The notes under the pieces: generated by a model
Told to the model about the DNA's origin: nothing
The model's input: only the letters and a program-made list of their open reading frames with translations
Database searches by the model: none
Made by a program: the position numbers and the translations under genes
Source of the DNA: a virus
Length of the DNA: 64,000 nucleotides
Strand: one strand, 5' to 3'
IMG/VR virus record: IMGVR_UViG_3300025789_001553
Location: 18,477 to 82,476 of that record
Shown here: positions 1 to 64,000 of the stretch, piece after piece
Layout: each line of letters opens with the position of its first letter
How positions within the stretch are numbered: the first letter of the stretch is position 1

Positions 1-1
1 A

Positions 2-1066
2 ATGGAGACACCAGGTGGTATGAAACGTGCAGTGAGTTTTGCTGCAGACCATCAAGGTTGTGGTTTCTGGCGTATGCATTGGCCTGAATCAGTTATTAAT
101 GCACATCAATTAGGTATTATTAATAACAATAACTTTATGATTTTACAGGAGAACTTCTATCAAGGTATTTCTTCTGTAAGAATACAAAGACAAGTTACCC
201 CCACTCAATTACAATTTGTAAAGTTCTTAAAGAGTATTTCAGAAAAAACTAATAATTTTAAGATATATTATGAAATTGACGATGTAATATTTCCTGAAGA
301 TATTCCTTTATATAATAAGGCTCGTGAAGCATTTGTTGATCCAAGTATTGGTAAAACCGCTATCGAGATAATGCAGCTATGTGATGGCATTACTGCTCCA
401 ACTGAGTATATGGCTAAGTATTATCAGGAGAAGTCAGGTGTACCTGGTATTGTATTGCCTAACTATATGCCGAAGTTCTGGATGGATAGGTTTTATAATA
501 AGACTAAGATATCAGAAAATTACGAAACCAACAAGCGCCGACCACGTATTGGTTATATCGGTAGCCCTACACATTTTAATGTTGCAGGGGTGCCTGGAAT
601 TAAAGACGATTTCGGTGATATATTGGATGTCATTAAGAAAACAGTCAAGCAGTTTAAATGGGTATTAATGGGCGGTTGCCCACAAGAGCTTGCAGACTAT
701 GTACGTAGTGGTGATATAGAGTATATTGGTTGGACGAAACTCTGGGATTATCCCTATGCATTCAATGCTTTAAACGTTAATATGGTAATAGCTCCATTAC
801 AGAATAATAGGTTTAATTTAGCTAAAGCCAATATTAAACACATTGAAGCTGGTGCATTAGGTATACCTTGTGTTTGTCAAAACTTAGAACCATATAAAAA
901 CGCTCCATTGAGATTTGATACAGCAGATGAAATGGTAAGTGTTATCAAGAAAACATTAAGTGATCGCCGTACATATCTAACCGAATCGGATATTGCTCGT
1001 AAAAATGCTACAAAATATTGGTTAGAAGACCATATAGATGAGTATTGCAAAGTATATTTCTCTTGA
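2..1066 (+). CDS. GT-B fold (GT4-like) glycosyltransferase; may be 5'-truncated by the window edge
   Basis: GCGFWRMHWP N-terminus, YEIDD, RIGYIGSPTH, IAPLQNNRFNLAKANIKHIEAGALGIP typical of phage GT4-like enzymes. Confidence 0.7.
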   Translation: METPGGMKRAVSFAADHQGCGFWRMHWPESVINAHQLGIINNNNFMILQENFYQGISSVRIQRQVTPTQLQFVKFLKSISEKTNNFKIYYEIDDVIFPEDIPLYNKAREAFVDPSIGKTAIEIMQLCDGITAPTEYMAKYYQEKSGVPGIVLPNYMPKFWMDRFYNKTKISENYETNKRRPRIGYIGSPTHFNVAGVPGIKDDFGDILDVIKKTVKQFKWVLMGGCPQELADYVRSGDIEYIGWTKLWDYPYAFNALNVNMVIAPLQNNRFNLAKANIKHIEAGALGIPCVCQNLEPYKNAPLRFDTADEMVSVIKKTLSDRRTYLTESDIARKNATKYWLEDHIDEYCKVYFS

Positions 1067-1098
1067 TATTTTTGTGGAAGGTCACATAATAATGACCT
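1063..1098 (+). promoter_or_regulatory. sigma70-like promoter (TTGATA-N16-CATAAT) with inverted repeat AGGTCA-N8-TGACCT abutting the polymerase start codon
   Basis: Motifs read directly; 6-bp perfect inverted repeat at 1079-1098. Confidence 0.4.
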
Positions 1099-3663
1099 GT
1101 GTATCGTAACATTTATTACAGTCAACGAGATAGTATGTGTCATCTCTTTACGTGGGATGAGAATGGTAAGCGTGTAATCAAAAAAACACCTTATCAGCCT
1201 TATTTTTATGTAGAGACAAATGCTGAAACAGCTGATGCTTTATCTATCTTTAATACTAAGTTAAAGAAAAAAGTATTTAAGAGTAACTTTGATCGTAATA
1301 AAGCTGCACAAGACGGCGCCATTAAACGTCTATATCACAATATTCAGGTAGAGCAACAATTTCTTATTGAGCAGTTTAAAGACGAATACGAAAAACCTGA
1401 GTTTTCTGCTAACCCATTAAAGGTTTGCTTTCTTGATATCGAAGTTTATTCACCGGATGAGTTCCCTGAAGCTAAGGATGCAAAGCATCCTATCAATCTG
1501 TTAACTATATATGATAACCTTTCTGAACACTTTTATACCTGGGGTTGTAAGCCTTATACTCCGACTCGTGATAACGTTATATACACTCAATGCACAAGTG
1601 AATATAACCTTTTAGAAAAGTTTTTAGAGTTCTGGGAAAGCGGTTATTACCCTGATATACTATCAGGGTGGAATACAGACTTTTTCGACTTCCCTTATTT
1701 AATTAACCGTATTAATAACTTATTAGGAGAAGACGCAGCTAAGAGGTTATCCCCAGTAAAAAGTCTTTGGTGTCGTAAAGGTATCTTTGTTAAAGGTCAA
1801 GAGTTAGATCGTTGGTATATTCATGGTATATCTGCAATGGATTATCTCGAAGTGTACAGAGGTTTTGCTCGCGGTTTGTTAGAGTCGTATGCACTAAACT
1901 TTGTGGCACAACACGAATTAGGTGAAGGTAAATTAGCTATCAACGCTACCAACTTAGCTTCTCTATCTGAAAACGACTGGAATAACTTTGTAGATTATAA
2001 TATTCAAGACGTTGACCTGTTAGTACGAATGGAAAAGAAACTGCAATTCTTTAAGATTATTCGTATGTTAGCTTACAAAGGACTAACCTCGTTTGAAGCA
2101 GCTTTAGGTAAAGTTTCTATTGTTACCGGGTGCGTTGCACTACAAGCATATAAACACGGTATGGTTATACCAACATTCGTTGAAGGACCTCTACGCGAGG
2201 AAATTCAGGGTGGTTTCGTAAGAGAACCAGAAAGAGGCCTACAAAAGTCTATAGTAAGTTATGACGCTAACTCACTATACCCTAATACCATTATTACCTT
2301 GAATATATCCCCGGAGACTAAGTTCGGTAAAATAGTTAGTAAGAGTGATACTGAAGTGGTTATTCGTTACGGTAATAACAAAGAGCAGCCACTATCGCAT
2401 GAAAAGTTTATACAGTTTATGCAGGTTGAAAAACTTGCTCTATCTAAAGCAAATGTACTATACACGCAAAAGAAAAAAGGTGTGGTGCCTGCATTAATTG
2501 ATGGGCTGTATAAAGAGCGTGTAACCAATAAAAATCAGTACGTCGAATTTAAAAAGAAACTAAGTAAGTTAACTACAGATACAGATGAGTACAAAACGTG
2601 TAAGTTTAATATGGAACGAGCTGACACCATTCAGCACGTTATCAAAATTCTTCTTAACTCCATTTACGGTGTTTTTGCTAATAAGTTTAGCCCTATTTGC
2701 GATAGTGATCACGCCGGTAGCATTACTCTTACTGGTCAGTCAGTGGTTAAGCAAGCAAGTGATATCATTGATCAATACGCTAAGGAAAGGTTTGGCTACA
2801 CTGGTAAATCGTTAACTATATATAACGATACGGATAGTACTCACGTTACTATTCAACCTTTATTAGATCAAATGAAGTTAAACATATTAACTGAAAACAA
2901 GGTTAATAAAGAAGGTTTAAAGTTCATTGATGACGAATTAGGTGTATATCTTAACGAACATATTAAACAATGGGCTAAAGATAAACTCAACTCAATAGAC
3001 CCACGCTATTTCTTCAAACGTGAATCTATCTGTGATGTAGGAGTATACCTTGAAAAGAAACGCTACATTATACATGTATTAAATGACGAAGGTGCAGATG
3101 TTAGTAAGTTTAAATATGTTGGTGTTGAAATTGCACGTTCTACTACCCCTAAGAAAGCTAAAGAACTAATTAAAAAGGTTATTGAGAATAGCTTATTAGT
3201 ACAAGATCAAAATAAAGCAAACACTATTTATAGAGACGTTTATGATGGGTTTAAATCATTATCTATTGACGATGTAGCTATTAGAGGTGGTTTAAGTGAT
3301 TTAGAAAAACATGAAGTACGTTCAGAAGGGTTTAAAATAGCTAAAGGTACACCTAATCATGTCAAAGGAGCTATTTGGTATAACATGCTATTAAAACATA
3401 GAGGGTTAGAAACAAAGTACGAACGCATTACTTCAGGTGGTAAGGTAAAGAAGATTTATATTGCGCCTAACAGGTATAATATTGATACTCTTTGCTACCC
3501 TGTTAGTTTTCCACCAGAATTAAACGATTTTCAAGTTGATTATGAAGAAATGTTCGATACAATTATAGTACCTCCAGTAAAAGCAGTTTATGAAGCTCTT
3601 AACTGGCAGTTACCACAAGTAAACAATCAAGCACAAACAGACTTATTTGACCTATTCACATGA
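1099..3663 (+). CDS. Family B DNA polymerase (T4 gp43-like), GTG start
   Basis: Exo I FLDIE, Exo II GWNTDFFDFPY, Exo III YNIQD; polymerase motifs SYDANSLYP, KILLNSIYG, YNDTDS, KKRY. Confidence 0.97.
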   Translation: MYRNIYYSQRDSMCHLFTWDENGKRVIKKTPYQPYFYVETNAETADALSIFNTKLKKKVFKSNFDRNKAAQDGAIKRLYHNIQVEQQFLIEQFKDEYEKPEFSANPLKVCFLDIEVYSPDEFPEAKDAKHPINLLTIYDNLSEHFYTWGCKPYTPTRDNVIYTQCTSEYNLLEKFLEFWESGYYPDILSGWNTDFFDFPYLINRINNLLGEDAAKRLSPVKSLWCRKGIFVKGQELDRWYIHGISAMDYLEVYRGFARGLLESYALNFVAQHELGEGKLAINATNLASLSENDWNNFVDYNIQDVDLLVRMEKKLQFFKIIRMLAYKGLTSFEAALGKVSIVTGCVALQAYKHGMVIPTFVEGPLREEIQGGFVREPERGLQKSIVSYDANSLYPNTIITLNISPETKFGKIVSKSDTEVVIRYGNNKEQPLSHEKFIQFMQVEKLALSKANVLYTQKKKGVVPALIDGLYKERVTNKNQYVEFKKKLSKLTTDTDEYKTCKFNMERADTIQHVIKILLNSIYGVFANKFSPICDSDHAGSITLTGQSVVKQASDIIDQYAKERFGYTGKSLTIYNDTDSTHVTIQPLLDQMKLNILTENKVNKEGLKFIDDELGVYLNEHIKQWAKDKLNSIDPRYFFKRESICDVGVYLEKKRYIIHVLNDEGADVSKFKYVGVEIARSTTPKKAKELIKKVIENSLLVQDQNKANTIYRDVYDGFKSLSIDDVAIRGGLSDLEKHEVRSEGFKIAKGTPNHVKGAIWYNMLLKHRGLETKYERITSGGKVKKIYIAPNRYNIDTLCYPVSFPPELNDFQVDYEEMFDTIIVPPVKAVYEALNWQLPQVNNQAQTDLFDLFT

Positions 3664-4466
3664 TTAAAATATCTCACGAATCTCCTTTAAGTATGCTCGA
3701 GATCTCTCGTACATACAACGATTACTGCTACGCTTTAGTGCACCTCTTCGAAACTCACCCAGAATATTACAAGTTCTTTGAAGATAGTGTTAAAATGGGT
3801 AGACATGTCTTATTAGATAATTCTATCTTTGAATTAGGTGAATCTTTTAATCCTAAACGCTATGCTTATTGGATTCAAAGACTTAACCCTACAGAGTATA
3901 TCATACCAGACGTATTGGAGGATTGTAATGGTACAATTGAGTCTGCTAAGAAATGCTTATGGAGAGAATGGGACTTTGTTAACGATTCTAAAACTATCGG
4001 CGTGGTACAAGGTAAAACTTATGCTGAATTAGTTAAATGTTATGTAACTTTAGATCAAGAAATTGATGTAGATAAGTTAGCTATTTCATTTGACTATTCT
4101 TATTATCTCAAACTATTTCCGCACCCTAACAAATGGGTATCTTATATGATGGGTAGAGTAATGACTCTTAATCAATTAATGAATGATGGTATTATTAATA
4201 AAGATAAAACTCATCATTTATTAGGCTGTGCACACCCAAGAGAATTTAGTTTTTATCAAGGACCTGAATATAATTGGATTGAAACATTAGATACATCATC
4301 TCCTATTGTTCACGGTATTAAAAGAGTAAGATACTCTAATGCTATTGGTAACTGGAAAAAGGAGTCTACTAAGCTTGTAGATCTTTTAGATGTAATACCG
4401 GATGCAATGCAAGAAAAAATCATTGCAAATAATTTAATTGAGTTTAGAAACTACGTTAATGGATGA
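3660..4466 (+). CDS. dpdA: TGT-like (DpdA-family) 7-deazaguanine transglycosylase
   Basis: TGT-barrel motifs LLDNSIFE, IPDVL, GVVQG, HHLLG, LDTSSP; neighbours queF, folE and a formyltransferase. Confidence 0.7.
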   Translation: MIKISHESPLSMLEISRTYNDYCYALVHLFETHPEYYKFFEDSVKMGRHVLLDNSIFELGESFNPKRYAYWIQRLNPTEYIIPDVLEDCNGTIESAKKCLWREWDFVNDSKTIGVVQGKTYAELVKCYVTLDQEIDVDKLAISFDYSYYLKLFPHPNKWVSYMMGRVMTLNQLMNDGIINKDKTHHLLGCAHPREFSFYQGPEYNWIETLDTSSPIVHGIKRVRYSNAIGNWKKESTKLVDLLDVIPDAMQEKIIANNLIEFRNYVNG

Positions 4467-4693
4467 CAACGTTAGAAGCTATAACTAATTCCGTCCATGC
4501 TAATTATCCCCACCTCCTGGCAAATAATATTTCTATTAGGGATTATTGTTTTTGGGATTGTATTCGTAATTGTGAAATCCCTGTAAGAGAGTTAACCGAA
4601 GTTAAACCTTACCTAATAAAACACGGTATTATTGACTTTACACTTGTAATTTTCTTTAGTGATAATACAATAGGTTATCGCTTAAAAATATGA
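4463..4693 (+). CDS. Hypothetical protein
   Basis: ORF coupled by ATGA overlaps on both sides. Confidence 0.6.
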   Translation: MTTLEAITNSVHANYPHLLANNISIRDYCFWDCIRNCEIPVRELTEVKPYLIKHGIIDFTLVIFFSDNTIGYRLKI

Positions 4694-5268
4694 AACGTAC
4701 CCTAATATGGAAAACCTTTTTCTCTCAGAGCGGATCTGAGATATACGAGATATCTAAAAATATTGGTAGGTTTCCGGATGCAATCATAACTAATAAAAGC
4801 TTCGAAGACATGGATAAGATTAATCCTGATCTCTTAGAAAAGTGTTTTGATCGTTTTATTTTCTTACCTAAGAAACCAACAGTAGAAGAATATAGAGAAG
4901 CTATAAGGAACGCTGATATAATTACCCTTCACGGCTATCTTCGTATATTACCGCCACAGATCTGCGGTAGGTTCAAGATATACAACGGACATCCAGGTCT
5001 TATAACTAAGTTTCCTGAACTAAAAGGTAAAGACCCACAAGCTAAAGTATGGTATAAACATTTTGAAAAACCTTATAAACTACACGGGCACGTTATTCAC
5101 GAAGTTATACCAGAAGTAGATGCTGGTAGAGTGATATCCGAAAAAGAGTTCTTTAGTAACAATATCTATAACGAGTTTAACAGTTTAAACGAATATATTG
5201 GTAGACTACATAAATTAGCAATCGAAAATTGGGTTGGCTTTATGCGCAAAAGCCTATTAAATAAATAA
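4690..5268 (+). CDS. PurN-like formyltransferase (DpdN-like, probable preQ1 formyltransferase)
   Basis: FSQSGSE, LHGYLRILP, YNGHPGL..FPELKGKDP, HEVIPEVDAGRVI match the GAR transformylase N-x-H-P and D-x-G motifs; lies in the deazaguanine cluster. Confidence 0.8.
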   Translation: MKRTLIWKTFFSQSGSEIYEISKNIGRFPDAIITNKSFEDMDKINPDLLEKCFDRFIFLPKKPTVEEYREAIRNADIITLHGYLRILPPQICGRFKIYNGHPGLITKFPELKGKDPQAKVWYKHFEKPYKLHGHVIHEVIPEVDAGRVISEKEFFSNNIYNEFNSLNEYIGRLHKLAIENWVGFMRKSLLNK

Positions 5269-5271
5269 CTT

Positions 5272-5850
5272 ATGAGATCAAATTATAAAGCTGCAATCTG
5301 TGGTGCTCATTCACAAGGCAAAACTACTTTGGTTAAAGCTCTAAAAGAGAATGCTAATCTTACAAGTGATTATCATTTTAGTTTTAGAACTAATTTAACA
5401 AGAGGTTTAAAAGATCTTAATGTACCTATTAATGAAGGTGGTACCTCTTTAACTCAATATCTGGTAATGTCTCGTCATTTAGAGTATGGTTTAACTCCAG
5501 GTAACTGGATCTTAGATAGAGGTGCTTTAGATGGGATTGCATATACAACTTATTTTTATGAAAAAGGACAAGTACATAAAGATGTTTATCAAGCTGCTTT
5601 AGTTGTATACGAAGAAATGTTAAGGACTTATGATAAGATTTTTTATGTTGTACCTGAACTTAGTATCAAAGAAGACGGAGAAAGAAGTACAGGTAAAGAG
5701 TTTTTTGATGGTGTTGTAAATCAATTTGATTTTTATCTTAAACATCATTCAATGCCTGCTGATAAACTTGTTTATGTAATGGGATCATTAGAAGACAGAA
5801 CTAAAATTGTAATTGATAATATAAAGAAAGATTTTACCAATGAGTTATAA
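5272..5850 (+). CDS. P-loop nucleoside/nucleotide monophosphate kinase (NadR/AAA_28/dNMP-kinase-like)
   Basis: Walker A GAHSQGKTT, ILDRGALD, YDKIFYV, EDGER lid. Confidence 0.75.
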   Translation: MRSNYKAAICGAHSQGKTTLVKALKENANLTSDYHFSFRTNLTRGLKDLNVPINEGGTSLTQYLVMSRHLEYGLTPGNWILDRGALDGIAYTTYFYEKGQVHKDVYQAALVVYEEMLRTYDKIFYVVPELSIKEDGERSTGKEFFDGVVNQFDFYLKHHSMPADKLVYVMGSLEDRTKIVIDNIKKDFTNEL

Positions 5851-6760
5851 TACTAATAATATTGACAAAGTACTTGGTCAGAGAGTTGATTCTCCTACCA
5901 CCTACACGCCTGAGATTTTAGTGCGTGAAGAACGCCAACGTAATCGTACCTATTTAGGTTTACAGAACGATTCTTTACCATTCGTAGGTTACGATATTTG
6001 GAACGGTTATGAATGTAGTGCATTAACAGATAATGGTTTACCAGTTACATGCGTAGCTAAGGTAATTTATTCTGCTACTAATGATTTCATTGTTGAATCT
6101 AAATCAATGAAGCTTTACTGGAACTCATTTAACATGCAAAAGATGGGTAAGAATACTAAAGAAGTACTTAAGAACATTAAGCAAACAGCTTCTAAGGACT
6201 TATCTCTATTATTAGAAACTGATGTTAAAGTAGAGCTATTTCCACAAATTATAGATATTACTACTGAAGAAGCGCGTAATGTTTGGCTCGGAGATTATAA
6301 TCCGCAGTCATGGTTAGCTCTCGAAAAGATTAAAAGTGCTGAAAAGGTTAAATTTACAGTGTTTAACGAGAATGCTGATCTTTTAGTTGCAAACGACGCT
6401 GAAGTGTCTAAACCTCATTTCTATATGAGTACTTTATTACGTTCTAACTGTAAGATTACTAAGCAGCCAGATTCTGGTGATATCTTTATTTATTATAAAG
6501 GTGATAAAGAAGTAACAGAACAATCCTTATTAGAGTGGATCGTATCATTCCGTAATGAATGTCATTTCCATGAAGAAATATGTGAAGCTGCTTATAAACG
6601 TTTATGGGACTTGTTACAACCAGAAGAGCTTATGGTGACTTGTTTCTATGCTCGTCGTGGTGGTTGGGATATTGTTCCTACTCGCGCATCAAATAAAAAA
6701 TTACTTGATCAAAATCTTATCAACATAAAGTTCCCGTACTTTAAATTTCCTCGTCAATAA
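5840..6760 (+). CDS. queF: NADPH-dependent preQ0 reductase QueF (bimodular type)
   Basis: IVESKSMKLYWNSF QueF motif, catalytic RSNC..TKQPD, FHEEICE, YARRGG. Confidence 0.93.
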   Translation: MSYNTNNIDKVLGQRVDSPTTYTPEILVREERQRNRTYLGLQNDSLPFVGYDIWNGYECSALTDNGLPVTCVAKVIYSATNDFIVESKSMKLYWNSFNMQKMGKNTKEVLKNIKQTASKDLSLLLETDVKVELFPQIIDITTEEARNVWLGDYNPQSWLALEKIKSAEKVKFTVFNENADLLVANDAEVSKPHFYMSTLLRSNCKITKQPDSGDIFIYYKGDKEVTEQSLLEWIVSFRNECHFHEEICEAAYKRLWDLLQPEELMVTCFYARRGGWDIVPTRASNKKLLDQNLINIKFPYFKFPRQ

Positions 6761-6796
6761 ACTTGATTATAATAAAAACTATATTAATATAACTAT

Positions 6797-7147
6797 ATGA
6801 ACCCAGATCAAATCATTGTATTCCTTGATAACATACAACGCACTATTGTTGCTACATACGTAAGCGATGATAAAAATAGTATCGTTGTTAGTAAACCTGC
6901 AATCTTGAATGTTACACCTTCTCAAGATAAAAAACTACAAGTACAACTCTATCCTTTAATGTTTAGAGAATTTTTTGCAGATCGTGACGTATTCCCAACC
7001 TGGACATACAGTAAATCCCAGATCGTTTTAGCAGGTAATTTAAACCTTGAAGCAAATCTTACAGCACAGTATGTAGAGATGTTTAAGATTACTAAAAACG
7101 AACCTGCTCCAACTATTAAGCTATTTGACGCAGACGATAATAGCTAA
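6797..7147 (+). CDS. Hypothetical protein
   Basis: Clean ORF preceded by TTGATT-N16-TAATAT. Confidence 0.65.
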   Translation: MNPDQIIVFLDNIQRTIVATYVSDDKNSIVVSKPAILNVTPSQDKKLQVQLYPLMFREFFADRDVFPTWTYSKSQIVLAGNLNLEANLTAQYVEMFKITKNEPAPTIKLFDADDNS

Positions 7148-7155
7148 TACAAAAT

Positions 7156-8307
7156 ATGGCACGTAAACAAACAACTGCGGAGTCTAAGACTACTGAAACT
7201 AAGGCTTCGTCATTAAAAGACATTTTTGAGGCGGTCGATGCATTGAATACAGATGCATCGATGCTCTCTGAAGATAATTCTTTATCTATTGTAGGTGACT
7301 GGATTGATACCGGCTCTTATGCACTTAATGCTATCTTTTCTGGATCTCTTTACAAGGGTATTCCTGTTGGTAGGGTTACTGGTTTTTCCGGTCCTTCCGG
7401 AGCGGGTAAGACGCTTATTGTTAATAAGATCATTGCGAACGCTCAAAAGAAAGGCTACTTTGCTGCAGTATGGGATACAGAAGCAGCAGTAGATAGGCAA
7501 TCTGCTGAAGGCGTTGGTGTTGATCCTAAGCGCTTAAAGTACTATCCAGTAGAAACAGTAGAAGATTGTCGTAACCAAATCGCTACATTCTTAGACAAGA
7601 TTATTGCAGCTAATGACCCTAACTTAAAGGTTATTATTGCTATTGATAGTCTCGGTAACTTAGCAAGTGCTAAAGAGCTTCGTGACGTTACAGAAGGTAA
7701 GGATGCAGCAGATATGGGTACTAAGGCTAAAGCAATGAAGTCTATGATGCGTGCTTTAACCTTTAAGGCAGCTAAAGCTCGTGTGCCTATTCTGTTTACT
7801 AATCACATTTATGACAACCCTACTTCACTCTATCCTGAATTGGTTAAGCGCCAATCCGGTGGCTCTGGCCCTATTTATCTTGCTTCTTTGTTGGTTCAGC
7901 TTGCGACTCGAAACGAAAAGATTGACAAAAACGAAGGAGAAGAAGCAATAGCAGTAGCTCACAACGTAAGCGGTGTTACTCTGTCAGCAATGACAGTAAA
8001 GAACCGTTTTGCACCTCCTTTCTTAAAAGCTGAGCTTTATAACAACTTCCGTACCGGGTTAAGTCGTTATGCAGGTTTAGCTGACATGGCTATTGCGTTT
8101 GGAGTAATTCAGCAAACTGGTTCTACGTTTCAGTTCAATGGAGAAAAGATCGGTTATAGAAAGACTTGGGAAAATGACACTGAGTTTTGGGATACTAAAG
8201 TTATACCTCTATTAGAAGAGACCTTAAAAGAAAAGGTTCGATATGGTGGGGCTCTCGATCAGATACCTGATTCAGAGCCGGTAGAAAAAACTGAATCATC
8301 AGAATAA
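7156..8307 (+). CDS. uvsX: UvsX/RecA-like recombinase
   Basis: IDTGSYALN, Walker A GPSGAGKT, DTEAA, IAIDSLGNL, FTNHIY, SGGSG, KNRF. Confidence 0.93.
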   Translation: MARKQTTAESKTTETKASSLKDIFEAVDALNTDASMLSEDNSLSIVGDWIDTGSYALNAIFSGSLYKGIPVGRVTGFSGPSGAGKTLIVNKIIANAQKKGYFAAVWDTEAAVDRQSAEGVGVDPKRLKYYPVETVEDCRNQIATFLDKIIAANDPNLKVIIAIDSLGNLASAKELRDVTEGKDAADMGTKAKAMKSMMRALTFKAAKARVPILFTNHIYDNPTSLYPELVKRQSGGSGPIYLASLLVQLATRNEKIDKNEGEEAIAVAHNVSGVTLSAMTVKNRFAPPFLKAELYNNFRTGLSRYAGLADMAIAFGVIQQTGSTFQFNGEKIGYRKTWENDTEFWDTKVIPLLEETLKEKVRYGGALDQIPDSEPVEKTESSE

Positions 8308-8309
8308 AC

Positions 8310-8340
8310 AAAAAAGCTAAGGGAAACCTTAGCTTTTTTT
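8310..8340 (+). terminator. Rho-independent terminator
   Basis: AAAAAAGCTAAGG-GAAA-CCTTAGCTTTTTTT. Confidence 0.85.
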
Positions 8341-8363
8341 ATTTTATATATTATAATAATAAA

Positions 8364-9707
8364 GTGAAGAATAAACTTCAAGTAAACGCAGAATATTTTG
8401 AAAACATTGTTGCACATCAATGTTTATTTAACTCTTACTATGTATCTTTAGTATTAGACCATTTATCACCGGAGAACTTTAAAAACGCTGGTAATAAACT
8501 TGTAGTGAGTATTGTCAAAGACTTTTACAATAAGCGTAAAGCACTACCTACTATTACCGAGATTAAAACCTATCTCAGTAAAGAAGAAGATCTAAAACTA
8601 TTTAAAGATACAGTTACTACCTACAAGCAATATGATACCACTCTTAATATGGATGAGCTTATTGCTAATACTGAGACGTTTTTTAAAGAAAAGAACGTTT
8701 ATAATACGGTACTGAAGATAGTAGATGATGTAACGAATGATAAAGCTGATTATGGTAAGTTCTTAAAGATGTTTGAAAAGGCGTGTAATGTAACGCTTAT
8801 TAACGACATTGGTTTAGATTTTTACGGTCAATATCAAAAAATTATTGATGAGCTTGGTACGCCTAATGAAACTATACCTACAGGTTGGAACTTCATCGAC
8901 GATAAAATTGGTGGTGGTTTAGCTAAAAGAGGTAGAGCTCTTTATCTATTCCTGGGACCAACTAATATTGGTAAATCTATCTTTTTAGGTAATATAGCTT
9001 CTAATATGGCAGAACGTGGTTTAACTACCGTTCTTATTTCATTAGAAATGCCTGAAATGATGTATGCTAAACGCATTAGTTCACATCTATCAAAAATACC
9101 TATTAAAGATATCCAGCAACAGATAAAACCATTAGAAACATATTTTCAAGAAGTATCAGTACAACGTAAGCAAAAGCTTATCATTAAGGAGTTCCCACCG
9201 AAATCCATTACTATAGGTGGTATTAGAGCCTATCTTGAGTCTTTAGTAAAGACCGGGATAAAACCGGATATACTCGTTATAGACTATCTTGGACTGATAA
9301 AGGCGAGTAGCGGTGATAACTCTTATGAACAAGGTAAAAATACTGCAGAAGAATTAAGAGCTCTTTCATATTTCTTTAGTATTCCTATAGTAAGTGCAAT
9401 TCAAACTAACCGTGAAGGTATGGAGAAACCAAGTCTGGATACCGTAAGCGAATCTTTAGGTGTAGCGTTTACAGCAGACGTTGTTTGGTCTATTCATCAA
9501 GATGAAGGTGATCAGGATTTAGGCATTATAAAAGTAGGTGGTATTAAAAATCGTGTAGGACCTAAACACGGAGCAACAGCTATGAGAATAGATTATAATA
9601 CTCTTTCGCTTTCTGAAGAAAAAGACTATATAGGACTTGCCAATAATAACAGCGATTCTGATGTTATGTCAAGCTTGGAAAGAAAGCTTGAAAATATGGC
9701 CAAGTAA
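8364..9707 (+). CDS. DnaB-like replicative helicase (T4 gp41-like)
   Basis: GPTNIGKS, ISLEM, VIDYLGL, SAIQTNR, SESLG..FTAD, KNR. Confidence 0.93.
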   Translation: MKNKLQVNAEYFENIVAHQCLFNSYYVSLVLDHLSPENFKNAGNKLVVSIVKDFYNKRKALPTITEIKTYLSKEEDLKLFKDTVTTYKQYDTTLNMDELIANTETFFKEKNVYNTVLKIVDDVTNDKADYGKFLKMFEKACNVTLINDIGLDFYGQYQKIIDELGTPNETIPTGWNFIDDKIGGGLAKRGRALYLFLGPTNIGKSIFLGNIASNMAERGLTTVLISLEMPEMMYAKRISSHLSKIPIKDIQQQIKPLETYFQEVSVQRKQKLIIKEFPPKSITIGGIRAYLESLVKTGIKPDILVIDYLGLIKASSGDNSYEQGKNTAEELRALSYFFSIPIVSAIQTNREGMEKPSLDTVSESLGVAFTADVVWSIHQDEGDQDLGIIKVGGIKNRVGPKHGATAMRIDYNTLSLSEEKDYIGLANNNSDSDVMSSLERKLENMAK

Positions 9708-9721
9708 GTTAAATAAGTCTT

Positions 9722-10654
9722 ATGAGTGCCAAGAACATATACATTTTTACAGACATCGATTTAGATGGCTCCGTGAGTTTATTGGCACTACATTGGGGTC
9801 TTAATGCAAATATTGGCGACCTAAAATACAAAGCTACCACAGTCAGTAATTTAAGAAGAGAAATATTACGGTGGTTAGAAGAAGATAATTTCAGTAACTA
9901 CGATAAAGTTTACTTTTTAGATCTTGATACAAGTAATTGTGCAGATCTTATTGACAAAGCTAATGTAGAGATTATTGACCATCATCTAACGCACGTAAAC
10001 GCAAAAGATGTTTATAAGAACGCGACTGTTAATGTGGTTGAAGAAACTTCTTGTGCTAAAAAACTATATAAATATCTTAAGACAAGTTACCCTGGTTTTG
10101 AAAAGAAACTTTCTACAGAGCAAAAGCTTTTAATTGCGTTAGCGGATGATTACGACAGCTATCAATTTAAAATAAACGAATCTTATAATTTAAATTGCTT
10201 ATTAACCAACACACAAAAAACCTTAGACAAAACCCGTACTGATAAATTTGTTGAACGTTTTTATAACGGTTTTAGTGGTTTTAATAAACAAGAGCTTAAT
10301 ATCATTAAAGAATATATTAATGGTAGAGATAACACTATAAAGAACTTACAGGTGTTTTCAGGTAACGTGAATATTAGTAAGCAAAATGTTAAGGTTACAG
10401 GTACAACCGGTACAAAGTATGTTAATGATATTTGCGACCATTTAATTAAAGAATATGATTCAGATATTGTATTTTTCGTTAATACTAATAACTCACATGT
10501 ATCTTTTAGAAAGAAAAAAGAATGTAGTATAGATATGTCAAAGCTTGCTATTAAGCTATGCGAAGGTGGTGGTCACGAGTATGCCGCTGGTGGTAAAATT
10601 ACAGATACATTTATGGAATTTGTTAAACAATTAACCCCAGTGGAGAATCAATAA
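9722..10654 (+). CDS. DHH/DHHA1 phosphoesterase
   Basis: TDIDLDG, FLD, IDHH, SFR, GGGHEYAAGG. Confidence 0.88.
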   Translation: MSAKNIYIFTDIDLDGSVSLLALHWGLNANIGDLKYKATTVSNLRREILRWLEEDNFSNYDKVYFLDLDTSNCADLIDKANVEIIDHHLTHVNAKDVYKNATVNVVEETSCAKKLYKYLKTSYPGFEKKLSTEQKLLIALADDYDSYQFKINESYNLNCLLTNTQKTLDKTRTDKFVERFYNGFSGFNKQELNIIKEYINGRDNTIKNLQVFSGNVNISKQNVKVTGTTGTKYVNDICDHLIKEYDSDIVFFVNTNNSHVSFRKKKECSIDMSKLAIKLCEGGGHEYAAGGKITDTFMEFVKQLTPVENQ

Positions 10655-10950
10655 TGTCTGGAGTAATTGGTGCATTAGAATCCGCAGTTTTAGAAAACCC
10701 ACTTGACTCTTTAATTGAAGAAGAGGTAGAAGCAGAGCTAATTAAGTTTAGCTCGTTTTGTTCCATTATACACAATAAAAAACTTAACAATGTGGCTGTG
10801 TTTTCATTGATTGTTAAGAACAAAATATACAAAAAAGTTTACATGCGGATGTTACAGGTTGACAACGAGAAAGAAGCTATTTTAATATTTTTAAAGTATA
10901 ATTCTAACCTTTGCCGTAGCAAAGTTGTGAGAGAGGTACTACAATCGTAG
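10654..10950 (+). CDS. Hypothetical protein
   Basis: TAATG-coupled ORF. Confidence 0.6.
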   Translation: MSGVIGALESAVLENPLDSLIEEEVEAELIKFSSFCSIIHNKKLNNVAVFSLIVKNKIYKKVYMRMLQVDNEKEAILIFLKYNSNLCRSKVVREVLQS

Positions 10951-10955
10951 TACTA

Positions 10956-11612
10956 ATGAACGTTCCGGAAATTTATAATACATATTTAAGCGTTTCGCGT
11001 GGCTCTTTAAACAAGCCTTGGAAAGCACGTAAAGACTTTAATGATTTTGACAAAACCCCGGATGGTGTTATTTGTAAGCGTTTGGAATTATTCTTTAAGA
11101 AATTTCCTCAAATAGATCCAAGAGACTATTTTAAAGCACCTTATATTGTTTATAAAGATGAAGAGCATTTTCCGCTAAATTTTTACACTACACAAAAAGC
11201 TATAGCTATTTATACTACAGTAGAAAAGCAAAAGAAAGAAGAATTACCGGATACGGAAAGTCAAATTGAAGACATTAAAAAGACTTTAAAACATATTGCC
11301 GGTACTTGCCTTCGCCAGAAAACTACACTTACTGATTACTGTAGAGCGAAAGAAGGATATACATATAGAATATTTAACGAATATAATAACAAACTTATTA
11401 ACATTTATGTACTGATTAAGTTGCCTTTCTTTGAAAACCAGCTAAACTCTCTTAACCCTCAAGATAAGTTACTTTACTTGAAAGATGCTGCAAATAACAT
11501 CCAGAAATACAAGATGCGATTGAACTCATCCATTAGAGCAAAGAAACTTATTGACGAAGGTCTCAAACTAATAACAAATACAACTAATACTATTGATAAA
11601 ACTAAAAACTAA
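10956..11612 (+). CDS. Hypothetical protein (basic; occupies the gp59 helicase-loader position before SSB)
   Basis: ORF size and synteny only. Confidence 0.55.
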   Translation: MNVPEIYNTYLSVSRGSLNKPWKARKDFNDFDKTPDGVICKRLELFFKKFPQIDPRDYFKAPYIVYKDEEHFPLNFYTTQKAIAIYTTVEKQKKEELPDTESQIEDIKKTLKHIAGTCLRQKTTLTDYCRAKEGYTYRIFNEYNNKLINIYVLIKLPFFENQLNSLNPQDKLLYLKDAANNIQKYKMRLNSSIRAKKLIDEGLKLITNTTNTIDKTKN

Positions 11613-11632
11613 ACTAAAATCACAACACAATT

Positions 11633-12544
11633 ATGAAACCTACGTTTAATTCAAATATGTTCGAAAGCATTAAAAGCGCTCTCGACTCAGCTAAGACAAA
11701 AAATACTGGTAGCAGCTTTAAGAATCTATTCTCTATTGCTAAGCCAGGTAATTATGTAGTACGTTTACTACCTAATATTAAAAACCCAGGTGAAACCTTT
11801 TTACATTATTATCATCACGGTTGGAATAGTATTGCTACCGGTCAATACGTAAGTGTAACATCTCCTTCTACATGGGGTGAACGTTGCCCGATTAGTGAAC
11901 TATACTTTAAGGTATTACGCGGTGGTACTCCTGATGAACAAGAAAAGGCTAAAGCAAATCTACGTCGTAAAGAGAACTGGTATGTTAATGTTTATGTAGT
12001 AAGTGATCCAGTATCACCAGAAAACAACGGTACTGTTAAAGTATTACGTTTCGGTAAACAATTAAACAAGATTATTGAATCTGCTATTAGTGGTGATGAT
12101 TCAGCTGAATTCGGCGCTAAGATCTTTGATCTAAGTGAAAATGGCTGTAACTTACGTATTAAAGCAGAATTAGTATCAGATAAGCCAGGTGCACCAAAGT
12201 ACCCAACTTATACAGCTTCTAAGTTCTTATCACCATCTGCTATTGATGGCTTAGATGAAGACAAGATTCAAGATGTATATGAAAGCATTTATGATCTTGG
12301 TACTTTTGTAGAGCATAAAACACCTGCAGAATTACAAACATTTATTGATACTCACTATTATGGTACAGATGCTGCTCCAGTATCCGCACCGGTTGTAGAG
12401 GAAGAAGAAGATGTACCATACGATACACCTGCACCTAAACCAGCAGCAAAGTCAGTCGCTAAATCGGCACCTATAGTTGCAGAAGATTCAGATACAAACG
12501 ACGATAAAGTTAAAGCCATTCTCGATGGTCTTGATAACTTATAA
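11633..12544 (+). CDS. Single-stranded DNA-binding protein (T4 gp32-like)
   Basis: VVRLLP, YYHHGW, CPI, NVYVVSDP..PENNGTVK..FGK, FDL..GCNL, acidic C-terminal tail. Confidence 0.9.
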   Translation: MKPTFNSNMFESIKSALDSAKTKNTGSSFKNLFSIAKPGNYVVRLLPNIKNPGETFLHYYHHGWNSIATGQYVSVTSPSTWGERCPISELYFKVLRGGTPDEQEKAKANLRRKENWYVNVYVVSDPVSPENNGTVKVLRFGKQLNKIIESAISGDDSAEFGAKIFDLSENGCNLRIKAELVSDKPGAPKYPTYTASKFLSPSAIDGLDEDKIQDVYESIYDLGTFVEHKTPAELQTFIDTHYYGTDAAPVSAPVVEEEEDVPYDTPAPKPAAKSVAKSAPIVAEDSDTNDDKVKAILDGLDNL

Positions 12545-12549
12545 TCTCA

Positions 12550-13122
12550 ATGACTGAACAAGAAAGAAGACAGCAAATATTACAAGCTCGTCAGCAGACT
12601 GCCCAACAGCGGTCTGCTGTACCCGCTATGTCAGATACAGAAGCTGAACAATTAGCTTCTCAACAACAGGGGTTAACGCAAGAGCAGATGATTGCTATTG
12701 CTATGCTTGGTAAAATGGTGTCTAATGATATAGGCGGTATTAAAAAGAACGCTATAGGTGATAGCCTGAAAGTAACAGATGTGGATATGTCTAAAGTAAT
12801 GCCTTCAAACATTATGAAGGCAGCTGGTATGACTATACCACAACAAAGACTCTCGCAACAGAGACCAGTACAGCAACCTATTATCAGTCAACCCACTCTA
12901 CAACCAGCAGCTCAATTTGAAGCACTTCCTGTACAGCAGGTTAGTCAACCAGTTTCCGATTCAGGACAACTCGAATTTGATTTAAATAAACAAGCTCGTT
13001 ACGAAGATATAATAAATGCTATTGATAAATTAGAGAATAAGGTTAATATGTTAACCGACAAGATTAACACTCTAATTGACTCTAATAATAAAAAAAAACC
13101 GAAGATAGCAAATGGAACTTAA
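12550..13122 (+). CDS. Hypothetical Gln-rich protein with C-terminal coiled coil
   Basis: ORF in operon context. Confidence 0.65.
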   Translation: MTEQERRQQILQARQQTAQQRSAVPAMSDTEAEQLASQQQGLTQEQMIAIAMLGKMVSNDIGGIKKNAIGDSLKVTDVDMSKVMPSNIMKAAGMTIPQQRLSQQRPVQQPIISQPTLQPAAQFEALPVQQVSQPVSDSGQLEFDLNKQARYEDIINAIDKLENKVNMLTDKINTLIDSNNKKKPKIANGT

Positions 13123-13846
13123 ACTGGCTAAAAAAGATTTCGCTGATAATTTTTTAAATATTATCAGTAAAGCTGTAGATGTAGCTTGTATCAAGGTCAA
13201 CAAAGATGGTTTATACGTCTTATGTAACAAACCTGATACAAGTATTATATTACTTGGTAAATACAACTACCCTATTGATATTGCTCAAGAGCAGTCACTT
13301 AATATTGGAGATATTAAAAAGCTGTTGCGTGTTATTGACTGTATAGAAGAAGATGATTTTACCTTTAAAATTAACAGTAATCATTTATTTCATAAATCAG
13401 ATTCAATACAATTTAAATATCACTTTTTAGATGATACAGCAGTACCAAAAGCTTCAATTAAGAAAGAAAAAGTAGAAGCATTAGAACTTGATACCTTTTT
13501 TGATATTGATTACCGCAAACTACAAGAAATCCTTAAAGCAAGTTCGTTTACTACAGATACCAATAAGATATATCTATACGGACAACAAGACGGCGTGTAC
13601 TGCGAATTAGGTGATAAAGAATCTGCTAATACAGATAGTGTATCGCTTAAGGTAACTGATAAAATAGAGGGTAAACCATTAAATCAGGTTATACCTTTTA
13701 ACTTAGATATCTTTAGAGTATTAACCGGAGTTAAGTTTGAAACCGCAAGAGTAGGTATCAATCTTAAGCTTAAAATAATGTCATTTTATGTTAAGCCAAC
13801 ACCCGAAACTGAATTTAAGTTTATTATTTCTGGATTAGTTAAATAA
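13112..13846 (+). CDS. Probable sliding clamp (gp45/PCNA-like)
   Basis: 244 aa, two-fold alpha/beta periodicity, replication-module position. Confidence 0.6.
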   Translation: MELKLAKKDFADNFLNIISKAVDVACIKVNKDGLYVLCNKPDTSIILLGKYNYPIDIAQEQSLNIGDIKKLLRVIDCIEEDDFTFKINSNHLFHKSDSIQFKYHFLDDTAVPKASIKKEKVEALELDTFFDIDYRKLQEILKASSFTTDTNKIYLYGQQDGVYCELGDKESANTDSVSLKVTDKIEGKPLNQVIPFNLDIFRVLTGVKFETARVGINLKLKIMSFYVKPTPETEFKFIISGLVK

Positions 13847-14176
13847 ATGGCTAACAAGATAACAACTCAAAGTTATTTTATTAAAAGACTTAAAGACTCT
13901 GGTTATATGGTTTATAAGATCTTTGATGAATACGGTGAAGCTGATCCTCGTTCGTGGACTGTAATGATTGATCCAGGCAATGCTTCAGTATTTTGTACAT
14001 GTTACGTTAATCATCATGGTATGTTTGGCGAAACATTTTTTGAATTTTATGACGGAGGTCAATATATTCCTGAGCGATTTAAGTTGAAAACTGACTCGAT
14101 CGAGGTTATAATAAGCTATTTAGTAAAATATGGAATCAACAACAAATCAGAGTTATACAACGGGCGAACAATTTAA
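13847..14176 (+). CDS. Hypothetical protein
   Basis: ORF directly after the upstream stop. Confidence 0.65.
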
Positions 14177-14195
14177 GTCCGTAAAATCTTTTAAC

Positions 14196-14855
14196 ATGGC
14201 AAATAAAGTAAAACACCCAATACTTCCTACTGCTAATAGCAGTATGATAACTACAGAAGAAGATAGAAAAGCTATTATTGATAACGCAGCAGAAGCTTAT
14301 GCAGACTTTCTCGACGCTTTGCGTATTGATTGGCGTAATGATGTCAATAGTGCCGACACACCACGTCGTGTAGCTAAGGCATATGTATGTGATCTTATTA
14401 AAGGTTGCTATGAGGGGCCACCAAAGATTACTACATTCCCTTCAGACGGTTATGATGGTATTGTTAGTCAGATGAACATACCTGTAGTATCTATGTGTTC
14501 ACATCACCATCTATCATTTACCGGTGTTGCACATGTAGCTTATATTCCTGATAAAAATGGTCAAGTTATTGGTCTATCTAAACTTAATCGTATTGTAGAA
14601 CATTATGCTCGTCGCCCTCAAATACAAGAAGGCTTAACAGTTCAGATTCATAAAGCTATTGATCAACTATGCACAGGCAATCAGGGCGTAGCAGTTATTC
14701 TTAAATGCTCTCATACTTGTGCTTGCCATCGTGGTGTAAAGCATCATGGTTGTGCTATGATTACCTCTAAGTTATCTGGGGATTTTATGAACGAACCACA
14801 AACTCGTAAAGAGTTCTATGATTTTGTTGCTTCCGCTGAACGAGACACTAAATAA
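14196..14855 (+). CDS. folE: GTP cyclohydrolase I
   Basis: [39 protein letters not shown]; ATG 14196 preferred to the overlapping 14130. Confidence 0.95.
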
Positions 14856-14857
14856 TT

Positions 14858-15283
14858 ATGGTGAGCAAAGAACAAAAAGTATCTAAAGCTAATAAAAAGA
14901 ACTCTCCTAAAAAGAAAGCTCAAGCCTCTGCTTCAGATGCTTTAAAGGTTCCGGTACTACCAGTGACGTTAACCGAAGATCAAAAAAAAATTAGAGATCT
15001 GATCTTACATGCTCAAGTGGAGTTTGCTAAACTTAAAAACAATATCATTAAAGAAAGACGTGGAGAGATTGCTGCTCTTGAAACACAAATAAAAGAGTTT
15101 ATGGGCCCGTTTATGTTAATTGGATATGATATTAACAATAATCCAATAGAATTAATATCAGCAAACTCTACTGCAGAGAATGATGCACTACTGGAACGTT
15201 TTAGACGTGTAATGTATAAAATTAATCAGAATATTGCTAATTCCGGTGGGGAAGACCCTTATGGTCACCAAAATACTGACTAA
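14858..15283 (+). CDS. Hypothetical protein
   Basis: ORF in operon context. Confidence 0.6.
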   Translation: MVSKEQKVSKANKKNSPKKKAQASASDALKVPVLPVTLTEDQKKIRDLILHAQVEFAKLKNNIIKERRGEIAALETQIKEFMGPFMLIGYDINNNPIELISANSTAENDALLERFRRVMYKINQNIANSGGEDPYGHQNTD

Positions 15284-15578
15284 ACTTAAGTTATTTTTTC
15301 TACCTAAAAAACGCCGTATTTATGTTGTTCTTGAAGGGCAATACAAAGGTGAATGGTTAGTGAAGGTAAAAACTGATAAAGAAAATATAACGTTTTTCTC
15401 GTTACCGGATAAATTTATACGCGGTATACCTACAAAAGACTATGAGTGGGGTATACAAAATAAAGTTTTGGAACCAGTAGATGTTTTACCTGAAAAGGTA
15501 TATAATGTCTGTTTAGCAGAATACAACCTTAAAGCTACCGATGTCCAAAAAAATAACGCTCTTAATAGACGGGAATAA
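15261..15578 (+). CDS. Hypothetical protein
   Basis: ORF; ATG 15261 preferred. Confidence 0.55.
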   Translation: MVTKILTKLKLFFLPKKRRIYVVLEGQYKGEWLVKVKTDKENITFFSLPDKFIRGIPTKDYEWGIQNKVLEPVDVLPEKVYNVCLAEYNLKATDVQKNNALNRRE

Positions 15579-16464
15579 CACCCTTCACCGCACCCACTGG
15601 GTAGCCAATAACACTGGTCGCCAATTAATTAACTCAAAAGGTGTTAATGTTGGTAGTACATTTACTTTTCTTAAAACAGTTAAGTCGTATGTAGATCAGT
15701 TTAATGCGGATGATGTTTACATTGCATGGGATAAAAAGCTAACCGAAGGTGCTGTTAATTTTCGTAATACTTTAATGGAAGGTACGTATAAAGCGGGTAG
15801 AGATCATGTACGTAACAAAGCGGTATACGATGATGCAGATGGAATTATTGAAATTACAAAAACACTTGGAATTAAAAACATTTTTCCAGGAGAGTTAGAA
15901 GCAGATGATGTTATTAGCTGGTTAAGTGAAAATATAGAAGGTAAAAAGATAATTGTCAGTGTTGATAACGACTTTGCACAGTTAGTTAACGACAGTATAT
16001 CCCTTTATAGCCCAATTAAAAAACTTCTTGTAGATGTTAATAACTTTGAAGAATACTATGGATTAAACCCAAAAGAATTCTTGTATTACAAGTGTATAGT
16101 AGGAGATAAATCTGATAATATACCAGGTATTGAGGGAGTAGGTAAAATACGCGGACAAAAACTTGCAAAATTATTTGTTGTTGGGGATACAAAATCTCAA
16201 GAACAATGTAATGCACAAGTTTCATTAAATATGCCTCTTGTTAGTTTAACCTATGGGTTTAACACACACCCTAATGAAATAAAACTTTATGAAAAGCAGT
16301 TTTCTAATGCAAAGAATGCTAAAGCAGATTTTAGCTCGTTTATTGCATATTGTACAGAGTTAGAGTTTAACTCTATCATAGATAAAATGAGTAATTGGCA
16401 AGCTTCCTTTAACAAAACATCGAATAATGATGTTTTAGCTGGGTATTTTAAGGCTTTTGAGTAA
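15541..16464 (+). CDS. rnh: 5'-3' exonuclease / T4 RNase H (FEN family)
   Basis: LLIDGNN, YKAGR, EADDVI, SVDNDFAQL, GDKSDNIPGIEGVG (H3TH). Confidence 0.92.
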   Translation: MSKKITLLIDGNNTLHRTHWVANNTGRQLINSKGVNVGSTFTFLKTVKSYVDQFNADDVYIAWDKKLTEGAVNFRNTLMEGTYKAGRDHVRNKAVYDDADGIIEITKTLGIKNIFPGELEADDVISWLSENIEGKKIIVSVDNDFAQLVNDSISLYSPIKKLLVDVNNFEEYYGLNPKEFLYYKCIVGDKSDNIPGIEGVGKIRGQKLAKLFVVGDTKSQEQCNAQVSLNMPLVSLTYGFNTHPNEIKLYEKQFSNAKNAKADFSSFIAYCTELEFNSIIDKMSNWQASFNKTSNNDVLAGYFKAFE

Positions 16465-16474
16465 GTATTTGATT

Positions 16475-16669
16475 ATGTTACCAAATACAATAGAACCACG
16501 CCCATCTTCTTGCAGTACTTGTGGTCAACCAGCAGTACACCCACGTATTTCACAAGTTAGACGTGGTAAAGACGTTGTAACCGAAGCTCACTGGATTTGT
16601 CCAAGATGTAACAGTAGATTCATGTATGGGACAGTAAGTATAGTTAACAGTGAAACCAAGAAAAACTAA
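16475..16669 (+). CDS. Small zinc-ribbon protein
   Basis: CSTC...CPRC; TAAGTA at 16462-16467 upstream. Confidence 0.6.
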   Translation: MLPNTIEPRPSSCSTCGQPAVHPRISQVRRGKDVVTEAHWICPRCNSRFMYGTVSIVNSETKKN

Positions 16670-17045
16670 GAAAATCCTTGACGAGTCGTCATTCTACACT
16701 GGCTCATACTCTGGCCAACAGGCTCCGGAGACAACATCAGCTTACGAGTACAGTAGAGACAGTGTTCCTACACTGAACAAAATCGAGGAACTTAGAAACA
16801 AAGGAAACAATATGGGTGTTCCACAAGAATTGCCGTTTCCTTTTCAAGATTCTGTTAGAGAGCTTGCTGATTTATATTTAAAAGCACAAGATTTAAGAAA
16901 TAAAGCACGTGATGCTGCAAAATTACCTTTTTTTAAAGGTAGAGAAGCTAAGCTTGAATCATTCCGTGGTAAACTAAACGGTATTATGGTTGAGTGTAAA
17001 AAGTTAGCTGCTGATTTGCACAATTTTTCTCTTGCACCTAAGTGA
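16650..17045 (+). CDS. Hypothetical protein
   Basis: ORF, GTG start. Confidence 0.55.
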   Translation: MKPRKTKKILDESSFYTGSYSGQQAPETTSAYEYSRDSVPTLNKIEELRNKGNNMGVPQELPFPFQDSVRELADLYLKAQDLRNKARDAAKLPFFKGREAKLESFRGKLNGIMVECKKLAADLHNFSLAPK

Positions 17046-17070
17046 ATAAGTTCCTCTAATAGGGGATCTT

Positions 17071-17496
17071 ATGAGAGACAAATTAATATTATTATTTAAA
17101 TCATTAACCGTAACTGTGGCTATATCTGCCTTAATAGGTGGAACAGTTGCTTATTTCGGCCACCCATTTTGGATGTGGTTTGTAGTAGCATTTATCGGTC
17201 AATTCTTGGTATCTTATATTTCTAATTCGTTTTTAGAATATAAAGCATTAAGAGAAGCAAGAGCTCTCAAGATAAGAGAGGCTCAAATAGCTGAACAAAA
17301 TACAATGAGAGTATCTTGTGCATCCTGTAAAAAAGAAAGTAATGTTATTGTATTCACTAATCAAGAAAATAGATTTAACTGTGGGTTTTGTAATGCTAAA
17401 AATTCTGTTTATTTAGTTGCAGAAACCGCTTTAGTAACAGACCCTATTTACGATGCGTCAGCACTTAAAAATATTTCATTAAATGGAAACCAATAA
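17071..17496 (+). CDS. Membrane protein with C-terminal zinc ribbon
   Basis: Two hydrophobic segments, CASC...CGFC; TTGCAC-N17-TCTAAT upstream. Confidence 0.65.
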   Translation: MRDKLILLFKSLTVTVAISALIGGTVAYFGHPFWMWFVVAFIGQFLVSYISNSFLEYKALREARALKIREAQIAEQNTMRVSCASCKKESNVIVFTNQENRFNCGFCNAKNSVYLVAETALVTDPIYDASALKNISLNGNQ

Positions 17497-17773
17497 TACA
17501 AATAAAGTATCACTTTACGAATTTAGCCGTTGGGCTGCTCTAATGGAAGCTGTAAATATTATAGCCGATAAATGCGAAGATAGGGGCATTGATTTTAATA
17601 GCCAAGAAGGCATGAAATATATTAAGCCATTAGATATTCAAGACTACGTTAATATACGTACTGATGCGTTAATGACTAAAATTAAAACAGCACGTACAAT
17701 CGAAAAGAACCTTAATAATATCAAATGCCTACAAATAGAAAAACAATTAAAACACTTGGAAGTTGTAGGGTAG
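17483..17773 (+). CDS. Hypothetical protein
   Basis: ORF in operon context. Confidence 0.55.
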   Translation: METNNTNKVSLYEFSRWAALMEAVNIIADKCEDRGIDFNSQEGMKYIKPLDIQDYVNIRTDALMTKIKTARTIEKNLNNIKCLQIEKQLKHLEVVG

Positions 17774-18288
17774 TACGTCTCTCAGGTGAGATTACTGAAG
17801 AGCTGGCTAATAAGATTATTGACCAGCTTATCAAGTATGACAAAAAAAGCAATAAAGACATTTTATTGCTTATTGACTCCCCTGGTGGTGATATAGATGC
17901 AACGCTTTCAATATACCAAATTATACAGTTATTAAGATGTAATGTAGCAACTTTAGCATTATCTAATGCTGCCTCTGCTGCTGCAGTACTCTTAGCGTGT
18001 GGAAAATTAGGTAAACGTATGGTAATGGAGCACAGTATTGTTATGCTACATGATATTAGTCAAGCAATGACAGAAGACTATCATAGAGTGTTAGAGAACG
18101 AATTAATATCGTTGCGTCTTTCTAAAGATATATTAAATACTATTTTACATAAACAAAATGTTAAAAAGCCTTTAGATTTGCTAAAACCGGAAGCAACCTA
18201 TATGCTTGGTAAACAAGCTGTTGAGCGTGGCTTAGCAGACTATGTTATAAAAGACTTTAATGAACTTTACAATATAACCGTTATATGA
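17725..18288 (+). CDS. ClpP-like protease subunit
   Basis: IDSPGG, AASAAAVLLACG (Ser), MLHD (His), A.E.GLADY. Confidence 0.85.
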   Translation: MPTNRKTIKTLGSCRVVRLSGEITEELANKIIDQLIKYDKKSNKDILLLIDSPGGDIDATLSIYQIIQLLRCNVATLALSNAASAAAVLLACGKLGKRMVMEHSIVMLHDISQAMTEDYHRVLENELISLRLSKDILNTILHKQNVKKPLDLLKPEATYMLGKQAVERGLADYVIKDFNELYNITVI

Positions 18289-18539
18289 ACAACCCTGAAT
18301 TTGTAATACTCGATTCTTCAATTAAGTACATGCATGCTCGTAATGTGCTTGAAGAAGGCCTGTTTTACTGTGATAATAATACGTGGTCCCGTAATTTAGA
18401 ACGCGCTGTTAAATATTCCGATTCTAACAGTGCAGTTGACATAGCAAAGAAGCTTCAAGCTGAAGAGAATCTACCTAAAAGAGTGCTTTTAGTACAGAGA
18501 AACGGTAACAATATAAATGTAGGAGATGTTAAGTTTTAG
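18285..18539 (+). CDS. Hypothetical protein
   Basis: ATGA-coupled ORF. Confidence 0.55.
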   Translation: MNNPEFVILDSSIKYMHARNVLEEGLFYCDNNTWSRNLERAVKYSDSNSAVDIAKKLQAEENLPKRVLLVQRNGNNINVGDVKF

Positions 18540-18573
18540 TGGATTTATACTTGTTTGTAGTTAATATTATATT

Positions 18574-18870
18574 ATGATCCTTAAATTAACGAACGCTTTT
18601 CCTGCTTATAGAGATAAATCTGTTATTATTAATACAGACTTTATTGTAAATGCACTTGAAAATTCAATTACAAGAGATGATGGCACGATAGAGAACGTAA
18701 CAACTGTTCACTGCCCCCCGCATGGTGTTTGGGAAGTTAAAGAAACTCCAGACGAGATATTTGCCATGATTAACGGTAACACAACAAAAGTATCTCAACC
18801 TGTAACTACTTTACTTGAAGAAACTACTGCACCAAAAGCAACCACTAAAAAGACACGTAAGAAGTCTTAA
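18574..18870 (+). CDS. Hypothetical protein, weak FlbD-like pattern
   Basis: MILKLT..INTDFI..VKETPDEI. Confidence 0.5.
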   Translation: MILKLTNAFPAYRDKSVIINTDFIVNALENSITRDDGTIENVTTVHCPPHGVWEVKETPDEIFAMINGNTTKVSQPVTTLLEETTAPKATTKKTRKKS

Positions 18871-19647
18871 TTAGTTTTTACAATATTGCAGCATGTGCAC
18901 GTATTTGGGTAGATACGTCTCATGCTGTATGTGATCAAATTCCATATTTGATCTAAAGAATATATCTTTACCCTGTTCTATAGCTTCTTTAATTTTTTCC
19001 GGGTCAGTGTATTTTGCGTTGTTATATTCTTGGTGAGAAAAGTTTTTAATTTTTCTTATTATTGCATTTACATCCCCGAAATAAGAAAAGTGCCAACCGG
19101 TTACTTGGTTGTGTAATGTAATATCAGCTATAGTAAATCTACTATTTCTAAGCTGTTGCATGTCTGAACCTGATTGTGTAAAAGTAGCTGCATCTACTAC
19201 TACAGTACCAGGCCACAGGTTTTTACATCTGCATTTTGTATTATAATAATAAAAGTGTTGTAAGAACTTATATTGACCGTGTAAATTTGCATTACGTAAT
19301 TGTTTTAACACATTAGTATCAGGTATTTCGTCTACGTCTGATAATAATATTAGGTCATCATTGTTTAATACAGGTAAACCAGTTTGTAAGAATTTTCTTT
19401 GACCTATTTCATTAGCCCATGCATCTGTAGAAGAATATAGCATATTGTTAGGTACATATTTTATTTTATCTGAAAACACTACAAACTTTTCAGCTATTTT
19501 AGGATAAAGTAGTTCTTTCTTATCTCCTTTAAATGTATACTCGCATTCAGTAATAATAAAAAGATCTACGTGGTCATATAATTCATGTAACCGAAAATTT
19601 AACATATCGGATTCCCCATTATACATTATACAATCATAAATATTCAT
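18871..19647 (-). CDS. Glycosyltransferase family 17 (beta-1,4-GlcNAc transferase-like)
   Basis: IYDCIMYNGESDML.FRLHEL, SDVDEIP, GWHFSYFG, KIKNFSHQE. Confidence 0.85.
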   Translation of the reverse strand: MNIYDCIMYNGESDMLNFRLHELYDHVDLFIITECEYTFKGDKKELLYPKIAEKFVVFSDKIKYVPNNMLYSSTDAWANEIGQRKFLQTGLPVLNNDDLILLSDVDEIPDTNVLKQLRNANLHGQYKFLQHFYYYNTKCRCKNLWPGTVVVDAATFTQSGSDMQQLRNSRFTIADITLHNQVTGWHFSYFGDVNAIIRKIKNFSHQEYNNAKYTDPEKIKEAIEQGKDIFFRSNMEFDHIQHETYLPKYVHMLQYCKN

Positions 19648-19681
19648 ACTTGTTAATTACCATTAGTTTGTAAATAATATA

Positions 19682-19873
19682 GTGGTATTAATACGTAGAG
19701 CTTCTAAAGACGGTAAAGACTATACTGTCCTAATGTTAAAAGGTGAAGAACCTAAATGGGTTCTTACAACTAACTATGAACATATGCGTATAATGCAAAT
19801 ATTCAAACAAGATAAATTTTATGAAGGTATCGAAAATGATTTCGTAGACTTTAAAGAAATACTGGATAAATAG
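19682..19873 (+). CDS. Hypothetical protein
   Basis: Short ORF with TAAATA at 19671-19676. Confidence 0.5.
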   Translation: MVLIRRASKDGKDYTVLMLKGEEPKWVLTTNYEHMRIMQIFKQDKFYEGIENDFVDFKEILDK

Positions 19874-19880
19874 ATAATAT

Positions 19881-19955
19881 GCGGGGTTAATTCAGTGGTA
19901 GAATATCTGCTTGCCAAGCAGGATGTCGGCGGTTCGAGCCCGCCACTCCGCTCCA
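19881..19955 (+). tRNA. tRNA-Gly(GCC)
   Basis: Acceptor GCGGGGT/ACTCCGC, anticodon arm TCTGC-TTGCCAA-GCAGG, T arm GGCGG-TTCGAGC-CCGCC, encoded CCA. Confidence 0.95.
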
Positions 19956-19964
19956 ATTCCTATT

Positions 19965-20189
19965 ATGAACAGTCACCTCATATCTTTATTAAAAGCTACT
20001 ACCTACAGAGTGTTAGGTAGTCTTGCAACATTTTTAATTAGCTACCTTTTAACAAAGCGTGCTGACCTGTCTTTAGGTATAGCGGGTATAGATTTTTTTG
20101 GTAAAATAGCATTATACTATTTACACGACAGAGTGTGGAGTGTAATACTCGCTAAAAAAACTAAAAAACCTAAAAAAGTAAAAGTTTAA
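19965..20189 (+). CDS. DUF2061-like small membrane protein
   Basis: SLLKATTYR..T..I...........G..KIALYYLHDRVW pattern; start moved downstream of the tRNA. Confidence 0.7.
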   Translation: MNSHLISLLKATTYRVLGSLATFLISYLLTKRADLSLGIAGIDFFGKIALYYLHDRVWSVILAKKTKKPKKVKV

Positions 20190-20599
20190 ATCTTTAAACT
20201 TTCAGGTTTGGTAGCACGAATATATACCTCGCCCCAAACTTCTAACTCCCCCATAAGAGCTTGAAACTCTTTTTGAGATAATTTATCTAAATTTGCTAAC
20301 TTAGCATAAACCTCTTCTGCCATTTTTTTATAGTGAGCATTTGCTTTATCGCAATCTTTATTAGGATCTTTTTCCATTTTCTCACATTCTGCATAAGGTT
20401 TAGCTTTAGCAGCAAAATGAATAGCTGTTAATGTAGCAAAACCACCCTTTTCTTTTGAACTATGTGCAATCTTAGCAGCTCCAGCAGCTCTTTTTTCTAA
20501 GAATTGCTTCAATGCTTCTTCTGTTTCGGGTTCAGGTTGAACACGTTTTTCAAGCATTAATTGATACTGTTCTGCTAAAACTTTAAGCTGGCTATTCAT
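20186..20599 (-). CDS. Hypothetical late protein with LKVLAEQY leader (putative head-internal protein)
   Basis: TAAGTA promoter motif at 20616-20621; shared N-terminal motif. Confidence 0.65.
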   Translation of the reverse strand: MNSQLKVLAEQYQLMLEKRVQPEPETEEALKQFLEKRAAGAAKIAHSSKEKGGFATLTAIHFAAKAKPYAECEKMEKDPNKDCDKANAHYKKMAEEVYAKLANLDKLSQKEFQALMGELEVWGEVYIRATKPESLKI

Positions 20600-20643
20600 G
20601 GTAAATATATTATATTACTTATTGTTCTTTAACATATTTTAAT

Positions 20644-21026
20644 GGGCCTGTACCAGATTCGACTCTGTGGCAGATGTATTAGAAGCAAGCAGGATTAGTA
20701 AATCCTTTATAAATTACTACAAAAACAAACGGCATTATTCAAAGCCTCAAGAACGCAGTCGCTTCTGTAATGGATTCATTCAATACAAGCGAAAGCTTCG
20801 CACTCGCAGCTGCTTAAGCTCGATCGGTTGTAGTATAGATTCTCGCTATATATTATAACCGTCATTTAGCGAGACTGACTATTCAATGGTAGTAGAATAG
20901 CAGGAACACTACCAAACAACTTGTATATCAGCACTATGGATATACATTTTATTAATAGTGCTAAGCTTGTAGAAACTGATAAGAACGCTACGGAACACAG
21001 GGGTGCAACTCCCCTCAGGTCCACCA
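20644..21026 (+). ncRNA. ssrA: tmRNA; tag ORF 20731-20817 (A)GIIQSLKNAVASVMDSFNTSESFALAAA
   Basis: 5' GGGCCTG..GATTCGAC, 3' CAGGTCC-A-CCA with G3:U70 Ala identity pair, PK1 (AGGAT/ATCCT plus TAGTAA/TTACTA), tag ending FALAAA-stop. Confidence 0.93.
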
Positions 21027-21030
21027 TTTT

Positions 21031-21138
21031 ACGGCTGTTAAGGTGACACTATAGGGATCAAGGATGTAAACTTTTTTCACCTTTCTGTTTACGGTATCAA
21101 CGAATTGGCACTCGAGCTTGCAACCTATAGCCGTTACA
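21031..21138 (+). ncRNA. Unidentified structured RNA between tmRNA and tRNA-Tyr
   Basis: Terminal helix ACGGCTG/TAGCCGT plus internal complementarities; flanked by the same T-tracts that separate the tRNAs. Confidence 0.5.
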
Positions 21139-21146
21139 TTTTTTTT

Positions 21147-21231
21147 GGGTATATCGTATAGCGGCAATTACGGCAGACTGTAAATCTGCTGCCTCTCGGC
21201 TTCCTTGGTTCGAGTCCAAGTGTACCCACCA
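21147..21231 (+). tRNA. tRNA-Tyr(GTA)
   Basis: GGGTATA/TGTACCC acceptor, GCAGA-CTGTAAA-TCTGC, long variable arm, CCA. Confidence 0.95.
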
Positions 21232-21235
21232 TTTT

Positions 21236-21310
21236 ACGGACGTGGTATAACGGTCGTGCAACAGTCTCCAAAACTGTCTTATGAGGGTTCAACTCCTTCC
21301 GTCCGTGCCA
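21236..21310 (+). tRNA. tRNA-Trp(CCA)
   Basis: ACGGACG/CGTCCGT acceptor, ACAGT-CTCCAAA-ACTGT, CCA. Confidence 0.93.
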
Positions 21311-21317
21311 TTTTTTT

Positions 21318-21392
21318 GCCCCTATCGTCTAACGGTTAGGACATCGGATTTTCATTTCGCTAATCGCGGTTCGATTCCGCGTAGGGGTACCA
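21318..21392 (+). tRNA. tRNA-Glu(TTC)
   Basis: GCCCCTA/TAGGGGT acceptor, TCGGA-TTTTCAT-TTCGC (one mismatch), CGCGG-TTCGATT-CCGCG, CCA. Confidence 0.88.
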
Positions 21393-21547
21393 GTTTGTAA
21401 GTATTTAAAAATACTATAGAAATGATAGTTTATTCCTATGGATTTTTTCAATATTATATAAGAAACCTTAACTAAGTATTTGTGCTGGTGACATTATCCA
21501 GCATAACAACCAAAGCCCCCGGGCGGCGGTTCTCAACAAAACAACAC

Positions 21548-21733
21548 ATGCAAGTATTAATTATAACAAGTTATCTTGCTGTTGGTGGTCTTGTTAGACT
21601 CGCATACGAGGACTATAAGATAGGTAACAGTAAGACAAAGTCAAAGTTCGTTGAAAATATTAAAAAGTTTTGGAAAGGGTTTAAGGCAGCTTGGAAAGAA
21701 GCTATCTCAGCCCCACACCAACACTTATTTTAA
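21548..21733 (+). CDS. Small membrane protein (N-terminal TM, amphipathic basic tail)
   Basis: MQVLIITSYLAVGGLV; structured leader upstream, terminator downstream. Confidence 0.55.
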   Translation: MQVLIITSYLAVGGLVRLAYEDYKIGNSKTKSKFVENIKKFWKGFKAAWKEAISAPHQHLF

Positions 21734-21756
21734 TATTATAAGTTAGAAAAACAATG

Positions 21757-21790
21757 CCCGGCTTGGAGTAATCTGAGCCGGGTTTTTTTT
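21757..21790 (+). terminator. Rho-independent terminator
   Basis: CCCGGCTTGGA-GTAA-TCTGAGCCGGG-T8. Confidence 0.85.
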
Positions 21791-21822
21791 GATTTTTTAA
21801 CTATACATTATATATATTGAGT

Positions 21823-22485
21823 ATGGATCCAGCATCTTTAAAACAACAAGCACCGTTTGAACATTATGAAATATTTGACTTAAACATTTATGCATTATCG
21901 CGAGAAGTTATTGAAGGATATAGCGTGTTAGATCTGGGCGGTCATTATGGTTTATTTGCTAATGCTTGCAGTATGTGTAACCCTAAGAAAATTATTAGTG
22001 TAGAAGCTAACCATAATAATTTTAAAAAGTATTTAGATAATACTAAAGAATTACCTAATGTAAGGTGTATTAATGCAGCAGTTACCTCTAAACCGAACAA
22101 GATATTAACTATAAGCAATGAAAGCGGTAGCTCGATTGTAGGTAAAGGAGAACAGTTAGTTGCTTCTGTTACTCTTGAATCGTTATTAGAGTTATTTCAA
22201 CCAGATGAAAAATTACTACTAAAGATGGATATTGAAGGATGTGAGTATGAAATATTTTATAAAACACACCCTGACGTGTTTAAGAGATTTGATATGATTA
22301 AGTTAGAAGCTCACAACTTTAACCCTGATACTAAAGGAGATGAAGCAACTAAACTTAAAATGTATATTGAAGCATTAGGATTTCATGACACCGTAAATTT
22401 TCATGTTTTTTCTCCTGAATATGAAGACAAGTACAACGGGTTAAAAGTAGCGTGGTCTTACAATTTTGTTAAAAATAATTTATGA
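21823..22485 (+). CDS. FkbM-family SAM methyltransferase
   Basis: VLDLGGHYGLF, SVEA, INAAV, LLKMDIEGCEY, EAH. Confidence 0.85.
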   Translation: MDPASLKQQAPFEHYEIFDLNIYALSREVIEGYSVLDLGGHYGLFANACSMCNPKKIISVEANHNNFKKYLDNTKELPNVRCINAAVTSKPNKILTISNESGSSIVGKGEQLVASVTLESLLELFQPDEKLLLKMDIEGCEYEIFYKTHPDVFKRFDMIKLEAHNFNPDTKGDEATKLKMYIEALGFHDTVNFHVFSPEYEDKYNGLKVAWSYNFVKNNL

Positions 22486-23117
22486 GCAAATCAACATCAA
22501 TAGATATTAACTACCTGTCATATGCATGTGACAAGCAAGGCACGTGTGCATGGTCATTAAGTGCAGGTAGTTCAGATATAGTACAGGTACCTGCACCTAC
22601 TGATAACAGTACTGTGTTTTTGCCGTCTAATCCTACATCTTTTGCAAGTATACTTAAACTTGCAGATAATGCAATTATTAATCTTTCTGGTTTAGTGGTA
22701 GATCAAGCAAATGAAAATGCAGTAGATGCAAATAATAAAGTTTCAGCTACACTTGAAGGAGTGTTTGGTAATTCTACACCTGGTATCGGTAATCAAATTT
22801 TTAGCGTAAAAGGTAGTAGTAGTGTCAGTATTAGAGGTACGTTAAAAGGAGCGGGTAACCGATTAAAAGCTGATGTACTTGTAGATAACTGGTCAGATCA
22901 AGATTACGGGCCAAGCACAGTCGACTTAACACAAGCTAAACACGAAACAGGTAGAAAGATAAACGTAGTGTACCGTATCGGTTCAAGTAAGATAATAGGG
23001 AATTGCAATAAATTACTGTTACCTTCATTTGGTTTGACATTTTATTTTTATATCAAATTAATTGTTCGTAAAGTGATGAGTATCAAGCAGGGACAGAAGG
23101 GACCAAGCTGGCTTTAA
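22482..23117 (+). CDS. Hypothetical protein (beta-rich)
   Basis: ATGA-coupled ORF. Confidence 0.6.
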   Translation: MSKSTSIDINYLSYACDKQGTCAWSLSAGSSDIVQVPAPTDNSTVFLPSNPTSFASILKLADNAIINLSGLVVDQANENAVDANNKVSATLEGVFGNSTPGIGNQIFSVKGSSSVSIRGTLKGAGNRLKADVLVDNWSDQDYGPSTVDLTQAKHETGRKINVVYRIGSSKIIGNCNKLLLPSFGLTFYFYIKLIVRKVMSIKQGQKGPSWL

Positions 23118-23170
23118 AAATCCTAAATTAAAAAAATATTAAAAAAATTTGCTATTTGTTGATTATAATA

Positions 23171-23178
23171 TATAAATA
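23171..23178 (+). promoter_or_regulatory. T4-type late promoter TATAAATA
   Basis: Exact T4 late consensus 6 nt before the ATG. Confidence 0.55.
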
Positions 23179-23184
23179 TAGCGT

Positions 23185-23952
23185 ATGAAGAAACTATTAA
23201 CATTCCTCGCATTAGTATCATTAACCGTAGCAGCTGTTGCTCAAACTGCAACAGTACTATCACCTGTTAAAGGTGTTAGCGTAAATGCTGGTTTTGATTC
23301 TAAGCTTATTGAACAAGGCGCAGTAACTGGCAACGATTATATCACTGCTGGTGTTGGTCTTGATGTATATAGCGTTGACTTAGCTGTTGAAACGTTTAGC
23401 CGTTATAATGGTTTAACGAAGTACAGTACCGCTACAGTAGCTGGTAAATCAGTTACAACTGCAAGCACAGATGCTTCCGGTTTAAAGCGTACTTACTTAA
23501 CAGCAGGTTATGTTTTTACATCAAATCTTGCTGACCTTACATTAGGTGCACAGCTCCGCCATGCTCAAGGTACAGAAACCTTAGTTGGTGGTTTATCCAA
23601 TGACACATTACCATTCGTTAAATTAAATGGTAAGCTTTTTGGTGGTGCTCTATTGTGGGACGGTATCGCTCTTGATGACACTAAGAACCGTAGCAACAAC
23701 TACGAAGCAAATCTTCGCCTACCATTAGGTGTTGGTTACGGCTTAAAAGTTGTTCCTGCAGTAGGTCTTGGTTTCAACGATCCAGGCGCAGCTACAATTG
23801 CAGCTCTTAAAGCAGACAAAAAGTATGCATCGGCTGGTATCGGTCTTGCATTCAAGGGCTTAGAAGCTAACCTATTCGCACAACGTGGCGATGTTACAAG
23901 CTCAGCAACACAAGTTACTGGTTATACAGTAGGTTATACCTACAAGTTCTAA
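23185..23952 (+). CDS. Outer-membrane beta-barrel protein
   Basis: Sec signal MKKLLTFLALVSLTVAAVA-Q, alternating beta-strands, C-terminal beta-signal VGYTYKF. Confidence 0.75.
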   Translation: MKKLLTFLALVSLTVAAVAQTATVLSPVKGVSVNAGFDSKLIEQGAVTGNDYITAGVGLDVYSVDLAVETFSRYNGLTKYSTATVAGKSVTTASTDASGLKRTYLTAGYVFTSNLADLTLGAQLRHAQGTETLVGGLSNDTLPFVKLNGKLFGGALLWDGIALDDTKNRSNNYEANLRLPLGVGYGLKVVPAVGLGFNDPGAATIAALKADKKYASAGIGLAFKGLEANLFAQRGDVTSSATQVTGYTVGYTYKF

Positions 23953-23975
23953 TAAAACTTAGATATTAATCATTT

Positions 23976-24008
23976 AAAAACCTCTCATTTCGGTGAGAGG
24001 TTTTTTTT
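23976..24008. terminator. Bidirectional terminator
   Basis: AAAAACCTCTCA-TTTCGG-TGAGAGG-T8 between convergent genes. Confidence 0.8.
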
Positions 24009-24209
24009 ATGTTCAGAAATATGAAATTGCATTGCTCTATTGAGCTTATGTAAAAACTTATCTGGTGCAATACCAGCCTTTTCTTGCAATATTAGCTCTT
24101 CTTTCAGAGCTTTCAAAAAACTCTTAGACAGATTAAAATCTCGAGGATAAAAAATCCTTTTTTCCTGTCTAATCATACCGTAGCTTTCCATTAGTTCTTG
24201 AAATTTCAT
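23985..24209 (-). CDS. Small late protein (MKFQELMES leader)
   Basis: TATAAATA at 24223-24230 on the - strand just upstream of ATG 24209. Confidence 0.55.
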   Translation of the reverse strand: MKFQELMESYGMIRQEKRIFYPRDFNLSKSFLKALKEELILQEKAGIAPDKFLHKLNRAMQFHISEHKKNLSPK

Positions 24210-24321
24210 AAATTGTTTATTATATTTATACCTACACCATGAATATACCCTATTTAAACATAAAAAATCCAAAGTTTATACTTGATTAAGTAAAAATATG
24301 GTATAACATAGTATTACACCT

Positions 24322-24819
24322 ATGAGTAAAGAAGAATACGTTAAATTACAAGCTGTTATTGCAGCTTTACAAAAAACTGTAGAAGATCAAGAAAAGATCG
24401 ATGAGATTATTGAATTATTATCCGATAATACGGTAGCTGTTGATGAAACTGCTACACCTGAACAAGCTTTAGATGAAGCTATTAACAATAACGAGGAAAA
24501 TGATGGTTCAGATGAGCCTAAAGTAAAGAAACAATACGTAATGCTTGTTTCTGACACGACTGGTATTATTGATAGAGATCTTACCGGTTGGGTACTTCAA
24601 ATGCCTGAAGATGAAGACGTGAGAGACGTAGTAGATTGCATTAAAAAAGGAGCTTATAATTTTAATGCATCTAAGAAGGGTCAAAAATACCCTGTTACCT
24701 CTATCGGACAAGCAATTGCTAACGTTGGTAACAAGTTTTTTAAGCCTTATAACGTGAGTATTAAGACTAAAGAACCTATTCTCATCGTTACTACTAATAA
24801 CGTTTTACCTCGAGGATAA
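24322..24819 (+). CDS. Hypothetical protein
   Basis: Clean ORF with sigma70-like upstream motif. Confidence 0.65.
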   Translation: MSKEEYVKLQAVIAALQKTVEDQEKIDEIIELLSDNTVAVDETATPEQALDEAINNNEENDGSDEPKVKKQYVMLVSDTTGIIDRDLTGWVLQMPEDEDVRDVVDCIKKGAYNFNASKKGQKYPVTSIGQAIANVGNKFFKPYNVSIKTKEPILIVTTNNVLPRG

Positions 24820-24821
24820 AT

Positions 24822-25019
24822 ATGTCAGGAAAAGGCTCAAAACCACGTCCTTTTTCGGTTTCTCAAGATACATTTGGAGAAAATTGGGACAATATCTTTA
24901 AAAAGAAGCAGCCTGATCACGATAAACATATGGCTGCTACTGATTGGTCCCAAATGTTAGGTGAATTACCGGAAGATTACAATAAAACCAAGAAAAAATT
25001 AAAAAAACTACCTGGGTAA
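24822..25019 (+). CDS. Small phage protein (GKGSKPRP...NWDNIF type)
   Basis: Motif I recognise from small phage ORFs. Confidence 0.6.
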   Translation: MSGKGSKPRPFSVSQDTFGENWDNIFKKKQPDHDKHMAATDWSQMLGELPEDYNKTKKKLKKLPG

Positions 25020-25850
25020 TATGAATCCAGTCGGGTCATAAACCGCTGGACATATTTTCCACCCTTCACAGTACACATCTTTTGGGTCATATTCCCTTAA
25101 GATGTCAGGACCAAACCAAACCCCAGGAGCAATAACTGTTTTGTTGGGGTTTTTTGATAGATAAGCACCCCACCAGGTGAAAGTTGAGTTAGAAATTACA
25201 AAATTTTGACATAATGACAAGAACCAAAGAGCTTTATACGGTTCATATTCTACAAAAACTGTGTTTGGAAACTTAATATTCTCTCTACACCATGGAATAT
25301 CATCGCTTACTACAAAAATTGTATCAACTTTTGGTAGCATTTGGTATGCTTTCTGCAAATAACCAGCAGTAACTACTGGATGACGTGTGGGAAATGTTAA
25401 AAAATCACCTCTACGTACATTAATTACAGCATTTGTACCGTTTACTAATTGAGGATATGTGCGTGTAGCTTCTTCAATAAACTCTTGAGTAGGCCCGAAC
25501 AACTGTTTTACATTTTCTGAATGATCTTTAAAGAATTTTTCACTTTCAAAGTACCCTCTAAACACGGTTGGTAGTGTGTCATGTGGTTTATATTCAGTAT
25601 AATGATATGTTGAATTTATCGTATGCACTGCAGGTGTAGCATCTGGTGCTTTAGGTATAATAAAATCTAATTTGCGATGTACAGTGTCGTAGTAGTCACT
25701 TGTAGATGTTTCTGCATAAGGTAAAACTAACTGTCTATTATGTCTTAATGACTGTGCATATGCATTAGCAATTTGAAACATTTGATTACCTAACCGACCT
25801 ATCAATGTACAGGTAATATAGTTTGAAGATAAATTTAAGTTTTCGTTCAT
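25008..25850 (-). CDS. Glycosyltransferase family 11 (alpha-1,2-fucosyltransferase-like)
   Basis: GRLGNQMFQ, GYFESEKFF, NVRRGDF, SDDIPWC, ISNSTFTWWGAYL. Confidence 0.9.
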   Translation of the reverse strand: MNENLNLSSNYITCTLIGRLGNQMFQIANAYAQSLRHNRQLVLPYAETSTSDYYDTVHRKLDFIIPKAPDATPAVHTINSTYHYTEYKPHDTLPTVFRGYFESEKFFKDHSENVKQLFGPTQEFIEEATRTYPQLVNGTNAVINVRRGDFLTFPTRHPVVTAGYLQKAYQMLPKVDTIFVVSDDIPWCRENIKFPNTVFVEYEPYKALWFLSLCQNFVISNSTFTWWGAYLSKNPNKTVIAPGVWFGPDILREYDPKDVYCEGWKICPAVYDPTGFILPR

Positions 25851-25857
25851 TGTATTA

Positions 25858-26532
25858 TTAAAATTTCTTAACTATTGGGGACTTTATAAAGTTTGTCTCC
25901 CAATGATCTGTGGTAGGCGCAAAACCGTTTATATCTAAATCGCTTGGACTTTGTCTTTGTATTACCGATAACGGGTAAACCACGTATTTGTTGAGTTCGC
26001 CTCGCTCACCAAGCCATGTATCAACAGGACAATGAAAATGTGGATCATACTGTAAGAACATTTTTAGTCCTTTTCTGTTAAACCCTGTAGCATGATTAGC
26101 TAATATATGCTCACACTTAAGTAAATTTTCTGACACTTGTTGTACAGGATTATCAAACACATAGCAGCCTAAATAGATTGTATCCCAATCCGGAAAATTT
26201 TGTAATTGATCTAATGCATTCTCTATATTCTTTAATGAATTAGCATTATAAAATTGTGCATCATCTTCAAGTATTAAAAATCGTTCATAACCTTCTTTTT
26301 CTGCTTTTTTAAATATATTTGCAAATGTTTCACCACAATAATTGTGAACCATTCTCATGCCCTCTTCTGTAGTAGTATCTTTTACTATAGCTTTTGCATC
26401 TATACCAGGCACGCGCTCAAAAAAGCCTTGAAGGCCGGCATCTTTTACTTCCTTTTCAAATAAAGTTCTTCTATCTGCTCTACGATCAAGATTTATATAA
26501 TAACCTTTTTGAAAAAATTCATTAATTTTCAT
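25858..26532 (-). CDS. Glycosyltransferase family 25, paralog 3
   Basis: YINLDRRADRR, ERVPGID, LILEDD, WDTIYLG. Confidence 0.8.
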   Translation of the reverse strand: MKINEFFQKGYYINLDRRADRRTLFEKEVKDAGLQGFFERVPGIDAKAIVKDTTTEEGMRMVHNYCGETFANIFKKAEKEGYERFLILEDDAQFYNANSLKNIENALDQLQNFPDWDTIYLGCYVFDNPVQQVSENLLKCEHILANHATGFNRKGLKMFLQYDPHFHCPVDTWLGERGELNKYVVYPLSVIQRQSPSDLDINGFAPTTDHWETNFIKSPIVKKF

Positions 26533-26533
26533 A

Positions 26534-27229
26534 TTAAAACATTTTTACTAAACGAGGTTCAAGTAACTTGTATGCTTCTTCCCAGTGTGATAAGCCAGGC
26601 GCTCTACCAAACGCATCGATGTCACTCTCCCCGTCTTTTTGCACTACTGCCATCGGATAAACAAAATACTTGTTCATAAATTTTTGCTGACTCAACCACC
26701 CATCAAATATTGTTTGTAAAGTATGATCGTATCTTTTTAATAGTTTAGGTATAACCTTCTTGTTATAACCTATAGCGTGTGTTGTTAAGAGTATATCCGG
26801 TTTTAAAAGGTTTTCTGATACATGTTTTACTTTATCATCTACTACGTAACCACCGAAGTATACCATGTCCCAGTCTGGGAAATTTTGCAATTGATCCAAT
26901 GCTTTTTCTACTATCTGTAAAGCTGGTTCAGAACCGTTATTATAAAATAGCATATCATCTTCACATATTAATACACGTTCATGTGGTTGTTCGTTAATCT
27001 TTTTAAACAATTCGTATACCGTTTCACTAAATGCAGCACCTTTATGTACATGTGCTGGTTCATGCACGTACATTGGATACTCTCTTGTTAAGTAGTCAAT
27101 ACCTGCAAATCTTTCAAACCAACCGTCAAGGTTAATTTTTTTAGCTTCTTCTTCGAACCCCGCTCTACGCTCAGGACGACGATCAAGATTTATATAATAA
27201 CCCTTTTGAAAAAATTCATTAATTTTCAT
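26534..27229 (-). CDS. Glycosyltransferase family 25, paralog 2
   Basis: YINLDRRPERR, LICEDD, WDMVYFGG, TTHA. Confidence 0.8.
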   Translation of the reverse strand: MKINEFFQKGYYINLDRRPERRAGFEEEAKKINLDGWFERFAGIDYLTREYPMYVHEPAHVHKGAAFSETVYELFKKINEQPHERVLICEDDMLFYNNGSEPALQIVEKALDQLQNFPDWDMVYFGGYVVDDKVKHVSENLLKPDILLTTHAIGYNKKVIPKLLKRYDHTLQTIFDGWLSQQKFMNKYFVYPMAVVQKDGESDIDAFGRAPGLSHWEEAYKLLEPRLVKMF

Positions 27230-27230
27230 A

Positions 27231-27914
27231 TTACGGTTTTATTATTTTAAATTTTGAATAGCAATCTAACCAATGCTTAATGTCCGGTGATTTACCGAAA
27301 GCATCAATATCGCTTTTACCTTCTCTTTGAGCTACTGCTAATGGATACACAATATACTTAATTATGTTCTTCCTGGCAGCTATCCACTCATCATATATAC
27401 AATCATGTCCAGGTACATATTGTAATAGTTTTTCAAATACTTTTTTATTATATCCAACTGCATGAGCAGTCAGTATATTATCTGCTTTAAGTAAATTTTC
27501 AGATACTTGTACACCGGGGCAATATTTTAAATAACCACCAAAATATATCATGTCCCAATCAGGAAAATTTTGTAATTGATCTAATGCTTTTTCAACTAAT
27601 TGTAAACCTGTTTCCTGTCCATCATTATAAAATAATATGTCATCTTCGTATATTAAAACTCTTTCATAACCGCTTTCATTCGCTTTTTTGTAAGCATTAT
27701 AAAAAGCTTCCCCACAAGCCATTCCTTTGTTTACATATGATGGTTGATTGATAGCATTAGGGTATTGACGGGTAGATACATCAATACCGGGTACACGTTC
27801 AAAAAAACCTTCAAGACCTATCTGTTTTACCTCTTGCTCAAATTGAGCTTTTCGATCTGTTCTGTAGTCTAAATTTATGTAATAACCTTTTTGAAAAAAA
27901 TCATTAATTTTCAT
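27231..27914 (-). CDS. Glycosyltransferase family 25, paralog 1
   Basis: YINLDYRTDRK, LIYEDD, WDMIYFGG, TAHA. Confidence 0.8.
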   Translation of the reverse strand: MKINDFFQKGYYINLDYRTDRKAQFEQEVKQIGLEGFFERVPGIDVSTRQYPNAINQPSYVNKGMACGEAFYNAYKKANESGYERVLIYEDDILFYNDGQETGLQLVEKALDQLQNFPDWDMIYFGGYLKYCPGVQVSENLLKADNILTAHAVGYNKKVFEKLLQYVPGHDCIYDEWIAARKNIIKYIVYPLAVAQREGKSDIDAFGKSPDIKHWLDCYSKFKIIKP

Positions 27915-27966
27915 TTAATATTTTATTACAAAATTTTATAAAAACCACGGCGACGGTTTTTACACA

Positions 27967-29148
27967 TTAAGATGTGAGTGAACCAATAAATTCAGCCCAC
28001 ATGTTGCCCACCTTAGCTGGGTTAAATTTATCTAAAATAAATTTTGTACCTTCAGCGCGTACTTTTTCTTTTAAATCTGGATTAGCTTCGAGGTAGTTTA
28101 CTGCATCAATAATTTTTTTAGTATTATTTTTAAATGCTCCTTCAGTATCTTTAGTTAAAGATTCTTTTTGTATAACATTAACATCTTTACCGTCAGGTAA
28201 TTCAACCCACTTACAGAAACCTTCGAAATTTTCTGGTAATGCACCGAACGGGTAAGTTACGGGTATAGCGCCTAATGCAATTGCTTCAGCAACTACACAT
28301 GAGAATGTGTCTTTATGCACATCCTGATAAGGTGTATATAAAGGATATATAAAATACTCACTTTCTGCTATATGTGTAAATAGTGTTTTTCTATCTACCC
28401 CATCATGCTTATAAAAGAATTCATCCTGGTGAGGGTGCGTACATAATAGATAGTCAAAAGCGTGTAGTTCAACATCAGGCCAGTTTAATTCTCTTGCAAC
28501 TTGTATAGCTACATCACCACCACGCGCCCATGCTGCATGAAACACAATCTTATGCTTTTTTCTCTCTGGTTTACTATTTAGTACTTCGCTAACTACGTCA
28601 TCCATTATCGGGTTAGGAATTAATGTACTTAAAGTACCAGGATAACGAGTTTTAGCACTTGCTACAGTACCCTCATTCATTGACTTTTCCCACTCAGAAA
28701 TATTAACAAACCCTAACTTTAAGTTATTGTCATTAGCATAATTAATAATTTCATCAATACCATATATCCATTGCATATGGTTCCAGTATATTAATGCTTT
28801 AGTAACTTTTATCGGTAGTTTTTTATAATCATGAAACCAAAGACTACTAACTAACACGTCAAACTCTTTATTTTCAATATTAGTAAAGTCAATATCGGTA
28901 TAGTATACACCTCTTACTTTTTTACCTTGATTGAAGTGAATACCTTTTTCAGCGTACTCAGCTTCAAGTCCAGGTTCAAGCTTATCAGAAGTAACAACAA
29001 CTTCATGACCTTGCAAAGCCAATTGCTCAGCAACTATGATGGTGCTTCCGTCTGTACCAGAACCACCACCGTTACCATAACGAAGAGTTTCTCCGTCTAA
29101 GTAGTTACTACGCCGACTGTTACCGATTAAGATGAATGCTATTCTCAT
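27967..29148 (-). CDS. GT-B (GT4-like) glycosyltransferase
   Basis: GGSGTD..AEQLA.QGHEV, IPNP, DTFSCVVAEAIALGAIPV. Confidence 0.8.
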   Translation of the reverse strand: MRIAFILIGNSRRSNYLDGETLRYGNGGGSGTDGSTIIVAEQLALQGHEVVVTSDKLEPGLEAEYAEKGIHFNQGKKVRGVYYTDIDFTNIENKEFDVLVSSLWFHDYKKLPIKVTKALIYWNHMQWIYGIDEIINYANDNNLKLGFVNISEWEKSMNEGTVASAKTRYPGTLSTLIPNPIMDDVVSEVLNSKPERKKHKIVFHAAWARGGDVAIQVARELNWPDVELHAFDYLLCTHPHQDEFFYKHDGVDRKTLFTHIAESEYFIYPLYTPYQDVHKDTFSCVVAEAIALGAIPVTYPFGALPENFEGFCKWVELPDGKDVNVIQKESLTKDTEGAFKNNTKKIIDAVNYLEANPDLKEKVRAEGTKFILDKFNPAKVGNMWAEFIGSLTS

Positions 29149-29156
29149 TTATATAC

Positions 29157-30455
29157 TTATACTACCGGTGGTAATACCTTTTCGTAGCGATCACTCCAGC
29201 CTTTATCTTTACTGTGTGCATACATAACAATTTTATATGGCTTATCTATGCTACGAAAACGTGCTAAGTGATCGGTTTTTGCAAAAGAAACATATTCTGG
29301 ATCCTTTTCAGCAACAAAGTCGTGTCTGTATAGGTTTACACCACTTTGTGTTTCTATACCAAATGTAACGAAATCGATTACGTTCTCTTCTTTAAACTTT
29401 GCAAAGAAATCTGATTCCCAGTTGCAAGTAAACACCCGCTCTTTACTAATAAATTGTTCTTCATAGTTTGTAGGGTTTGGTGGTTCTTGTACTTTTAAAG
29501 TATAGTCTTGTATACGACAGTTTTTAAAATCAAAACCACCATATATTTCGTATTCTCGTAGTGTACGTACATTACCTAAACCGTACTTACCTAAATCAAT
29601 ACCATGCTCTTCTTGACCGAAGATTTGACGTGTTTTATTACGTGCATATATATCTCTTTCCCCGGATGTTTTACCGGTATGTTTTTCAGTACCATGATCA
29701 TCCCAGTGCTTTACGCGGTAGTTACGTGTGTATTCGTGCCAAATGTATTGACGGTATGGACTAAAGAAATCATATCCCGAAGTCCAAGCTCTTACACTCA
29801 TAGTGGTTTCTTCTGTATAACCACCAAAATAAATGTCTGGATCATAAGATACTTCTTCAATAAATTTACCTTGCGCTAAAAAGAAATGACCACTAATTGT
29901 GCGAGCTTTAATAACTTTATTTCTTTGTTGATAGTCTCCAATGTAATATGGCATACTCATTAGTAGTTTATCACTACTAAACTCATACTGAGACATTAAA
30001 CAAGGGCCGAAATCAGTGATAGGTTTATCCGGATTAAATGGTGTGCAATAAGTTGAAATAACTGGCTTCTTGCTCATTGTTAATGCTTGTGCGTAATCTT
30101 CTAACAACATTTTATCCCAATCTTGAGCAAAACGATGGTGAGAGTCTAACTGTAGTGTTAGTTCTTCACCGTCATATAATGAGTTGGTTAAATTACGTGC
30201 CCAACCTAAACCTTCACTTTCTGTATAAGGTTTTTTAATCACTCTAAAGTTTTCCTTACCGTCATAGACACTTGTATCTTCATCCGGGCCGTACTGCCAA
30301 CAGATACCAAAAGAGAATTGCGACGGATCAGCAGCTTTCTCTAACATGTCAGTTATAGTAGGAACCAACTGAGGATCTCTATAAGCAGCAAATTGTACGA
30401 AAATACGCGGTTTGTTTTTCTTTTTTGTGGTGCGTGTAGTAGTCTTTTTAGCCAT
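29157..30455 (-). CDS. GT60-like (Skp1-type polypeptide GlcNAc transferase) glycosyltransferase
   Basis: IFVQFAAYRDPQL..TI, GLGWAR, LQLDSHHRF..DWD, YDPDIYFG..EE...SVRAWTSGYD, WHEY. Confidence 0.8.
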   Translation of the reverse strand: MAKKTTTRTTKKKNKPRIFVQFAAYRDPQLVPTITDMLEKAADPSQFSFGICWQYGPDEDTSVYDGKENFRVIKKPYTESEGLGWARNLTNSLYDGEELTLQLDSHHRFAQDWDKMLLEDYAQALTMSKKPVISTYCTPFNPDKPITDFGPCLMSQYEFSSDKLLMSMPYYIGDYQQRNKVIKARTISGHFFLAQGKFIEEVSYDPDIYFGGYTEETTMSVRAWTSGYDFFSPYRQYIWHEYTRNYRVKHWDDHGTEKHTGKTSGERDIYARNKTRQIFGQEEHGIDLGKYGLGNVRTLREYEIYGGFDFKNCRIQDYTLKVQEPPNPTNYEEQFISKERVFTCNWESDFFAKFKEENVIDFVTFGIETQSGVNLYRHDFVAEKDPEYVSFAKTDHLARFRSIDKPYKIVMYAHSKDKGWSDRYEKVLPPVV

Positions 30456-30463
30456 AAAAGTAA

Positions 30464-31576
30464 TTACGAGTTGTTAACAGTATTACCACTGTTTTCTTTT
30501 TCAAAGTCATGTAGGGCAGCTGCTATAACTTGGTGCATATCATAGTATTTGTATTCTGCTAATCTACCACCAAATAATACATTTGGAAGTGTTTTAGTAA
30601 GCTCTTTGTATTGATTATATATTTTAGTATTTTTCTCGTTGTTAATTGGATAATATGGGGTTAAACCACGTTTCCAATCTTCTGGATACTCTCTTGTAAT
30701 TAGAGTAAACGGCACATTTACTGGATCAAAGTGCTTATGTTCAATGATACGAGTGTATGGTACATCGGCAGCTGTATAATTAATTAATGCATTCCCTTGG
30801 TAATCTTTAACAGGAACTACTTCATGTTCAAAGCTTGTAGTTCTATAATCCAAGTCTCCAAATTGATAGTTAAAATATGCATCAATAGGCCCTGTGTACA
30901 ATACTTTTTTAGCAATTTTATCCCAATTGCTCTTATCTGCTAAATAGTCAGTATTGAGTTTTACTTCAATACCAGCAAGCATTTTTTCTATAATTTGAGT
31001 ATAACCACCAATCGGTATACCTTGGTATGTATCAAAATAATAATTATCGTCGAAATTTGTTCTTATTGGAATACGTTTAATAATAAACGTTGGTAACTCT
31101 TTAGGATCGGCTTTCCATTGCTTTTGAGTGTACCCTTTAATAAACGTTTCGTATAGTTCTGTACCTATTTCATTAAGGCACCATTCTTCTAAATTTTGCG
31201 GGTTATCTATTTTTACTTTACTTGCAAGTAATTTATCAATTGCTTCTTGTGGTGTTTTAACACCCCATAACTGATATAACGTTAACAGATTAATTGGAAA
31301 CGAATAAAGTGTATCTTTATAATATACTTTCGGCCTATTAACAAAATTATTAAATGTTGCAAACTGGTTTACATAATCCCAGATTTTTTTATTAGATGTA
31401 TGAAATATGTGAGGCCCGTATTCGTGTACATTAATACCGTTAATATTTTTGGTATATATGTTACCACCTATATGCTCTTTCTTCTCAAGCACTAAGCATT
31501 TTTTTCCTGCTTTAGTAGCTTCATATGCAAACACAGAACCATATAGACCCGAACCAACTATAAGATAATCGTACAT
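30464..31576 (-). CDS. glf: UDP-galactopyranose mutase
   Basis: YLIVGSGLYG, HEYGPHIFHT, YQGIP, RIIEHKHF, PYYP, GRLAEYKYYDMHQ. Confidence 0.96.
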   Translation of the reverse strand: MYDYLIVGSGLYGSVFAYEATKAGKKCLVLEKKEHIGGNIYTKNINGINVHEYGPHIFHTSNKKIWDYVNQFATFNNFVNRPKVYYKDTLYSFPINLLTLYQLWGVKTPQEAIDKLLASKVKIDNPQNLEEWCLNEIGTELYETFIKGYTQKQWKADPKELPTFIIKRIPIRTNFDDNYYFDTYQGIPIGGYTQIIEKMLAGIEVKLNTDYLADKSNWDKIAKKVLYTGPIDAYFNYQFGDLDYRTTSFEHEVVPVKDYQGNALINYTAADVPYTRIIEHKHFDPVNVPFTLITREYPEDWKRGLTPYYPINNEKNTKIYNQYKELTKTLPNVLFGGRLAEYKYYDMHQVIAAALHDFEKENSGNTVNNS

Positions 31577-31614
31577 GTTAGTATTATTATATAATAATAC
31601 CGTAATTATTCAAC

Positions 31615-33570
31615 TCAAGCTGCAGGGCCGTTTGGATCTTGATTAAGGTTACCACCAGCTGAATTCCAATGATTGGATGGAGTAGTTGCAGATACTGCAG
31701 TGTTTGGCCCGTTCACTAATGATGCATTTGTTTGTAATGTAGTAGGATCAGCAACCAGTGTTAGTGGTATGTTTTTAAAGTAATGGGTATGAGACTGGTT
31801 AATAACTAAACGTATAGTATCGCCATACTGTACATTACCACCTGTACCACCACCTGGTTTAAATATTTGTGCTCCGTTATCAGTTATTTTTGTAGATTCG
31901 GTAACTTGAAATTCTACAGGTGCTGTAACATGCTGCAAGTAAGTTTCACCTTTAATATATGTACCGCCCCCTACAACCACATTTTGACTTACACCCAGAT
32001 TGTCATCAATAACTACTTGTTGACGGTTACGTGTTCTTAAAGTCATTAAATTAGCTATTACAGAAAGATTAGTACCACCATCAATATTAGTATCATCTGA
32101 TGATGCTATATTAATCTGTTTACCAGCAATTGCCATTATAGTACCACCCAAATTAACCGGGCCAGTAGTTTTAATATCTATACCACCAGAGCCCACTAAT
32201 AAACTATATCTATTACCAGCGGTTACTGTATAGTTACCACCAGGCATATCGTCGATGTGTGTATACTCTATAGCGGGTATTGTAGTGGCTGATAACCCCG
32301 TATTATTAAAATATTCCGTTACAGTTTTGTTTGTAGCATTATACCTGGTGCTATTAAATTTGTTAAACACTAAGCCGACGTTAACCAATTTGTGCTTGGT
32401 AATTGTCTCTATATAATTACCACCCTCCCCGAGTTCAGCTTCTGCTACAGCCATTATAGGGGTTTGTGTTGCTACTATATTCGTTAAATCTCCAGATTTA
32501 CTACCTTCGTTTTGTGTTAAATAATCGGCTACAGGAGCATAAGCACCTAACCAATCGTTCATAGCAGATTGCTTTAAACTACCCGCTTTAAGGTAAAAAT
32601 TACCTTGTATATTATTATCAAAGTCTCTACCCACAAATAAATTATTATGCCCGTATACAGTTTCAAATTTATCTTTTAATGTAAGATACTGTACATTTTT
32701 AGGGCTAAATAAGGAATTGTATTTGTTATTAAACTCTAAGAAACCACCAGCAAAGTGTGTAACTTTAAATGACTCTCTATCTGTAGTGTTTATAATTTCT
32801 ATAGCAGCACCGCGTTGATTGATAACCATTTTATTACGGTAGGTCTGGGTGTTAAAGTCTTCTACATTTCTTATATTTTTACCGTTGCTTTCAAAAGTTT
32901 GCGGGTAGTCTTGATATGTACCGTCATCAGATTGAAATATACTTGCAAAATCGTCCTGCCCTAAAGACGTACCCATGTATACAGGGTAGGTTGGCATACC
33001 GTCTCTAAAAAATACCCAAACCTGTGCACCTACCTTTGGTACAGCAAAAACACCTTTAGCTGCGTTAGAGTAGGTAGAAGGTCGATACTGAGTACCGGTC
33101 GGGTTTACTTTACTTGTGTTATTTGTAGCTGTATCTGTAAAAGCATCTGTAACTCTAAAATTGTATTTTTCGTATACAAAACCAGGCTTTTCGCCCATTT
33201 GTTCTGTATTTAAATTAAATTGAGTATACGAGTTCGAAAAATTTGTACCAGATAAACTATAAGGAAATTCTGCGTCTGATACAGTCGACTTGTCTCTAAA
33301 AGCATTATAAGTACCTGAAGCGTTTTCTCCCATTATTGGGCTACATTGTTCTGCCCAAGGTAAAGAGTCTTTTAATTCATTTATAATTAAACTTAAATCT
33401 GAATTTATATTAATACCAGGAAACTTAAAGTTGCGGTCCTGCTTTAAAGCAGCCCACTTATTGTAAACATTTGCATTTACATGAGGTACCCACACCTTGA
33501 CTCTGCCTCTGTATTCAGGGTCATTATTTTGTACTACTATACCAAGATATGTTGAAGAAAAGTTTTTCAT
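31615..33570 (-). CDS. Baseplate central spike/hub (gp5/VgrG-like, no evident lysozyme domain)
   Basis: OB-fold GIVVQNNDPE.RGRVKV, VPKVGAQVWVFF.DG...PVY; beta-helix-like repeats; HTH near C-terminus. Confidence 0.8.
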   Translation of the reverse strand: MKNFSSTYLGIVVQNNDPEYRGRVKVWVPHVNANVYNKWAALKQDRNFKFPGININSDLSLIINELKDSLPWAEQCSPIMGENASGTYNAFRDKSTVSDAEFPYSLSGTNFSNSYTQFNLNTEQMGEKPGFVYEKYNFRVTDAFTDTATNNTSKVNPTGTQYRPSTYSNAAKGVFAVPKVGAQVWVFFRDGMPTYPVYMGTSLGQDDFASIFQSDDGTYQDYPQTFESNGKNIRNVEDFNTQTYRNKMVINQRGAAIEIINTTDRESFKVTHFAGGFLEFNNKYNSLFSPKNVQYLTLKDKFETVYGHNNLFVGRDFDNNIQGNFYLKAGSLKQSAMNDWLGAYAPVADYLTQNEGSKSGDLTNIVATQTPIMAVAEAELGEGGNYIETITKHKLVNVGLVFNKFNSTRYNATNKTVTEYFNNTGLSATTIPAIEYTHIDDMPGGNYTVTAGNRYSLLVGSGGIDIKTTGPVNLGGTIMAIAGKQINIASSDDTNIDGGTNLSVIANLMTLRTRNRQQVVIDDNLGVSQNVVVGGGTYIKGETYLQHVTAPVEFQVTESTKITDNGAQIFKPGGGTGGNVQYGDTIRLVINQSHTHYFKNIPLTLVADPTTLQTNASLVNGPNTAVSATTPSNHWNSAGGNLNQDPNGPAA

Positions 33571-34382
33571 TACGCGCTTAATGTAATTGTAGTAAGTTGT
33601 ACTTGATTGCCGATAGTAGTGTTAGTTATATCGACTGTTATTGTTGTATCCCCAATAGATGTTGTATCTTCATATTGTATTTGAGTTGACCAATAGTATG
33701 GTACCATAAGATTACCTACTATTATATTATTGAAAGGTAAAAACGGACTTAAAACCGGGTATGTACTGTTTATAACAGTTTGTATGGTACTATTAGAAAC
33801 AATTCTTCTATTCAAATCCGTATCAGCCATTATTAGATTACCGTTATTAGGGTTTGTATCTGTACCTGTTGGACCTATGTTAGCTATATTTGCTATAAAA
33901 ATGTTGTTAGCTACTGTGTAAAAACTCTGTATTGCCCTGGATATTCCTGTAGGTAACAAGTTATCTATAATAGTATTATAAGGTACTGTACGAGTATTAT
34001 TTAAGTTATTAGTATAGGATATATAATACAAGCTACCAACTGATTCGGAAAACTTTTGATAGTAAGAAGGATATTGTATAGTTATAGCACTTAGCACCAA
34101 ACTATTAGAGTAATACATTGCTTCATCCCACCAATACTTGCCCCACAATAGCGGTAAACTATCAATAGTTGTACCACTTAAAGAAAATGAAAGATTAGTG
34201 ACATCACTCCCGGCTAACTGAGCAAAAAAATCAATTTGAGAACCTATAGGGTTAGATGAGTACTGAGCTATATAATAACTCTGTGCTACATTTAGTTGAG
34301 TAGCAAAATCAGGTACCGTATACCCATTCCAATAAAATGTGGTATTATATAGATCAAATGTCTTTACAACTGATGTTGCCAT
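33570..34382 (-). CDS. Hypothetical structural protein
   Basis: Baseplate operon; TAAGTA upstream. Confidence 0.6.
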   Translation of the reverse strand: MATSVVKTFDLYNTTFYWNGYTVPDFATQLNVAQSYYIAQYSSNPIGSQIDFFAQLAGSDVTNLSFSLSGTTIDSLPLLWGKYWWDEAMYYSNSLVLSAITIQYPSYYQKFSESVGSLYYISYTNNLNNTRTVPYNTIIDNLLPTGISRAIQSFYTVANNIFIANIANIGPTGTDTNPNNGNLIMADTDLNRRIVSNSTIQTVINSTYPVLSPFLPFNNIIVGNLMVPYYWSTQIQYEDTTSIGDTTITVDITNTTIGNQVQLTTITLSA

Positions 34383-34410
34383 TTATTATACTTACCCCTG
34401 GTTATAAGTG

Positions 34411-35940
34411 TTACAACACATCGTCCGGAATACGTGTGTTTTTATCCGCGTGTGGTTTAACTGCAGTAATTGCATTTATATAACCGGTTTGCGTAAACCG
34501 GTGCTCAACCTTAACTATGTACCATTGACCTAAAAACTTTTCGTCGAAATCTGAATCAATAGAACCTATTTGACGGTCTAATCCTATAAACCGGTTACAT
34601 TTACGCAATGTAGTGCCTGGTGCTGTAAAGTGTAAACATTGATTTAAAAAGAAACCGGATTTAAGTATAGCGTTTCGAGCTTCCGGGTAACGTTCCAGTT
34701 TTGTACTACCATACGAATACGGTACTTTAGACACAGCTATTTCAGTCTTATTTTTGTTTAACGAAAGCAATGCTGTAGGGTTTTGATAATTTGAAAACTT
34801 TTTTACATAGTTATCTTGAAAGTAATTTTTTATACTATCAACAGTATTATCCGCAAAATCTATACTAAACTCTTTATCTTTTATACTATTACTTGCACAA
34901 GGCATATTAATAAACATAAACGCATTATCTAATGCTGCCATATCTACAAACTGATAGTTATTAACTGTACTCGTGCCACCTAAGTTTAAATTTAAATAAT
35001 TTGTTGACGATTGAGGGGTTTTAAGTATTGAAGGTATTATAACACCTGTTTGTGTAGAAGATGTTAAAAAGAATTGCTCTGCTTGAAGCGGTCCAGCCTC
35101 ACTACTATTAGTTACTGCTAAAGAAAGCTCTGTGGCTAATGAAGTTAAAGTCCACTCTTTTGTATAGCGGTTTCTATATAATAATGGAACATCTCCATTA
35201 ATTTGCCCATACTTTTTACTTGCAACATGTCTATTAAAAAGATACTCTAAATCATCAATAGCGCTATTATTTGAGGGTGGGTGATAAAATATCTTACTTG
35301 CGCCAGGATCCCATTGAGAGTTAAAAGTTTGTACTTTACTTTTAGCGTTTAATGTATTCTCAATTAAACTTTTTATTGCTAAACCTGTAGGTACTTTTCG
35401 GTTATCATCCGAAAGCACACTCGATTTACCTTTTAAAGAAGGATATAAATCATACAGCGCTTTGTTAGTATTCCAGTTAATTGAATTAGTTTCTGCAAAA
35501 AGTTGATAATCGTATTCCCAAAAATAAAGTTTTATATTCTTATCACTTGGCTGTACGCCTGGTATATCTTCAACATCATACACTGAAAACAAATAATTTA
35601 ATTCCCAACCCTCTGAAGGAAATATGTCTGTTTTTATATAATTTGTATCTAAAACTGGTTTAATGTTAATTAACAATAAATCTCTACCGTCGTTACGGAA
35701 TTTATAATTTGCAGTAGAAGACATAAACTCATTAGGTCTTCTTTCTATAATATTTTCTTTGTTGTTAATAATAAGATACCCACGTTTAAACCACTCGCGT
35801 GAGTCTTCCTCTATAGACAATGTAACTAAAGCAGCAGTATTAATACCAAAGAGATTACTCTTACAATCATACAACGCCATACCAAACTCATAGGTTTGGT
35901 CATTAAGACGTATCCTTGTTGTTTGTGGTGCTTCAGTCAT
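34411..35940 (-). CDS. Baseplate hub protein (gp27-like)
   Basis: C-terminal GQWYIVKVEHRF..GY.N.I.AVK; synteny. Confidence 0.6.
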   Translation of the reverse strand: MTEAPQTTRIRLNDQTYEFGMALYDCKSNLFGINTAALVTLSIEEDSREWFKRGYLIINNKENIIERRPNEFMSSTANYKFRNDGRDLLLINIKPVLDTNYIKTDIFPSEGWELNYLFSVYDVEDIPGVQPSDKNIKLYFWEYDYQLFAETNSINWNTNKALYDLYPSLKGKSSVLSDDNRKVPTGLAIKSLIENTLNAKSKVQTFNSQWDPGASKIFYHPPSNNSAIDDLEYLFNRHVASKKYGQINGDVPLLYRNRYTKEWTLTSLATELSLAVTNSSEAGPLQAEQFFLTSSTQTGVIIPSILKTPQSSTNYLNLNLGGTSTVNNYQFVDMAALDNAFMFINMPCASNSIKDKEFSIDFADNTVDSIKNYFQDNYVKKFSNYQNPTALLSLNKNKTEIAVSKVPYSYGSTKLERYPEARNAILKSGFFLNQCLHFTAPGTTLRKCNRFIGLDRQIGSIDSDFDEKFLGQWYIVKVEHRFTQTGYINAITAVKPHADKNTRIPDDVL

Positions 35941-35941
35941 G

Positions 35942-36316
35942 TTACGTGTTTGTAGTAGTATTTAACTGAGCAAGTATTTGCCTTACATACTGAGGTGTTA
36001 AGTATTTTAACTGTGTACCCGCTTGTGGAAAAAATACCGGGTTTTGTATATTGTTAACAGAGCAAATTAACCACCATAATAGCGTAGTGCCATATAAATT
36101 ATATGAAATTAATGTATACGACATTTCCCCATGAGGTACTGTATATACGTTATAGTATGACGGATCAAGATTGGCCGGAAAATTTGTTTTAGCTAAAATA
36201 TTGTAAAAATAATCACTATTATCGTTTTGGTAAACGTTAAAAATATTTTCGTACCTAAAACTTTCAAGAGAAGGTAGTACGTTTATATTGTTCTGATTTG
36301 AAGGTGTTTGGTTCAT
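35942..36316 (-). CDS. Baseplate wedge protein (gp53/LysM-like)
   Basis: ISYNLYGTTLLWWLICSVNNI..P..GTQLK. Confidence 0.75.
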   Translation of the reverse strand: MNQTPSNQNNINVLPSLESFRYENIFNVYQNDNSDYFYNILAKTNFPANLDPSYYNVYTVPHGEMSYTLISYNLYGTTLLWWLICSVNNIQNPVFFPQAGTQLKYLTPQYVRQILAQLNTTTNT

Positions 36317-36318
36317 AT

Positions 36319-37731
36319 TTAACTTTCAGAAGTAGTAATGTTTATATTATTACTTGGATCTGCATTTGATAAAAATGTATTACGTGTGTTGAGCAGTACA
36401 CTCGAAAAAATCAGACTTACTTTATACGCTTCAGGTATCATTTTAATATAGGGGTCGTTACTTGCAGTTCCCGCTACTTCACCGGTCTTAACATTTATAT
36501 ATCTTACATTACCTACATTTTCAATATTAATGCCGCTTAAATATGCTAAAGGTATGTTTTTATAGCCAGGTATATCAATACCATATAAGCATGGTGCATC
36601 TAAGAAATTAATGCCTTTTCTATTAGGTAAATTTTGATATGTTATAAGATAGCAAAACTCCCAGTTTTTTTGTATTTGAGTTACATCATCACCATGATCT
36701 ATAGTGTTATATAGATAAAATTGTACCTGTACATCTTCTCTTCCAGATGCGCCGTTAAATGCATATAACTCTTCTTTTTTAAGGGTGCCTGCTTGAGTGC
36801 CTATTATAGATTGTGCTAAGCCTCGAGTTATATTTGTTGCACCGGTTAATACACCTATACCTTTTCCAATAGGGGACTTTTTAGCTTTATCTTCAAGCTG
36901 TGCGCTTCCACTTTCTCCTGACACGCTTTCTTCAGTAAGCGCATCGATAATTTGCCCCACACCACTGGCAGTTTTTTGTAAACCTTTTAGTATATCTCCA
37001 TTACTACTACCCCAACTGTTTCCAACCTTCACCATATTTGCATTGGTGTAGTAAGGTAAAGCATATGTGAACCCGGTTTTTGCTACAGCATACAAACCTT
37101 GATAGGGTGCAAATGCAGTAGTTAAATTGTACGGAATCTTTTTCGTGGGGTCTGTTTTCGCAGAATCCAACCCTGCAGTATCTGGTAAAGTTACAGCTTT
37201 ACCGGCTGCACTATTACCAAACAGAGAGTTAGTAAAATTTTTTAACTGTGTAACGCCGATATTACCGGCTACTGCAATATTATTAATCTCACCACGAAGG
37301 CTATACAAATAACCGCGTAACTCGCTTGATTGAGTTTGTTTATATTCTGTTAAAATAACTTTAGGGATATGCTTTCTACCTTCTCGTTTTGTTAGTGTCC
37401 AATCGAAATCATCAAATACGTTTATAACAGACTGTATAGTATTATTACCACTACCGGTTGAGTTACTACCAGTCTTACTGTTATTATTAGTAGCTGGTTT
37501 TAGTACTGGTGCACCTAACTCATCATCAGGAGCTCCCCACGTAAACAACAATGGTTCATAATTAGGTTTCTGGCTTCCTGTAGGTGGTGGTGGCTCGGGC
37601 TTAGCAACCGGGGTGTTTACCATATTAACATTTGCATTGTACATTAAACCACCACCTATAATTGAACCACCGGTATTTACAGTGGGGTTAGTGTTTGTAG
37701 TATTGCTACCGCCTGGGTTGTAGAAAGCCAT
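36319..37731 (-). CDS. Baseplate/tail-tube cap-like protein (gp48-like)
   Basis: Tube-fold-like C-terminal half; position between tape measure and gp53. Confidence 0.45.
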   Translation of the reverse strand: MAFYNPGGSNTTNTNPTVNTGGSIIGGGLMYNANVNMVNTPVAKPEPPPPTGSQKPNYEPLLFTWGAPDDELGAPVLKPATNNNSKTGSNSTGSGNNTIQSVINVFDDFDWTLTKREGRKHIPKVILTEYKQTQSSELRGYLYSLRGEINNIAVAGNIGVTQLKNFTNSLFGNSAAGKAVTLPDTAGLDSAKTDPTKKIPYNLTTAFAPYQGLYAVAKTGFTYALPYYTNANMVKVGNSWGSSNGDILKGLQKTASGVGQIIDALTEESVSGESGSAQLEDKAKKSPIGKGIGVLTGATNITRGLAQSIIGTQAGTLKKEELYAFNGASGREDVQVQFYLYNTIDHGDDVTQIQKNWEFCYLITYQNLPNRKGINFLDAPCLYGIDIPGYKNIPLAYLSGINIENVGNVRYINVKTGEVAGTASNDPYIKMIPEAYKVSLIFSSVLLNTRNTFLSNADPSNNINITTSES

Positions 37732-39653
37732 TATAGTAATCCTCTCGCGTAAATCATATTATGTCTATACTTACTACGCTCAATGTAAGGTATATCTCTA
37801 CTTGAGTTTTCTACATTAGCCTCTACGTTGTTTACATTAGAAGCATTATTAACAATAGTAGCTGTAGAGTTTTTAGATGAATTTATACTTTGCTGTGAAG
37901 CAGCTAATGGTTCAATAGAACTAATTAACGTATCTATCTTTTTCATCAGCTTATCGATATTTTCAGTTTGTACTTTAATGACCGGTAATTCATTTATTTC
38001 TTTAGCTTCAGATGTATTAACAACATTACCTAATTTTGCAGCTTCGGTAACCGCTAATTTTGTAGATACTAAAGATACAGGCATTGCAGGTCCAGCATCT
38101 GTCGTTATAGAAGGTATATTGGCACCTTGTACAGAGGTTTGATTGTTAGTAGCAGAAGCTCTTATAATAGGTGCTGTAACCGCTAAAGCGGCAGTAACAG
38201 CTAATAGCTTTATTAAATTAACACTATTAATTGTATCAACGAACCTCTTTAATGGATCTAAATTTATACTTAAATCTCCAAAAGATGATAAACTTTGCTT
38301 AAATGCTGTAATACTATTAGTAACTCTATCAATATTATCTGCCTGTTCCCCTATAGCTACTAATTGATCTAAAGGAGATTTTTGGCCTGATATTTTGCTA
38401 AATAACCCACCAACAAAATTACCTATACCAGCTATAGCTGTACCTGCTCCGAACCCGGCTATAGCTAAACCAAGCGCCCCTATTGCTACACTTACTTCTA
38501 ATATTTTTAAAGCAGAAATACCTGCTAATTCCTTTAATTGATTGGTAAACGTGGTTAGTGGTTTGCTTATTGCTGCCATACCCACACTTAAAGGCACTAA
38601 TGCAACCCCAAGTACACCAAGTGCAATAGCCCCTGGTATAATAAATTCTGAAACCAATCCTAATACAGCAGCTACCGCACCTAAACCAAGCAATGCAACA
38701 AAGCCTTTTCCGATTGTTTCCCAATTAAGTTCTGCAAATGTTTTAAGACCTTTACCTGCAAGCCATAACGCTCCCCCGAGAGCTGCCACTGCTGCAGCAC
38801 CTACAATCATTTCTAAAGAAGAACCAGCTAACAACTTAGATGCTCCAATTAAACCTATTAAAGCAACCGATCCTTTAGCGATTGATGTCCAATCTACTAA
38901 ACCAAACTCTTGAAACCCTTTTGCAGCAGCATATAATGATACGCCTAATATACCTATAGTAACTGCTCCTTTCATAGCATCAGTATCACCGAGTTTTTTA
39001 AGACCGTCACTTAGCTTACCCAACCCACTACCTATTGCACCCATTATACCAAGACCAGCTCCAGTATTAGCGGAAGCATTTGCAGTTGTTGGGGTACTGT
39101 TTACTGAAGTTGTAAATACTTTTTTAAGTGCTTCAAGTGCTTCTGGTTGTATTGTAGCCAGGCTTATTGGCTGTACTTGTACTTCTTTTAGTGCTGCTTC
39201 TTCTGCTGAAACACCACCACCAACACCCGCGCCTATCGCATTTGAAGATACGTTTTCTAATTTTTCTGATAAATTACCGAACAGTTCTTTTTGATCTCCA
39301 TAAGACTTAGCATATCGTTCTTTATGTTTTATTTCTTCTTGATTATATGCTTCACTGTTTTTATACTCTGTTTTGTCGTATTTTTTAATAACGTCAATTA
39401 GAGTTTTTTCTAAATTAGTTCCAAGCTTAGCACTTAATGAATTTAAAGCTTGTGTTTGTAATACCGATTGCTCTAATTGGTCTTTATTATTTAACTCCGC
39501 ACTTTTAATCAATACATTAATTCGATTGTTTAATACATTGGAATTTTTTTCCATTGCATCCAGCCACTTCTGTGGTATAGGGCCAGTTTCTTTAGGCCTT
39601 AATGCTGCCATTAAAGATGTAAGAAATCCCGGGTCGGCTGATTGATCTGCCAT
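37731..39653 (-). CDS. Tape measure protein
   Basis: Ala/Gly/Leu-rich helical repeats with spaced Trp, 640 aa, synteny. Confidence 0.7.
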   Translation of the reverse strand: MADQSADPGFLTSLMAALRPKETGPIPQKWLDAMEKNSNVLNNRINVLIKSAELNNKDQLEQSVLQTQALNSLSAKLGTNLEKTLIDVIKKYDKTEYKNSEAYNQEEIKHKERYAKSYGDQKELFGNLSEKLENVSSNAIGAGVGGGVSAEEAALKEVQVQPISLATIQPEALEALKKVFTTSVNSTPTTANASANTGAGLGIMGAIGSGLGKLSDGLKKLGDTDAMKGAVTIGILGVSLYAAAKGFQEFGLVDWTSIAKGSVALIGLIGASKLLAGSSLEMIVGAAAVAALGGALWLAGKGLKTFAELNWETIGKGFVALLGLGAVAAVLGLVSEFIIPGAIALGVLGVALVPLSVGMAAISKPLTTFTNQLKELAGISALKILEVSVAIGALGLAIAGFGAGTAIAGIGNFVGGLFSKISGQKSPLDQLVAIGEQADNIDRVTNSITAFKQSLSSFGDLSINLDPLKRFVDTINSVNLIKLLAVTAALAVTAPIIRASATNNQTSVQGANIPSITTDAGPAMPVSLVSTKLAVTEAAKLGNVVNTSEAKEINELPVIKVQTENIDKLMKKIDTLISSIEPLAASQQSINSSKNSTATIVNNASNVNNVEANVENSSRDIPYIERSKYRHNMIYARGLL

Positions 39654-39687
39654 ACTTAAATACTTAGGTACTGAAGTACCTTAAGGC

Positions 39688-40500
39688 TTATTGATTAACA
39701 ATAAACAATGTACTATCTACTAATACAGTTAAATCACTTACTACTTCCCCAGTCTCTACATCTGTACCTGATACAGTTAATAAATCCTTTTGTATGCTTA
39801 CGTATTTTTCCATGTACTTAAGTACGTCTTGAATTATACTATTTGGCATTTTTTCAAGTAGTGCATGTCGTTTTGCAAACGATAAATTACTATAACCGAC
39901 TTGTTGTTCTTGATTGTTATAAAAAATGTTAATATCTTTAATAAATTTTGACACTTCACCCACGAAAGCGTCTCCTATTGTTTCAGTAATTTGTGCGCTT
40001 AATATTTGCTTATCATTAGCTGTTTTTTCGCGTAGTTGTTTTTCTAAATTGTATTGTTCTATGTATAGAGGAGAACCGACTTGTATTGTAAATGGTACCC
40101 CTGTAATAGTATCTGTACCTGGTACGGCAACAACTTTAAACTTGTTAATAATGTCTTGTAAATTGATATTAAATTTACGATTGTTTTGAAATAAAACATA
40201 CCCGGTACCCGCTGTAGAAACACGCAATTGTACGGCTATAGCTGCTGCATCAATAGTTGTTAATAAAGGCACTACACCCGATTCGATGCAATTTTCTTGT
40301 ATGATATTATATAATGCAATTGTAAATCTGGTTTGAAATACAGGATTATCAACAGCTGCTTTTAAAATATTTTTCTGTTGACCGGTATTAATGGTTTTAA
40401 ATTTTACTTCCCTTGTTAAACTCGGTACATACACCGAAACTGTAACCTCGTTATTAATTGTATCCAATACGGATAGTATGTCATTAAAATTACTGCTCAT
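39688..40500 (-). CDS. Baseplate hub assembly chaperone (gp26-like)
   Basis: VYVPSL.REVKFK.I..GQQK.IL, D...IAVQLR; ATG 40500 preferred. Confidence 0.6.
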   Translation of the reverse strand: MSSNFNDILSVLDTINNEVTVSVYVPSLTREVKFKTINTGQQKNILKAAVDNPVFQTRFTIALYNIIQENCIESGVVPLLTTIDAAAIAVQLRVSTAGTGYVLFQNNRKFNINLQDIINKFKVVAVPGTDTITGVPFTIQVGSPLYIEQYNLEKQLREKTANDKQILSAQITETIGDAFVGEVSKFIKDINIFYNNQEQQVGYSNLSFAKRHALLEKMPNSIIQDVLKYMEKYVSIQKDLLTVSGTDVETGEVVSDLTVLVDSTLFIVNQ

Positions 40501-40529
40501 ATATAGATTTATGGTGCGTTGATAGGTTA

Positions 40530-41489
40530 TCAAGTAAACTCACTTGGAGAGTTCTTTCCTGTATCTAACGGCATACCATTGAATCCAGGAACGGACGTAT
40601 CTCTACTCTTACTTCCAGAGTTAGCTTCTGATTGCTCTTTTTCTGCTTGCTGTACAAACAATGTCCAATATAATAATTGTTCAGCTGGTGTAATACTATC
40701 TACATATTCCGGTGTAAAATTAGCCTTGCTGATTAAATTTAAATTTATTTTATACAAATTTATTAAATCATCATTAAAGATTAGTTTACAAAATTCCAAC
40801 AATACTTCAGTATTGGTCGACACCGACAGGTTTACAACATAGCTACCTGTATAAGGTGATTTAATAGATAGAAGCTTTGTGTCAGCAAGCGAATCTTCGA
40901 CACGTGTTAATGATTTGTAAACCTCTGTAGCTAAAGTTAGTGGTAGTTTTTCAACGAGCTCTATTCTTTCTGAAAAAGTTAAACCTTTAAACGATAAAAA
41001 CTTTTCGTTAACAGTCATACTATCTATACAAGAGGCTAACTGATAACTAAACATTTTTTCGGGTTCTATGTTAATAAAATTAATTTCGTCTATAGCCTTT
41101 ACTATACTGTGGTTTATAGTTATGTTATTAAAAGTAACTGATTTATTGTAATGTATATTACCAAGTTTAGCTACCAAGTCTTCAATTTTAATAATATATT
41201 CAAACTTTTTCTTGGTATCGTTACAAACAGCTTCTAATTTAAGATCCGGACTTATACAGACTGATCGTATATTAAGCAATAGTATGATCTTATCTACAAC
41301 GTTAAGTCCGTCCAGTAATATCCCGGGAGAAACGTGTTCAACTACTTGGTTTAAATGGTGTAAGAACTCTGTTGTATCATTGTTATAAAGGGATTTAACT
41401 AAGTCTTTATATAACTTAGCATTAACCTCTTTTACCCAGATTTTCTTATAATTAAATCCAGGTAACTTAATTCCATACGTAAAAGCCAT
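40530..41489 (-). CDS. Baseplate hub assembly protein (gp26-like with gp51-like C-terminus)
   Basis: DKIILLLNIRSVCI; C-terminal YK.N.NL....NFTPEYVDSITPAE..LY. Confidence 0.55.
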   Translation of the reverse strand: MAFTYGIKLPGFNYKKIWVKEVNAKLYKDLVKSLYNNDTTEFLHHLNQVVEHVSPGILLDGLNVVDKIILLLNIRSVCISPDLKLEAVCNDTKKKFEYIIKIEDLVAKLGNIHYNKSVTFNNITINHSIVKAIDEINFINIEPEKMFSYQLASCIDSMTVNEKFLSFKGLTFSERIELVEKLPLTLATEVYKSLTRVEDSLADTKLLSIKSPYTGSYVVNLSVSTNTEVLLEFCKLIFNDDLINLYKINLNLISKANFTPEYVDSITPAEQLLYWTLFVQQAEKEQSEANSGSKSRDTSVPGFNGMPLDTGKNSPSEFT

Positions 41490-41509
41490 TATATTGACTT
41501 ACTATGTAG

Positions 41510-42415
41510 TTATTTTTTACCAGCTTTAACATTGAAACCGTTAACAAGACTATTGTTATAATTATTTAACATTGTATTATTATAATCTAAAGGTGTCTTA
41601 CCAGGGTTGGCAGCAGCATTATTAACGTTTGAAATAAACGCATTATTTGCAGCCGGAGTTTTGTTTGTAGTGGCTGGTGCAGTAACAGGTACGTTACCTG
41701 ATTGATTTGGGTCGTAAGATATTCTATAATTATTAAATACAAACCTCACACCTTCTATTCTTGCATCAGATTTACCATACGCATATGATGATTCGTTAAT
41801 TGAAACAGGGGCACAGGCGTTAAATTTAAATACTCTTCGAATACCTGCATTTGTTTTATTATCATTTTTATCGAAATGATATACCGAAATAGGTATTTTT
41901 ACATTTTGTAAAGAAGTAGAAGCACGAGAAATTAAACCATAATGGCCCACCAGCGTAATCCATGGACGTATTACAAAGTCAATAAATGATTTATTAGTTT
42001 CTAAAAAGCTAATAGTTAATTCACTGTATTTAATACGCATATTCGTGGTTACCCCTCCCACTAAACCACCTGCAGGGCCTAATAGAGGGTCTGTTCTTTC
42101 TACCCCTACACTCTCTCCTGGTATGTTAATTCCATTAGCAAATAAACATATTTGACCGCCAGCTGGACCATGTACTTGATTTTGTATTTCTTGTATTAAA
42201 GCACGGCTGACGTTTTTAACGTCCCAATTTTCTTCAAAATTTACCCATGGGTTTGCTTTTGAGTCTGTAAACACTGGGGGTAAACTTTCAAAATGTATAA
42301 GAAAGTTTGAATCAACCGGTATTTGAGTGTTAGGGTTGCTTAAAAATTTTACAAACATGTCAACTTCGGACATGTTGACTTGATTGTTTGCCTTTGGCCC
42401 TATTATGTTAGCCAT
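41510..42415 (-). CDS. Tail-tube-fold protein (gp54-like)
   Basis: INIPGE, LTISFLET, FKFNACAPVSI. Confidence 0.55.
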   Translation of the reverse strand: MANIIGPKANNQVNMSEVDMFVKFLSNPNTQIPVDSNFLIHFESLPPVFTDSKANPWVNFEENWDVKNVSRALIQEIQNQVHGPAGGQICLFANGINIPGESVGVERTDPLLGPAGGLVGGVTTNMRIKYSELTISFLETNKSFIDFVIRPWITLVGHYGLISRASTSLQNVKIPISVYHFDKNDNKTNAGIRRVFKFNACAPVSINESSYAYGKSDARIEGVRFVFNNYRISYDPNQSGNVPVTAPATTNKTPAANNAFISNVNNAAANPGKTPLDYNNTMLNNYNNSLVNGFNVKAGKK

Positions 42416-43086
42416 TATCTACCCCCTAAACCACCAATTAAACTATTAATAGTTTTATTGACAAGTTTGTTAGCGACATTACCTACTGCCCCGCCGATCG
42501 ACCTACCAAAATTGTTACCTAAGCTCAATCCAGACGCAACACCTGAATCAGGTCCTGTTGTCCAGTACTGATATGCAATAGATGCACCAACTTCCTGTAT
42601 ACCACCTGACTTCGTTAAGTCATATGCAATATCATCAATTTTAGTAATGAACGCACCTAATAATGTGTATACTTTAATTTCATTCAACGTATCATCGATT
42701 AATGATAATCTAATTATGTTGCTATTTAAATCTCTTGGTTCCATATTACCTACAGATTGATTTTCATCAAACGTATTAGTCATAGAATCTTCTAACATTG
42801 ATCTTAAATTGTAATCTTGTGTGCAATAAAACTTAACTGCCCAATTTGCGTTGTCAAACTTTACAGTGCCCGGTATTTGAAAATCTAACCCCATAAAAGG
42901 AGCAGTAGTCGTGTTAATTGATTTACCAGGAAGGCTTGCTGTTTTTAAAAACACTAAATCAGGATCTTCAAGCTGTACACCATTAACATTAAACGTGGTT
43001 ATTCTGAATTGAAAATCACGTGCAAATCCAACATTTGTTGCCTGTTGGTAAAAATCTGCTATTGTTTGTCCTGTTACTGATGCCAT
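42415..43086 (-). CDS. Tail tube protein paralog
   Basis: QTIADFYQ..GFARDFQFRI, ASLPG, PFMG..F.IPG, YQYW. Confidence 0.7.
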   Translation of the reverse strand: MASVTGQTIADFYQQATNVGFARDFQFRITTFNVNGVQLEDPDLVFLKTASLPGKSINTTTAPFMGLDFQIPGTVKFDNANWAVKFYCTQDYNLRSMLEDSMTNTFDENQSVGNMEPRDLNSNIIRLSLIDDTLNEIKVYTLLGAFITKIDDIAYDLTKSGGIQEVGASIAYQYWTTGPDSGVASGLSLGNNFGRSIGGAVGNVANKLVNKTINSLIGGLGGR

Positions 43087-43103
43087 ATATATACTTATGT
43101 TTG

Positions 43104-43703
43104 TTATGTCAATATATCTTCTGATGTCATATACTGAAAACCGATAGTTGCAGTTAATTTTGCTATATCTGCCCCTGACTTTGTTTCATATGTTATAGTA
43201 CCAGTATTCTGTAAAAATGCTCCAACTAAAAAGTATTTACGTATTACTTGTGGTTCTGTTGAGGCATTACTTCCCTGAAACAAATTACCTGAATTAGAAA
43301 GCAAGTTTAATTCAATTTTACAATCCCACCAATTAGGTTTTTGTGATACGGAAGTGTGCTCATTAAATGTATCTACAGACCATTTCTCTAAAACATTTCT
43401 TAATATATAATCTCTATCACAGTAAAAAGATACATCCCAACTACCGGCAGCTTCAGGATAGCTTGCTACCATTGGTATGTTGTATTTAAAGGACTTAAAA
43501 TCAACAGTTGTAGTGCTAATAACACGAGATGGTACTTTACCGTCTTGAGCATAAAGAAATAAATTATCTGTGTCAGACGAGGGCTTATATACATCGTCTG
43601 CTCCGTTCCTTGTAATTGCATTTATTCTAAACAAGTTAGTACGAGCAAATCCGCGCTTAGTAGCGGTTTGATAAAATGAGGATATACCCGTGTTTGCCAT
43701 CAT
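43104..43703 (-). CDS. Tail tube protein paralog
   Basis: ISSFYQ..RGFARTNLFRI, W.VSFYCD, FQY. Confidence 0.65.
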   Translation of the reverse strand: MMANTGISSFYQTATKRGFARTNLFRINAITRNGADDVYKPSSDTDNLFLYAQDGKVPSRVISTTTVDFKSFKYNIPMVASYPEAAGSWDVSFYCDRDYILRNVLEKWSVDTFNEHTSVSQKPNWWDCKIELNLLSNSGNLFQGSNASTEPQVIRKYFLVGAFLQNTGTITYETKSGADIAKLTATIGFQYMTSEDILT

Positions 43704-43724
43704 TAATACTTAATGTATAGACAT

Positions 43725-43753
43725 AAAAAAAGCCCTGTTTTTAGCAGGGCTTT
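43725..43753 (-). terminator. Rho-independent terminator after the major tube gene
   Basis: - strand AAAGCCCTG-CTAAAAA-CAGGGC-T7. Confidence 0.8.
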
Positions 43754-43773
43754 GTATATTAAAGCTTTATAAC

Positions 43774-44298
43774 TTATACGTGTCTCCAGTATTGGAAAGC
43801 TAACTTAACCGTAAATGCTTCTGTTGGTTTACCAGCACCAGCATTATCATAACCAATTGAGCCAATAGATACTGGATATACACCGTATAGTTTATAGGTG
43901 TTAAGTACGTTTTGACTTTCATCGATTAAATCAAGTTGAATTAGTCTATCTGGACCGCGTAGTGAGAGGTTACCAGTGCTTGTAGCATCGTCAAATACAT
44001 TGTTAATTTGCCAATCTTCAAGCTTTTTACGAATAACGCCTTTAAGGTCATTATAGAACTTAACTTCCCATCCTTCTGAACCTGTATAATCAACTGTACC
44101 AGGCACATTGAACTTTAGTCCCATGTAAGGTACCTGTTGGTTTTGAATTGTACGGTCCGGAAGATTTTTTGTTGTGATATAAACGAAATCATCTTCGTTG
44201 AACGTATCTTGACCAATCGAACGCACTCTCATCATGAAATCACGAGCGAAACCGCGTTCTTGTGCTACCCTGTAGAAGTCTTGTATTGTCTGTGCCAT
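43774..44298 (-). CDS. Major tail tube protein (gp19-like)
   Basis: Follows the sheath; LPDRTI..QQVPYMG..F.VPG, W.VKFYND, YKLYGVYP, FQYW. Confidence 0.85.
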   Translation of the reverse strand: MAQTIQDFYRVAQERGFARDFMMRVRSIGQDTFNEDDFVYITTKNLPDRTIQNQQVPYMGLKFNVPGTVDYTGSEGWEVKFYNDLKGVIRKKLEDWQINNVFDDATSTGNLSLRGPDRLIQLDLIDESQNVLNTYKLYGVYPVSIGSIGYDNAGAGKPTEAFTVKLAFQYWRHV

Positions 44299-44318
44299 GT
44301 TAAATATTTAGGTTGAGA

Positions 44319-46676
44319 TTATAATAACTCGTTAAAGTTTTGCGATGTCTTAGTAGCATAGAAGTTTACCAAGATAAACTCTGCTGTACGAACTGGCTTA
44401 ATATAGATGTCAACAACTAATGTGTTATCGTCAACTACGCTTGGCGTGTTGTTCGTAGAATTACATACTATTAAGTAATCGTATAAACCTTGAGTGTTTT
44501 TAGCTAATTCAAATACAGGTGTTAATGTGTTAATAACTCTGCTTTGTGTGAATGTTGTATTAGGTTCAAACACGAAGTATTTTAATGTTTGTAATGCAGA
44601 CTTTTCTAAGAATAAGAATAGACGGCGAACATTAATACGGTCAAACGCACTTGGGTTCTTCATAAGCGTCTTTTGACCGAATACTGTATAACCTTCATTT
44701 GGGAAGTATACTACAGGATTAAGAGCTACTTTATAAAGTAAGTCGCGTTGTTTTTGCTGTGGGTTAACACCGATGTCAGCAAGACCGTTAATAATACCAC
44801 GGTTTAAACCAGCTGGTGCAGTCCAGAAATAATTATTAGCATCAGATGCTGTAATCATTGCTGCAGCAAAACCAGAGAATGGTAACCATACACCTTGGTT
44901 AGTGTAAGTGTCTTGAACCTTAGCCCAGTTAGCATATGCTGTAGCATAGCTTGTATTGAATGAACCGTAAAGGTTACGTAGAGGCCAGTAAATGTTAGAC
45001 GAGAAATTATTTGCCTTGTTGTCAAGGGTCTTGTAATTTTTACCTGTTACGAATACATGACGTAATGGGTCTGAAATAAAGAGGTGATCTTTACGACGGA
45101 ATTGAGCAAACTGCACGAACTTGTTTGTGATGTCAACCCAAGCATCAACTAAATCGTTGCTTACTGGATTACCATCTGAAGCTGTAAGTGCTGCTAATTC
45201 TGTTGTTAGTTCTGCCCATACTGCAGTGTCATCATACTCTGTACCAGCACCTTCTACTGCTTGTACAGCAGCAATTGTTGATAGACCAGCATCAAGTGTG
45301 ATATCGACGTCTACTAACTCGTTGTTTTCAGCAGCATTGAGAACGTAGTCAAGTTTTGAACTTACATCGCCAATAATTTTTGCACTATTAAGTGGTAAGC
45401 TGTCTGAATATACGCCTAAAGCATAAAGCGAGTTAGCAGGCATAAACGAACCGTTTGCTTTAGCAAGATAAGCTGAAGCTACTGAGTAGAATGTATCACC
45501 GTCAGTACCAGTTGACTCTTTAAGTACTCTTACTGTCTTTGTCGAGTTACCGTTGTTGTCAAGCCAATTTACGAGAGAAGAAATATTTGGGTTAACATGT
45601 ACTTCAATTGTGCTCGAGCTGTTGTTAGCAACAGTCTGTATAAAGCTTGATTGAGGCGTACCACCATTAACGTCTTGAACTGTACGATTTACATATAGTG
45701 AACCTGCATAACCTTCTTGCAATACATACTGTAATGTGGTTGTATTAATCGAGAACGGTGAAGGGCGTAATTTAAATAATGATAAGATTAATGAATCGCT
45801 ATAACCTGTTTGAGCGATATTGTAAGTAGGAATGTTTTCAATATCGTGAGAAAGACTATTAATTACTGGTAATGGTGCAGCACTTAGTGTGAAACCAATA
45901 CGAGTTGTTGGAACTGTAATATAAACAGATGAATTAGTATCTGCATACTCACCATCAACAAAGTATGTGCTACCAATAGTTTGTACTGTAACCGCATCAT
46001 CAAAGTTAGATGTAGGATTATTGCTTAAAGCGTCAGCTAAGTTAAGATAATAGCCTTCGAAATTTTCGTTAATTGTTGTTTTAGCTGTGTTAACAACAAC
46101 GATACCAGCGTTACCGATATCGGTAACTACGTTTGAGCCGGAAACAACAAAGCTACTTAAACCTACATTACCTGTAGTAGCAGACCAGTTGATACCACCT
46201 TGAGAAATTTGTGTGTATTGATCTGAAGTTAATGCAACTAATGCAGGGGCACCAAAATAATAACCCTGAGCTGAGCTCAATGGAATTGTACCCGCTGTAG
46301 CAGCTGTAGCTGGATATGTCGTTGTATTGCCAGGAATTGGTAATACTGGAAATGCTAATGCACTATAATTGCTTGCTGTACCTTCACCTGTACCATCCCC
46401 GTAAGGAATACGAACTGCTTTGATCGTTGGATTATTACCAGCTGTAAATAACTGATTTACCGCATAATAAAAATAACGTTCCGCTGCATTTGTAGGTGTA
46501 CCGAAAACGGTTTGAAAATCGCTAAGAGAAGCCAACTCGACAATTTCATAAGTTGGGCCTTGAGGCGCAAAACCGGTTACTAAAACATTAGTACCGACTG
46601 GAGTTACTGCTCTTGTAGATAAATCAATTTCACGAATTTCTACACCTGGAGATTGGATAGTGCGTGTGGATGCCAT
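44319..46676 (-). CDS. Tail sheath protein (gp18-like)
   Basis: SPGVEIREID, APAGLNRG, FGQKT..SAFDRINVRRLF, FEPN, IKPVRTAEFI..NF. Confidence 0.95.
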   Translation of the reverse strand: MASTRTIQSPGVEIREIDLSTRAVTPVGTNVLVTGFAPQGPTYEIVELASLSDFQTVFGTPTNAAERYFYYAVNQLFTAGNNPTIKAVRIPYGDGTGEGTASNYSALAFPVLPIPGNTTTYPATAATAGTIPLSSAQGYYFGAPALVALTSDQYTQISQGGINWSATTGNVGLSSFVVSGSNVVTDIGNAGIVVVNTAKTTINENFEGYYLNLADALSNNPTSNFDDAVTVQTIGSTYFVDGEYADTNSSVYITVPTTRIGFTLSAAPLPVINSLSHDIENIPTYNIAQTGYSDSLILSLFKLRPSPFSINTTTLQYVLQEGYAGSLYVNRTVQDVNGGTPQSSFIQTVANNSSSTIEVHVNPNISSLVNWLDNNGNSTKTVRVLKESTGTDGDTFYSVASAYLAKANGSFMPANSLYALGVYSDSLPLNSAKIIGDVSSKLDYVLNAAENNELVDVDITLDAGLSTIAAVQAVEGAGTEYDDTAVWAELTTELAALTASDGNPVSNDLVDAWVDITNKFVQFAQFRRKDHLFISDPLRHVFVTGKNYKTLDNKANNFSSNIYWPLRNLYGSFNTSYATAYANWAKVQDTYTNQGVWLPFSGFAAAMITASDANNYFWTAPAGLNRGIINGLADIGVNPQQKQRDLLYKVALNPVVYFPNEGYTVFGQKTLMKNPSAFDRINVRRLFLFLEKSALQTLKYFVFEPNTTFTQSRVINTLTPVFELAKNTQGLYDYLIVCNSTNNTPSVVDDNTLVVDIYIKPVRTAEFILVNFYATKTSQNFNELL

Positions 46677-46732
46677 AATAGTTAAGTTTCTATTATTATT
46701 TAGGAGTTTTTAGCTCTGAAACTTAGACTTTA

Positions 46733-47317
46733 TTAAAGTAATTGAGAGTTTAACTGGCTAAATGCGAATGTAAAAGAAGATTCTATCTGCTCTCCATCCC
46801 TGTAATTATAAGTAATTTCTCCAAGATTTGTAATAAAAGCTTTTATGTAATCCCACTGTATTACTTTGTTGTTATACTCATCTAAACCGTAAACAGTAAT
46901 ATTGGTTTGATAGTTATTTAAATCAGCAATTTTTTCTGGAGATATTAAACCGTCGTAATTGTATGTACTTTGACTTGAATCATTGATAACATTTAACCAA
47001 TACCACAATACCCACCAGTTATTAAATCCATTGTCAACAGTAAAATTAACTGTTATTGGTTTATAAGCTGATCTTGTATAACTTGTAAATTTAGCAGTTT
47101 GAGCAGAGTACGGTATATCTACTTCTGCTACAACTGTTTCAGGTACTACTGTACCGTAAATTGAATACTGTAAAGAGTCTAAATTAAGAGAATTAGATGC
47201 TCGACTGTTTTGATATGTTTTGTTGACAGTCTTTAATATAGGTGGCAAGTTCAAGACAAGTAAAAACTTGTCTTTTCTATTTTTATTAAGAATCGATTGC
47301 TGAACTGTATCGCTCAT
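46733..47317 (-). CDS. Tail completion/tube terminator (gp3-like)
   Basis: YKPITVNFTVD..FNNW..LWYWL, AFITNLGEI.Y, FTFAF. Confidence 0.7.
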   Translation of the reverse strand: MSDTVQQSILNKNRKDKFLLVLNLPPILKTVNKTYQNSRASNSLNLDSLQYSIYGTVVPETVVAEVDIPYSAQTAKFTSYTRSAYKPITVNFTVDNGFNNWWVLWYWLNVINDSSQSTYNYDGLISPEKIADLNNYQTNITVYGLDEYNNKVIQWDYIKAFITNLGEITYNYRDGEQIESSFTFAFSQLNSQLL

Positions 47318-47324
47318 CTAACAC

Positions 47325-48452
47325 TTACTTACGGAAGTGTTTGTTATTGATAATGTAAAATTCCTTAATAACGCTTTGTTCAGCTGCTACTTTTTGTGTA
47401 TTAGCAGGTGTAACCTGATTCATTATCTGACCCGCAGCAGGCTTTTTTCTTGCGTTATCGTTTTGAGCTTTTTCAATTTCAGCTAATTTATTCAGTGCAT
47501 AGTCAAGAATACCTTTACGGTCTCTGCTTTGTACTTTGCTGAGTTGTGCTGCTACAGCGTCTATAGCTTTTTTAGCATCCCCCACATTAACACGACCACT
47601 ACCTGCAGGTGCTGGTGCAGCAGGTGCTGCAGGTAGTGGTGCGGGTGCAGCTGCTGGAGCTGGAGTTGCAGAAGCTGTATTAGCTGTCGGTGCTGGTGCA
47701 TCTGCTGCAGGTGCTGTATTAGCAGCTGTTGCAGGTTTACCGGTTTGATTTAAATTCTTGTTTGTAATATCACCAGCTAAGCCAGTGTTTTGTTTTGCTC
47801 CTTGATAACCGTATTTAGCACCAGCTTTAAAGCTATGACCAAGTCCTTGTGCAGCACCACCAACAGCACCAACTGCTTGACCTAAGCCATTTGCAGTAGC
47901 GCCCGCAACTTGACCTACAGCTGCAGGTACATTAGCTAAACCATTAGCTAATTTAGTGCCATATTTCTGTATACCGCTTTTTAAATGTGAGCCTAATTGA
48001 CTAAGAAAACCAGGTTTCTTTTTTTGAGCTCCTGCTAAAGGGTATGTGGAATTTGCACCTGCAATATCAGAAGGATCCCCATTTGGGTTTACGTCTTCGT
48101 CTTCGAGTTTTTCTTCTTCTTTCTTTTTACCACGTGCAAAAGATTCAAATGCTAAGCAATAGTTTTTATCGCTTGTAGTATCTAAATGTTTTAAAACCTT
48201 TTCAATACACATTACTGTGAGTTTAATATCATTATCTTGCTCGTCTGCGTTTTCTTCTATAATTGAGCGACCACCTTGACGTGATTCTATAGCATGCTCA
48301 AAAGCCAAATATGTACTTTCAGGCAGTACCTGTGAAATAATATTAAACTCTTTTAAAATAGTCTCAGGAGAAGAACTCTCTACGAGTGATTCAATTGAAT
48401 TATTTTCTTGTACTACGTTATATTTTTCGGCTAAAAGCTTTACGTTTGGCAT
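47325..48452 (-). CDS. Hypothetical late protein, Ala/Pro/Gly-rich, KLLAEKY leader
   Basis: ORF; TAAGTA at 48465-48470. Confidence 0.65.
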   Translation of the reverse strand: MPNVKLLAEKYNVVQENNSIESLVESSSPETILKEFNIISQVLPESTYLAFEHAIESRQGGRSIIEENADEQDNDIKLTVMCIEKVLKHLDTTSDKNYCLAFESFARGKKKEEEKLEDEDVNPNGDPSDIAGANSTYPLAGAQKKKPGFLSQLGSHLKSGIQKYGTKLANGLANVPAAVGQVAGATANGLGQAVGAVGGAAQGLGHSFKAGAKYGYQGAKQNTGLAGDITNKNLNQTGKPATAANTAPAADAPAPTANTASATPAPAAAPAPLPAAPAAPAPAGSGRVNVGDAKKAIDAVAAQLSKVQSRDRKGILDYALNKLAEIEKAQNDNARKKPAAGQIMNQVTPANTQKVAAEQSVIKEFYIINNKHFRK

Positions 48453-48460
48453 AATGTATC

Positions 48461-49522
48461 TTAATACTTACGCAAATAGAACGTATTTCTCTGTGAATCA
48501 AATCCAATCTCTATATTACTTGTACTAAGCTTACGAGGATGACCGGATTTAATTTTATTTATATCCAATCCATAACGCATGATAATTTCATTAGCTTTAT
48601 TATGGGTTATCGGGCCAGCTCCAAATTCCTTCTTTTTAAGGTTATGTACTGGTACAGTATCGTCTTTCTTTTTCTTGTGCATTTGAGCTACTATACCAAT
48701 ATTTCTAATTTTATCAGAACCCAAGCTACCTAATTTACTCATACCCGCACCGAGTTGTTGATGGCGAGGACCTCGTTTATTAGTAATACCCATAAACGAT
48801 TTAAAATTCATTTCCTGTAAACGCTGTACACTATCTAATGATAATTTCTTATCTTTCTTTGCAAGTATACCTTGTACAAGTCTTTCCACGTCTCCTGATC
48901 TACGTAGTTTTTTGAAAGCAAGGTTTTCAGGTGAAAACTCTCCACCTTTGTCTAAACCAGCTTTTCTGAGTTCCATGAACTTTTCTTTAGCTTTTTCAGC
49001 ACATTCTACATCACATTCATCACTTAAAGCAAAATTAATCATATCTAACATCGCTTGTTTCTTTTTACCAACAAGTGAAAGATCTATTTCTGCTTTTTCT
49101 TTAGTTGCGTTTGGTTTCTTTAACCAATCATCGTTTTTAAGGGAATACACTCCAGTAGAATGGTGCGGTTCATTTATATCTTGTATATAAACCTCTACGT
49201 CATAACCTTTTATAGTAATATCACGTGTTGTGTTCCAAACTGTTTTTTTAGCATTAAAATAGTCTTTAAGTAATTCAGTCTCAACTTTATACTCAGTAAA
49301 ATCTGTGATAATGTGTAAATCAAAATCACTATACTTTGTGTAGTTAAAGTTTGCTAATGAACCAGTTAAAGTAATATCTTCAACATCAACTTCAATATCA
49401 ATTGTATCTAAAAATGCTTGAGCAATTTCCAGGAGCTTATCTTTAATTTCTGGCTTTAGCTTGCCATTTTCCCACAATTGCGGGTTAAGCTCATTATGAA
49501 ACTCAAACGTAAGGTTCTCCAT
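48461..49522 (-). CDS. Pol-beta superfamily nucleotidyltransferase
   Basis: LTGSLANFNYTKYSDFDLHI (GS..DxD) and YDVEVY third carboxylate. Confidence 0.8.
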   Translation of the reverse strand: MENLTFEFHNELNPQLWENGKLKPEIKDKLLEIAQAFLDTIDIEVDVEDITLTGSLANFNYTKYSDFDLHIITDFTEYKVETELLKDYFNAKKTVWNTTRDITIKGYDVEVYIQDINEPHHSTGVYSLKNDDWLKKPNATKEKAEIDLSLVGKKKQAMLDMINFALSDECDVECAEKAKEKFMELRKAGLDKGGEFSPENLAFKKLRRSGDVERLVQGILAKKDKKLSLDSVQRLQEMNFKSFMGITNKRGPRHQQLGAGMSKLGSLGSDKIRNIGIVAQMHKKKKDDTVPVHNLKKKEFGAGPITHNKANEIIMRYGLDINKIKSGHPRKLSTSNIEIGFDSQRNTFYLRKY

Positions 49523-49538
49523 GTAAGTTATTACTTAC

Positions 49539-50042
49539 TTAAAACTTATAACTTAGCCTTGTAAAAAAGTCTCCAATAAAGTACAAAGCTTCGTGTATAC
49601 GTCTACGTACCCAACGTACTGGTTTAGTATAAAAGAAATATCTATTAACCCAGCGACTTCTTTCATATAGCATTTCTGCTTTTACTTGATTCCATTTCTC
49701 AATACGTTCAGTATTGTCTACCTTTTCAAACTTAGATACTTCAATTACATCGATTTGCCCTTTAGTGAATGTTGCAGTAAACTCTACCCAACAATCATTA
49801 TTACCTATTTTTTCATTTGGTACATATTCGTAAAATTTAAGGTTACCATGGTAATTTTGATCTTCCCAATTCTTTTCGGATACTTGCAAAAGCAGTCTAC
49901 CGTTTTCGATTTTGTAATTAGCTAAACACTCTATTAACCCCTTAGCTTGAAATGACGTACAGTTATTGGGTAATCCCTCTTCCCACATTTCGTCTGTCCA
50001 AGGCAATTTATCTTTTACTGTTATTGTATCAAACATTCCCAT
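49539..50042 (-). CDS. Phage hypothetical protein (MGMFD type)
   Basis: MGMFDTI..FQAK..YHG..KFY..W.EF.A.F..G. Confidence 0.65.
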   Translation of the reverse strand: MGMFDTITVKDKLPWTDEMWEEGLPNNCTSFQAKGLIECLANYKIENGRLLLQVSEKNWEDQNYHGNLKFYEYVPNEKIGNNDCWVEFTATFTKGQIDVIEVSKFEKVDNTERIEKWNQVKAEMLYERSRWVNRYFFYTKPVRWVRRRIHEALYFIGDFFTRLSYKF

Positions 50043-50095
50043 ACAGTTAATATAGTGTATTTTTGCTAATAATCCATAAGTATTTAGTCTATAGT

Positions 50096-50485
50096 ATGCC
50101 TAACGAACTCAAACTGTTATCAGAAAAATATACTCAAATATTTAAAGAATATGATGCTTCGTGGTCAACCGGTGGTATGGGCGGAACAGCCTATGCAGGT
50201 AGCGAGCAAATGGCAGAAGATGAAGAAAGTGCATTAGACCCACTACAGCCAAGTACAGCTTTAAGTTCCCAACTCGTTGGTTTATTTGATCCGGTTACTT
50301 CTGAAGAAAAGAAACAAACCGACGAAGCTTTAAAAGAACTTGAAACAGTTTTAAATAAAATTACAAAAGATATAGAAAGCTGGCAACACAAATACACAAA
50401 GCTCGGGGCAACCGATACTGTTTCAAGAGAACAATTATTTCAATATATAGCTAAATCAGTTTTAGGTATAAAAAAATTAGACTGA
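50096..50485 (+). CDS. Hypothetical late protein with KLLSEKY leader
   Basis: TAAGTA at 50077-50082, ATG 50096. Confidence 0.65.
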   Translation: MPNELKLLSEKYTQIFKEYDASWSTGGMGGTAYAGSEQMAEDEESALDPLQPSTALSSQLVGLFDPVTSEEKKQTDEALKELETVLNKITKDIESWQHKYTKLGATDTVSREQLFQYIAKSVLGIKKLD

Positions 50486-50486
50486 T

Positions 50487-52130
50487 ATGTTTTCATTTAA
50501 ACAATTTTTTCTTTTAAATGAAGGTGGTGCTGGTGGACATATGCTACACCCGCTCAACTTACCTGAAATTAAAACAGGTAAAGAGCTTTTAGAATTATAT
50601 GAAAAGTCAGCTCATTATCTTGCACTAAAAGGTGCTCCGGTTAAAATTGATGGTACTAACGTTAGTGTGCGGTTAGTAGATACTGAACACGGTAAAGAGT
50701 TTGCTATCTACAGGGGCGCTAAAATAGACATGGAAGGACCTCCCGCTACACTCTCTTATTTAAATACCCGTTTTGCGGAAAACCCAGGTGCAATTAAATC
50801 ATACGAGCAGGTATTAAATATTTTTAACAAAGCCTTACCACAGACAACAAGAGAGCTGAAAGAGTTAGGCTTGTATAATGATCCAAATATTTTCTTTAAT
50901 ACTGAATTTGTAGCTGGTACTTCTAATATAATAGGGTACAATAATAAATTTTTAGCTATTCATTATCCTGCTAAAATTACAGAAAAGTTTAGCGCTAAAA
51001 AAGGTACAAAGAGTTATGGTAGTGAGCATTTACCTTTTAATGCTGATGTTTTAAATGCATATGCTAAAAAAGTTAATGCAGTAGCACAAGAATTTGGTTT
51101 TAATGTTATACATCAGTCTATAGCAAAAATGACTGGTAAGCCTAATTTTAATGCAGCGTTAAGTTCAGAATTAACTATTAATGGTAAAACTAAAACTTTA
51201 AAACAGTGGTTAAGTACAGCTGTTAATCCGGCTAACAAAGTAATTAAAAAATTGGGTGGTGCTAAACCAGTAGCTGGTATTAATCAGGCTCTGTATTTAG
51301 ATGTAGTACAAAACGGGGTTGATATTAACAGTATAGTTGCACCAGAAAGTTTACCGGTTGCTACAAATTGTATTGTATTTTGGCATGCAACAAGATTACT
51401 TGGTAAAGCTATACTTGATGCAATGGACTCAGATTTAGGTAAACCTTCTCAACAAGAAGGTGTTGTTATAAACAACCCAGCTGTATCAGCTTATCAATTT
51501 AAAATAACAGGCGACTTCTTTGTAAGAAACGCTGAAGCAAGCCCCTACAGAAAAGAACCTACTGGTCCTATTAAAACAGCTGTCATAACTTATGGTAGAT
51601 TTAATCCGCCAACTGTTGGACATCAAGCTTTGTTACAAACATTATCTCAAACTGGTGCACAAAATAAAGCTCAATTAACAGCTATATTTCCTTCTCATAC
51701 AATTAATAGAGACAACCCGTTACCTTTTGATCTTAAAGCACAGATATTACAAACTATATCCCCTAAGAACGTTCAAGTATTACCAGACGGTAAGACTCTA
51801 ATGGCAGTGCTTAGTTTCTTAAGTAAAAACGGATATAACAGGGTTATTCATATAGCTGGTTCAGATCGTTTACCTGAATATGAGCGTTTAATTAAACAAT
51901 ACGTAAATAAGCCAGATGCTCATGGAGATATTGCATACAATATACCAGACTACACGTTTGTAAGCTCTGGGGATAGAGATCCAGACGCTGAAGGTGTTAC
52001 TGGTATGAGTGCTTCTAAAGTAAGAGCAGCTGCTCGTGCTAATGATTATAAGTCTTTTAGTGCTGGTATAGCTCAAGGCTTACCCGAACAACTAAAGCAA
52101 TTAGTATTCAATACTATTAAAAATAGTTAA
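50487..52130 (+). CDS. Fusion: ATP-dependent ligase-like domain plus HxGH (cytidylyl/NMN-adenylyl) transferase domain
   Basis: KIDGTN, TEF, QEGVVI, FKI ligase motifs; TYGRFNPPTVGH, NPL, AGSDR, RDPD..GMSASKVR. Confidence 0.75.
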   Translation: MFSFKQFFLLNEGGAGGHMLHPLNLPEIKTGKELLELYEKSAHYLALKGAPVKIDGTNVSVRLVDTEHGKEFAIYRGAKIDMEGPPATLSYLNTRFAENPGAIKSYEQVLNIFNKALPQTTRELKELGLYNDPNIFFNTEFVAGTSNIIGYNNKFLAIHYPAKITEKFSAKKGTKSYGSEHLPFNADVLNAYAKKVNAVAQEFGFNVIHQSIAKMTGKPNFNAALSSELTINGKTKTLKQWLSTAVNPANKVIKKLGGAKPVAGINQALYLDVVQNGVDINSIVAPESLPVATNCIVFWHATRLLGKAILDAMDSDLGKPSQQEGVVINNPAVSAYQFKITGDFFVRNAEASPYRKEPTGPIKTAVITYGRFNPPTVGHQALLQTLSQTGAQNKAQLTAIFPSHTINRDNPLPFDLKAQILQTISPKNVQVLPDGKTLMAVLSFLSKNGYNRVIHIAGSDRLPEYERLIKQYVNKPDAHGDIAYNIPDYTFVSSGDRDPDAEGVTGMSASKVRAAARANDYKSFSAGIAQGLPEQLKQLVFNTIKNS

Positions 52131-52151
52131 ATTTTAATTTAATTTAAACAT

Positions 52152-52186
52152 AAAAAAAGGCTAACGTTTTACTCGTTAGCCTTTTT
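52152..52186. terminator. Bidirectional terminator
   Basis: A7-GGCTAACG-TTTTACT-CGTTAGCC-T5 between convergent genes. Confidence 0.85.
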
Positions 52187-52205
52187 AATTTTAAGCGACT
52201 AATTC

Positions 52206-55200
52206 TTATTTGAATGTCGCGACTGAAGCTAATGCAAGGTAAGTCGAGCTACCTGTCTTCGTTAACGATACTGTGTATACGTCAACCGAATTTGCATTAC
52301 CTGAACTTGGAGCTGTACCACCCTGCCACTTTGGCGTTACTGCACTACCGTCAACTTGTAGAGCTGTCTGATAGTAAGGTGTATTGCCGTTAGTTGTAAG
52401 TAGCGCAATTGTAATTGTCTGACCTGTCGACATTATACTGTTTAGTGTAGTACCGCTGTTACCACGAATATTTAACGTCCAATTATTAGCATTACTATTT
52501 GTGTAGTATTGTATACCTTGTGTTAATACATCGAAGTTAGTTGTACTTGATGGAGCCGAAGCTGTGTTTGTTGTACCTTCAAGTACTGAGTTTTCAGTTA
52601 CATAACCTGTTGCTGTAATATTAGCAAACGTTACATTACTTGTAGTATTTAAGGTTTGGTTAGCGCCCGGGCCTGAATAACCGGACCAGCCAGATGTACC
52701 AGAGTAGCCTGAAGTACCGCTAAAGCCACTATAGCCTGATGTACCAGAATAACCTGATATACCAGAGTAGCCTGAAGTACCGCTAAAGCCTGAGATACCA
52801 CTGTAACCACTGAAGCCGCTTATACCGCTGTAACCAGACGTACCAGAGTAGCCTGAGGTACCGCTAAAGCCTGAGAAGCCAGATGTACCAGAGTAGCCTG
52901 AAGTACCGCTAAAGCCACTATAGCCTGATGTACCAGAATAACCTGATATACCAGAGTAGCCTGAAGTACCGCTAAAGCCTGAGATACCACTGTAACCACT
53001 GAAGCCGCTTATACCGCTGTAACCAGACGTACCAGAGTAGCCTGAAGTACCGCTAAAGCCACTATAGCCTGATGTACCAGAATAACCTGATATACCGCTA
53101 TAACCGCTAAAACCGGAAGTACCGCTAAAGCCTGAGTAACCAGATGTACCGCTGAAGCCACTAAAGCCTGATGTACCAGAATAACCTGAAGTACCGCTAA
53201 AGCCTGAGAAGCCAGAAGTACCAGAGTAGCCCGAAATACCAGAGTATCCCGAGAAGCCTGAATAACCAGATGTACCAGAATAACCCGAAGTGCCAATGCC
53301 AGAATAACCTGAGTAACCAGAAGCACCTGTAGCACCTTGACCGATTGGTGAACGTAATACTGAATAGTTAGTAGTACCGTTATATATGAATGTAGCAGAT
53401 ACTGACGACGAACTTGTTGAGTATGCGTAAACCTGTGTTAAGATTCTGTCTGCTGCATTTAGTGTTGTAATACTATTTGTAGCATAAGATACTTTTTGAT
53501 ATGTTGTAGTTGTATCTGTTACCGCACCAGAATCTGCACTTAATATTAATGTACCTGTACTGCTTGTTGCATTGACCCAAGTATATACTTGGAATACAAA
53601 GTTTGCTGAATTTGAATTTACTTTACGGAAAAATTCAATATCCCACAGACCTGCAGGTATTTCTGTTAGCCCAGGTTCACCAGCTGGTGTTAAATAACCA
53701 TCAATTAATACTGGGCTTGCAAGTGAGCTATTACCGGTAGATACTACAACAACGTCATCGTTTACTGAACCACCGCCTGGTTGTAATGTCAAACTTTCAT
53801 AAGATGTTTGATCACTATCTGTTTCATTGAAGAAGTATGTTCTACCGTATACCGATGCGCCTGTTTGACCAGACCAACCAGATGTACCAGAGTAGCCACT
53901 GATACCGCTAAAGCCACTAATACCAGAGAAGCCGCTAAAGCCTGAAGTACCGCTAAAGCCGCTAAAGCCTGATGTACCAGAATAACCTGATGTACCAGAG
54001 AAGCCTGAGAAGCCAGATGTACCACTATAACCGCTTATACCGGAATAACCGCTAAAGCCTGAGATACCGCTAAAGCCTGAGATACCGCTATAACCGCTTA
54101 TACCGCTAAAGCCTGATGTACCAGAATAACCTGATGTACCAGAGAAGCCTGAGAAGCCAGATGTACCAGAGTAACCTGATGTACCACTATAACCGCTAAA
54201 GCCGCTTATACCGCTAAAGCCTGAAGTACCAGAATAGCCTGAAATACCGCTAAAGCCTGATGTACCAGAATAACCTGATGTACCAGAGAAGCCTGAGAAG
54301 CCAGATGTACCAGAGTAACCTGATGTACCACTATAACCGCTAAAGCCGCTTATACCGCTAAAGCCTGAAGTACCAGAATAGCCTGAAATACCGCTAAAGC
54401 CTGATGTACCAGAATAACCTGATGTACCAGAGAAGCCTGAGAAGCCAGATGTACCAGAGTAACCTGATGTACCACTATAACCGCTAAAGCCTGAAGTACC
54501 AGAGTAGCCTGAAATACCAGACCAACCTGAGAAGCCGGAAGTACCGTCATTACCAGCAAATCCTTGTACGCCAGGATCACCTTGAGGACCACTATAGCCA
54601 CTGTAACCTGACCAACCGCTAATACCGCTATAGCCTGAGATACCACTATAACCGGACCAACCAGATATACCACTATAGCCACTTATACCAGAATACCCAC
54701 TTATACCAGAATAACCTGAAATACCGCTATAACCTGATATACCTATATATCCGCTATAACCTGAGATACCACTGTAACCGGAAATACCTGAATAACCACT
54801 GTACCCGCTTATACCACTATAACCAGAATAACCTGACGAAGCAGAAGCACCGTTAGCGCCAGAGTAACCAGAATAGCCTGAGTAGCCTTGCAAGTTTGCG
54901 CCACTCATTGAAATTGTACCTGTAACTTCGAAGTTACCGTCAAAGTGAATTGTGTTGCCTACTTGTGTTACTAAGCTATTACCAAGTGTTTGATTACTTG
55001 TCCATAATGCAAGGTAACCGCTTGTACCGTTGTTTGTAGAACCGATTTGAGTTGCTGGATATTCAACTACAACACCTGTTGAATCGCTTGTAGCGATTAA
55101 CATTGGCTTAATGAACGAGCCACTTAATGAAGGAGCTGTATCTGTTAATGCACCAGCTGTTTGATCAGATAGGTAATAACCGTAACCATCTGTTAAACCA

Positions 55201-57614
55201 GAGAGGTTTGAAATTTGACCGTTGTATACGATTGTAAACTGACTTCCTGTTGCGTCTTGTACGATACCAATTGCATCAACAGTAGAAATACTGTCTGCTT
55301 TTGCACGTAGGTACGAACCACTCTGATCTCTGTAAATTACAGTACCAGGTGTAAAGTCGTTTGAATATGGAATTGTTAATTGTAATGTTGCGTCAGCACC
55401 ACTGATACCAGACCAACCAGAGTAGCCTGAGTAACCAGAAATACCTGACCAACCGCTAATACCGGACCAGCCGCTATAGCCACTGATACCAGAGTAACCT
55501 GAAATACCAGACCAGCCAGAGTAACCGGAAATACCAGATATACCTGACCAACCGCTAATACCGCTAAAGCCGGACCAGCCACTTATGCCAGACCAACCGG
55601 ATATACCAGACCAGCCTGACCAACCTGAAATACCGGAGTAGCCAGAAGTACCGCTGAAGCCGCTAATGCCAGACCAGCCACTATAACCGCTAATACCTGA
55701 CCAACCAGACCAGCCTGAAATACCAGACCAGCCACTAAAGCCAGAAATGCCTGACCAACCTGAGGTACCGCTAAAGCCTGAAATACCAGACCAGCCAGAA
55801 ATACCTGACCAACCTGAAATACCAGAGTAGCCTGATGTACCAGAGAAGCCTGAAATACCAGACCAGCCGCTATAACCGCTAATACCAGACCAACCGGAGT
55901 AGCCAGAAATACCTGACCAACCGCTTATGCCAGACCAACCTGAGGTACCAGAGAAGCCTGAAATACCGCTCCAACCTGAAATACCGCTAAAGCCTGACCA
56001 ACCAGAAATACCGCTATAGCCAGATGTACCGCTAAAGCCCGATATACCGGAGTAGCCTGAGAAGCCACTAATACCGCTCCAGCCCGAAGTGCCAGAGAAA
56101 CCGCTAATACCAGACCAGCCAGAGATACCTGACCAACCTGAAATACCGGACCAGCCGCTATAACCAGACGTACCAGAGTAACCGCTGTAACCACTAATAC
56201 CAGAGAAGCCGCTAAAGCCTGATGTACCAGAATAGCCTGAAATACCGCTAAAGCCACTAATACCAGACCAGCCAGAAATACCGCTAAAGCCAGACCAGCC
56301 GCTAATACCTGACCAACCTGAAATACCGGACCAACCGGATATACCAGACCAACCAGAGAAGCCTGAGTCACCTTTTACTTGGCCAACGTTTGCCCATACA
56401 CCATTACCGTATACCCATAAATCGCCAGATGCTTCATCAATAACACCATTACCATTAACTGCGCTTGGGTAAGCTGTATTTAATGTTGTTTGAGGATCGA
56501 CTCCGACTGTAGGAACTGTACCAATAATAGTTACTGACGTACCATTTGTACCAGAGTAACCAGAGAAGCCTGAAATACCAGACCAACCTGAAATACCTGA
56601 CCAACCGGAGTAACCGCTAATACCGCTAAAGCCACTAATACCAGACCAGCCAGAAATACCTGACCAACCGCTTACGCCGCTATAACCAGAGAAGCCAGAA
56701 ATGCCTGACCAACCAGAGAAGCCTGAAATACCGCTAAAGCCTGAGAAGCCAGACGTACCACTGAAGCCTGAAATACCAGACCAGCCTGAGATACCACTCC
56801 AGCCACTAATACCAGACCAACCTGAAATACCGCTTACGCCAGACCAACCAGAGTAGCCTGAATAACCAGACCAACCAGAAATGCCTGACCAACCAGAGAA
56901 GCCTGAGGTACCAGAATAACCTGAAGTACCGCTAAAGCCTGAAATACCACTAAAGCCGCTAAAGCCTGATATACCAGACCAACCGGAAATACCAGAAATA
57001 CCAGACCAACCGGAAATACCGGACCAGCCTGACGTACCGCTGAAGCCAGAAATGCCTGACCAACCAGAGATACCACTAAAGCCTGAGAAGCCAGACGTAC
57101 CAGAATAACCCGAAATACCGCTCCAGCCTGATGTACCAGAATAACCGCTTATACCAGACCAGCCAGAAATACCTGACCAACCGCTTATGCCAGACCAACC
57201 AGAGATACCACTCCAGCCTGATGTACCGCTAAAGCCCGAAATACCGGACCAGCCTGAAATACCACTAAAGCCTGAGAAGCCAGATGTGCCTGAATAACCC
57301 GATTGTCCAGACCAACCTGAGAAGCCGCTGAAGCCAGAAATACCTGACCAACCAGACCAGCCTGAAATACCTGACCAACCAGAAATACCGCTCCAGCCTG
57401 AAAAGCCTGATGTACCGCTGTAACCAGATGTACCGCTAAAGCCAGATATACCGCTCCAGCCACTATAGCCAGAGATACCAGACCAGCCTGAGATACCAGA
57501 TACACCAGACCAGCCACTATAACCGGACACACCGGAACCAGAGTAACCAGAGAAACCTGATACACCGATTGGATTATAAACTGCAGAAAAAGCGCCTCGA
57601 TTGGGTAATGACAT
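52206..57614 (-). CDS. Giant fibre protein with Ser-Gly-X tripeptide repeats (1802 aa)
   Basis: Four SG[YFWIT] blocks separated by globular domains; C-terminal KWQGGTAP..GNA.SVDVY fibre-type domain; TATAAATA at 57638-57645. Confidence 0.8.
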   Translation of the reverse strand: MSLPNRGAFSAVYNPIGVSGFSGYSGSGVSGYSGWSGVSGISGWSGISGYSGWSGISGFSGTSGYSGTSGFSGWSGISGWSGISGWSGWSGISGFSGFSGWSGQSGYSGTSGFSGFSGISGWSGISGFSGTSGWSGISGWSGISGWSGISGWSGISGYSGTSGWSGISGYSGTSGFSGFSGISGWSGISGFSGTSGWSGISGWSGISGISGWSGISGFSGFSGISGFSGTSGYSGTSGFSGWSGISGWSGYSGYSGWSGVSGISGWSGISGWSGISGWSGISGFSGTSGFSGFSGISGFSGWSGISGFSGYSGVSGWSGISGWSGISGFSGISGYSGWSGISGWSGISGFSGYSGTNGTSVTIIGTVPTVGVDPQTTLNTAYPSAVNGNGVIDEASGDLWVYGNGVWANVGQVKGDSGFSGWSGISGWSGISGWSGISGWSGFSGISGWSGISGFSGISGYSGTSGFSGFSGISGYSGYSGTSGYSGWSGISGWSGISGWSGISGFSGTSGWSGISGFSGYSGISGFSGTSGYSGISGWSGFSGISGWSGISGFSGTSGWSGISGWSGISGYSGWSGISGYSGWSGISGFSGTSGYSGISGWSGISGWSGISGFSGTSGWSGISGFSGWSGISGWSGWSGISGYSGWSGISGFSGTSGYSGISGWSGWSGISGWSGISGWSGFSGISGWSGISGISGYSGWSGISGYSGISGYSGWSGISGWSGISGYSGYSGWSGISGADATLQLTIPYSNDFTPGTVIYRDQSGSYLRAKADSISTVDAIGIVQDATGSQFTIVYNGQISNLSGLTDGYGYYLSDQTAGALTDTAPSLSGSFIKPMLIATSDSTGVVVEYPATQIGSTNNGTSGYLALWTSNQTLGNSLVTQVGNTIHFDGNFEVTGTISMSGANLQGYSGYSGYSGANGASASSGYSGYSGISGYSGYSGISGYSGISGYSGYIGISGYSGISGYSGISGYSGISGYSGISGWSGYSGISGYSGISGWSGYSGYSGPQGDPGVQGFAGNDGTSGFSGWSGISGYSGTSGFSGYSGTSGYSGTSGFSGFSGTSGYSGTSGFSGISGYSGTSGFSGISGFSGYSGTSGYSGTSGFSGFSGTSGYSGTSGFSGISGYSGTSGFSGISGFSGYSGTSGYSGTSGFSGFSGTSGYSGTSGFSGISGYSGISGFSGISGFSGYSGISGYSGTSGFSGFSGTSGYSGTSGFSGFSGTSGFSGFSGISGFSGISGYSGTSGWSGQTGASVYGRTYFFNETDSDQTSYESLTLQPGGGSVNDDVVVVSTGNSSLASPVLIDGYLTPAGEPGLTEIPAGLWDIEFFRKVNSNSANFVFQVYTWVNATSSTGTLILSADSGAVTDTTTTYQKVSYATNSITTLNAADRILTQVYAYSTSSSSVSATFIYNGTTNYSVLRSPIGQGATGASGYSGYSGIGTSGYSGTSGYSGFSGYSGISGYSGTSGFSGFSGTSGYSGTSGFSGFSGTSGYSGFSGTSGFSGYSGISGYSGTSGYSGFSGTSGYSGTSGYSGISGFSGYSGISGFSGTSGYSGISGYSGTSGYSGFSGTSGYSGTSGFSGFSGTSGYSGTSGYSGISGFSGYSGISGFSGTSGYSGISGYSGTSGYSGFSGTSGYSGTSGWSGYSGPGANQTLNTTSNVTFANITATGYVTENSVLEGTTNTASAPSSTTNFDVLTQGIQYYTNSNANNWTLNIRGNSGTTLNSIMSTGQTITIALLTTNGNTPYYQTALQVDGSAVTPKWQGGTAPSSGNANSVDVYTVSLTKTGSSTYLALASVATFK
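52690..53080. repeat. ~2 near-exact copies of a 189-bp unit inside the fibre gene
   Basis: CAGATGTACCAGAGTAGCCTGAAG recurs at 52691 and 52880 with identical continuation. Confidence 0.75.
54103..54491. repeat. ~2.7 exact copies of a 144-bp unit inside the fibre gene
   Basis: CCGCTAAAGCCTGATGTACCAGAATAACC at 54103, 54247 and 54391. Confidence 0.85.
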
Positions 57615-57656
57615 AAATTTATTGGGTTATTACAAATTATTTATATCTTTTAAGTG

Positions 57657-57685
57657 GGCTTTTTAATAATTTATTATAAAAAGCC
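57657..57685. terminator. AT-rich hairpin, possible terminator
   Basis: GGCTTTTT...AAAAAGCC. Confidence 0.45.
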
Positions 57686-57727
57686 TTAATTTAGTTTTAA
57701 ACTAAATATATCCCGAACAGCTTAAGA

Positions 57728-59848
57728 TTAGAAGTACATTTGATACCAAGTCGGTACACCACCCATTACCCCTGCATATACCCAAGTGATAGGTTGAGCT
57801 CCAAATTGTCCACCGAGCGGAACATAAGCTGCAATATAAGAAGCACCTTGACCAAATGGATATACTTGACCACCACCTTGGAATTGTAGTACAGCTACTT
57901 GTCCTGAGGCTGGTTTAAATATTAAGTAAGCTACTCCAGCCGGGGTTGAAGCTGTACCAGCTCCTGGATCCCACGTACCAGCACTGGTAGCTGTAAAAGT
58001 AAATCCTGAATAATTTTGTGATGCACCTACAGAAGACCAATTAGTATCGCCAGGTGTTACAATTGTATATACAGTACCCGGAACAAAATAACCGGCACTA
58101 ACTATATTAGTTATTGTGACACAAGGAGCACTAATAACATCCCCCACGTTTGGGCTTGAAGGAAATTCAACTACTATACCATACGTACTATTAGTGTGTA
58201 TTGGTCCATCATTTACAATAAGTGTTTTAGTACCACTACTAAACTGTTTACCGTATACAGTTTGAGAACTTAACGTTAAAGGCGAATTGCTATATAACCC
58301 TTCAACATTCCCAGTTAATGTATATGCAGTCCAATAATTATCAGCTTTTGTGCTTACAACTATAACATCAGAATAGTTAATAGATCCACTTCCTGTACCT
58401 GCTGCACCAGAATAACCTGATATACCGCTTGCACCTGCAGTACCAGAGTAACCTGATATACCGCTATAACCAGAAGCACCATTGGTACCGTTAGTACCAG
58501 AATAACCTGAGTAACCAGACTTACCTGAAAAACCTAAACCACTAAAACCGGATATACCAGACCAACCAGAATAGCCTGAAGTACCTGTAACTGATTTATT
58601 CCAAACAGCTGTATTAGTTAAAACTATACCTGGGTTGGTTGATGAAGCTAAAGCTACATATAAATTTTGACCGTTAGTAACAATGTCGTTAATACTATAT
58701 GTTTGAGTGTTGTCATATTGACCACGATAGTTGAAGCCTAAACTATCTATACCACTATAACCGGAGTAACCAGATATACCAGAGTAACCGGAAGTACCAT
58801 TTACACCTATTATACCGTTTATACCGGAATAACCACTAAAGCCTGAAAAACCAGAAATACCTGAATAACCGCTATAACCTGAAACACCGGAACCAGAATA
58901 ACCTGACCAACCACTATAACCACTCTTACCGGACATACCACTTATACCATTAGTACCATTTGTACCACTATAACCACTATAACCCGATACACCACTAACA
59001 CCATCGAAAACCGGTACACCACTTAAAAGGTATGTGCCAAGAATATTAAAATCACCATTAATAGTTGTGGTGGCGTCTATTATAACATCTGGACCGCTAT
59101 CAAATATACTACTATTACCTAAAGAATGGGCACCAGTCCAACGTGCTAAATAACCACTGGTACCATTGTTTGTACTACCAATTATTACTCCAGGAAATTC
59201 AACAACCACACCAGTTGTTGTACCTGTACCAATTAATACCGGTTTAATGACACTACCACTTGCAGTAGGAGCATCTGTTGTTATTTGACCGGGTACTGTG
59301 TCTGAAAGGTAATAACATGTAGCATCTTCAATACCAGTTAGTCCTGAAATATAACCATTAATAACATATGTGAATTCGCTACTATTTGCAGATTGTACTA
59401 CCCCTATAACTTCAGAAGTATTAATATCGTTTGCTAAAGCTAAATCGTAACCACCTGTTGTTTTATAAATTGCTTGACCTGCACTAAACGAATTTGTATA
59501 TGTTACAGATTGGTTGTTAGCGTTAAAGCCTGAATAACCAGATATACCAGACCAGCCACTAACACCCGAATAACCAGAGTAACCAGATGTACCACCACCA
59601 CCTGTTGAAAATATGTGTAAGTCAGTATCTGTCGTACCTGTATCGTACCAGTATATATAAGGCACACCTGCAATAATAAGACGAACCTGTAATGATTGAA
59701 ATCTTATTGCTTGAGGTATTGCTGCATTAGCTGCTGCTTTTGCTGCGGTTTCGTTTGGTCCATAATAAGGACCTGACCACGTATCAACCGGTACCGGGTT
59801 GACTGGTTGTATACCAAATGGAATTTCTAAGCCTGGAGTTAATGCCAT
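57728..59848 (-). CDS. Fibre/decoration protein with SG-X repeats
   Basis: SGYSG blocks; shares a ~110-aa domain with the 1802-aa fibre. Confidence 0.7.
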   Translation of the reverse strand: MALTPGLEIPFGIQPVNPVPVDTWSGPYYGPNETAAKAAANAAIPQAIRFQSLQVRLIIAGVPYIYWYDTGTTDTDLHIFSTGGGGTSGYSGYSGVSGWSGISGYSGFNANNQSVTYTNSFSAGQAIYKTTGGYDLALANDINTSEVIGVVQSANSSEFTYVINGYISGLTGIEDATCYYLSDTVPGQITTDAPTASGSVIKPVLIGTGTTTGVVVEFPGVIIGSTNNGTSGYLARWTGAHSLGNSSIFDSGPDVIIDATTTINGDFNILGTYLLSGVPVFDGVSGVSGYSGYSGTNGTNGISGMSGKSGYSGWSGYSGSGVSGYSGYSGISGFSGFSGYSGINGIIGVNGTSGYSGISGYSGYSGIDSLGFNYRGQYDNTQTYSINDIVTNGQNLYVALASSTNPGIVLTNTAVWNKSVTGTSGYSGWSGISGFSGLGFSGKSGYSGYSGTNGTNGASGYSGISGYSGTAGASGISGYSGAAGTGSGSINYSDVIVVSTKADNYWTAYTLTGNVEGLYSNSPLTLSSQTVYGKQFSSGTKTLIVNDGPIHTNSTYGIVVEFPSSPNVGDVISAPCVTITNIVSAGYFVPGTVYTIVTPGDTNWSSVGASQNYSGFTFTATSAGTWDPGAGTASTPAGVAYLIFKPASGQVAVLQFQGGGQVYPFGQGASYIAAYVPLGGQFGAQPITWVYAGVMGGVPTWYQMYF

Positions 59849-59849
59849 G

Positions 59850-60911
59850 TTACGAGAATGTTACTAATAGTTTATGCGAAGGACTATATGGTATAGCGTT
59901 CGTCATAGTATATAGGTTATAGGTAGTAGGAGTTCCACCCACTGTTATGCTTACCGTGCTTTGAGTGCTGAAGTGATCTGTCAAATCAACAAAGAATGCA
60001 TTTGCATCTATAATAGTTACTAAATTGTTTGCAGCAGGTAAAGCTACTGTAAAGTTGTTATAAGTCGTTCCTGTCCAGAAATTGAATGGATTTGCGCCAT
60101 TTGTGTACGTAGAACTTAAGGCTTGTACATCGCTTGAAGTAGTTGGTACAGCTGCAGAAGGACCAAAGTATATTACACCAGCCATACCAGTAGGTGTTGG
60201 AGTTGGAGTAGCTGTTGGTGTCGGTGTTGGGGTAGCTGTTGGAGCAGGAGTATGAGTTACTGTAGGTGTTGGTGTTACAGTAGGTGTTGGTGTAACTGTT
60301 GGTGTAGGAGTAGCTGTAGCTGTTGGAACAGGTGTACTTGTAGGTACAGGGGTTGGAGTTACTGTAGGCGTACTTGTAGGGGCCGGAGTCGGTGTATAAG
60401 TGACGACCGGTGTAGGTGTCGGGGTAGGTACCACACCACTAATAGCTAAATTAATAACTTGCTGTACAGTTAAACCTGAGGCAGGTATAACGTCTCCGTT
60501 TTTATATTGACCAAATGTATAACCTGGAGCTAAAGATACTGTCAAGTTTGACGGGAAAACATAATCCGAACCAGCTGCACCGGAGAAACCCGAGTAACCA
60601 GAAATACCTTGAATGCCTGGTATACCCTGTATACCTTGCGTACCACTATAACCAGAATAACCTGACGTACCACCAGGTGCGCCAGACGCACCGGAGTAAC
60701 CACTGTAACCACTAAAGCCAGAAATACCTGAACCACCACCGCCACCACCACTTGCACCGCTCCACCCAAATAATGCTGATAACGAAACAGCATATGACGT
60801 GTATGTACCGTCTCCGTTTGGTTGTTCAAGATAAATTAGGTCCTGTCCAGATAAACTTGGTACCGTTGGTAGTTCGTGAGGAAATATTAAATTTGGATAA
60901 TCTACGGACAT
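59850..60911 (-). CDS. Structural protein with SG-X, short collagen-like and Pro-Thr (mucin-like) repeats
   Basis: [13 protein letters not shown]; ~80-aa PT repeat at about 60190-60435. Confidence 0.7.
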
Positions 60912-60942
60912 GGAAGGAGGTAAATACTTATTGATACATCTG

Positions 60943-61878
60943 TTAGTTATTAGGACTCTTAGCTACTAAGTACGTGTTTGCGCCGGAAACTGCAACTGCA
61001 CCGGTAACTGTACCGGCTTGATTTGTGACACCAATTAACCTTACAAGTACATTAGTGTCTTCGTAGTCACCGTATACTAATGTATTGGATTGAGCGTTCT
61101 CTCTATAATCAAATACTTCTGCTGAAGGTTTATCAACAAATTGCGTATATTCTTTTGTTTCCAGTACTTTTGGTAAACTGTTAACTGGACCTTCATATTT
61201 GTTGTCATATACTTGATCCATTTTCTTTTCACGTGGAGCACTAAGTTCGTAATTCCATTCATAACGTTTCGCTTTTATAGTCCATATATAATGGCCCATA
61301 ATTTGGTTAGATTCTTCACCACCGGATTCATCAAGACGTTCTGTTATTTCAAATACTTTACCTGATCTACCATTAGGGCGGGTAGAACCGTATTCTGCTA
61401 ACTCTATGAGATCTCCTGCTTTAGGTTCGTAGTTATATGCAGAAAGCGCACCGCTAACTGCGGTAACCGTTGTTGTGAAAGTGTTTATACCAATCCAAGC
61501 CGTTAAATCTGCTTCACCCTGTAAACCGAATTTGCTTAATATAACATTATCATTACTTAACTGGATTGCCATTACCATTGGAATAGGTGGGGCATATCTT
61601 AATAATGTATGCTCTCCATATAGATAATCATGAGCGGATAAATTATAACCATTTATATAATAGTTAATTTGCTGCCCATATTGACTTATTTGTTCTTGCC
61701 ACCAACTATTGAATAAAGATATCTGCGCGCTGTTATCAGCAACATTAAGAAATCTAACACCGCTTGTTCCGTACGTACAATTGTATCCACCACTTAATTG
61801 ATCCCCAACACCATCAACACCTGGTGGTGTATATGTACCAGTATCAATACAATATTTAGATAGAAAAGACGCACACAT
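60943..61878 (-). CDS. Neck protein (gp14-like)
   Basis: YG....Y, LYGE, SKFGLQ..ADLT, PKAGDLI, FEITE. Confidence 0.75.
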
Positions 61879-61936
61879 TAAAATTATTTACTATAATCTA
61901 TAGATTTACAGCCAGATATACTAAATAATATTGTAA

Positions 61937-62980
61937 ATGAAGATTAAAAACCTATCCGACCTCGGCGAACTTTATGGAAATATTGCCGCTGCTAATATTT
62001 CAGTTCCTGATGTAGTTAATGAAAAAGCTACTCAAGCTGTAGAACATACAGATACAAGTGTATATCTAACTGAGAACATGGTTAAGGCCGGAAGTGCACT
62101 CGGGGGCGGTCCTGGTGTTAAAAAGGTTGATGGTGCAGAAGTTACACCACCATTACCAAAAAGCGGTCCTGCTGGATTAAATCCAAAAAAGAGCGGCTTT
62201 AAGCCCGTAGATAAAATGGAAGATCCAGGCGCTGATGCTAAGAAAATGAAAGATGAAGAGGAAGGTAAAGAAGAGCATGAAGCAAAAGAAGGAGAAGCAG
62301 ATACAGAAGCAGAGAAAAATACTACTGCTAAAGAAAAAGTTAAAGAAACTGTAGCTGAAAACAATAAATATATCTACAAACCAAAGTTTACTATGTCAAA
62401 ATCAAAATTCGATCAACTATATGAGAACGCAATCAAAGGTGTTCCATTCAACGAAAACGAAGAAGCAATGATGCACGATGAAGAAGAAGCTGGTGTAATG
62501 CCTGCTACTGACGCAGCTGCAGATGGTGCTGAAATGGGCGGCGATGAAATGCAGCACGAAGAACTTCCTACACATGAGGAAGCTATTGAAATGCTTGAAA
62601 AGGTTCTTTCATTTTTAAAGAAAGATAAAGAAGTAGATGCTGAACACGGTGATTTACCTGATGAAGATCAAGAAATTGCTGGCCATACCGAAGATGAAGG
62701 AATGGTAGCTGAAGAAGTTGAAGCAGAAGACGAAGGTCATGTTTTAACTAAAGCTAATGGTTCCTTAAAGAAGGGTAATCCTGATTCAGTTAGCAAGCCA
62801 GTTGTAGCAAGTACAAAAGGTACAAACAAAGCTACAGGTGGTAAAGCTGAAGATGGTAAGATCCGTAATGAGCCAGAACCAAAAGAAGAGCACGGCGATA
62901 TCAAGAAACTTCAAAACACAAAGAAGTTTACAGCAGGTGCTACTAAAGAGCCAAAGGTTGGCGACGATCTCTTTGCTTAA
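61937..62980 (+). CDS. Acidic low-complexity late protein (prohead core/internal-protein-like)
   Basis: Glu-rich; TAAATA at 61922-61927; own terminator. Confidence 0.65.
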   Translation: MKIKNLSDLGELYGNIAAANISVPDVVNEKATQAVEHTDTSVYLTENMVKAGSALGGGPGVKKVDGAEVTPPLPKSGPAGLNPKKSGFKPVDKMEDPGADAKKMKDEEEGKEEHEAKEGEADTEAEKNTTAKEKVKETVAENNKYIYKPKFTMSKSKFDQLYENAIKGVPFNENEEAMMHDEEEAGVMPATDAAADGAEMGGDEMQHEELPTHEEAIEMLEKVLSFLKKDKEVDAEHGDLPDEDQEIAGHTEDEGMVAEEVEAEDEGHVLTKANGSLKKGNPDSVSKPVVASTKGTNKATGGKAEDGKIRNEPEPKEEHGDIKKLQNTKKFTAGATKEPKVGDDLFA

Positions 62981-63003
62981 GACTTAGACATAGTACAGTT
63001 TAC

Positions 63004-63032
63004 AAAGCCGTTAGCAATAACGGCTTTTTTTT
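63004..63032. terminator. Rho-independent terminator
   Basis: AAAGCCGTTA-GCAA-TAACGGC-T8. Confidence 0.85.
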
Positions 63033-63037
63033 ATGTA

Positions 63038-64000
63038 CTAAAACATTCCACCGTTTAAACGACCAGAAGCTGAATTGAAGTTCAGCGGCTTCCATCCCTG
63101 TGCGTATAACTCATCAACGTCAGAGTTATTGTCTTTACCGGCAAATATAGTTGGGTTACGTACTGTTGCATCTGGACTTTTACCTTTTTCGTACCTATTA
63201 TATAAATCTTTTTGGCTTGGTAGTTCAATATCACCCACACTAAACGGGTCCCAATCTAACGGAGCTATTTTTAGTGGTTTACCATTACCATCTCTTTCCA
63301 TTACTTCATAAAACTGTTCTACTACTTTAGTATCTAAAGCAAATAATGCCCATATTAAGGACTCTACTCTATCGTCTAAATAACGATCTGATTGTTTTTT
63401 CCACACACCATTGGCTTGTTTAACATATGTTTTAAACTCATTAATGGTTTCTTTGTCGTACAACTTAAGACACTTTAAAGTAGACATCCAATAACGTAAG
63501 TTTGCCATTGCATTGAACTTACTATTAGTGTGCGAGTATACGCCCATTCTATTATCTCTATCCGCCTTTTCAGTAAACGTACCCATACTCGGTGTGTACT
63601 TTATTAAGCTTTCATAATTGTGAGTATGTATTAATGCATCTATAACCTGAGCACCGCAATTATTGCGTTCTACTAACAAAGGTGGCCTTCCCCATTCGTG
63701 GGCTATTTCCACTAATTTCCCAGCAAAATTAAAAGGGTCAAGCTTGTTATTTGCGTACGTAGCGACCTGTTCTATATTGGTTAAATCCGTAATATCCAGT
63801 ACTTGAATAGCAGAGTTAGCTCTACCAATACCATCTCCAACGTCAACCCCAATTGTATAGAAATGTCTTGGTTTTCTTTCTACATAAATCTTATAGCATT
63901 CATCATCGCTTGTTAATATGGGTTCTGGAGCTGTTTTTTCGAACTCTAACATTAAGTCACTATCTAAAGCGTTTTCACCAGCTGCTCTAAATTCATTACC
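63038..64000 (-). CDS. Terminase large subunit (gp17-like), C-terminal nuclease part; start lies beyond the window
   Basis: IGVDVGDGIG, LVERNNCG, DDRVESL; frame stays open to the window edge (GNEFRAAGENALD...). Confidence 0.88.
   Translation of the reverse strand, partial: GNEFRAAGENALDSDLMLEFEKTAPEPILTSDDECYKIYVERKPRHFYTIGVDVGDGIGRANSAIQVLDITDLTNIEQVATYANNKLDPFNFAGKLVEIAHEWGRPPLLVERNNCGAQVIDALIHTHNYESLIKYTPSMGTFTEKADRDNRMGVYSHTNSKFNAMANLRYWMSTLKCLKLYDKETINEFKTYVKQANGVWKKQSDRYLDDRVESLIWALFALDTKVVEQFYEVMERDGNGKPLKIAPLDWDPFSVGDIELPSQKDLYNRYEKGKSPDATVRNPTIFAGKDNNSDVDELYAQGWKPLNFNSASGRLNGGMF

Follow-up and report, generated by a model that had tools for sequence, protein, structure and literature searches.

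A phage-borne copy of the At1 RNA family (RF02496) between a tmRNA and tRNA genes

The ∼104-nucleotide stretch that separates a tmRNA from three tRNA genes in this phage DNA is a phage-borne member of the catalogued At1 family; it is a discrete, pseudoknotted non-coding RNA and does not represent a new class. A match to the Rfam model RF02496 (Atu_At1, ‘Rhizobiales sRNA’) was found at 21027–21134 of the window, the term used here for the whole 64,000-nucleotide stretch of DNA that was analysed. The match was full length (model positions 1–108 of 108), and its score of 63.3 bits narrowly exceeds the gathering score of 60; the E-values were 3.7e-8 over the 64-kb window and 2e-10 over 351 nt. It was the only above-cut-off match to this model in the whole phage record. 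Our own covariance model, R1, which includes the window sequence in its seed, gave the window copy 105.1 bits. We regard membership of the RF02496 family as nearly certain. A preliminary description had taken the RNA to be new; the Rfam scan that it proposed places the RNA in an existing family instead.

The RNA and its setting in the phage record

The RNA genes of the region and their surroundings are as follows.

19881–19955, plus strand: tRNA-Gly (ARAGORN and Rfam)
20644–21026, plus strand: phage tmRNA with an encoded CCA end, directly 5′ of the At1 RNA (RF00023, 74 bits, model positions 1–374 of 374)
21027–21030, plus strand: UUUU spacer from the tmRNA CCA end to P1 (from the sequence; identical in five close relatives)
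21031–21134, plus strand: At1-family (Rfam RF02496) structured RNA, first to last base of P1 (Rfam model)
21135–21146, plus strand: trailer UACAUUUUUUUU, from P1 to tRNA-Tyr (from the sequence; not conserved in relatives L008 and L003)
21147–21231, plus strand: tRNA-Tyr (ARAGORN; Rfam tRNA model, 52–57 bits, the range for Tyr, Trp and Glu)
21236–21310, plus strand: tRNA-Trp (ARAGORN; Rfam tRNA model, same range)
21318–21392, plus strand: tRNA-Glu (ARAGORN; Rfam tRNA model, same range)
21756–21783, plus strand: terminator-like hairpin, a stem of 12 pairs, 7 of them G-C, and then T7 (consensus match only)

The tmRNA was detected by Rfam and was not called by ARAGORN. The RNA is flanked by T-tracts (TTTT at 21027–21030 and T8 at 21139–21146), and similar spacers separate the three tRNAs (21232–21235 and 21311–21317), as the preliminary description had noted in delimiting the RNA like its neighbours. 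No sigma-70-like promoter was found in the 4 nt between the tmRNA CCA and P1. The hairpin at 21756–21783 is the probable end of the array transcription unit, judging from its match to the terminator consensus.

The absence of a reading frame, also noted earlier, was confirmed: no plus-strand frame of 60 or more amino acids lies at the stretch, and those overlapping it are minus-strand chance frames of 50–54 amino acids. ARAGORN called four tRNAs in the window, none of them at 21031–21134. At E ≤ 10, seven Rfam matches were obtained on the stretch, with no ribozyme family and no model of the tRNA clan (CL00001) among them.

The phage record itself comprises 82,476 bases and is 39% complete by CheckV; a sister record is 140,720 bases long. 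PHROG matches near the array include a head-maturation/ClpP-like protease, an exonuclease, a methyltransferase and a glycosyltransferase. In a search of sequencing runs, at least half of the words sampled from the stretch were present in 18 DNA runs labelled freshwater metagenome, and small shares of them in six lake-water RNA runs. Contigs from four lake RNA runs, compared with 20600–21450, covered only 20657–20952 of the tmRNA, at 90–99% likeness.

Helices, conserved core and pseudoknot

The minimum free energy of the window copy folded as a single sequence was −22.6 kcal/mol, as compared with −20.55 ± 2.88 for shuffled sequences (z = −0.71), and 42 of 200 shuffles were as good. The single-sequence fold is thus no better than chance, and the case for a structure rests on the relatives. 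A MAFFT alignment of 42 distinct phage relatives, made without reference to any structure, had 88.7% of its cells paired, as compared with 70.8% in shuffles and 33–49% when the partners were slid. Both sides had changed in 28 of 37 pairs, and the covariation score was 0.510, against 0.190 for shuffles (none of 500 reached the observed value) and 0.06–0.15 for slid partners. The bacterial set, comprising 31 matches, showed changes on both sides in 29 of 37 pairs, and again no shuffle out of 500 reached the observed score. The following elements were assigned to the window copy, in which all of P1–P5 can form.

21031–21035 with 21130–21134, plus strand: P1, ACGGC/GCCGU (helix 1; both bases changed in all 7 of its 7 pairs, in each alignment)
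21036–21048, plus strand: P1a, a short hairpin of UGU (21036–21038) with ACA (21046–21048) (weak: 75–85% of cells pair, with little covariation)
21040–21046, plus strand: pseudoknot strand 1, AAGGUGA, in the P1a loop (strong covariation support)
21050–21055 with 21124–21129, plus strand: P2, UAUAGG/CCUAUA (helix 4; changes on both sides in 5 of 6 phage and 6 of 6 bacterial pairs)
21059–21062 with 21117–21120, plus strand: P3, CAAG/CUUG (helix 5; 97.6–100% paired, with both bases changed in 3 of 4 pairs)
21065–21093, plus strand: P4 hairpin, UGUAAAC (21065–21071) with GUUUACG (21087–21093) (helix 6; 7 of 7 pairs changed on both sides)
21077–21083, plus strand: pseudoknot strand 2, UCACCUU, in the 15-nt U-rich loop of P4 (21072–21086) (covariation)
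21094–21117, plus strand: P5 mini-hairpin and conserved core CAACGAAUUGGCA-CU-CGAGC (21098–21117) (upper-case in the Rfam consensus)

According to the pattern of covariation, the predicted ∼104-nt fold is closed by P1, which continues into P2 and P3, and the junction at its top bears P4, P5 and a highly conserved, purine-rich core. The U-rich loop of P4 is predicted from the same alignments to fold back and form seven base pairs with the loop between P1 and P2. In the phage set, 90.3% of cells pair in this loop-loop helix and 5 of its 7 pairs are compensated; the corresponding values in the bacterial set are 95.7% and 6 of 7. The bacterial sequences were aligned by a model that did not contain the loop-loop helix, and they are an independent test of the pseudoknot. 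We conclude from the two alignments that the family has five helices and a 7-bp loop-loop pseudoknot, kept by compensatory changes.

The core CAACGAAnUGGCAnnCGAGC, which extends from P4 to the 3′ strand of P3, is present in the window copy at 21098–21117. Its invariance in our own alignments is forced, because the core motif was the search pattern; conservation of the core is also visible in the upper-case positions of the independent Rfam consensus. Inspection by eye for a k-turn, a T-loop, a loop E or a hammerhead core gave no convincing fit.

The pairings listed in the preliminary description are all present in the sequence: ACGGCTG (21031–21037) with TAGCCGT (21128–21134), followed by T at 21135 and ACA at 21136–21138; AAGGTGA (21040–21046) with TCACCTT (21077–21083); CTATAGG (21049–21055) with CCTATAG (21124–21130); and GTAAAC (21066–21071) with GTTTAC (21087–21092), as well as GCAA at 21120–21123. 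GTAAAC/GTTTAC corresponds to P4, CTATAGG/CCTATAG to P2 and AAGGTGA/TCACCTT to the pseudoknot. Its view of a discrete, structured non-coding RNA with crossing helices was borne out, the crossing being a true, covarying pseudoknot, and the collection of homologues with a test of covariation, which it had proposed, came out in favour of both the helices and the pseudoknot in the 42 phage and 31 bacterial sequences. The acceptor-like 7-bp helix followed by T-ACA held in part. Its pairs are present and the first five make up P1; the last two (U-A and G-U) compete with P2 and the short hairpin and are not conserved. The sequence 3′ of the RNA varies among the close relatives, and T-ACA is replaced by TTTA in L008 and L052.

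Distribution, promoters and neighbours of the family

Relatives were sought with the conserved core as a pattern of 20 letters with three free positions, which was present in 70 viral and at least 120 bacterial contigs. R1, built from the 42 distinct phage sequences, matched 60 of the 70 viral core-motif loci at 72–122 bits, the 42 seed sequences matching by construction; the other 10 gave no R1 match at E ≤ 0.01. Bacterial matches of at least 70 bits were obtained for 29 of the first 80 loci listed and 17 of the remaining 40. Among these 46, drawn from the at least 120 bacterial loci, 45 are alphaproteobacterial by record title, and include Rhizobium, Agrobacterium, Mesorhizobium, Devosia, Phyllobacterium, Pseudaminobacter, Ciceribacter, Bosea, Sphingomonas, Sphingopyxis and others; the remaining one is a 4-kb contig binned with a Bdellovibrio MAG. 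Collinsella and many other bacterial loci with the core pattern had no R1 match at E ≤ 0.01, and these are probably chance or coding matches.

The bacterial distribution is patchy. Of 41 genomes taken from the same family as an Agrobacterium carrier, 13 contain RF02496, in as many as four copies. A scan of low sensitivity over 150 further genomes from that carrier's class, which scored 23–70 first-look candidates in each, detected it in none. By BLAST, 82 plasmid records match the family; the neighbours in three of them are unrelated genes and not prophage genes. A BLAST search of 50,697 cultured-phage records with an 821-nt array query returned tRNA genes only, while the RNA alone or a GC-rich relative gave only hits of 22–40 nt with E ≥ 1 in the same records, BLAST being weak at such length.

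The Rfam cut-off was reached by 9 of 16 clear relatives tested, the other seven falling below it. Because only these nine reach it, the family is broader than the catalogue entry detects. The window copy shares with RF02496 the helices, the conserved core and the loop-loop complementarity, which reads CCGG/CCGG in the Rfam consensus and AGGUGA/UCACCU in the window copy, whereas the Rfam structure line has no pseudoknot drawn. It is AT-rich (39% GC) and scores just above the cut-off. The name of the entry implies Rhizobiales only, yet 60 phage-contig loci carry the family, and the GC content of the phage RNA copies ranges from 38 to 62%. A promoter of its own before P1 is the usual feature of RF02496; in contrast, the window copy is without one and lies between a tmRNA and a tRNA in a phage.

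The founding member is At1 from the At plasmid of Agrobacterium tumefaciens C58, for which the available portion of one report gives 113 nt by dRNA-seq and 115 nt by blot, with the strongest signal at high optical density (PMC3384568, Wilms 2012). In the available portion of a second report, the same RNA is pAT_55271R, 118 nt long, RACE-validated and with TEX-persistent reads, its RPKM values being 45 (log phase), 866 (stationary phase) and 3597 (AB medium) (PMC3738593, Lee 2013). The available text of these two papers gives no function for At1, and the discrete transcript of ∼110–120 nt that it documents is from A. tumefaciens only (PMC3384568, PMC3738593). A literature search under the names Atu_At1 and RF02496 found nothing on the family. 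At1 is absent from the main text, supplements aside, of an Agrobacterium Hfq RIP-seq paper (PMC4201532), and no link to At1 was found for the RpoE2-dependent sRNAs named in the available text of PMC3616915, supplementary tables aside. The pseudoknot, the breadth among phages, the EcfG-type promoters and the linkage to tmRNA in one clade were not found in the literature searched.

Promoter-like sites precede many copies. A TAnnnT box ending 4–10 nt before P1 occurs in 19 of the 42 distinct phage copies, against 13.4% of background positions, and a TATAAATA/TTTAAATA box, which we take to be of the T4 late-promoter type, in 8 of the 42, against 0.18% of the background. Within 70 nt upstream of the alphaproteobacterial copies, G[GA]AAC-N15-18-NGTT was present in 24 of 45, as compared with 78 of 9603 background windows. 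The strict form GGAAC-N16-17-CGTT, presumably the sigma-EcfG general-stress consensus, was present in 14 of 45, as compared with 13 of 9603. These EcfG-like promoters agree with the growth-phase data for At1.

No protein cluster is common to all groups of the RNA when all ORFs within 3 kb of 90 loci are clustered. The largest neighbour cluster (22 loci) is confined to one phage group, and a few smaller ones, such as a Dps-like cluster, join two groups. A Dps-like gene lies near only 9 of 60 phage copies and is absent from the record analysed here, from its sister record and from a further record, G005. Other neighbours include genes for terminase, endolysin, ribonucleotide reductase, holin, exonucleases and DNA polymerase. 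The next downstream gene is convergent in six phage loci (L010, L011, L032, L006, L050 and L071), and because of this orientation the RNA cannot be a leader there. By these loci and the promoter-like sites, the RNA is a stand-alone, separately expressed gene in other phages, and also in bacteria. The genes downstream of bacterial copies are unrelated to one another. An ORF preceded by a Shine–Dalgarno sequence begins 18–35 nt behind the RNA in at least 11 of 29 bacterial loci examined (28 alphaproteobacterial loci and L123), and at L007 the RNA is followed by no terminator and its 3′ end is overlapped by a second promoter-like site. Because of these ORFs and the L007 arrangement, a cis role in some family members is possible.

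The setting of the window copy is shared by its closest kin only. In its five close relatives (L003, L008, L039, L044 and L052), the tmRNA lies directly upstream with the same UUUU spacer, and that of L008 is also called by Rfam. ARAGORN found tRNAs in only one (L057) of the 45 related loci scanned. The RNA had earlier been called tRNA-array-associated; the tRNA-array setting is lineage-specific to this phage clade, in which it is the tmRNA neighbour that is kept, and is not a trait of the family.

Possible maturation and action of the RNA

The reading that we favour is that the RNA, once cut out of a tmRNA–tRNA precursor, works in trans through its folded form on a conserved factor of the host. 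We put the probability of this composite reading at roughly 0.55. The tmRNA CCA and the window copy are separated by 4 nt that contain no promoter-like site, and for this reason the copy is taken to be part of a tmRNA–At1–tRNA(Tyr, Trp, Glu) precursor, within which it would be transcribed with no promoter of its own. Maturation of tRNA clusters by RNase P and exonucleases is the basis of the proposed release. On the 5′ side, the RNA would be freed by host trimming of the tmRNA 3′ end and, on the 3′ side, by RNase P cleavage at tRNA-Tyr; exonucleases would halt at P1, which would shield the ends of the RNA. The core is kept across copies of 38–62% GC and in cellular and viral carriers, which suggests a host partner that is bound by shape and not an antisense target. 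The folded RNA would accordingly bind a conserved host protein or machine, acting neither by antisense pairing nor in cis. Both the processing and the trans action of the window copy are inferred.

The main competitor of trans action is a leader in cis, a riboswitch-like sensor or a put/EAR-like processive antitermination RNA that acts on its own polymerase or mRNA and controls the downstream genes. Most independent copies start a few nucleotides behind a promoter, the closely following ORFs of several alphaproteobacterial copies and the L007 locus fit such a role, the window copy lies in a long unit that runs to the terminator-like site at 21756–21783, and conserved junction nucleotides together with a pseudoknot resemble aptamers. 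However, the downstream genes are mutually unrelated, the Agrobacterium RNA is a discrete species of ∼115 nt in the available text of the reports cited above, and the window copy lies between RNAs that are excised themselves. The six phage loci with convergent downstream genes rule out antitermination or a leader function as the general role, and we consider a cis leader a rather unlikely account of the RNA. The earlier suggestion of a ‘switch’ likewise found no support in downstream genes or folds.

An Hfq-type sRNA that base-pairs with mRNAs of the host or the phage by way of a conserved, exposed segment would be in keeping with the U-rich loop and with a founding member that, in the available text of its reports, came from sRNA screens and is growth-phase regulated. 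General-stress sigma factors do drive such sRNAs, for example GsrN, described in the available text as a sigma-EcfG/general-stress-driven alphaproteobacterial sRNA of Caulobacter and relatives (PMC5869019). The alphaproteobacterial At1 copies also lie behind EcfG-like motifs, but, according to the same text (PMC5869019), GsrN lies near the GSR locus (ecfG–nepR–phyR) and pairs with mRNAs through an exposed, C-rich 5′ loop, whereas At1 has neither and is pseudoknotted. Identity with GsrN was rejected, as the fold contains no C-rich loop and the neighbours of the plasmid copies are unrelated genes. The conserved nucleotides of At1 are nearly all in helices, the pseudoknot or the junction, and a common mRNA target would not explain the same core in phage copies of 38–62% GC with presumably very different hosts. 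A canonical terminator or U-tail is missing from most copies, and the main text of the Hfq study, supplements aside, does not include At1. On this evidence, base-pairing is improbable. We are as doubtful of a self-assembling RNA, in which the 7-nt loops would pair between molecules to form dimers or rings that serve as a scaffold or sponge. The covariation proves that the loops pair and is compatible with pairing in cis or in trans. ROOL and GOLLD, in the available text of PMC12286853, are also carried by phages or prophages, often near tRNA islands, are pseudoknot-rich, have no known protein partner or function and form homo-oligomeric nanocages. They are larger than At1 by a factor of 5–8 (about five-fold for the known cage RNAs) and match it neither in sequence nor by model, and cage assembly, shown for them in that text (PMC12286853), is for At1 conjecture only. 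An intramolecular fold also fits, with 14 bp in P4 plus the pseudoknot against ∼13 layers in P2, the internal loop and P3. The phi29 pRNA is likewise a phage RNA of ∼120 nt with two complementary, covarying loops. Its pairing is intermolecular and involves 4 nt, and it is part of the packaging motor in one phage group; its Rfam model does not match the window RNA.

The two remaining identities had been raised in the preliminary description. A self-cleaving ribozyme that trims the array, there likened to HDV, would share with the small ribozyme classes a compact pseudoknotted fold, a conserved core and the lack of a constant gene context. It is opposed by the Rfam search, which returned no ribozyme family at E ≤ 10, and by the position of the 5′ end in other members, which is a transcription start at a fixed spacing behind three promoter types; because of this fixed short distance, the end is taken to be primary and not a cleavage product. 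TEX-resistant reads and a full-length species on blots, both from the available text of the Agrobacterium reports, point the same way, and the ends of the neighbours are explained by RNase P. The RNA is probably not a self-cleaving ribozyme, and we consider that account very unlikely. A decayed tRNA, a tRNA mimic or decoy, or a Y-RNA-like molecule is suggested by the terminal 5–7-bp helix that directly follows a UUUU spacer, as in the tRNA neighbours, and by the location in the array. The preliminary description was right that this is not a tRNA with D, anticodon and T arms: neither ARAGORN nor the Rfam tRNA clan calls one, and the T arm and the anticodon arm are missing. With ARAGORN finding tRNAs at a single one of the 45 related loci scanned, no mimic, decoy or Y-RNA-like Rfam model at E ≤ 10, and an ACA tail that is not kept, a tRNA-like identity is scarcely credible. 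The small stable RNAs rnaC and rnaD of T4 (species 1 and 2) also lie head-to-tail with phage tRNAs and are matured together with the tRNAs of their cluster. They are not homologous to the window RNA, and rnaC has a tRNA-like T arm that the window RNA does not. In the T4 region (L001), neither RF02496 at E ≤ 10 nor R1 at E ≤ 0.01 gave a match.

Beyond the favoured reading of a processed, trans-acting RNA, we can envisage, as a tentative and on balance unlikely extension, that At1 is a small, horizontally mobile RNA device employed both by alphaproteobacteria, under the control of their general-stress sigma factor, and by many unrelated lytic phages, in which it is often under late-type promoters. 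Such a device would re-programme a universal host machine (the ribosome, RNA polymerase or the RNA-decay apparatus) in non-growing or pre-lysis cells. It might act as a kissing-loop multimer, and the Dps-like neighbours in phages hint at a shared starvation or oxidative-stress module.

For the window, the practical outcome is an annotation: the gap in the array is filled by a known family, and the tRNA setting is a lineage-specific route of expression that does not point to a tRNA-like role. The evidence that this orphan RNA has a complex fold is unusually strong, with five helices and a pseudoknot that all covary as well as a conserved core, and At1 is common to the stress regulons of cells and to numerous uncultured phages. 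Other RNAs like it, among them 6S, Y RNA, OLE, ROOL and GOLLD, have repeatedly proved to act in unexpected ways, and for At1 a tractable expressing host already exists in Agrobacterium or Rhizobium. If At1 does prove to be a mobile device of the kind envisaged, it would constitute a new ‘6S-like’ class of global RNA regulator.

Probable transcription unit in the window

Two features are considered here:
20644-21026, phage tmRNA (Rfam, 74 bits)
21756-21783, + strand, strong hairpin resembling a terminator, its 12-pair stem leading into T7

The tmRNA at 20644-21026 was not called by ARAGORN on the window. Contigs from four lake-water metatranscriptome runs covered its positions 20657-20952 at 90–99% likeness, indicating that this tmRNA, or that of a close relative, is present in RNA libraries. 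The hairpin, which is preceded by an 83-aa ORF at 21482-21733, is probably the end of the tmRNA-At1-tRNA transcription unit.

Loci with possible chromosomal or mobile-element traits

The same At1 copy and EcfG-like upstream motif were found in L043, a contig filed as viral, and in L104, a Pseudaminobacter chromosome locus. The L043 contig may be a prophage or cellular DNA. In a Sphingopyxis MAG, a tRNA gene lies ∼150 nt from the At1 copy:
L088 3004-3074 (+) and 3226-3333 (-), coordinates of the two

This proximity may mark a mobile-element integration site.

Protein genes beside phage At1-family RNAs

A ferritin-like (Dps-type) protein gene of 143–144 aa adjoins the At1-family RNA in nine of the 60 viral-contig loci matched by covariance model R1:
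L005 3651-4079, - strand
L071 2021-2449, + strand
L058, L033, L065, and also L023, L032, L049 and L056

No such gene was found near bacterial At1 copies or in the window's phage records. The Dps-type stop codon abuts the RNA in four of the nine loci, where the RNA is placed as if it were the 3′ UTR of that gene.

In one phage group, seen at L007, a promoter-like site accompanies the RNA:
L007 4276-4303, - strand, promoter-like site TTGACA-16-TAACAT, overlapping the RNA 3′ end

Downstream of this site lie a small ORF, a ∼160-aa gene and the large terminase gene. With this arrangement, the At1-family RNA heads the packaging module in this group.

Follow-up and report, generated by a model that had tools for sequence, protein, structure and literature searches.

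Gene and genomic context

The locus described here lies in a stretch of viral DNA of 64,000 nucleotides (positions 18,477 to 82,476 of the IMG/VR record IMGVR_UViG_3300025789_001553), hereafter the window, and contains an intact ORF of 547 amino acids with an ATG start and no internal stops (Table 1). Its product, referred to as the fusion protein, joins a ligase-like N-terminal domain to a C-terminal (T/H)xGH domain. The neighbours on both sides are tail and fibre genes, all of them on the minus strand, and the fusion gene is therefore a counter-strand gene within the structural block, as the first-pass annotation had proposed. It abuts fibre genes encoding proteins of 1802 and 706 amino acids, an arrangement also found in the close clade, and a gene for a Pol-beta-type nucleotidyltransferase is a neighbour both here and in 6 of 80 related loci. 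The source contig is 39% complete, does not include the head module and encodes two AAA_28 (NadR-kinase-type) proteins.

The stop codon of the upstream ORF is located 1 nt ahead of the fusion gene ATG. No significant Pfam or PHROG match was found for this ORF; in 5 of the 80 related loci a homologue lies immediately 5' of the fusion gene. The ATAAGTA box preceding it is a candidate late-type promoter element of a two-gene operon: this heptamer is present in 7 copies in the window, versus 27.9 expected from shuffles, and five of the seven precede a gene start on the correct strand by no more than about 20 nt. At the other end, the stem-loop between the fusion gene and the fibre gene is a likely two-way terminator.

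Table 1. Features of the fusion gene and its surroundings, in window coordinates.
Feature	Position	Strand	Basis or remark
Fusion gene, 547 aa	50487..52130	+	Intact ORF
Tail sheath gene	44319-46676	-	Flank of fusion gene
Tube-like genes	46733-47317 and 43774-44298	-	Flank of fusion gene
Fibre genes	52206-57614 and 57728-59848	-	Flank of fusion gene
Upstream ORF, putatively co-transcribed	50096..50485	+	130 aa from ATG 50096; starts MPNELKLLSE
ATAAGTA box	50076..50082	+	14 nt 5' of ATG 50096
ATAAGTA-preceded gene starts	20599-, 29148-, 43086-, 50096+, 60911-		ORF-start comparison
13-bp stem-loop, A/T runs on both sides	52154..52186	.	Between convergent fusion and fibre genes
Leader / putative propeptide MFSFKQFFLLNE, residues 1-12	50487..50522	+	Family pattern, T4 comparison
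Conserved block GGAGGHMLHPLN, residues 13-24, predicted mature N-terminus	50523..50558	+	Invariant columns
Ligase-type covalent lysine nucleotidyltransferase domain, residues 13-352	50523..51542	+	AF2 model, fold search
Motif I KIDGTN, residues 53-58	50643..50660	+	Predicted nucleotidyl-accepting lysine K53
Motif III-like NTEFV, residues 138-142 (E140)	50898..50912	+	Conservation
Motif IV QQEGVVI, residues 322-328 (E324, G325)	51450..51470	+	Invariant
Motif V-like QFKITGDFF, residues 337-345 (K339, single lysine)	51495..51521	+	K339 and G342 invariant
Interdomain linker, residues 353-363	51543..51575	+	pLDDT <50 at 353-359, full-length model
(T/H)xGH nucleotidyltransferase domain (PPAT/NMNAT class), residues 364-547	51576..52127	+	PHROG, Foldseek, profile
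GRFNPPTVGH, residues 370-379, nucleotide-binding signature	51594..51623	+	Conservation
GMSASKVR, residues 506-513, second HxGH-class signature S-x-x-x-x-R	52002..52025	+	Conservation

The ligase-like N-terminal domain

Motifs and modelled fold support the assignment of the N-terminal domain as a divergent ligase/capping-type covalent nucleotidyltransferase. Motifs I, III, IV and V are all located where the first-pass annotation had placed them, and they are invariant or nearly so. K53, D55, G56 and N58 are invariant in five family alignments, and E324, G325 and K339 in alignments of 36, 61 and 60 relatives, in which E140 is at least 90% conserved, while in another alignment it is invariant. 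Since this near-invariance extends across the 36-, 61- and 60-relative alignments, the motifs are beyond chance. The description of motif V as FKI has to be amended: its lysine is present and invariant, but it stands alone instead of forming the usual K-x-K.

The ligase fold proposed earlier held up in structure prediction (AF2 model with pLDDT 91.1 and pTM 0.87) and in searches with VIA-align and BFVD. In the wide VIA-align search, the best 24 of the 50 matches listed are all RNA/DNA ligases or capping enzymes, with Z from 8.5 down to 5.2, bearing in mind that best Z values of 7-8 are common for unmatched models and are not decisive alone. The best match is T4 Rnl1 (9do4_B; Z 8.5, rmsd 4.3, 185 aligned residues), followed by fungal Trl1 (Z 7.2, 7.0 and 6.9) and by archaeal Rnl3, NgrRnl, Rnl2 and REL1 (Z 6.4-6.8), while LigA (4glx) occupies rank 50 of the 50 listed with Z 3.6. 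The BFVD search retrieved family members (1e-41 to 3e-24) and then viral RNA ligases (1e-3 to 5e-2); among the 50 matches listed, 14 are annotated as RNA ligase versus one as DNA ligase, cyanophage proteins are included, and one match is named 'RnlA RNA ligase and tail fiber attachment catalyst'. At the sequence level, the domain had no Pfam match at E ≤ 1, no NCBIfam match and no PDB sequence match with phmmer, and its profile matched no PDB sequence at E ≤ 10. Likewise, Foldseek of the model against the PDB returned nothing at E ≤ 1e-3.

The ATP-dependent, OB-less RNA ligases used for comparison were T4 Rnl1 (9do4), Trl1 (9r3w, 9qw7 and 6n0t), Rnl3 (5d1o and 8uce), Naegleria NgrRnl/Rnl5 (5cot), T4 Rnl2 (2hvq) and T. 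brucei REL1 (1xdn). The modelled domain has the same fold (180-209 residues aligned, Z 8.5 to 6.4) and shares with them the order of motifs I, III, IV and V, the lysine, the two glutamates, the motif V lysine and the lack of an OB domain. Unlike these ligases, however, it has no sequence-level match, has a single lysine in motif V and contains an extra helical/beta insert of ~125 residues (residues ~186-310) between motifs III and IV. Moreover, the fusion protein differs from them by its GG..GHMxHP block and its head-targeting-type leader, and by having a Rossmann-type HxGH enzyme as C-terminal partner instead of a helical specificity domain. Motif V is followed by the linker and then by this HxGH domain, with no OB domain or motif VI, and no nucleic-acid-binding accessory domain is recognisable in the fusion protein.

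The domain did not match the models of three established groups. It has no match to the Pfam families of T4 Rnl1 or of Rnl2/Rnl5, and PF09414 is absent across the source contig; PF01068, which would mark the architecture of ATP-dependent DNA ligases and capping enzymes, has no match on that contig; and PF01653, for NAD+-dependent LigA, has none at the fusion gene, with one sub-threshold match (12.6 bits) elsewhere on the source contig (C1:9097-9315).

The (T/H)xGH C-terminal domain

The model of the C-terminal domain supports an HxGH fold of the PPAT/NMNAT class. The GRFNPPTVGH, NPL and SAS motifs picked out in the first reading are all where it had located them, NPL being part of RDNPLPF at residues 408-414. 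In the alignment of 60 relatives, P374, H379 and R513 are invariant, and G370, F372, G378, G503 and A509 are at least 90% conserved. The first His of HxGH is replaced by Thr (T376-V-G-H379), as in PPAT, and GMSASKVR aligns with the SATEFR/SGTEIR stretch of NadM and MJ0541 when the family profile is compared with PDB sequences. The full-length AF2 model is of low confidence in the loops at residues 476-481 and 498-505 of this domain.

The domain matches the phage 'cytidyltransferase' PHROG 3041 at 2e-38 and PHROG 395 at 4.5e-29. Pfam PF01467 scores 16.9 bits with this protein, under its 21-bit cut-off, and matches 42 of 61 relatives at E ≤ 0.01. A Foldseek search of the PDB found 75 matches at E ≤ 1e-3; PPAT is the best (1.9e-5), and NadD, NadM and human NMNAT follow at E values less than tenfold apart from it. 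The fold and both signatures are thus those of PPAT (CoaD), NadM, NadD and the archaeal and human NMNATs (Foldseek 1.9e-5 to 4e-4), and PPAT, NadD and NadM score alike with this domain of ~185 residues, scores that do not separate substrates. The family profile has its best matches among PDB sequences with NadM (2qjt, 1.5e-9) and archaeal NMNAT (MJ0541, 1.5e-7), while the C-domain sequence alone has no PDB sequence match. Of the earlier description as an NMNAT/cytidylyltransferase-like domain, the HxGH fold and signatures stand, but PPAT is matched at least as well as NadM.

Domain pairing and family architecture

The ligase-like and HxGH domains are an obligate pair. In a survey of 81 loci (80 from IMG/VR plus the window), the two are fused in 61, with the HxGH domain first in 42 and the ligase-like domain first in 19, and a separate HxGH gene is found within 3 kb in 13 others. 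The seven loci without an HxGH partner include six with less than 300 nt of flank on one side. Unlike PPAT and NMNAT, the C-terminal domain is always tied to a ligase-like domain. The family is large, with 959 clusters (50% identity) matching at E ≤ 1e-3. Genes for primase, helicase, an SbcC-like protein and GIY-YIG endonucleases are the most frequent neighbours among the relatives, and most of the 80 related loci have replication or terminase genes, and not virion genes, next to the family gene.

Additional domains occur in the longer relatives. In relative P0153, Amidase_2 separates the two domains, and among 58 long members scanned Tad3 was found in three, DUF192 in four, and SET and GNAT in one each. 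This is reminiscent of the polyvalent proteins of phages and conjugative elements (Iyer et al. 2017, PMC5512222), since long relatives string the pair with Amidase_2, SET, GNAT, Tad3, DUF192 and ROS/MucR, whereas the window protein carries the two domains only. The available text of PMC5512222 has no mention of 'cytidylyltransferase', 'NMNAT', 'DNA ligase' or 'DUF192', and it names RNA ligases only as not seen with 2H domains.

The leader and the predicted cleavage junction

The first 12 residues, MFSFKQFFLLNE, contain aromatics at F4 and F7 followed by L10-N-E12, and in their sequence they resemble the head-targeting propeptides of T4 IPI-III. Propeptides in T4 have 10-19 residues, with residues 4 and 7 serving in targeting and residues 8 and 10 in processing (PMC9026906), and in T4 Alt the cuts fall at ITE-6 and LTE-619 (PMC5694885). 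In the T4 record, the N-termini of ipII and ipIII read MKTYQEFIAE and that of ipI MKTFKEF, and leaders of the present family include MKTFKEYILNE. The likeness to T4 IPI, IPII, IPIII and Alt thus comprises a short N-terminal propeptide in which positions 4 and 7 are aromatic, together with an (L/I)-x-E site. In contrast to the T4 internal proteins, the cargo would be a 60-kDa two-enzyme protein and not a small basic protein, the leader has 12 residues here versus 10, and cleavage and packaging are predictions from sequence.

The leader is followed by GGAGGHMLHPLN, in which H18, M19, H21 and P22 are invariant in family alignments. The junction has the family-wide form [LIV][LI]xE-GG ahead of the GG..GHMxHP block: among the 160 family proteins with at least four residues before this block, Glu occupies P1 in 152, while L/I/V is found at P3 in 157 and at P4 in 139. 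The block is internal in 43 of these 160 proteins, and the junction is kept there. Moreover, 40 further proteins of the 243 in the family start with Met-GG, directly at the block, for which removal of Met would give the same N-terminus as cutting after Glu. The GG..GHMxHP block seems to need a free N-terminus, whether through a protease cut or through a translation start. HxGH-first fusions, in turn, begin right at the first strand of the enzyme and have no N-terminal leader.

The packaging-type leader of the first-pass annotation is a family-shared sequence feature, disordered in both AF2 models (pLDDT <50 at residues 1-13 and 1-15), and its reading as such is backed by the ipI, ipII and ipIII N-termini, by the [LIV][LI]xE-GG junction and by virion mass spectrometry of relatives of the C-terminal domain, described in the following section. 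As for the protease, a T4-type prohead protease (PF03420) is encoded by all five large carrier contigs, which bear more distant family members. PF03420 was found in none of five closer sequences, namely the source contig and four close-relative fragments, all 11-39% complete, and the only protease seen on the source contig is ClpP-like (window 17725-18288).

The cyanophage DUF6267 pair and virion proteomes

A similar pair is encoded by T4-like cyanophages, pelagiphages and Methylophilales phages, in which a DUF6267 (PF19782) gene is placed directly upstream of a homologue of the C-terminal domain (e.g., genes 162/163 of P-HM2 and 141/140 of S-SZBM1). DUF6267 resembles the N-terminal domain in the order and approximate spacing of its motifs, namely an N-terminal H-x-x-H-x-x-D block followed by KWDG, N..Y, H, EG and K, and it is probably a sister of the ligase-like domain. 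In the ESM Atlas clusters nearest to the N-terminal domain (score 0.96-0.97), DUF6267 is found in 21-26% of members. At the profile level, hhalign of the family with DUF6267 gave only E 0.025 and paired just motifs IV-V, and the DUF6267 model had no match in 61 family members at E ≤ 0.01 or in the source contig and four carrier contigs at E ≤ 1. Unlike the fusion protein, DUF6267 proteins are encoded by separate genes, and those examined have no leader. In cyanophages, the DUF6267/cytidyltransferase pair is located between MazG/primase-helicase and nrd genes.

Two cyanophage proteins detected in virions are both relatives of the C-terminal domain. The cytidylyltransferase ORF154 is reported in the virion proteome of S-CREM2 (PMC10665884), where the enzyme is termed an NMNAT homologue and where it is cautioned that abundant enzymes may co-purify with virions. 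S-SZBM1_140, in turn, is reported in the S-SZBM1 virion proteome (PMC9146016) and has a leader-like N-terminus, MRFRQFIIE-A. The DUF6267 protein of S-SZBM1 (gene 141) lacks a leader, and the main text and tables of PMC9146016 do not name it, from which it follows that perhaps only the HxGH enzyme is packaged in split systems.

Proposed function and alternatives

With a probability of roughly 45%, the gene encodes the precursor of a head cargo (ejection) protein with ligase-like and adenylyltransferase activities, a member of a large phage family. The ORF, the conserved motifs, the two folds, the obligate pairing and the leader and junction pattern are observed, whereas packaging, cleavage, injection, catalysis and every substrate are inferred, as is the repair or anti-defence role suggested in the first-pass annotation. 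Transcription from a two-gene operon would coincide with that of the late virion genes, residues 1-12 would serve as a T4-type capsid-targeting propeptide ending in L-x-E, and the protein would be loaded into the prohead. There, the head-maturation protease would be expected to cut after Glu12, leaving GGAGGHMxHP as the mature N-terminus, and the trimmed protein, given its T4-like head-loading tag, would probably be injected along with the DNA. K53 of the OB-less ligase-like domain would take AMP from a nucleotide donor and transfer it to a 5'-phosphate, and the domain would act on broken polynucleotide ends, more likely those of RNA than of DNA, by sealing or adenylylating them. The product of the HxGH domain would be an ADP-linked dinucleotide, for which NAD+ is the leading candidate, and this domain would thereby provide or restore the adenylyl donor or cofactor used by its ligase-like partner.

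Some observations count against packaging as cargo. They concern the protease, since the PF03420 type was found in 0 of 5 sequences near the source and the only one seen on the source contig is ClpP-like, and the relatives, as HxGH-first fusions are leaderless, most of the genes are beside replication genes and the DUF6267 partner in S-SZBM1 has no leader. The fold scores of the N-terminal domain are, in addition, middling.

A bolder form of the head cargo reading, which is rather improbable, holds that the pair is a self-contained cofactor-recycling ligation machine in the head and that it is, together with DUF6267, the long-missing ligase of T4-like cyanophages and pelagiphages. The ligase-like lysine would then be charged from NAD+ or another ADP-linked dinucleotide, and the HxGH domain would rebuild the donor from the released mononucleotide and ATP, so that the injected enzyme could join or cap nucleic-acid ends from the first seconds after infection, even with host NAD+ being destroyed.

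It is unlikely, although conceivable, that the protein is instead a cytoplasmic replication/repair ligase, the 'missing' polynucleotide ligase of T4-like phages, with the HxGH domain as cofactor supplier and an N-terminus that is ordinary or structural. The replication-type neighbours of the relatives, the position of the cyanophage DUF6267 pair and the leaderless S-SZBM1 protein, unnamed in the main text and tables of its proteome paper (PMC9146016), are consistent with such a role. The same is true of the distribution of other ligases: PF01068 and PF01653 are found in none of the five large carriers, of which one is 100% and another 89% complete, and PF09511 and PF09414 in 0 of 15 carriers, the PF09511 negative being weak because its model matched no control genome. 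However, an OB domain and motif VI are lacking and the best fold matches are RNA ligases. Moreover, the hydrophobic-x-Glu junction is kept at internal domains and replaced by the start Met in 40 proteins, the gene in the window has late virion genes around it and is preceded by the same ATAAGTA box, and fusions to a peptidoglycan amidase and to Tad3 fit delivered cargo better than a replisome part.

A role in NAD+ counter-defence is an unlikely explanation of the pair. Both domains would act on NAD+ or related dinucleotides and not on nucleic acid, for example by adenylylating NMN and by transferring a second adenylyl group through Lys-AMP, and the protein would be delivered early against NAD+ depletion of the Thoeris/SIR2 type. 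NadM and archaeal NMNAT as the best PDB matches of the family profile, the two AAA_28 proteins, the naming of the cyanophage enzyme as an NMNAT homologue (PMC10665884) and Tad3, an inhibitor of Thoeris ThsB (PMC13728456) that three of the 58 long members carry fused to the ligase-like domain, point in this direction. Against it, the C-terminal domain of this protein matches PPAT first and NadD and NadM equally well, has TxGH as in PPAT and finds no PDB sequence by itself; Nampt-type PF04095 occurs in 0 of 15 carriers; and polyvalent fusions may simply join unrelated cargo. It also counts against an NAD+ function that we know of no ligase-fold enzyme in NAD+ synthesis.

Rather doubtful is a nucleotidylating effector that would place AMP or another NMP onto a host or phage protein or onto a DNA end, capping or blocking the end instead of joining it, with the HxGH domain making the donor. 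The single motif V lysine, the family-specific N-terminal His-x-x-His-Pro block, the ~125-residue insert unseen in matched ligases, the lack of a recognisable nucleic-acid-binding accessory domain and the Pol-beta-type neighbour argue for an activity of this kind. Nevertheless, nothing positive points to a protein target, and all annotated structural neighbours, among the matches listed, join or cap polynucleotides.

Finally, T4 gp63 (Rnl1) has a second role in tail-fibre attachment, and an assembly helper that mainly promotes this step would explain the place of the gene beside the fibre genes here and in the close clade and would agree with T4 Rnl1 as the best fold match and with the RnlA-named BFVD match, but it is very improbable, as most of the 80 related loci have replication/terminase neighbours and the strict conservation of the catalytic motifs and the obligate HxGH pairing would be left unexplained.

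Significance

If the head cargo reading is true, T4-like phages of abundant aquatic bacteria, including cyanophages and the phages of SAR11 and Methylophilales through the DUF6267 sister branch, would load a ready-made enzyme for joining nucleic acids together with an adenylyl-cofactor synthetase into their heads. Enzymes of RNA/DNA end repair or of NAD+ chemistry would thereby join the short list of injected proteins, and a core cyanophage pair now annotated as 'hypothetical protein' and 'cytidyltransferase' would gain a function. Moreover, the ligase superfamily would gain a new branch with an unusual N-terminal His block. Given the size of the family, many genes would gain an annotation from one biochemical study.

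Gene Organization and Candidate Late Expression

The fusion gene comprises 547 uninterrupted codons and runs, as the first-pass annotation had proposed, counter to the structural region in which it is embedded: among the ORFs of the window, this plus-strand gene is surrounded by minus-strand virion genes, i.e., those of the tail sheath and two collagen-like fibres, further minus-strand genes encoding two tube-like and one tape-measure-like protein, and glycosyltransferase genes. Together with an upstream ORF of 130 codons, which ends 1 nt before the fusion ATG, it forms a two-gene unit that is preceded by an ATAAGTA box and followed by a predicted stem-loop terminator. ATAAGTA is strongly depleted in the window (7 copies versus 27.9 expected), and five of the seven copies immediately precede gene starts in the matching orientation, most of which belong, by the ORF list, to virion genes. 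This distribution suggests late co-regulation of the unit with virion genes, ATAAGTA being a candidate late-promoter box that differs from the T4 late promoter consensus TATAAATA. The T4 sequence is not enriched in the window (7 copies versus 14 expected), and none of these copies precedes the fusion gene. The source virus record, G000, contains 82,476 bases, is judged 39% complete and ends inside a terminase gene and, thus, the head module is missing from the contig. A megablast search of window 44000-60000 against phage records returned no match.

Locations of the genes and sequence features considered in this section of the analysis
Feature	Location	Strand	Remark
Fusion gene	window 50487-52130	+	
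First ORF of the two-gene unit	window 50096-50485	+	
ATAAGTA box	window 50076	+	14 nt upstream of the 50096 ORF start
Other ATAAGTA copies just upstream of gene starts	window 20616, 29154, 43092, 60925		
Predicted 13-bp stem-loop terminator	window 52154-52186		3' of fusion gene
Tail sheath gene	window 44319-46676	-	neighbour of fusion gene
Two collagen-like fibre genes	window 52206-59848	-	neighbours of fusion gene
Pol-beta-type nucleotidyltransferase protein, 353 aa	window 48461-49522	-	PF01909 1.3e-5; PHROG 36119 7e-55
ORF beside tail sheath gene	window 47325-48452	-	
Looser leader look-alikes	G000 331-1071, 2559-3197, 6742-7089		
ClpP-like gene	window 17725-18288	+	'head maturation protease' PHROGs, 3.6e-16
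AAA_28 (NadR-kinase-type) P-loop protein	window 5272-5850	+	3.6e-10
AAA_28 (NadR-kinase-type) P-loop protein	L174 3238-3945	-	1.8e-10
Candidate 7-deazaguanine synthesis gene	window 5840-6760	+	
Candidate 7-deazaguanine synthesis genes	L174 (G000:C1) 4431-5231, 5256-5717	-	
Three tandem paralogues, 224-231 aa	window 25858-27914	-	all start MKIN(E/D)FFQKGYYINLD
Zeta_toxin/AAA_33-type P-loop kinase	L085 803-1465		3e-13; Pelagibacter phage HTVC008M gp129
Long relative with SET domain	L080 6411-8726		

The Pol-beta-type gene lies 1 kb from the fusion gene. At 6 of 80 related loci, including L028 and L059 from distant clades, a homologue is likewise located no more than 7 kb from the fusion gene. 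Its interpretation as a mini DNA polymerase X is not supported for the gene in this window, the sole PDB match by phmmer being the DrrA adenylyltransferase domain at a non-significant E of 0.12. The phage also carries QueF-like (QueF_N, 1e-27), radical-SAM (Fer4_12) and PTPS/QueD-like (6e-18) genes; it probably makes a 7-deazaguanine base, perhaps destined for its DNA. Two glycosyltransferase genes, matching PHROG 24687 and 2170, lie upstream of the three tandem paralogues.

The N-Terminal Ligase-Like Domain

All the motifs listed by the first-pass annotation are present at their positions in the fusion protein, with the nucleotidyltransferase residues at K53 (motif I), E140 (III), E324-G325 (IV) and K339 (V). 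Across alignments of 36, 61, 17, 60 and 58 sequences, K53, D55, G56, N58, E324, G325 and K339 are unchanging and E140 is nearly invariant. Residues 1-360 have no match in Pfam, NCBIfam, PHROGs or PDB sequences (phmmer), the family profile built from alignment A3 matches no PDB sequence at E<=10, and a tblastn search of the domain against 50,697 phage records gave a single match, at E 0.3. The family itself is large, with 99 relatives in a 90%-clustered protein set, at least 303 IMG/VR loci and, in a 50%-clustered library, 959 clusters matching at E<=1e-3 and 275 at <=1e-30. No description of this domain was found in the literature searched.

The AF2 model obtained from 61 sequences (pLDDT 91.1, pTM 0.87) yielded no Foldseek match in the PDB at E<=1e-3, with weak Rnl2, Rnl1 and Rnl3 rows among unrelated ones. 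In an exhaustive VIA-align search, ranks 1-24 were all ligases or capping enzymes, led by T4 Rnl1 (Z 8.5, rmsd 4.3, 185 residues aligned) and including three fungal Trl1 ligase domains (Z 6.9-7.2), archaeal Rnl3, NgrRnl, Rnl2 and REL1 (6.4-6.8), DNA ligases (5-7) and capping enzymes (4-5). Since best Z values of 7-8 are common even for unmatched models, the case for a ligase-type fold rests on the coherence of this list and on the conserved catalytic motifs. Among predicted viral structures, the strongest matches of the model were other members of the family (E 1e-41 to 3e-24), and the best 50 rows contained 14 annotated RNA ligases versus 1 DNA ligase. The ligase-type fold suggested from the motifs thus agrees with both the model and the VIA-align ranking. 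The domain lacks an OB fold. Its motif V contains only one lysine, an insertion of some 125 residues separates motif III from motif IV, and H18, M19, H21 and P22 form an invariant block ahead of motif I.

A cytoplasmic replication ligase is an unlikely identity for the fusion protein. It would suit the primase, helicase, SbcC-like and GIY-YIG endonuclease genes that, along with that of the large terminase, are the commonest neighbours at the 80 loci. The virion-gene context of the fusion gene in this window is limited to the close clade (L003, L005, L006, L007, L008 and L010). Canonical ligases were not found in the carrier contigs (PF01068 0/5, PF01653 0/5, PF09414 0/15); the result for PF09511 (0/15) is a weak negative, since control genomes gave no match either. 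The T4-like leader pattern would rather suggest a head-targeted protein.

The Cyanophage DUF6267 Pair

In the ESM Atlas, the viral clusters nearest the N-terminal domain carry Pfam DUF6267 in 21-26% of their members, a match with a low recognition value (1645 versus 2300) and, thus, only a lead. A DUF6267 gene lies directly upstream of a cytidyltransferase gene in P-HM2, S-MbCM100, P-TIM40, S-RIM2 and S-SZBM1, with Pfam E-values of 1e-124 and 2e-93 among these neighbour genes and 4e-132 for S-SZBM1_141 in a local hmmsearch. By tblastn, the P-HM2 protein matches P-TIM40 (2e-77) and S-RIM2 (2e-23), in both of which the cytidyltransferase gene follows directly downstream. DUF6267 is present in 466 phage records, whose hosts are almost the same as those listed for the cytidyltransferase, and no mention of it was found in the literature searched. 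In a 10-sequence alignment, its conserved H..H..D, KWDG, N..Y, H, EG and K follow the order of the N-terminal domain family, with similar spacing. However, PF19782 finds nothing in G000, in the carrier contigs G001, G002, G004 and G005 or in 61 family members, and hhalign of A3 gave E 0.68 against one DUF6267 protein and E 0.025 against the alignment, over 44 columns covering motifs IV-V only. Since neither approach joins the families, DUF6267 is regarded as a probable sister family, and the N-terminal domain is not counted as a member.

The C-Terminal HxGH Domain

Residues 364-547 match 'cytidyltransferase' PHROG 3041 (2e-38) and PHROG 395 (4.5e-29) and fall just under threshold for Pfam PF01467. 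This part alone is matched by tblastn in 518 phage records, mostly of T4-like cyanophages, together with Pelagibacter and Methylophilales phages. In the full-length AF2 model (pLDDT 86.6), the domain matches PPAT, NadD, NadM and human NMNAT at E 1.9e-5 to 4e-4; by sequence, the family profile is nearest to NadM and archaeal NMNAT, and the alignment shows no variation at H379 and R513 of the signature motifs. The adenylyltransferase-like HxGH class recognized initially is borne out by these results; the PPAT/NMNAT class is clear, and these matches do not assign a substrate. PMC12801897 concerns a TagD-type enzyme and was not used for this reading.

The proximity to NadM and NMNAT would accommodate an NAD+ counter-defence enzyme, as would Tad3, a Thoeris ThsB inhibitor according to PMC13728456, which is fused to 3 of 58 long family members (alignment A5; E 2.6e-30). 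A scan of 10 of the 58 revealed no Tad3, and a Nampt-type NAD+ salvage gene (PF04095) was found in 0/15 carriers. We consider this role improbable.

The phage also encodes two AAA_28 proteins, which might supply the HxGH domain with a mononucleotide. In HTVC008M, the gp129 kinase gene is directly upstream of one for a 596-aa cytidyltransferase protein that also carries DUF5824.

Pairing of the Two Domains

The pairing was examined at 81 loci, of which 80 come from IMG/VR and one is that of the window. Both domains occur in one protein at 61 of them; the HxGH domain precedes the ligase-like domain in 42 of these proteins and follows it in 19. At a further 13 loci, the HxGH enzyme has its own gene no more than 3 kb away, usually at a distance of 0-3 nt, and 7 have no HxGH partner, six of these being flanked on one side by less than 300 nt. 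Pfam confirms the N-terminal HxGH domain of the permuted fusions. Such a fusion is also found in Microcystis phage Mel-JY01 (hhalign probability 99.7%), where its annotation reads only 'cytidylyltransferase like protein'. Since the two enzymes are fused in both orders and otherwise tightly adjacent, the gene arrangement is strong evidence that they act in a single process.

Additional modules are present in some members: an Amidase_2 (peptidoglycan amidase) domain between the two domains of P0153, a SET domain at locus L080 and, among the 58 long members, DUF192 (4), DUF5661 (3), GNAT (1) and ROS/MucR (1). A nucleotidylating effector is given still less credence than a role against NAD+ depletion.

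Leader, Head Protease, and Virion Evidence

The fusion protein begins MFSFKQFFLLNE. In the T4 record, ipII and ipIII start MKTYQEFIAE and ipI starts MKTFKEF, and MKTFKEYILNE is one example of the leaders in relatives of the fusion protein. T4 internal proteins carry propeptides of 10-19 residues, with residues 4 and 7 serving head targeting and 8 and 10 processing (PMC9026906), and T4 Alt is cut at ITE-6 and LTE-619 (PMC5694885). The family set examined for the junction comprised 243 proteins (P0001-P0244, P0100 excepted). Of these, 118 carry 2-25 leader residues ahead of the GG..GHMxHP block, 43 have the block internal to a longer protein, 40 have Met immediately before it, and 42 lack the search motif. 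Where four or more residues precede the block, Glu occupies P1 in 152/160 proteins, and L/I/V is found at P3 in 157/160 and at P4 in 139/160; these counts are not independent events because the sequences are mutually related. A junction kept whether the domain comes first or is internal, and otherwise replaced by the start Met, is the pattern expected of a protease site that yields one defined N-terminus. Both AF2 models show a disordered start, comprising residues 1-13 in one and 1-15 in the other. The packaging-type leader noted at the outset therefore holds as a sequence feature, given the T4 resemblance, the Glu junction and the disordered start.

With a strict leader pattern, the fusion protein was the sole match among the proteins of the genome; looser look-alikes were seen by eye in three further ORFs of G000 and two of the window. 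The latter, otherwise unrelated, start MPNVKLLAEKY and MPNELKLLSEKY, a second shared leader type with a hydrophobic-x-Glu end, and their genes lie beside the tail sheath and fusion genes.

A T4-type prohead protease is encoded in 5/5 large carrier contigs and in 0/5 of G000 and four close fragments, which constitutes the main gap for this phage. The sole protease seen on G000 is ClpP-like; its gene sits among early/replication genes, far from the virion block, and the protein may or may not serve as prohead protease. In cyanophages, the S-CREM2 cytidylyltransferase ORF154 is among 52 virion-proteome proteins, and such enzymes are often detected in virions, the authors cautioning about co-purification (PMC10665884). 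Likewise, the cytidylyltransferase S-SZBM1_140, whose N-terminus is MRFRQFIIE-A, is among 30 virion proteins (PMC9146016); gene 141 (DUF6267), which begins directly at the His block, is not named in the main text of PMC9146016. A gp63-like assembly helper, which the T4 Rnl1 match and the neighbouring fibre genes might evoke, is considered very improbable.

Proposed Role of the Fusion Protein

The best-supported account, to which we assign a probability of roughly 45%, is that of a head-targeted, protease-trimmed cargo combining an RNA-ligase-like lysine nucleotidyltransferase with a cooperating PPAT/NMNAT-class adenylyltransferase. The analysis shows the two folds, the motifs, the pairing and the leader pattern, and from these the cleavage, packaging, injection, catalysis and substrate are inferred. 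The leader would target the protein to the phage head, where the head protease would trim it; the protein would then travel as head cargo and presumably be injected, with its two putative nucleotidyl-transfer enzymes working together.
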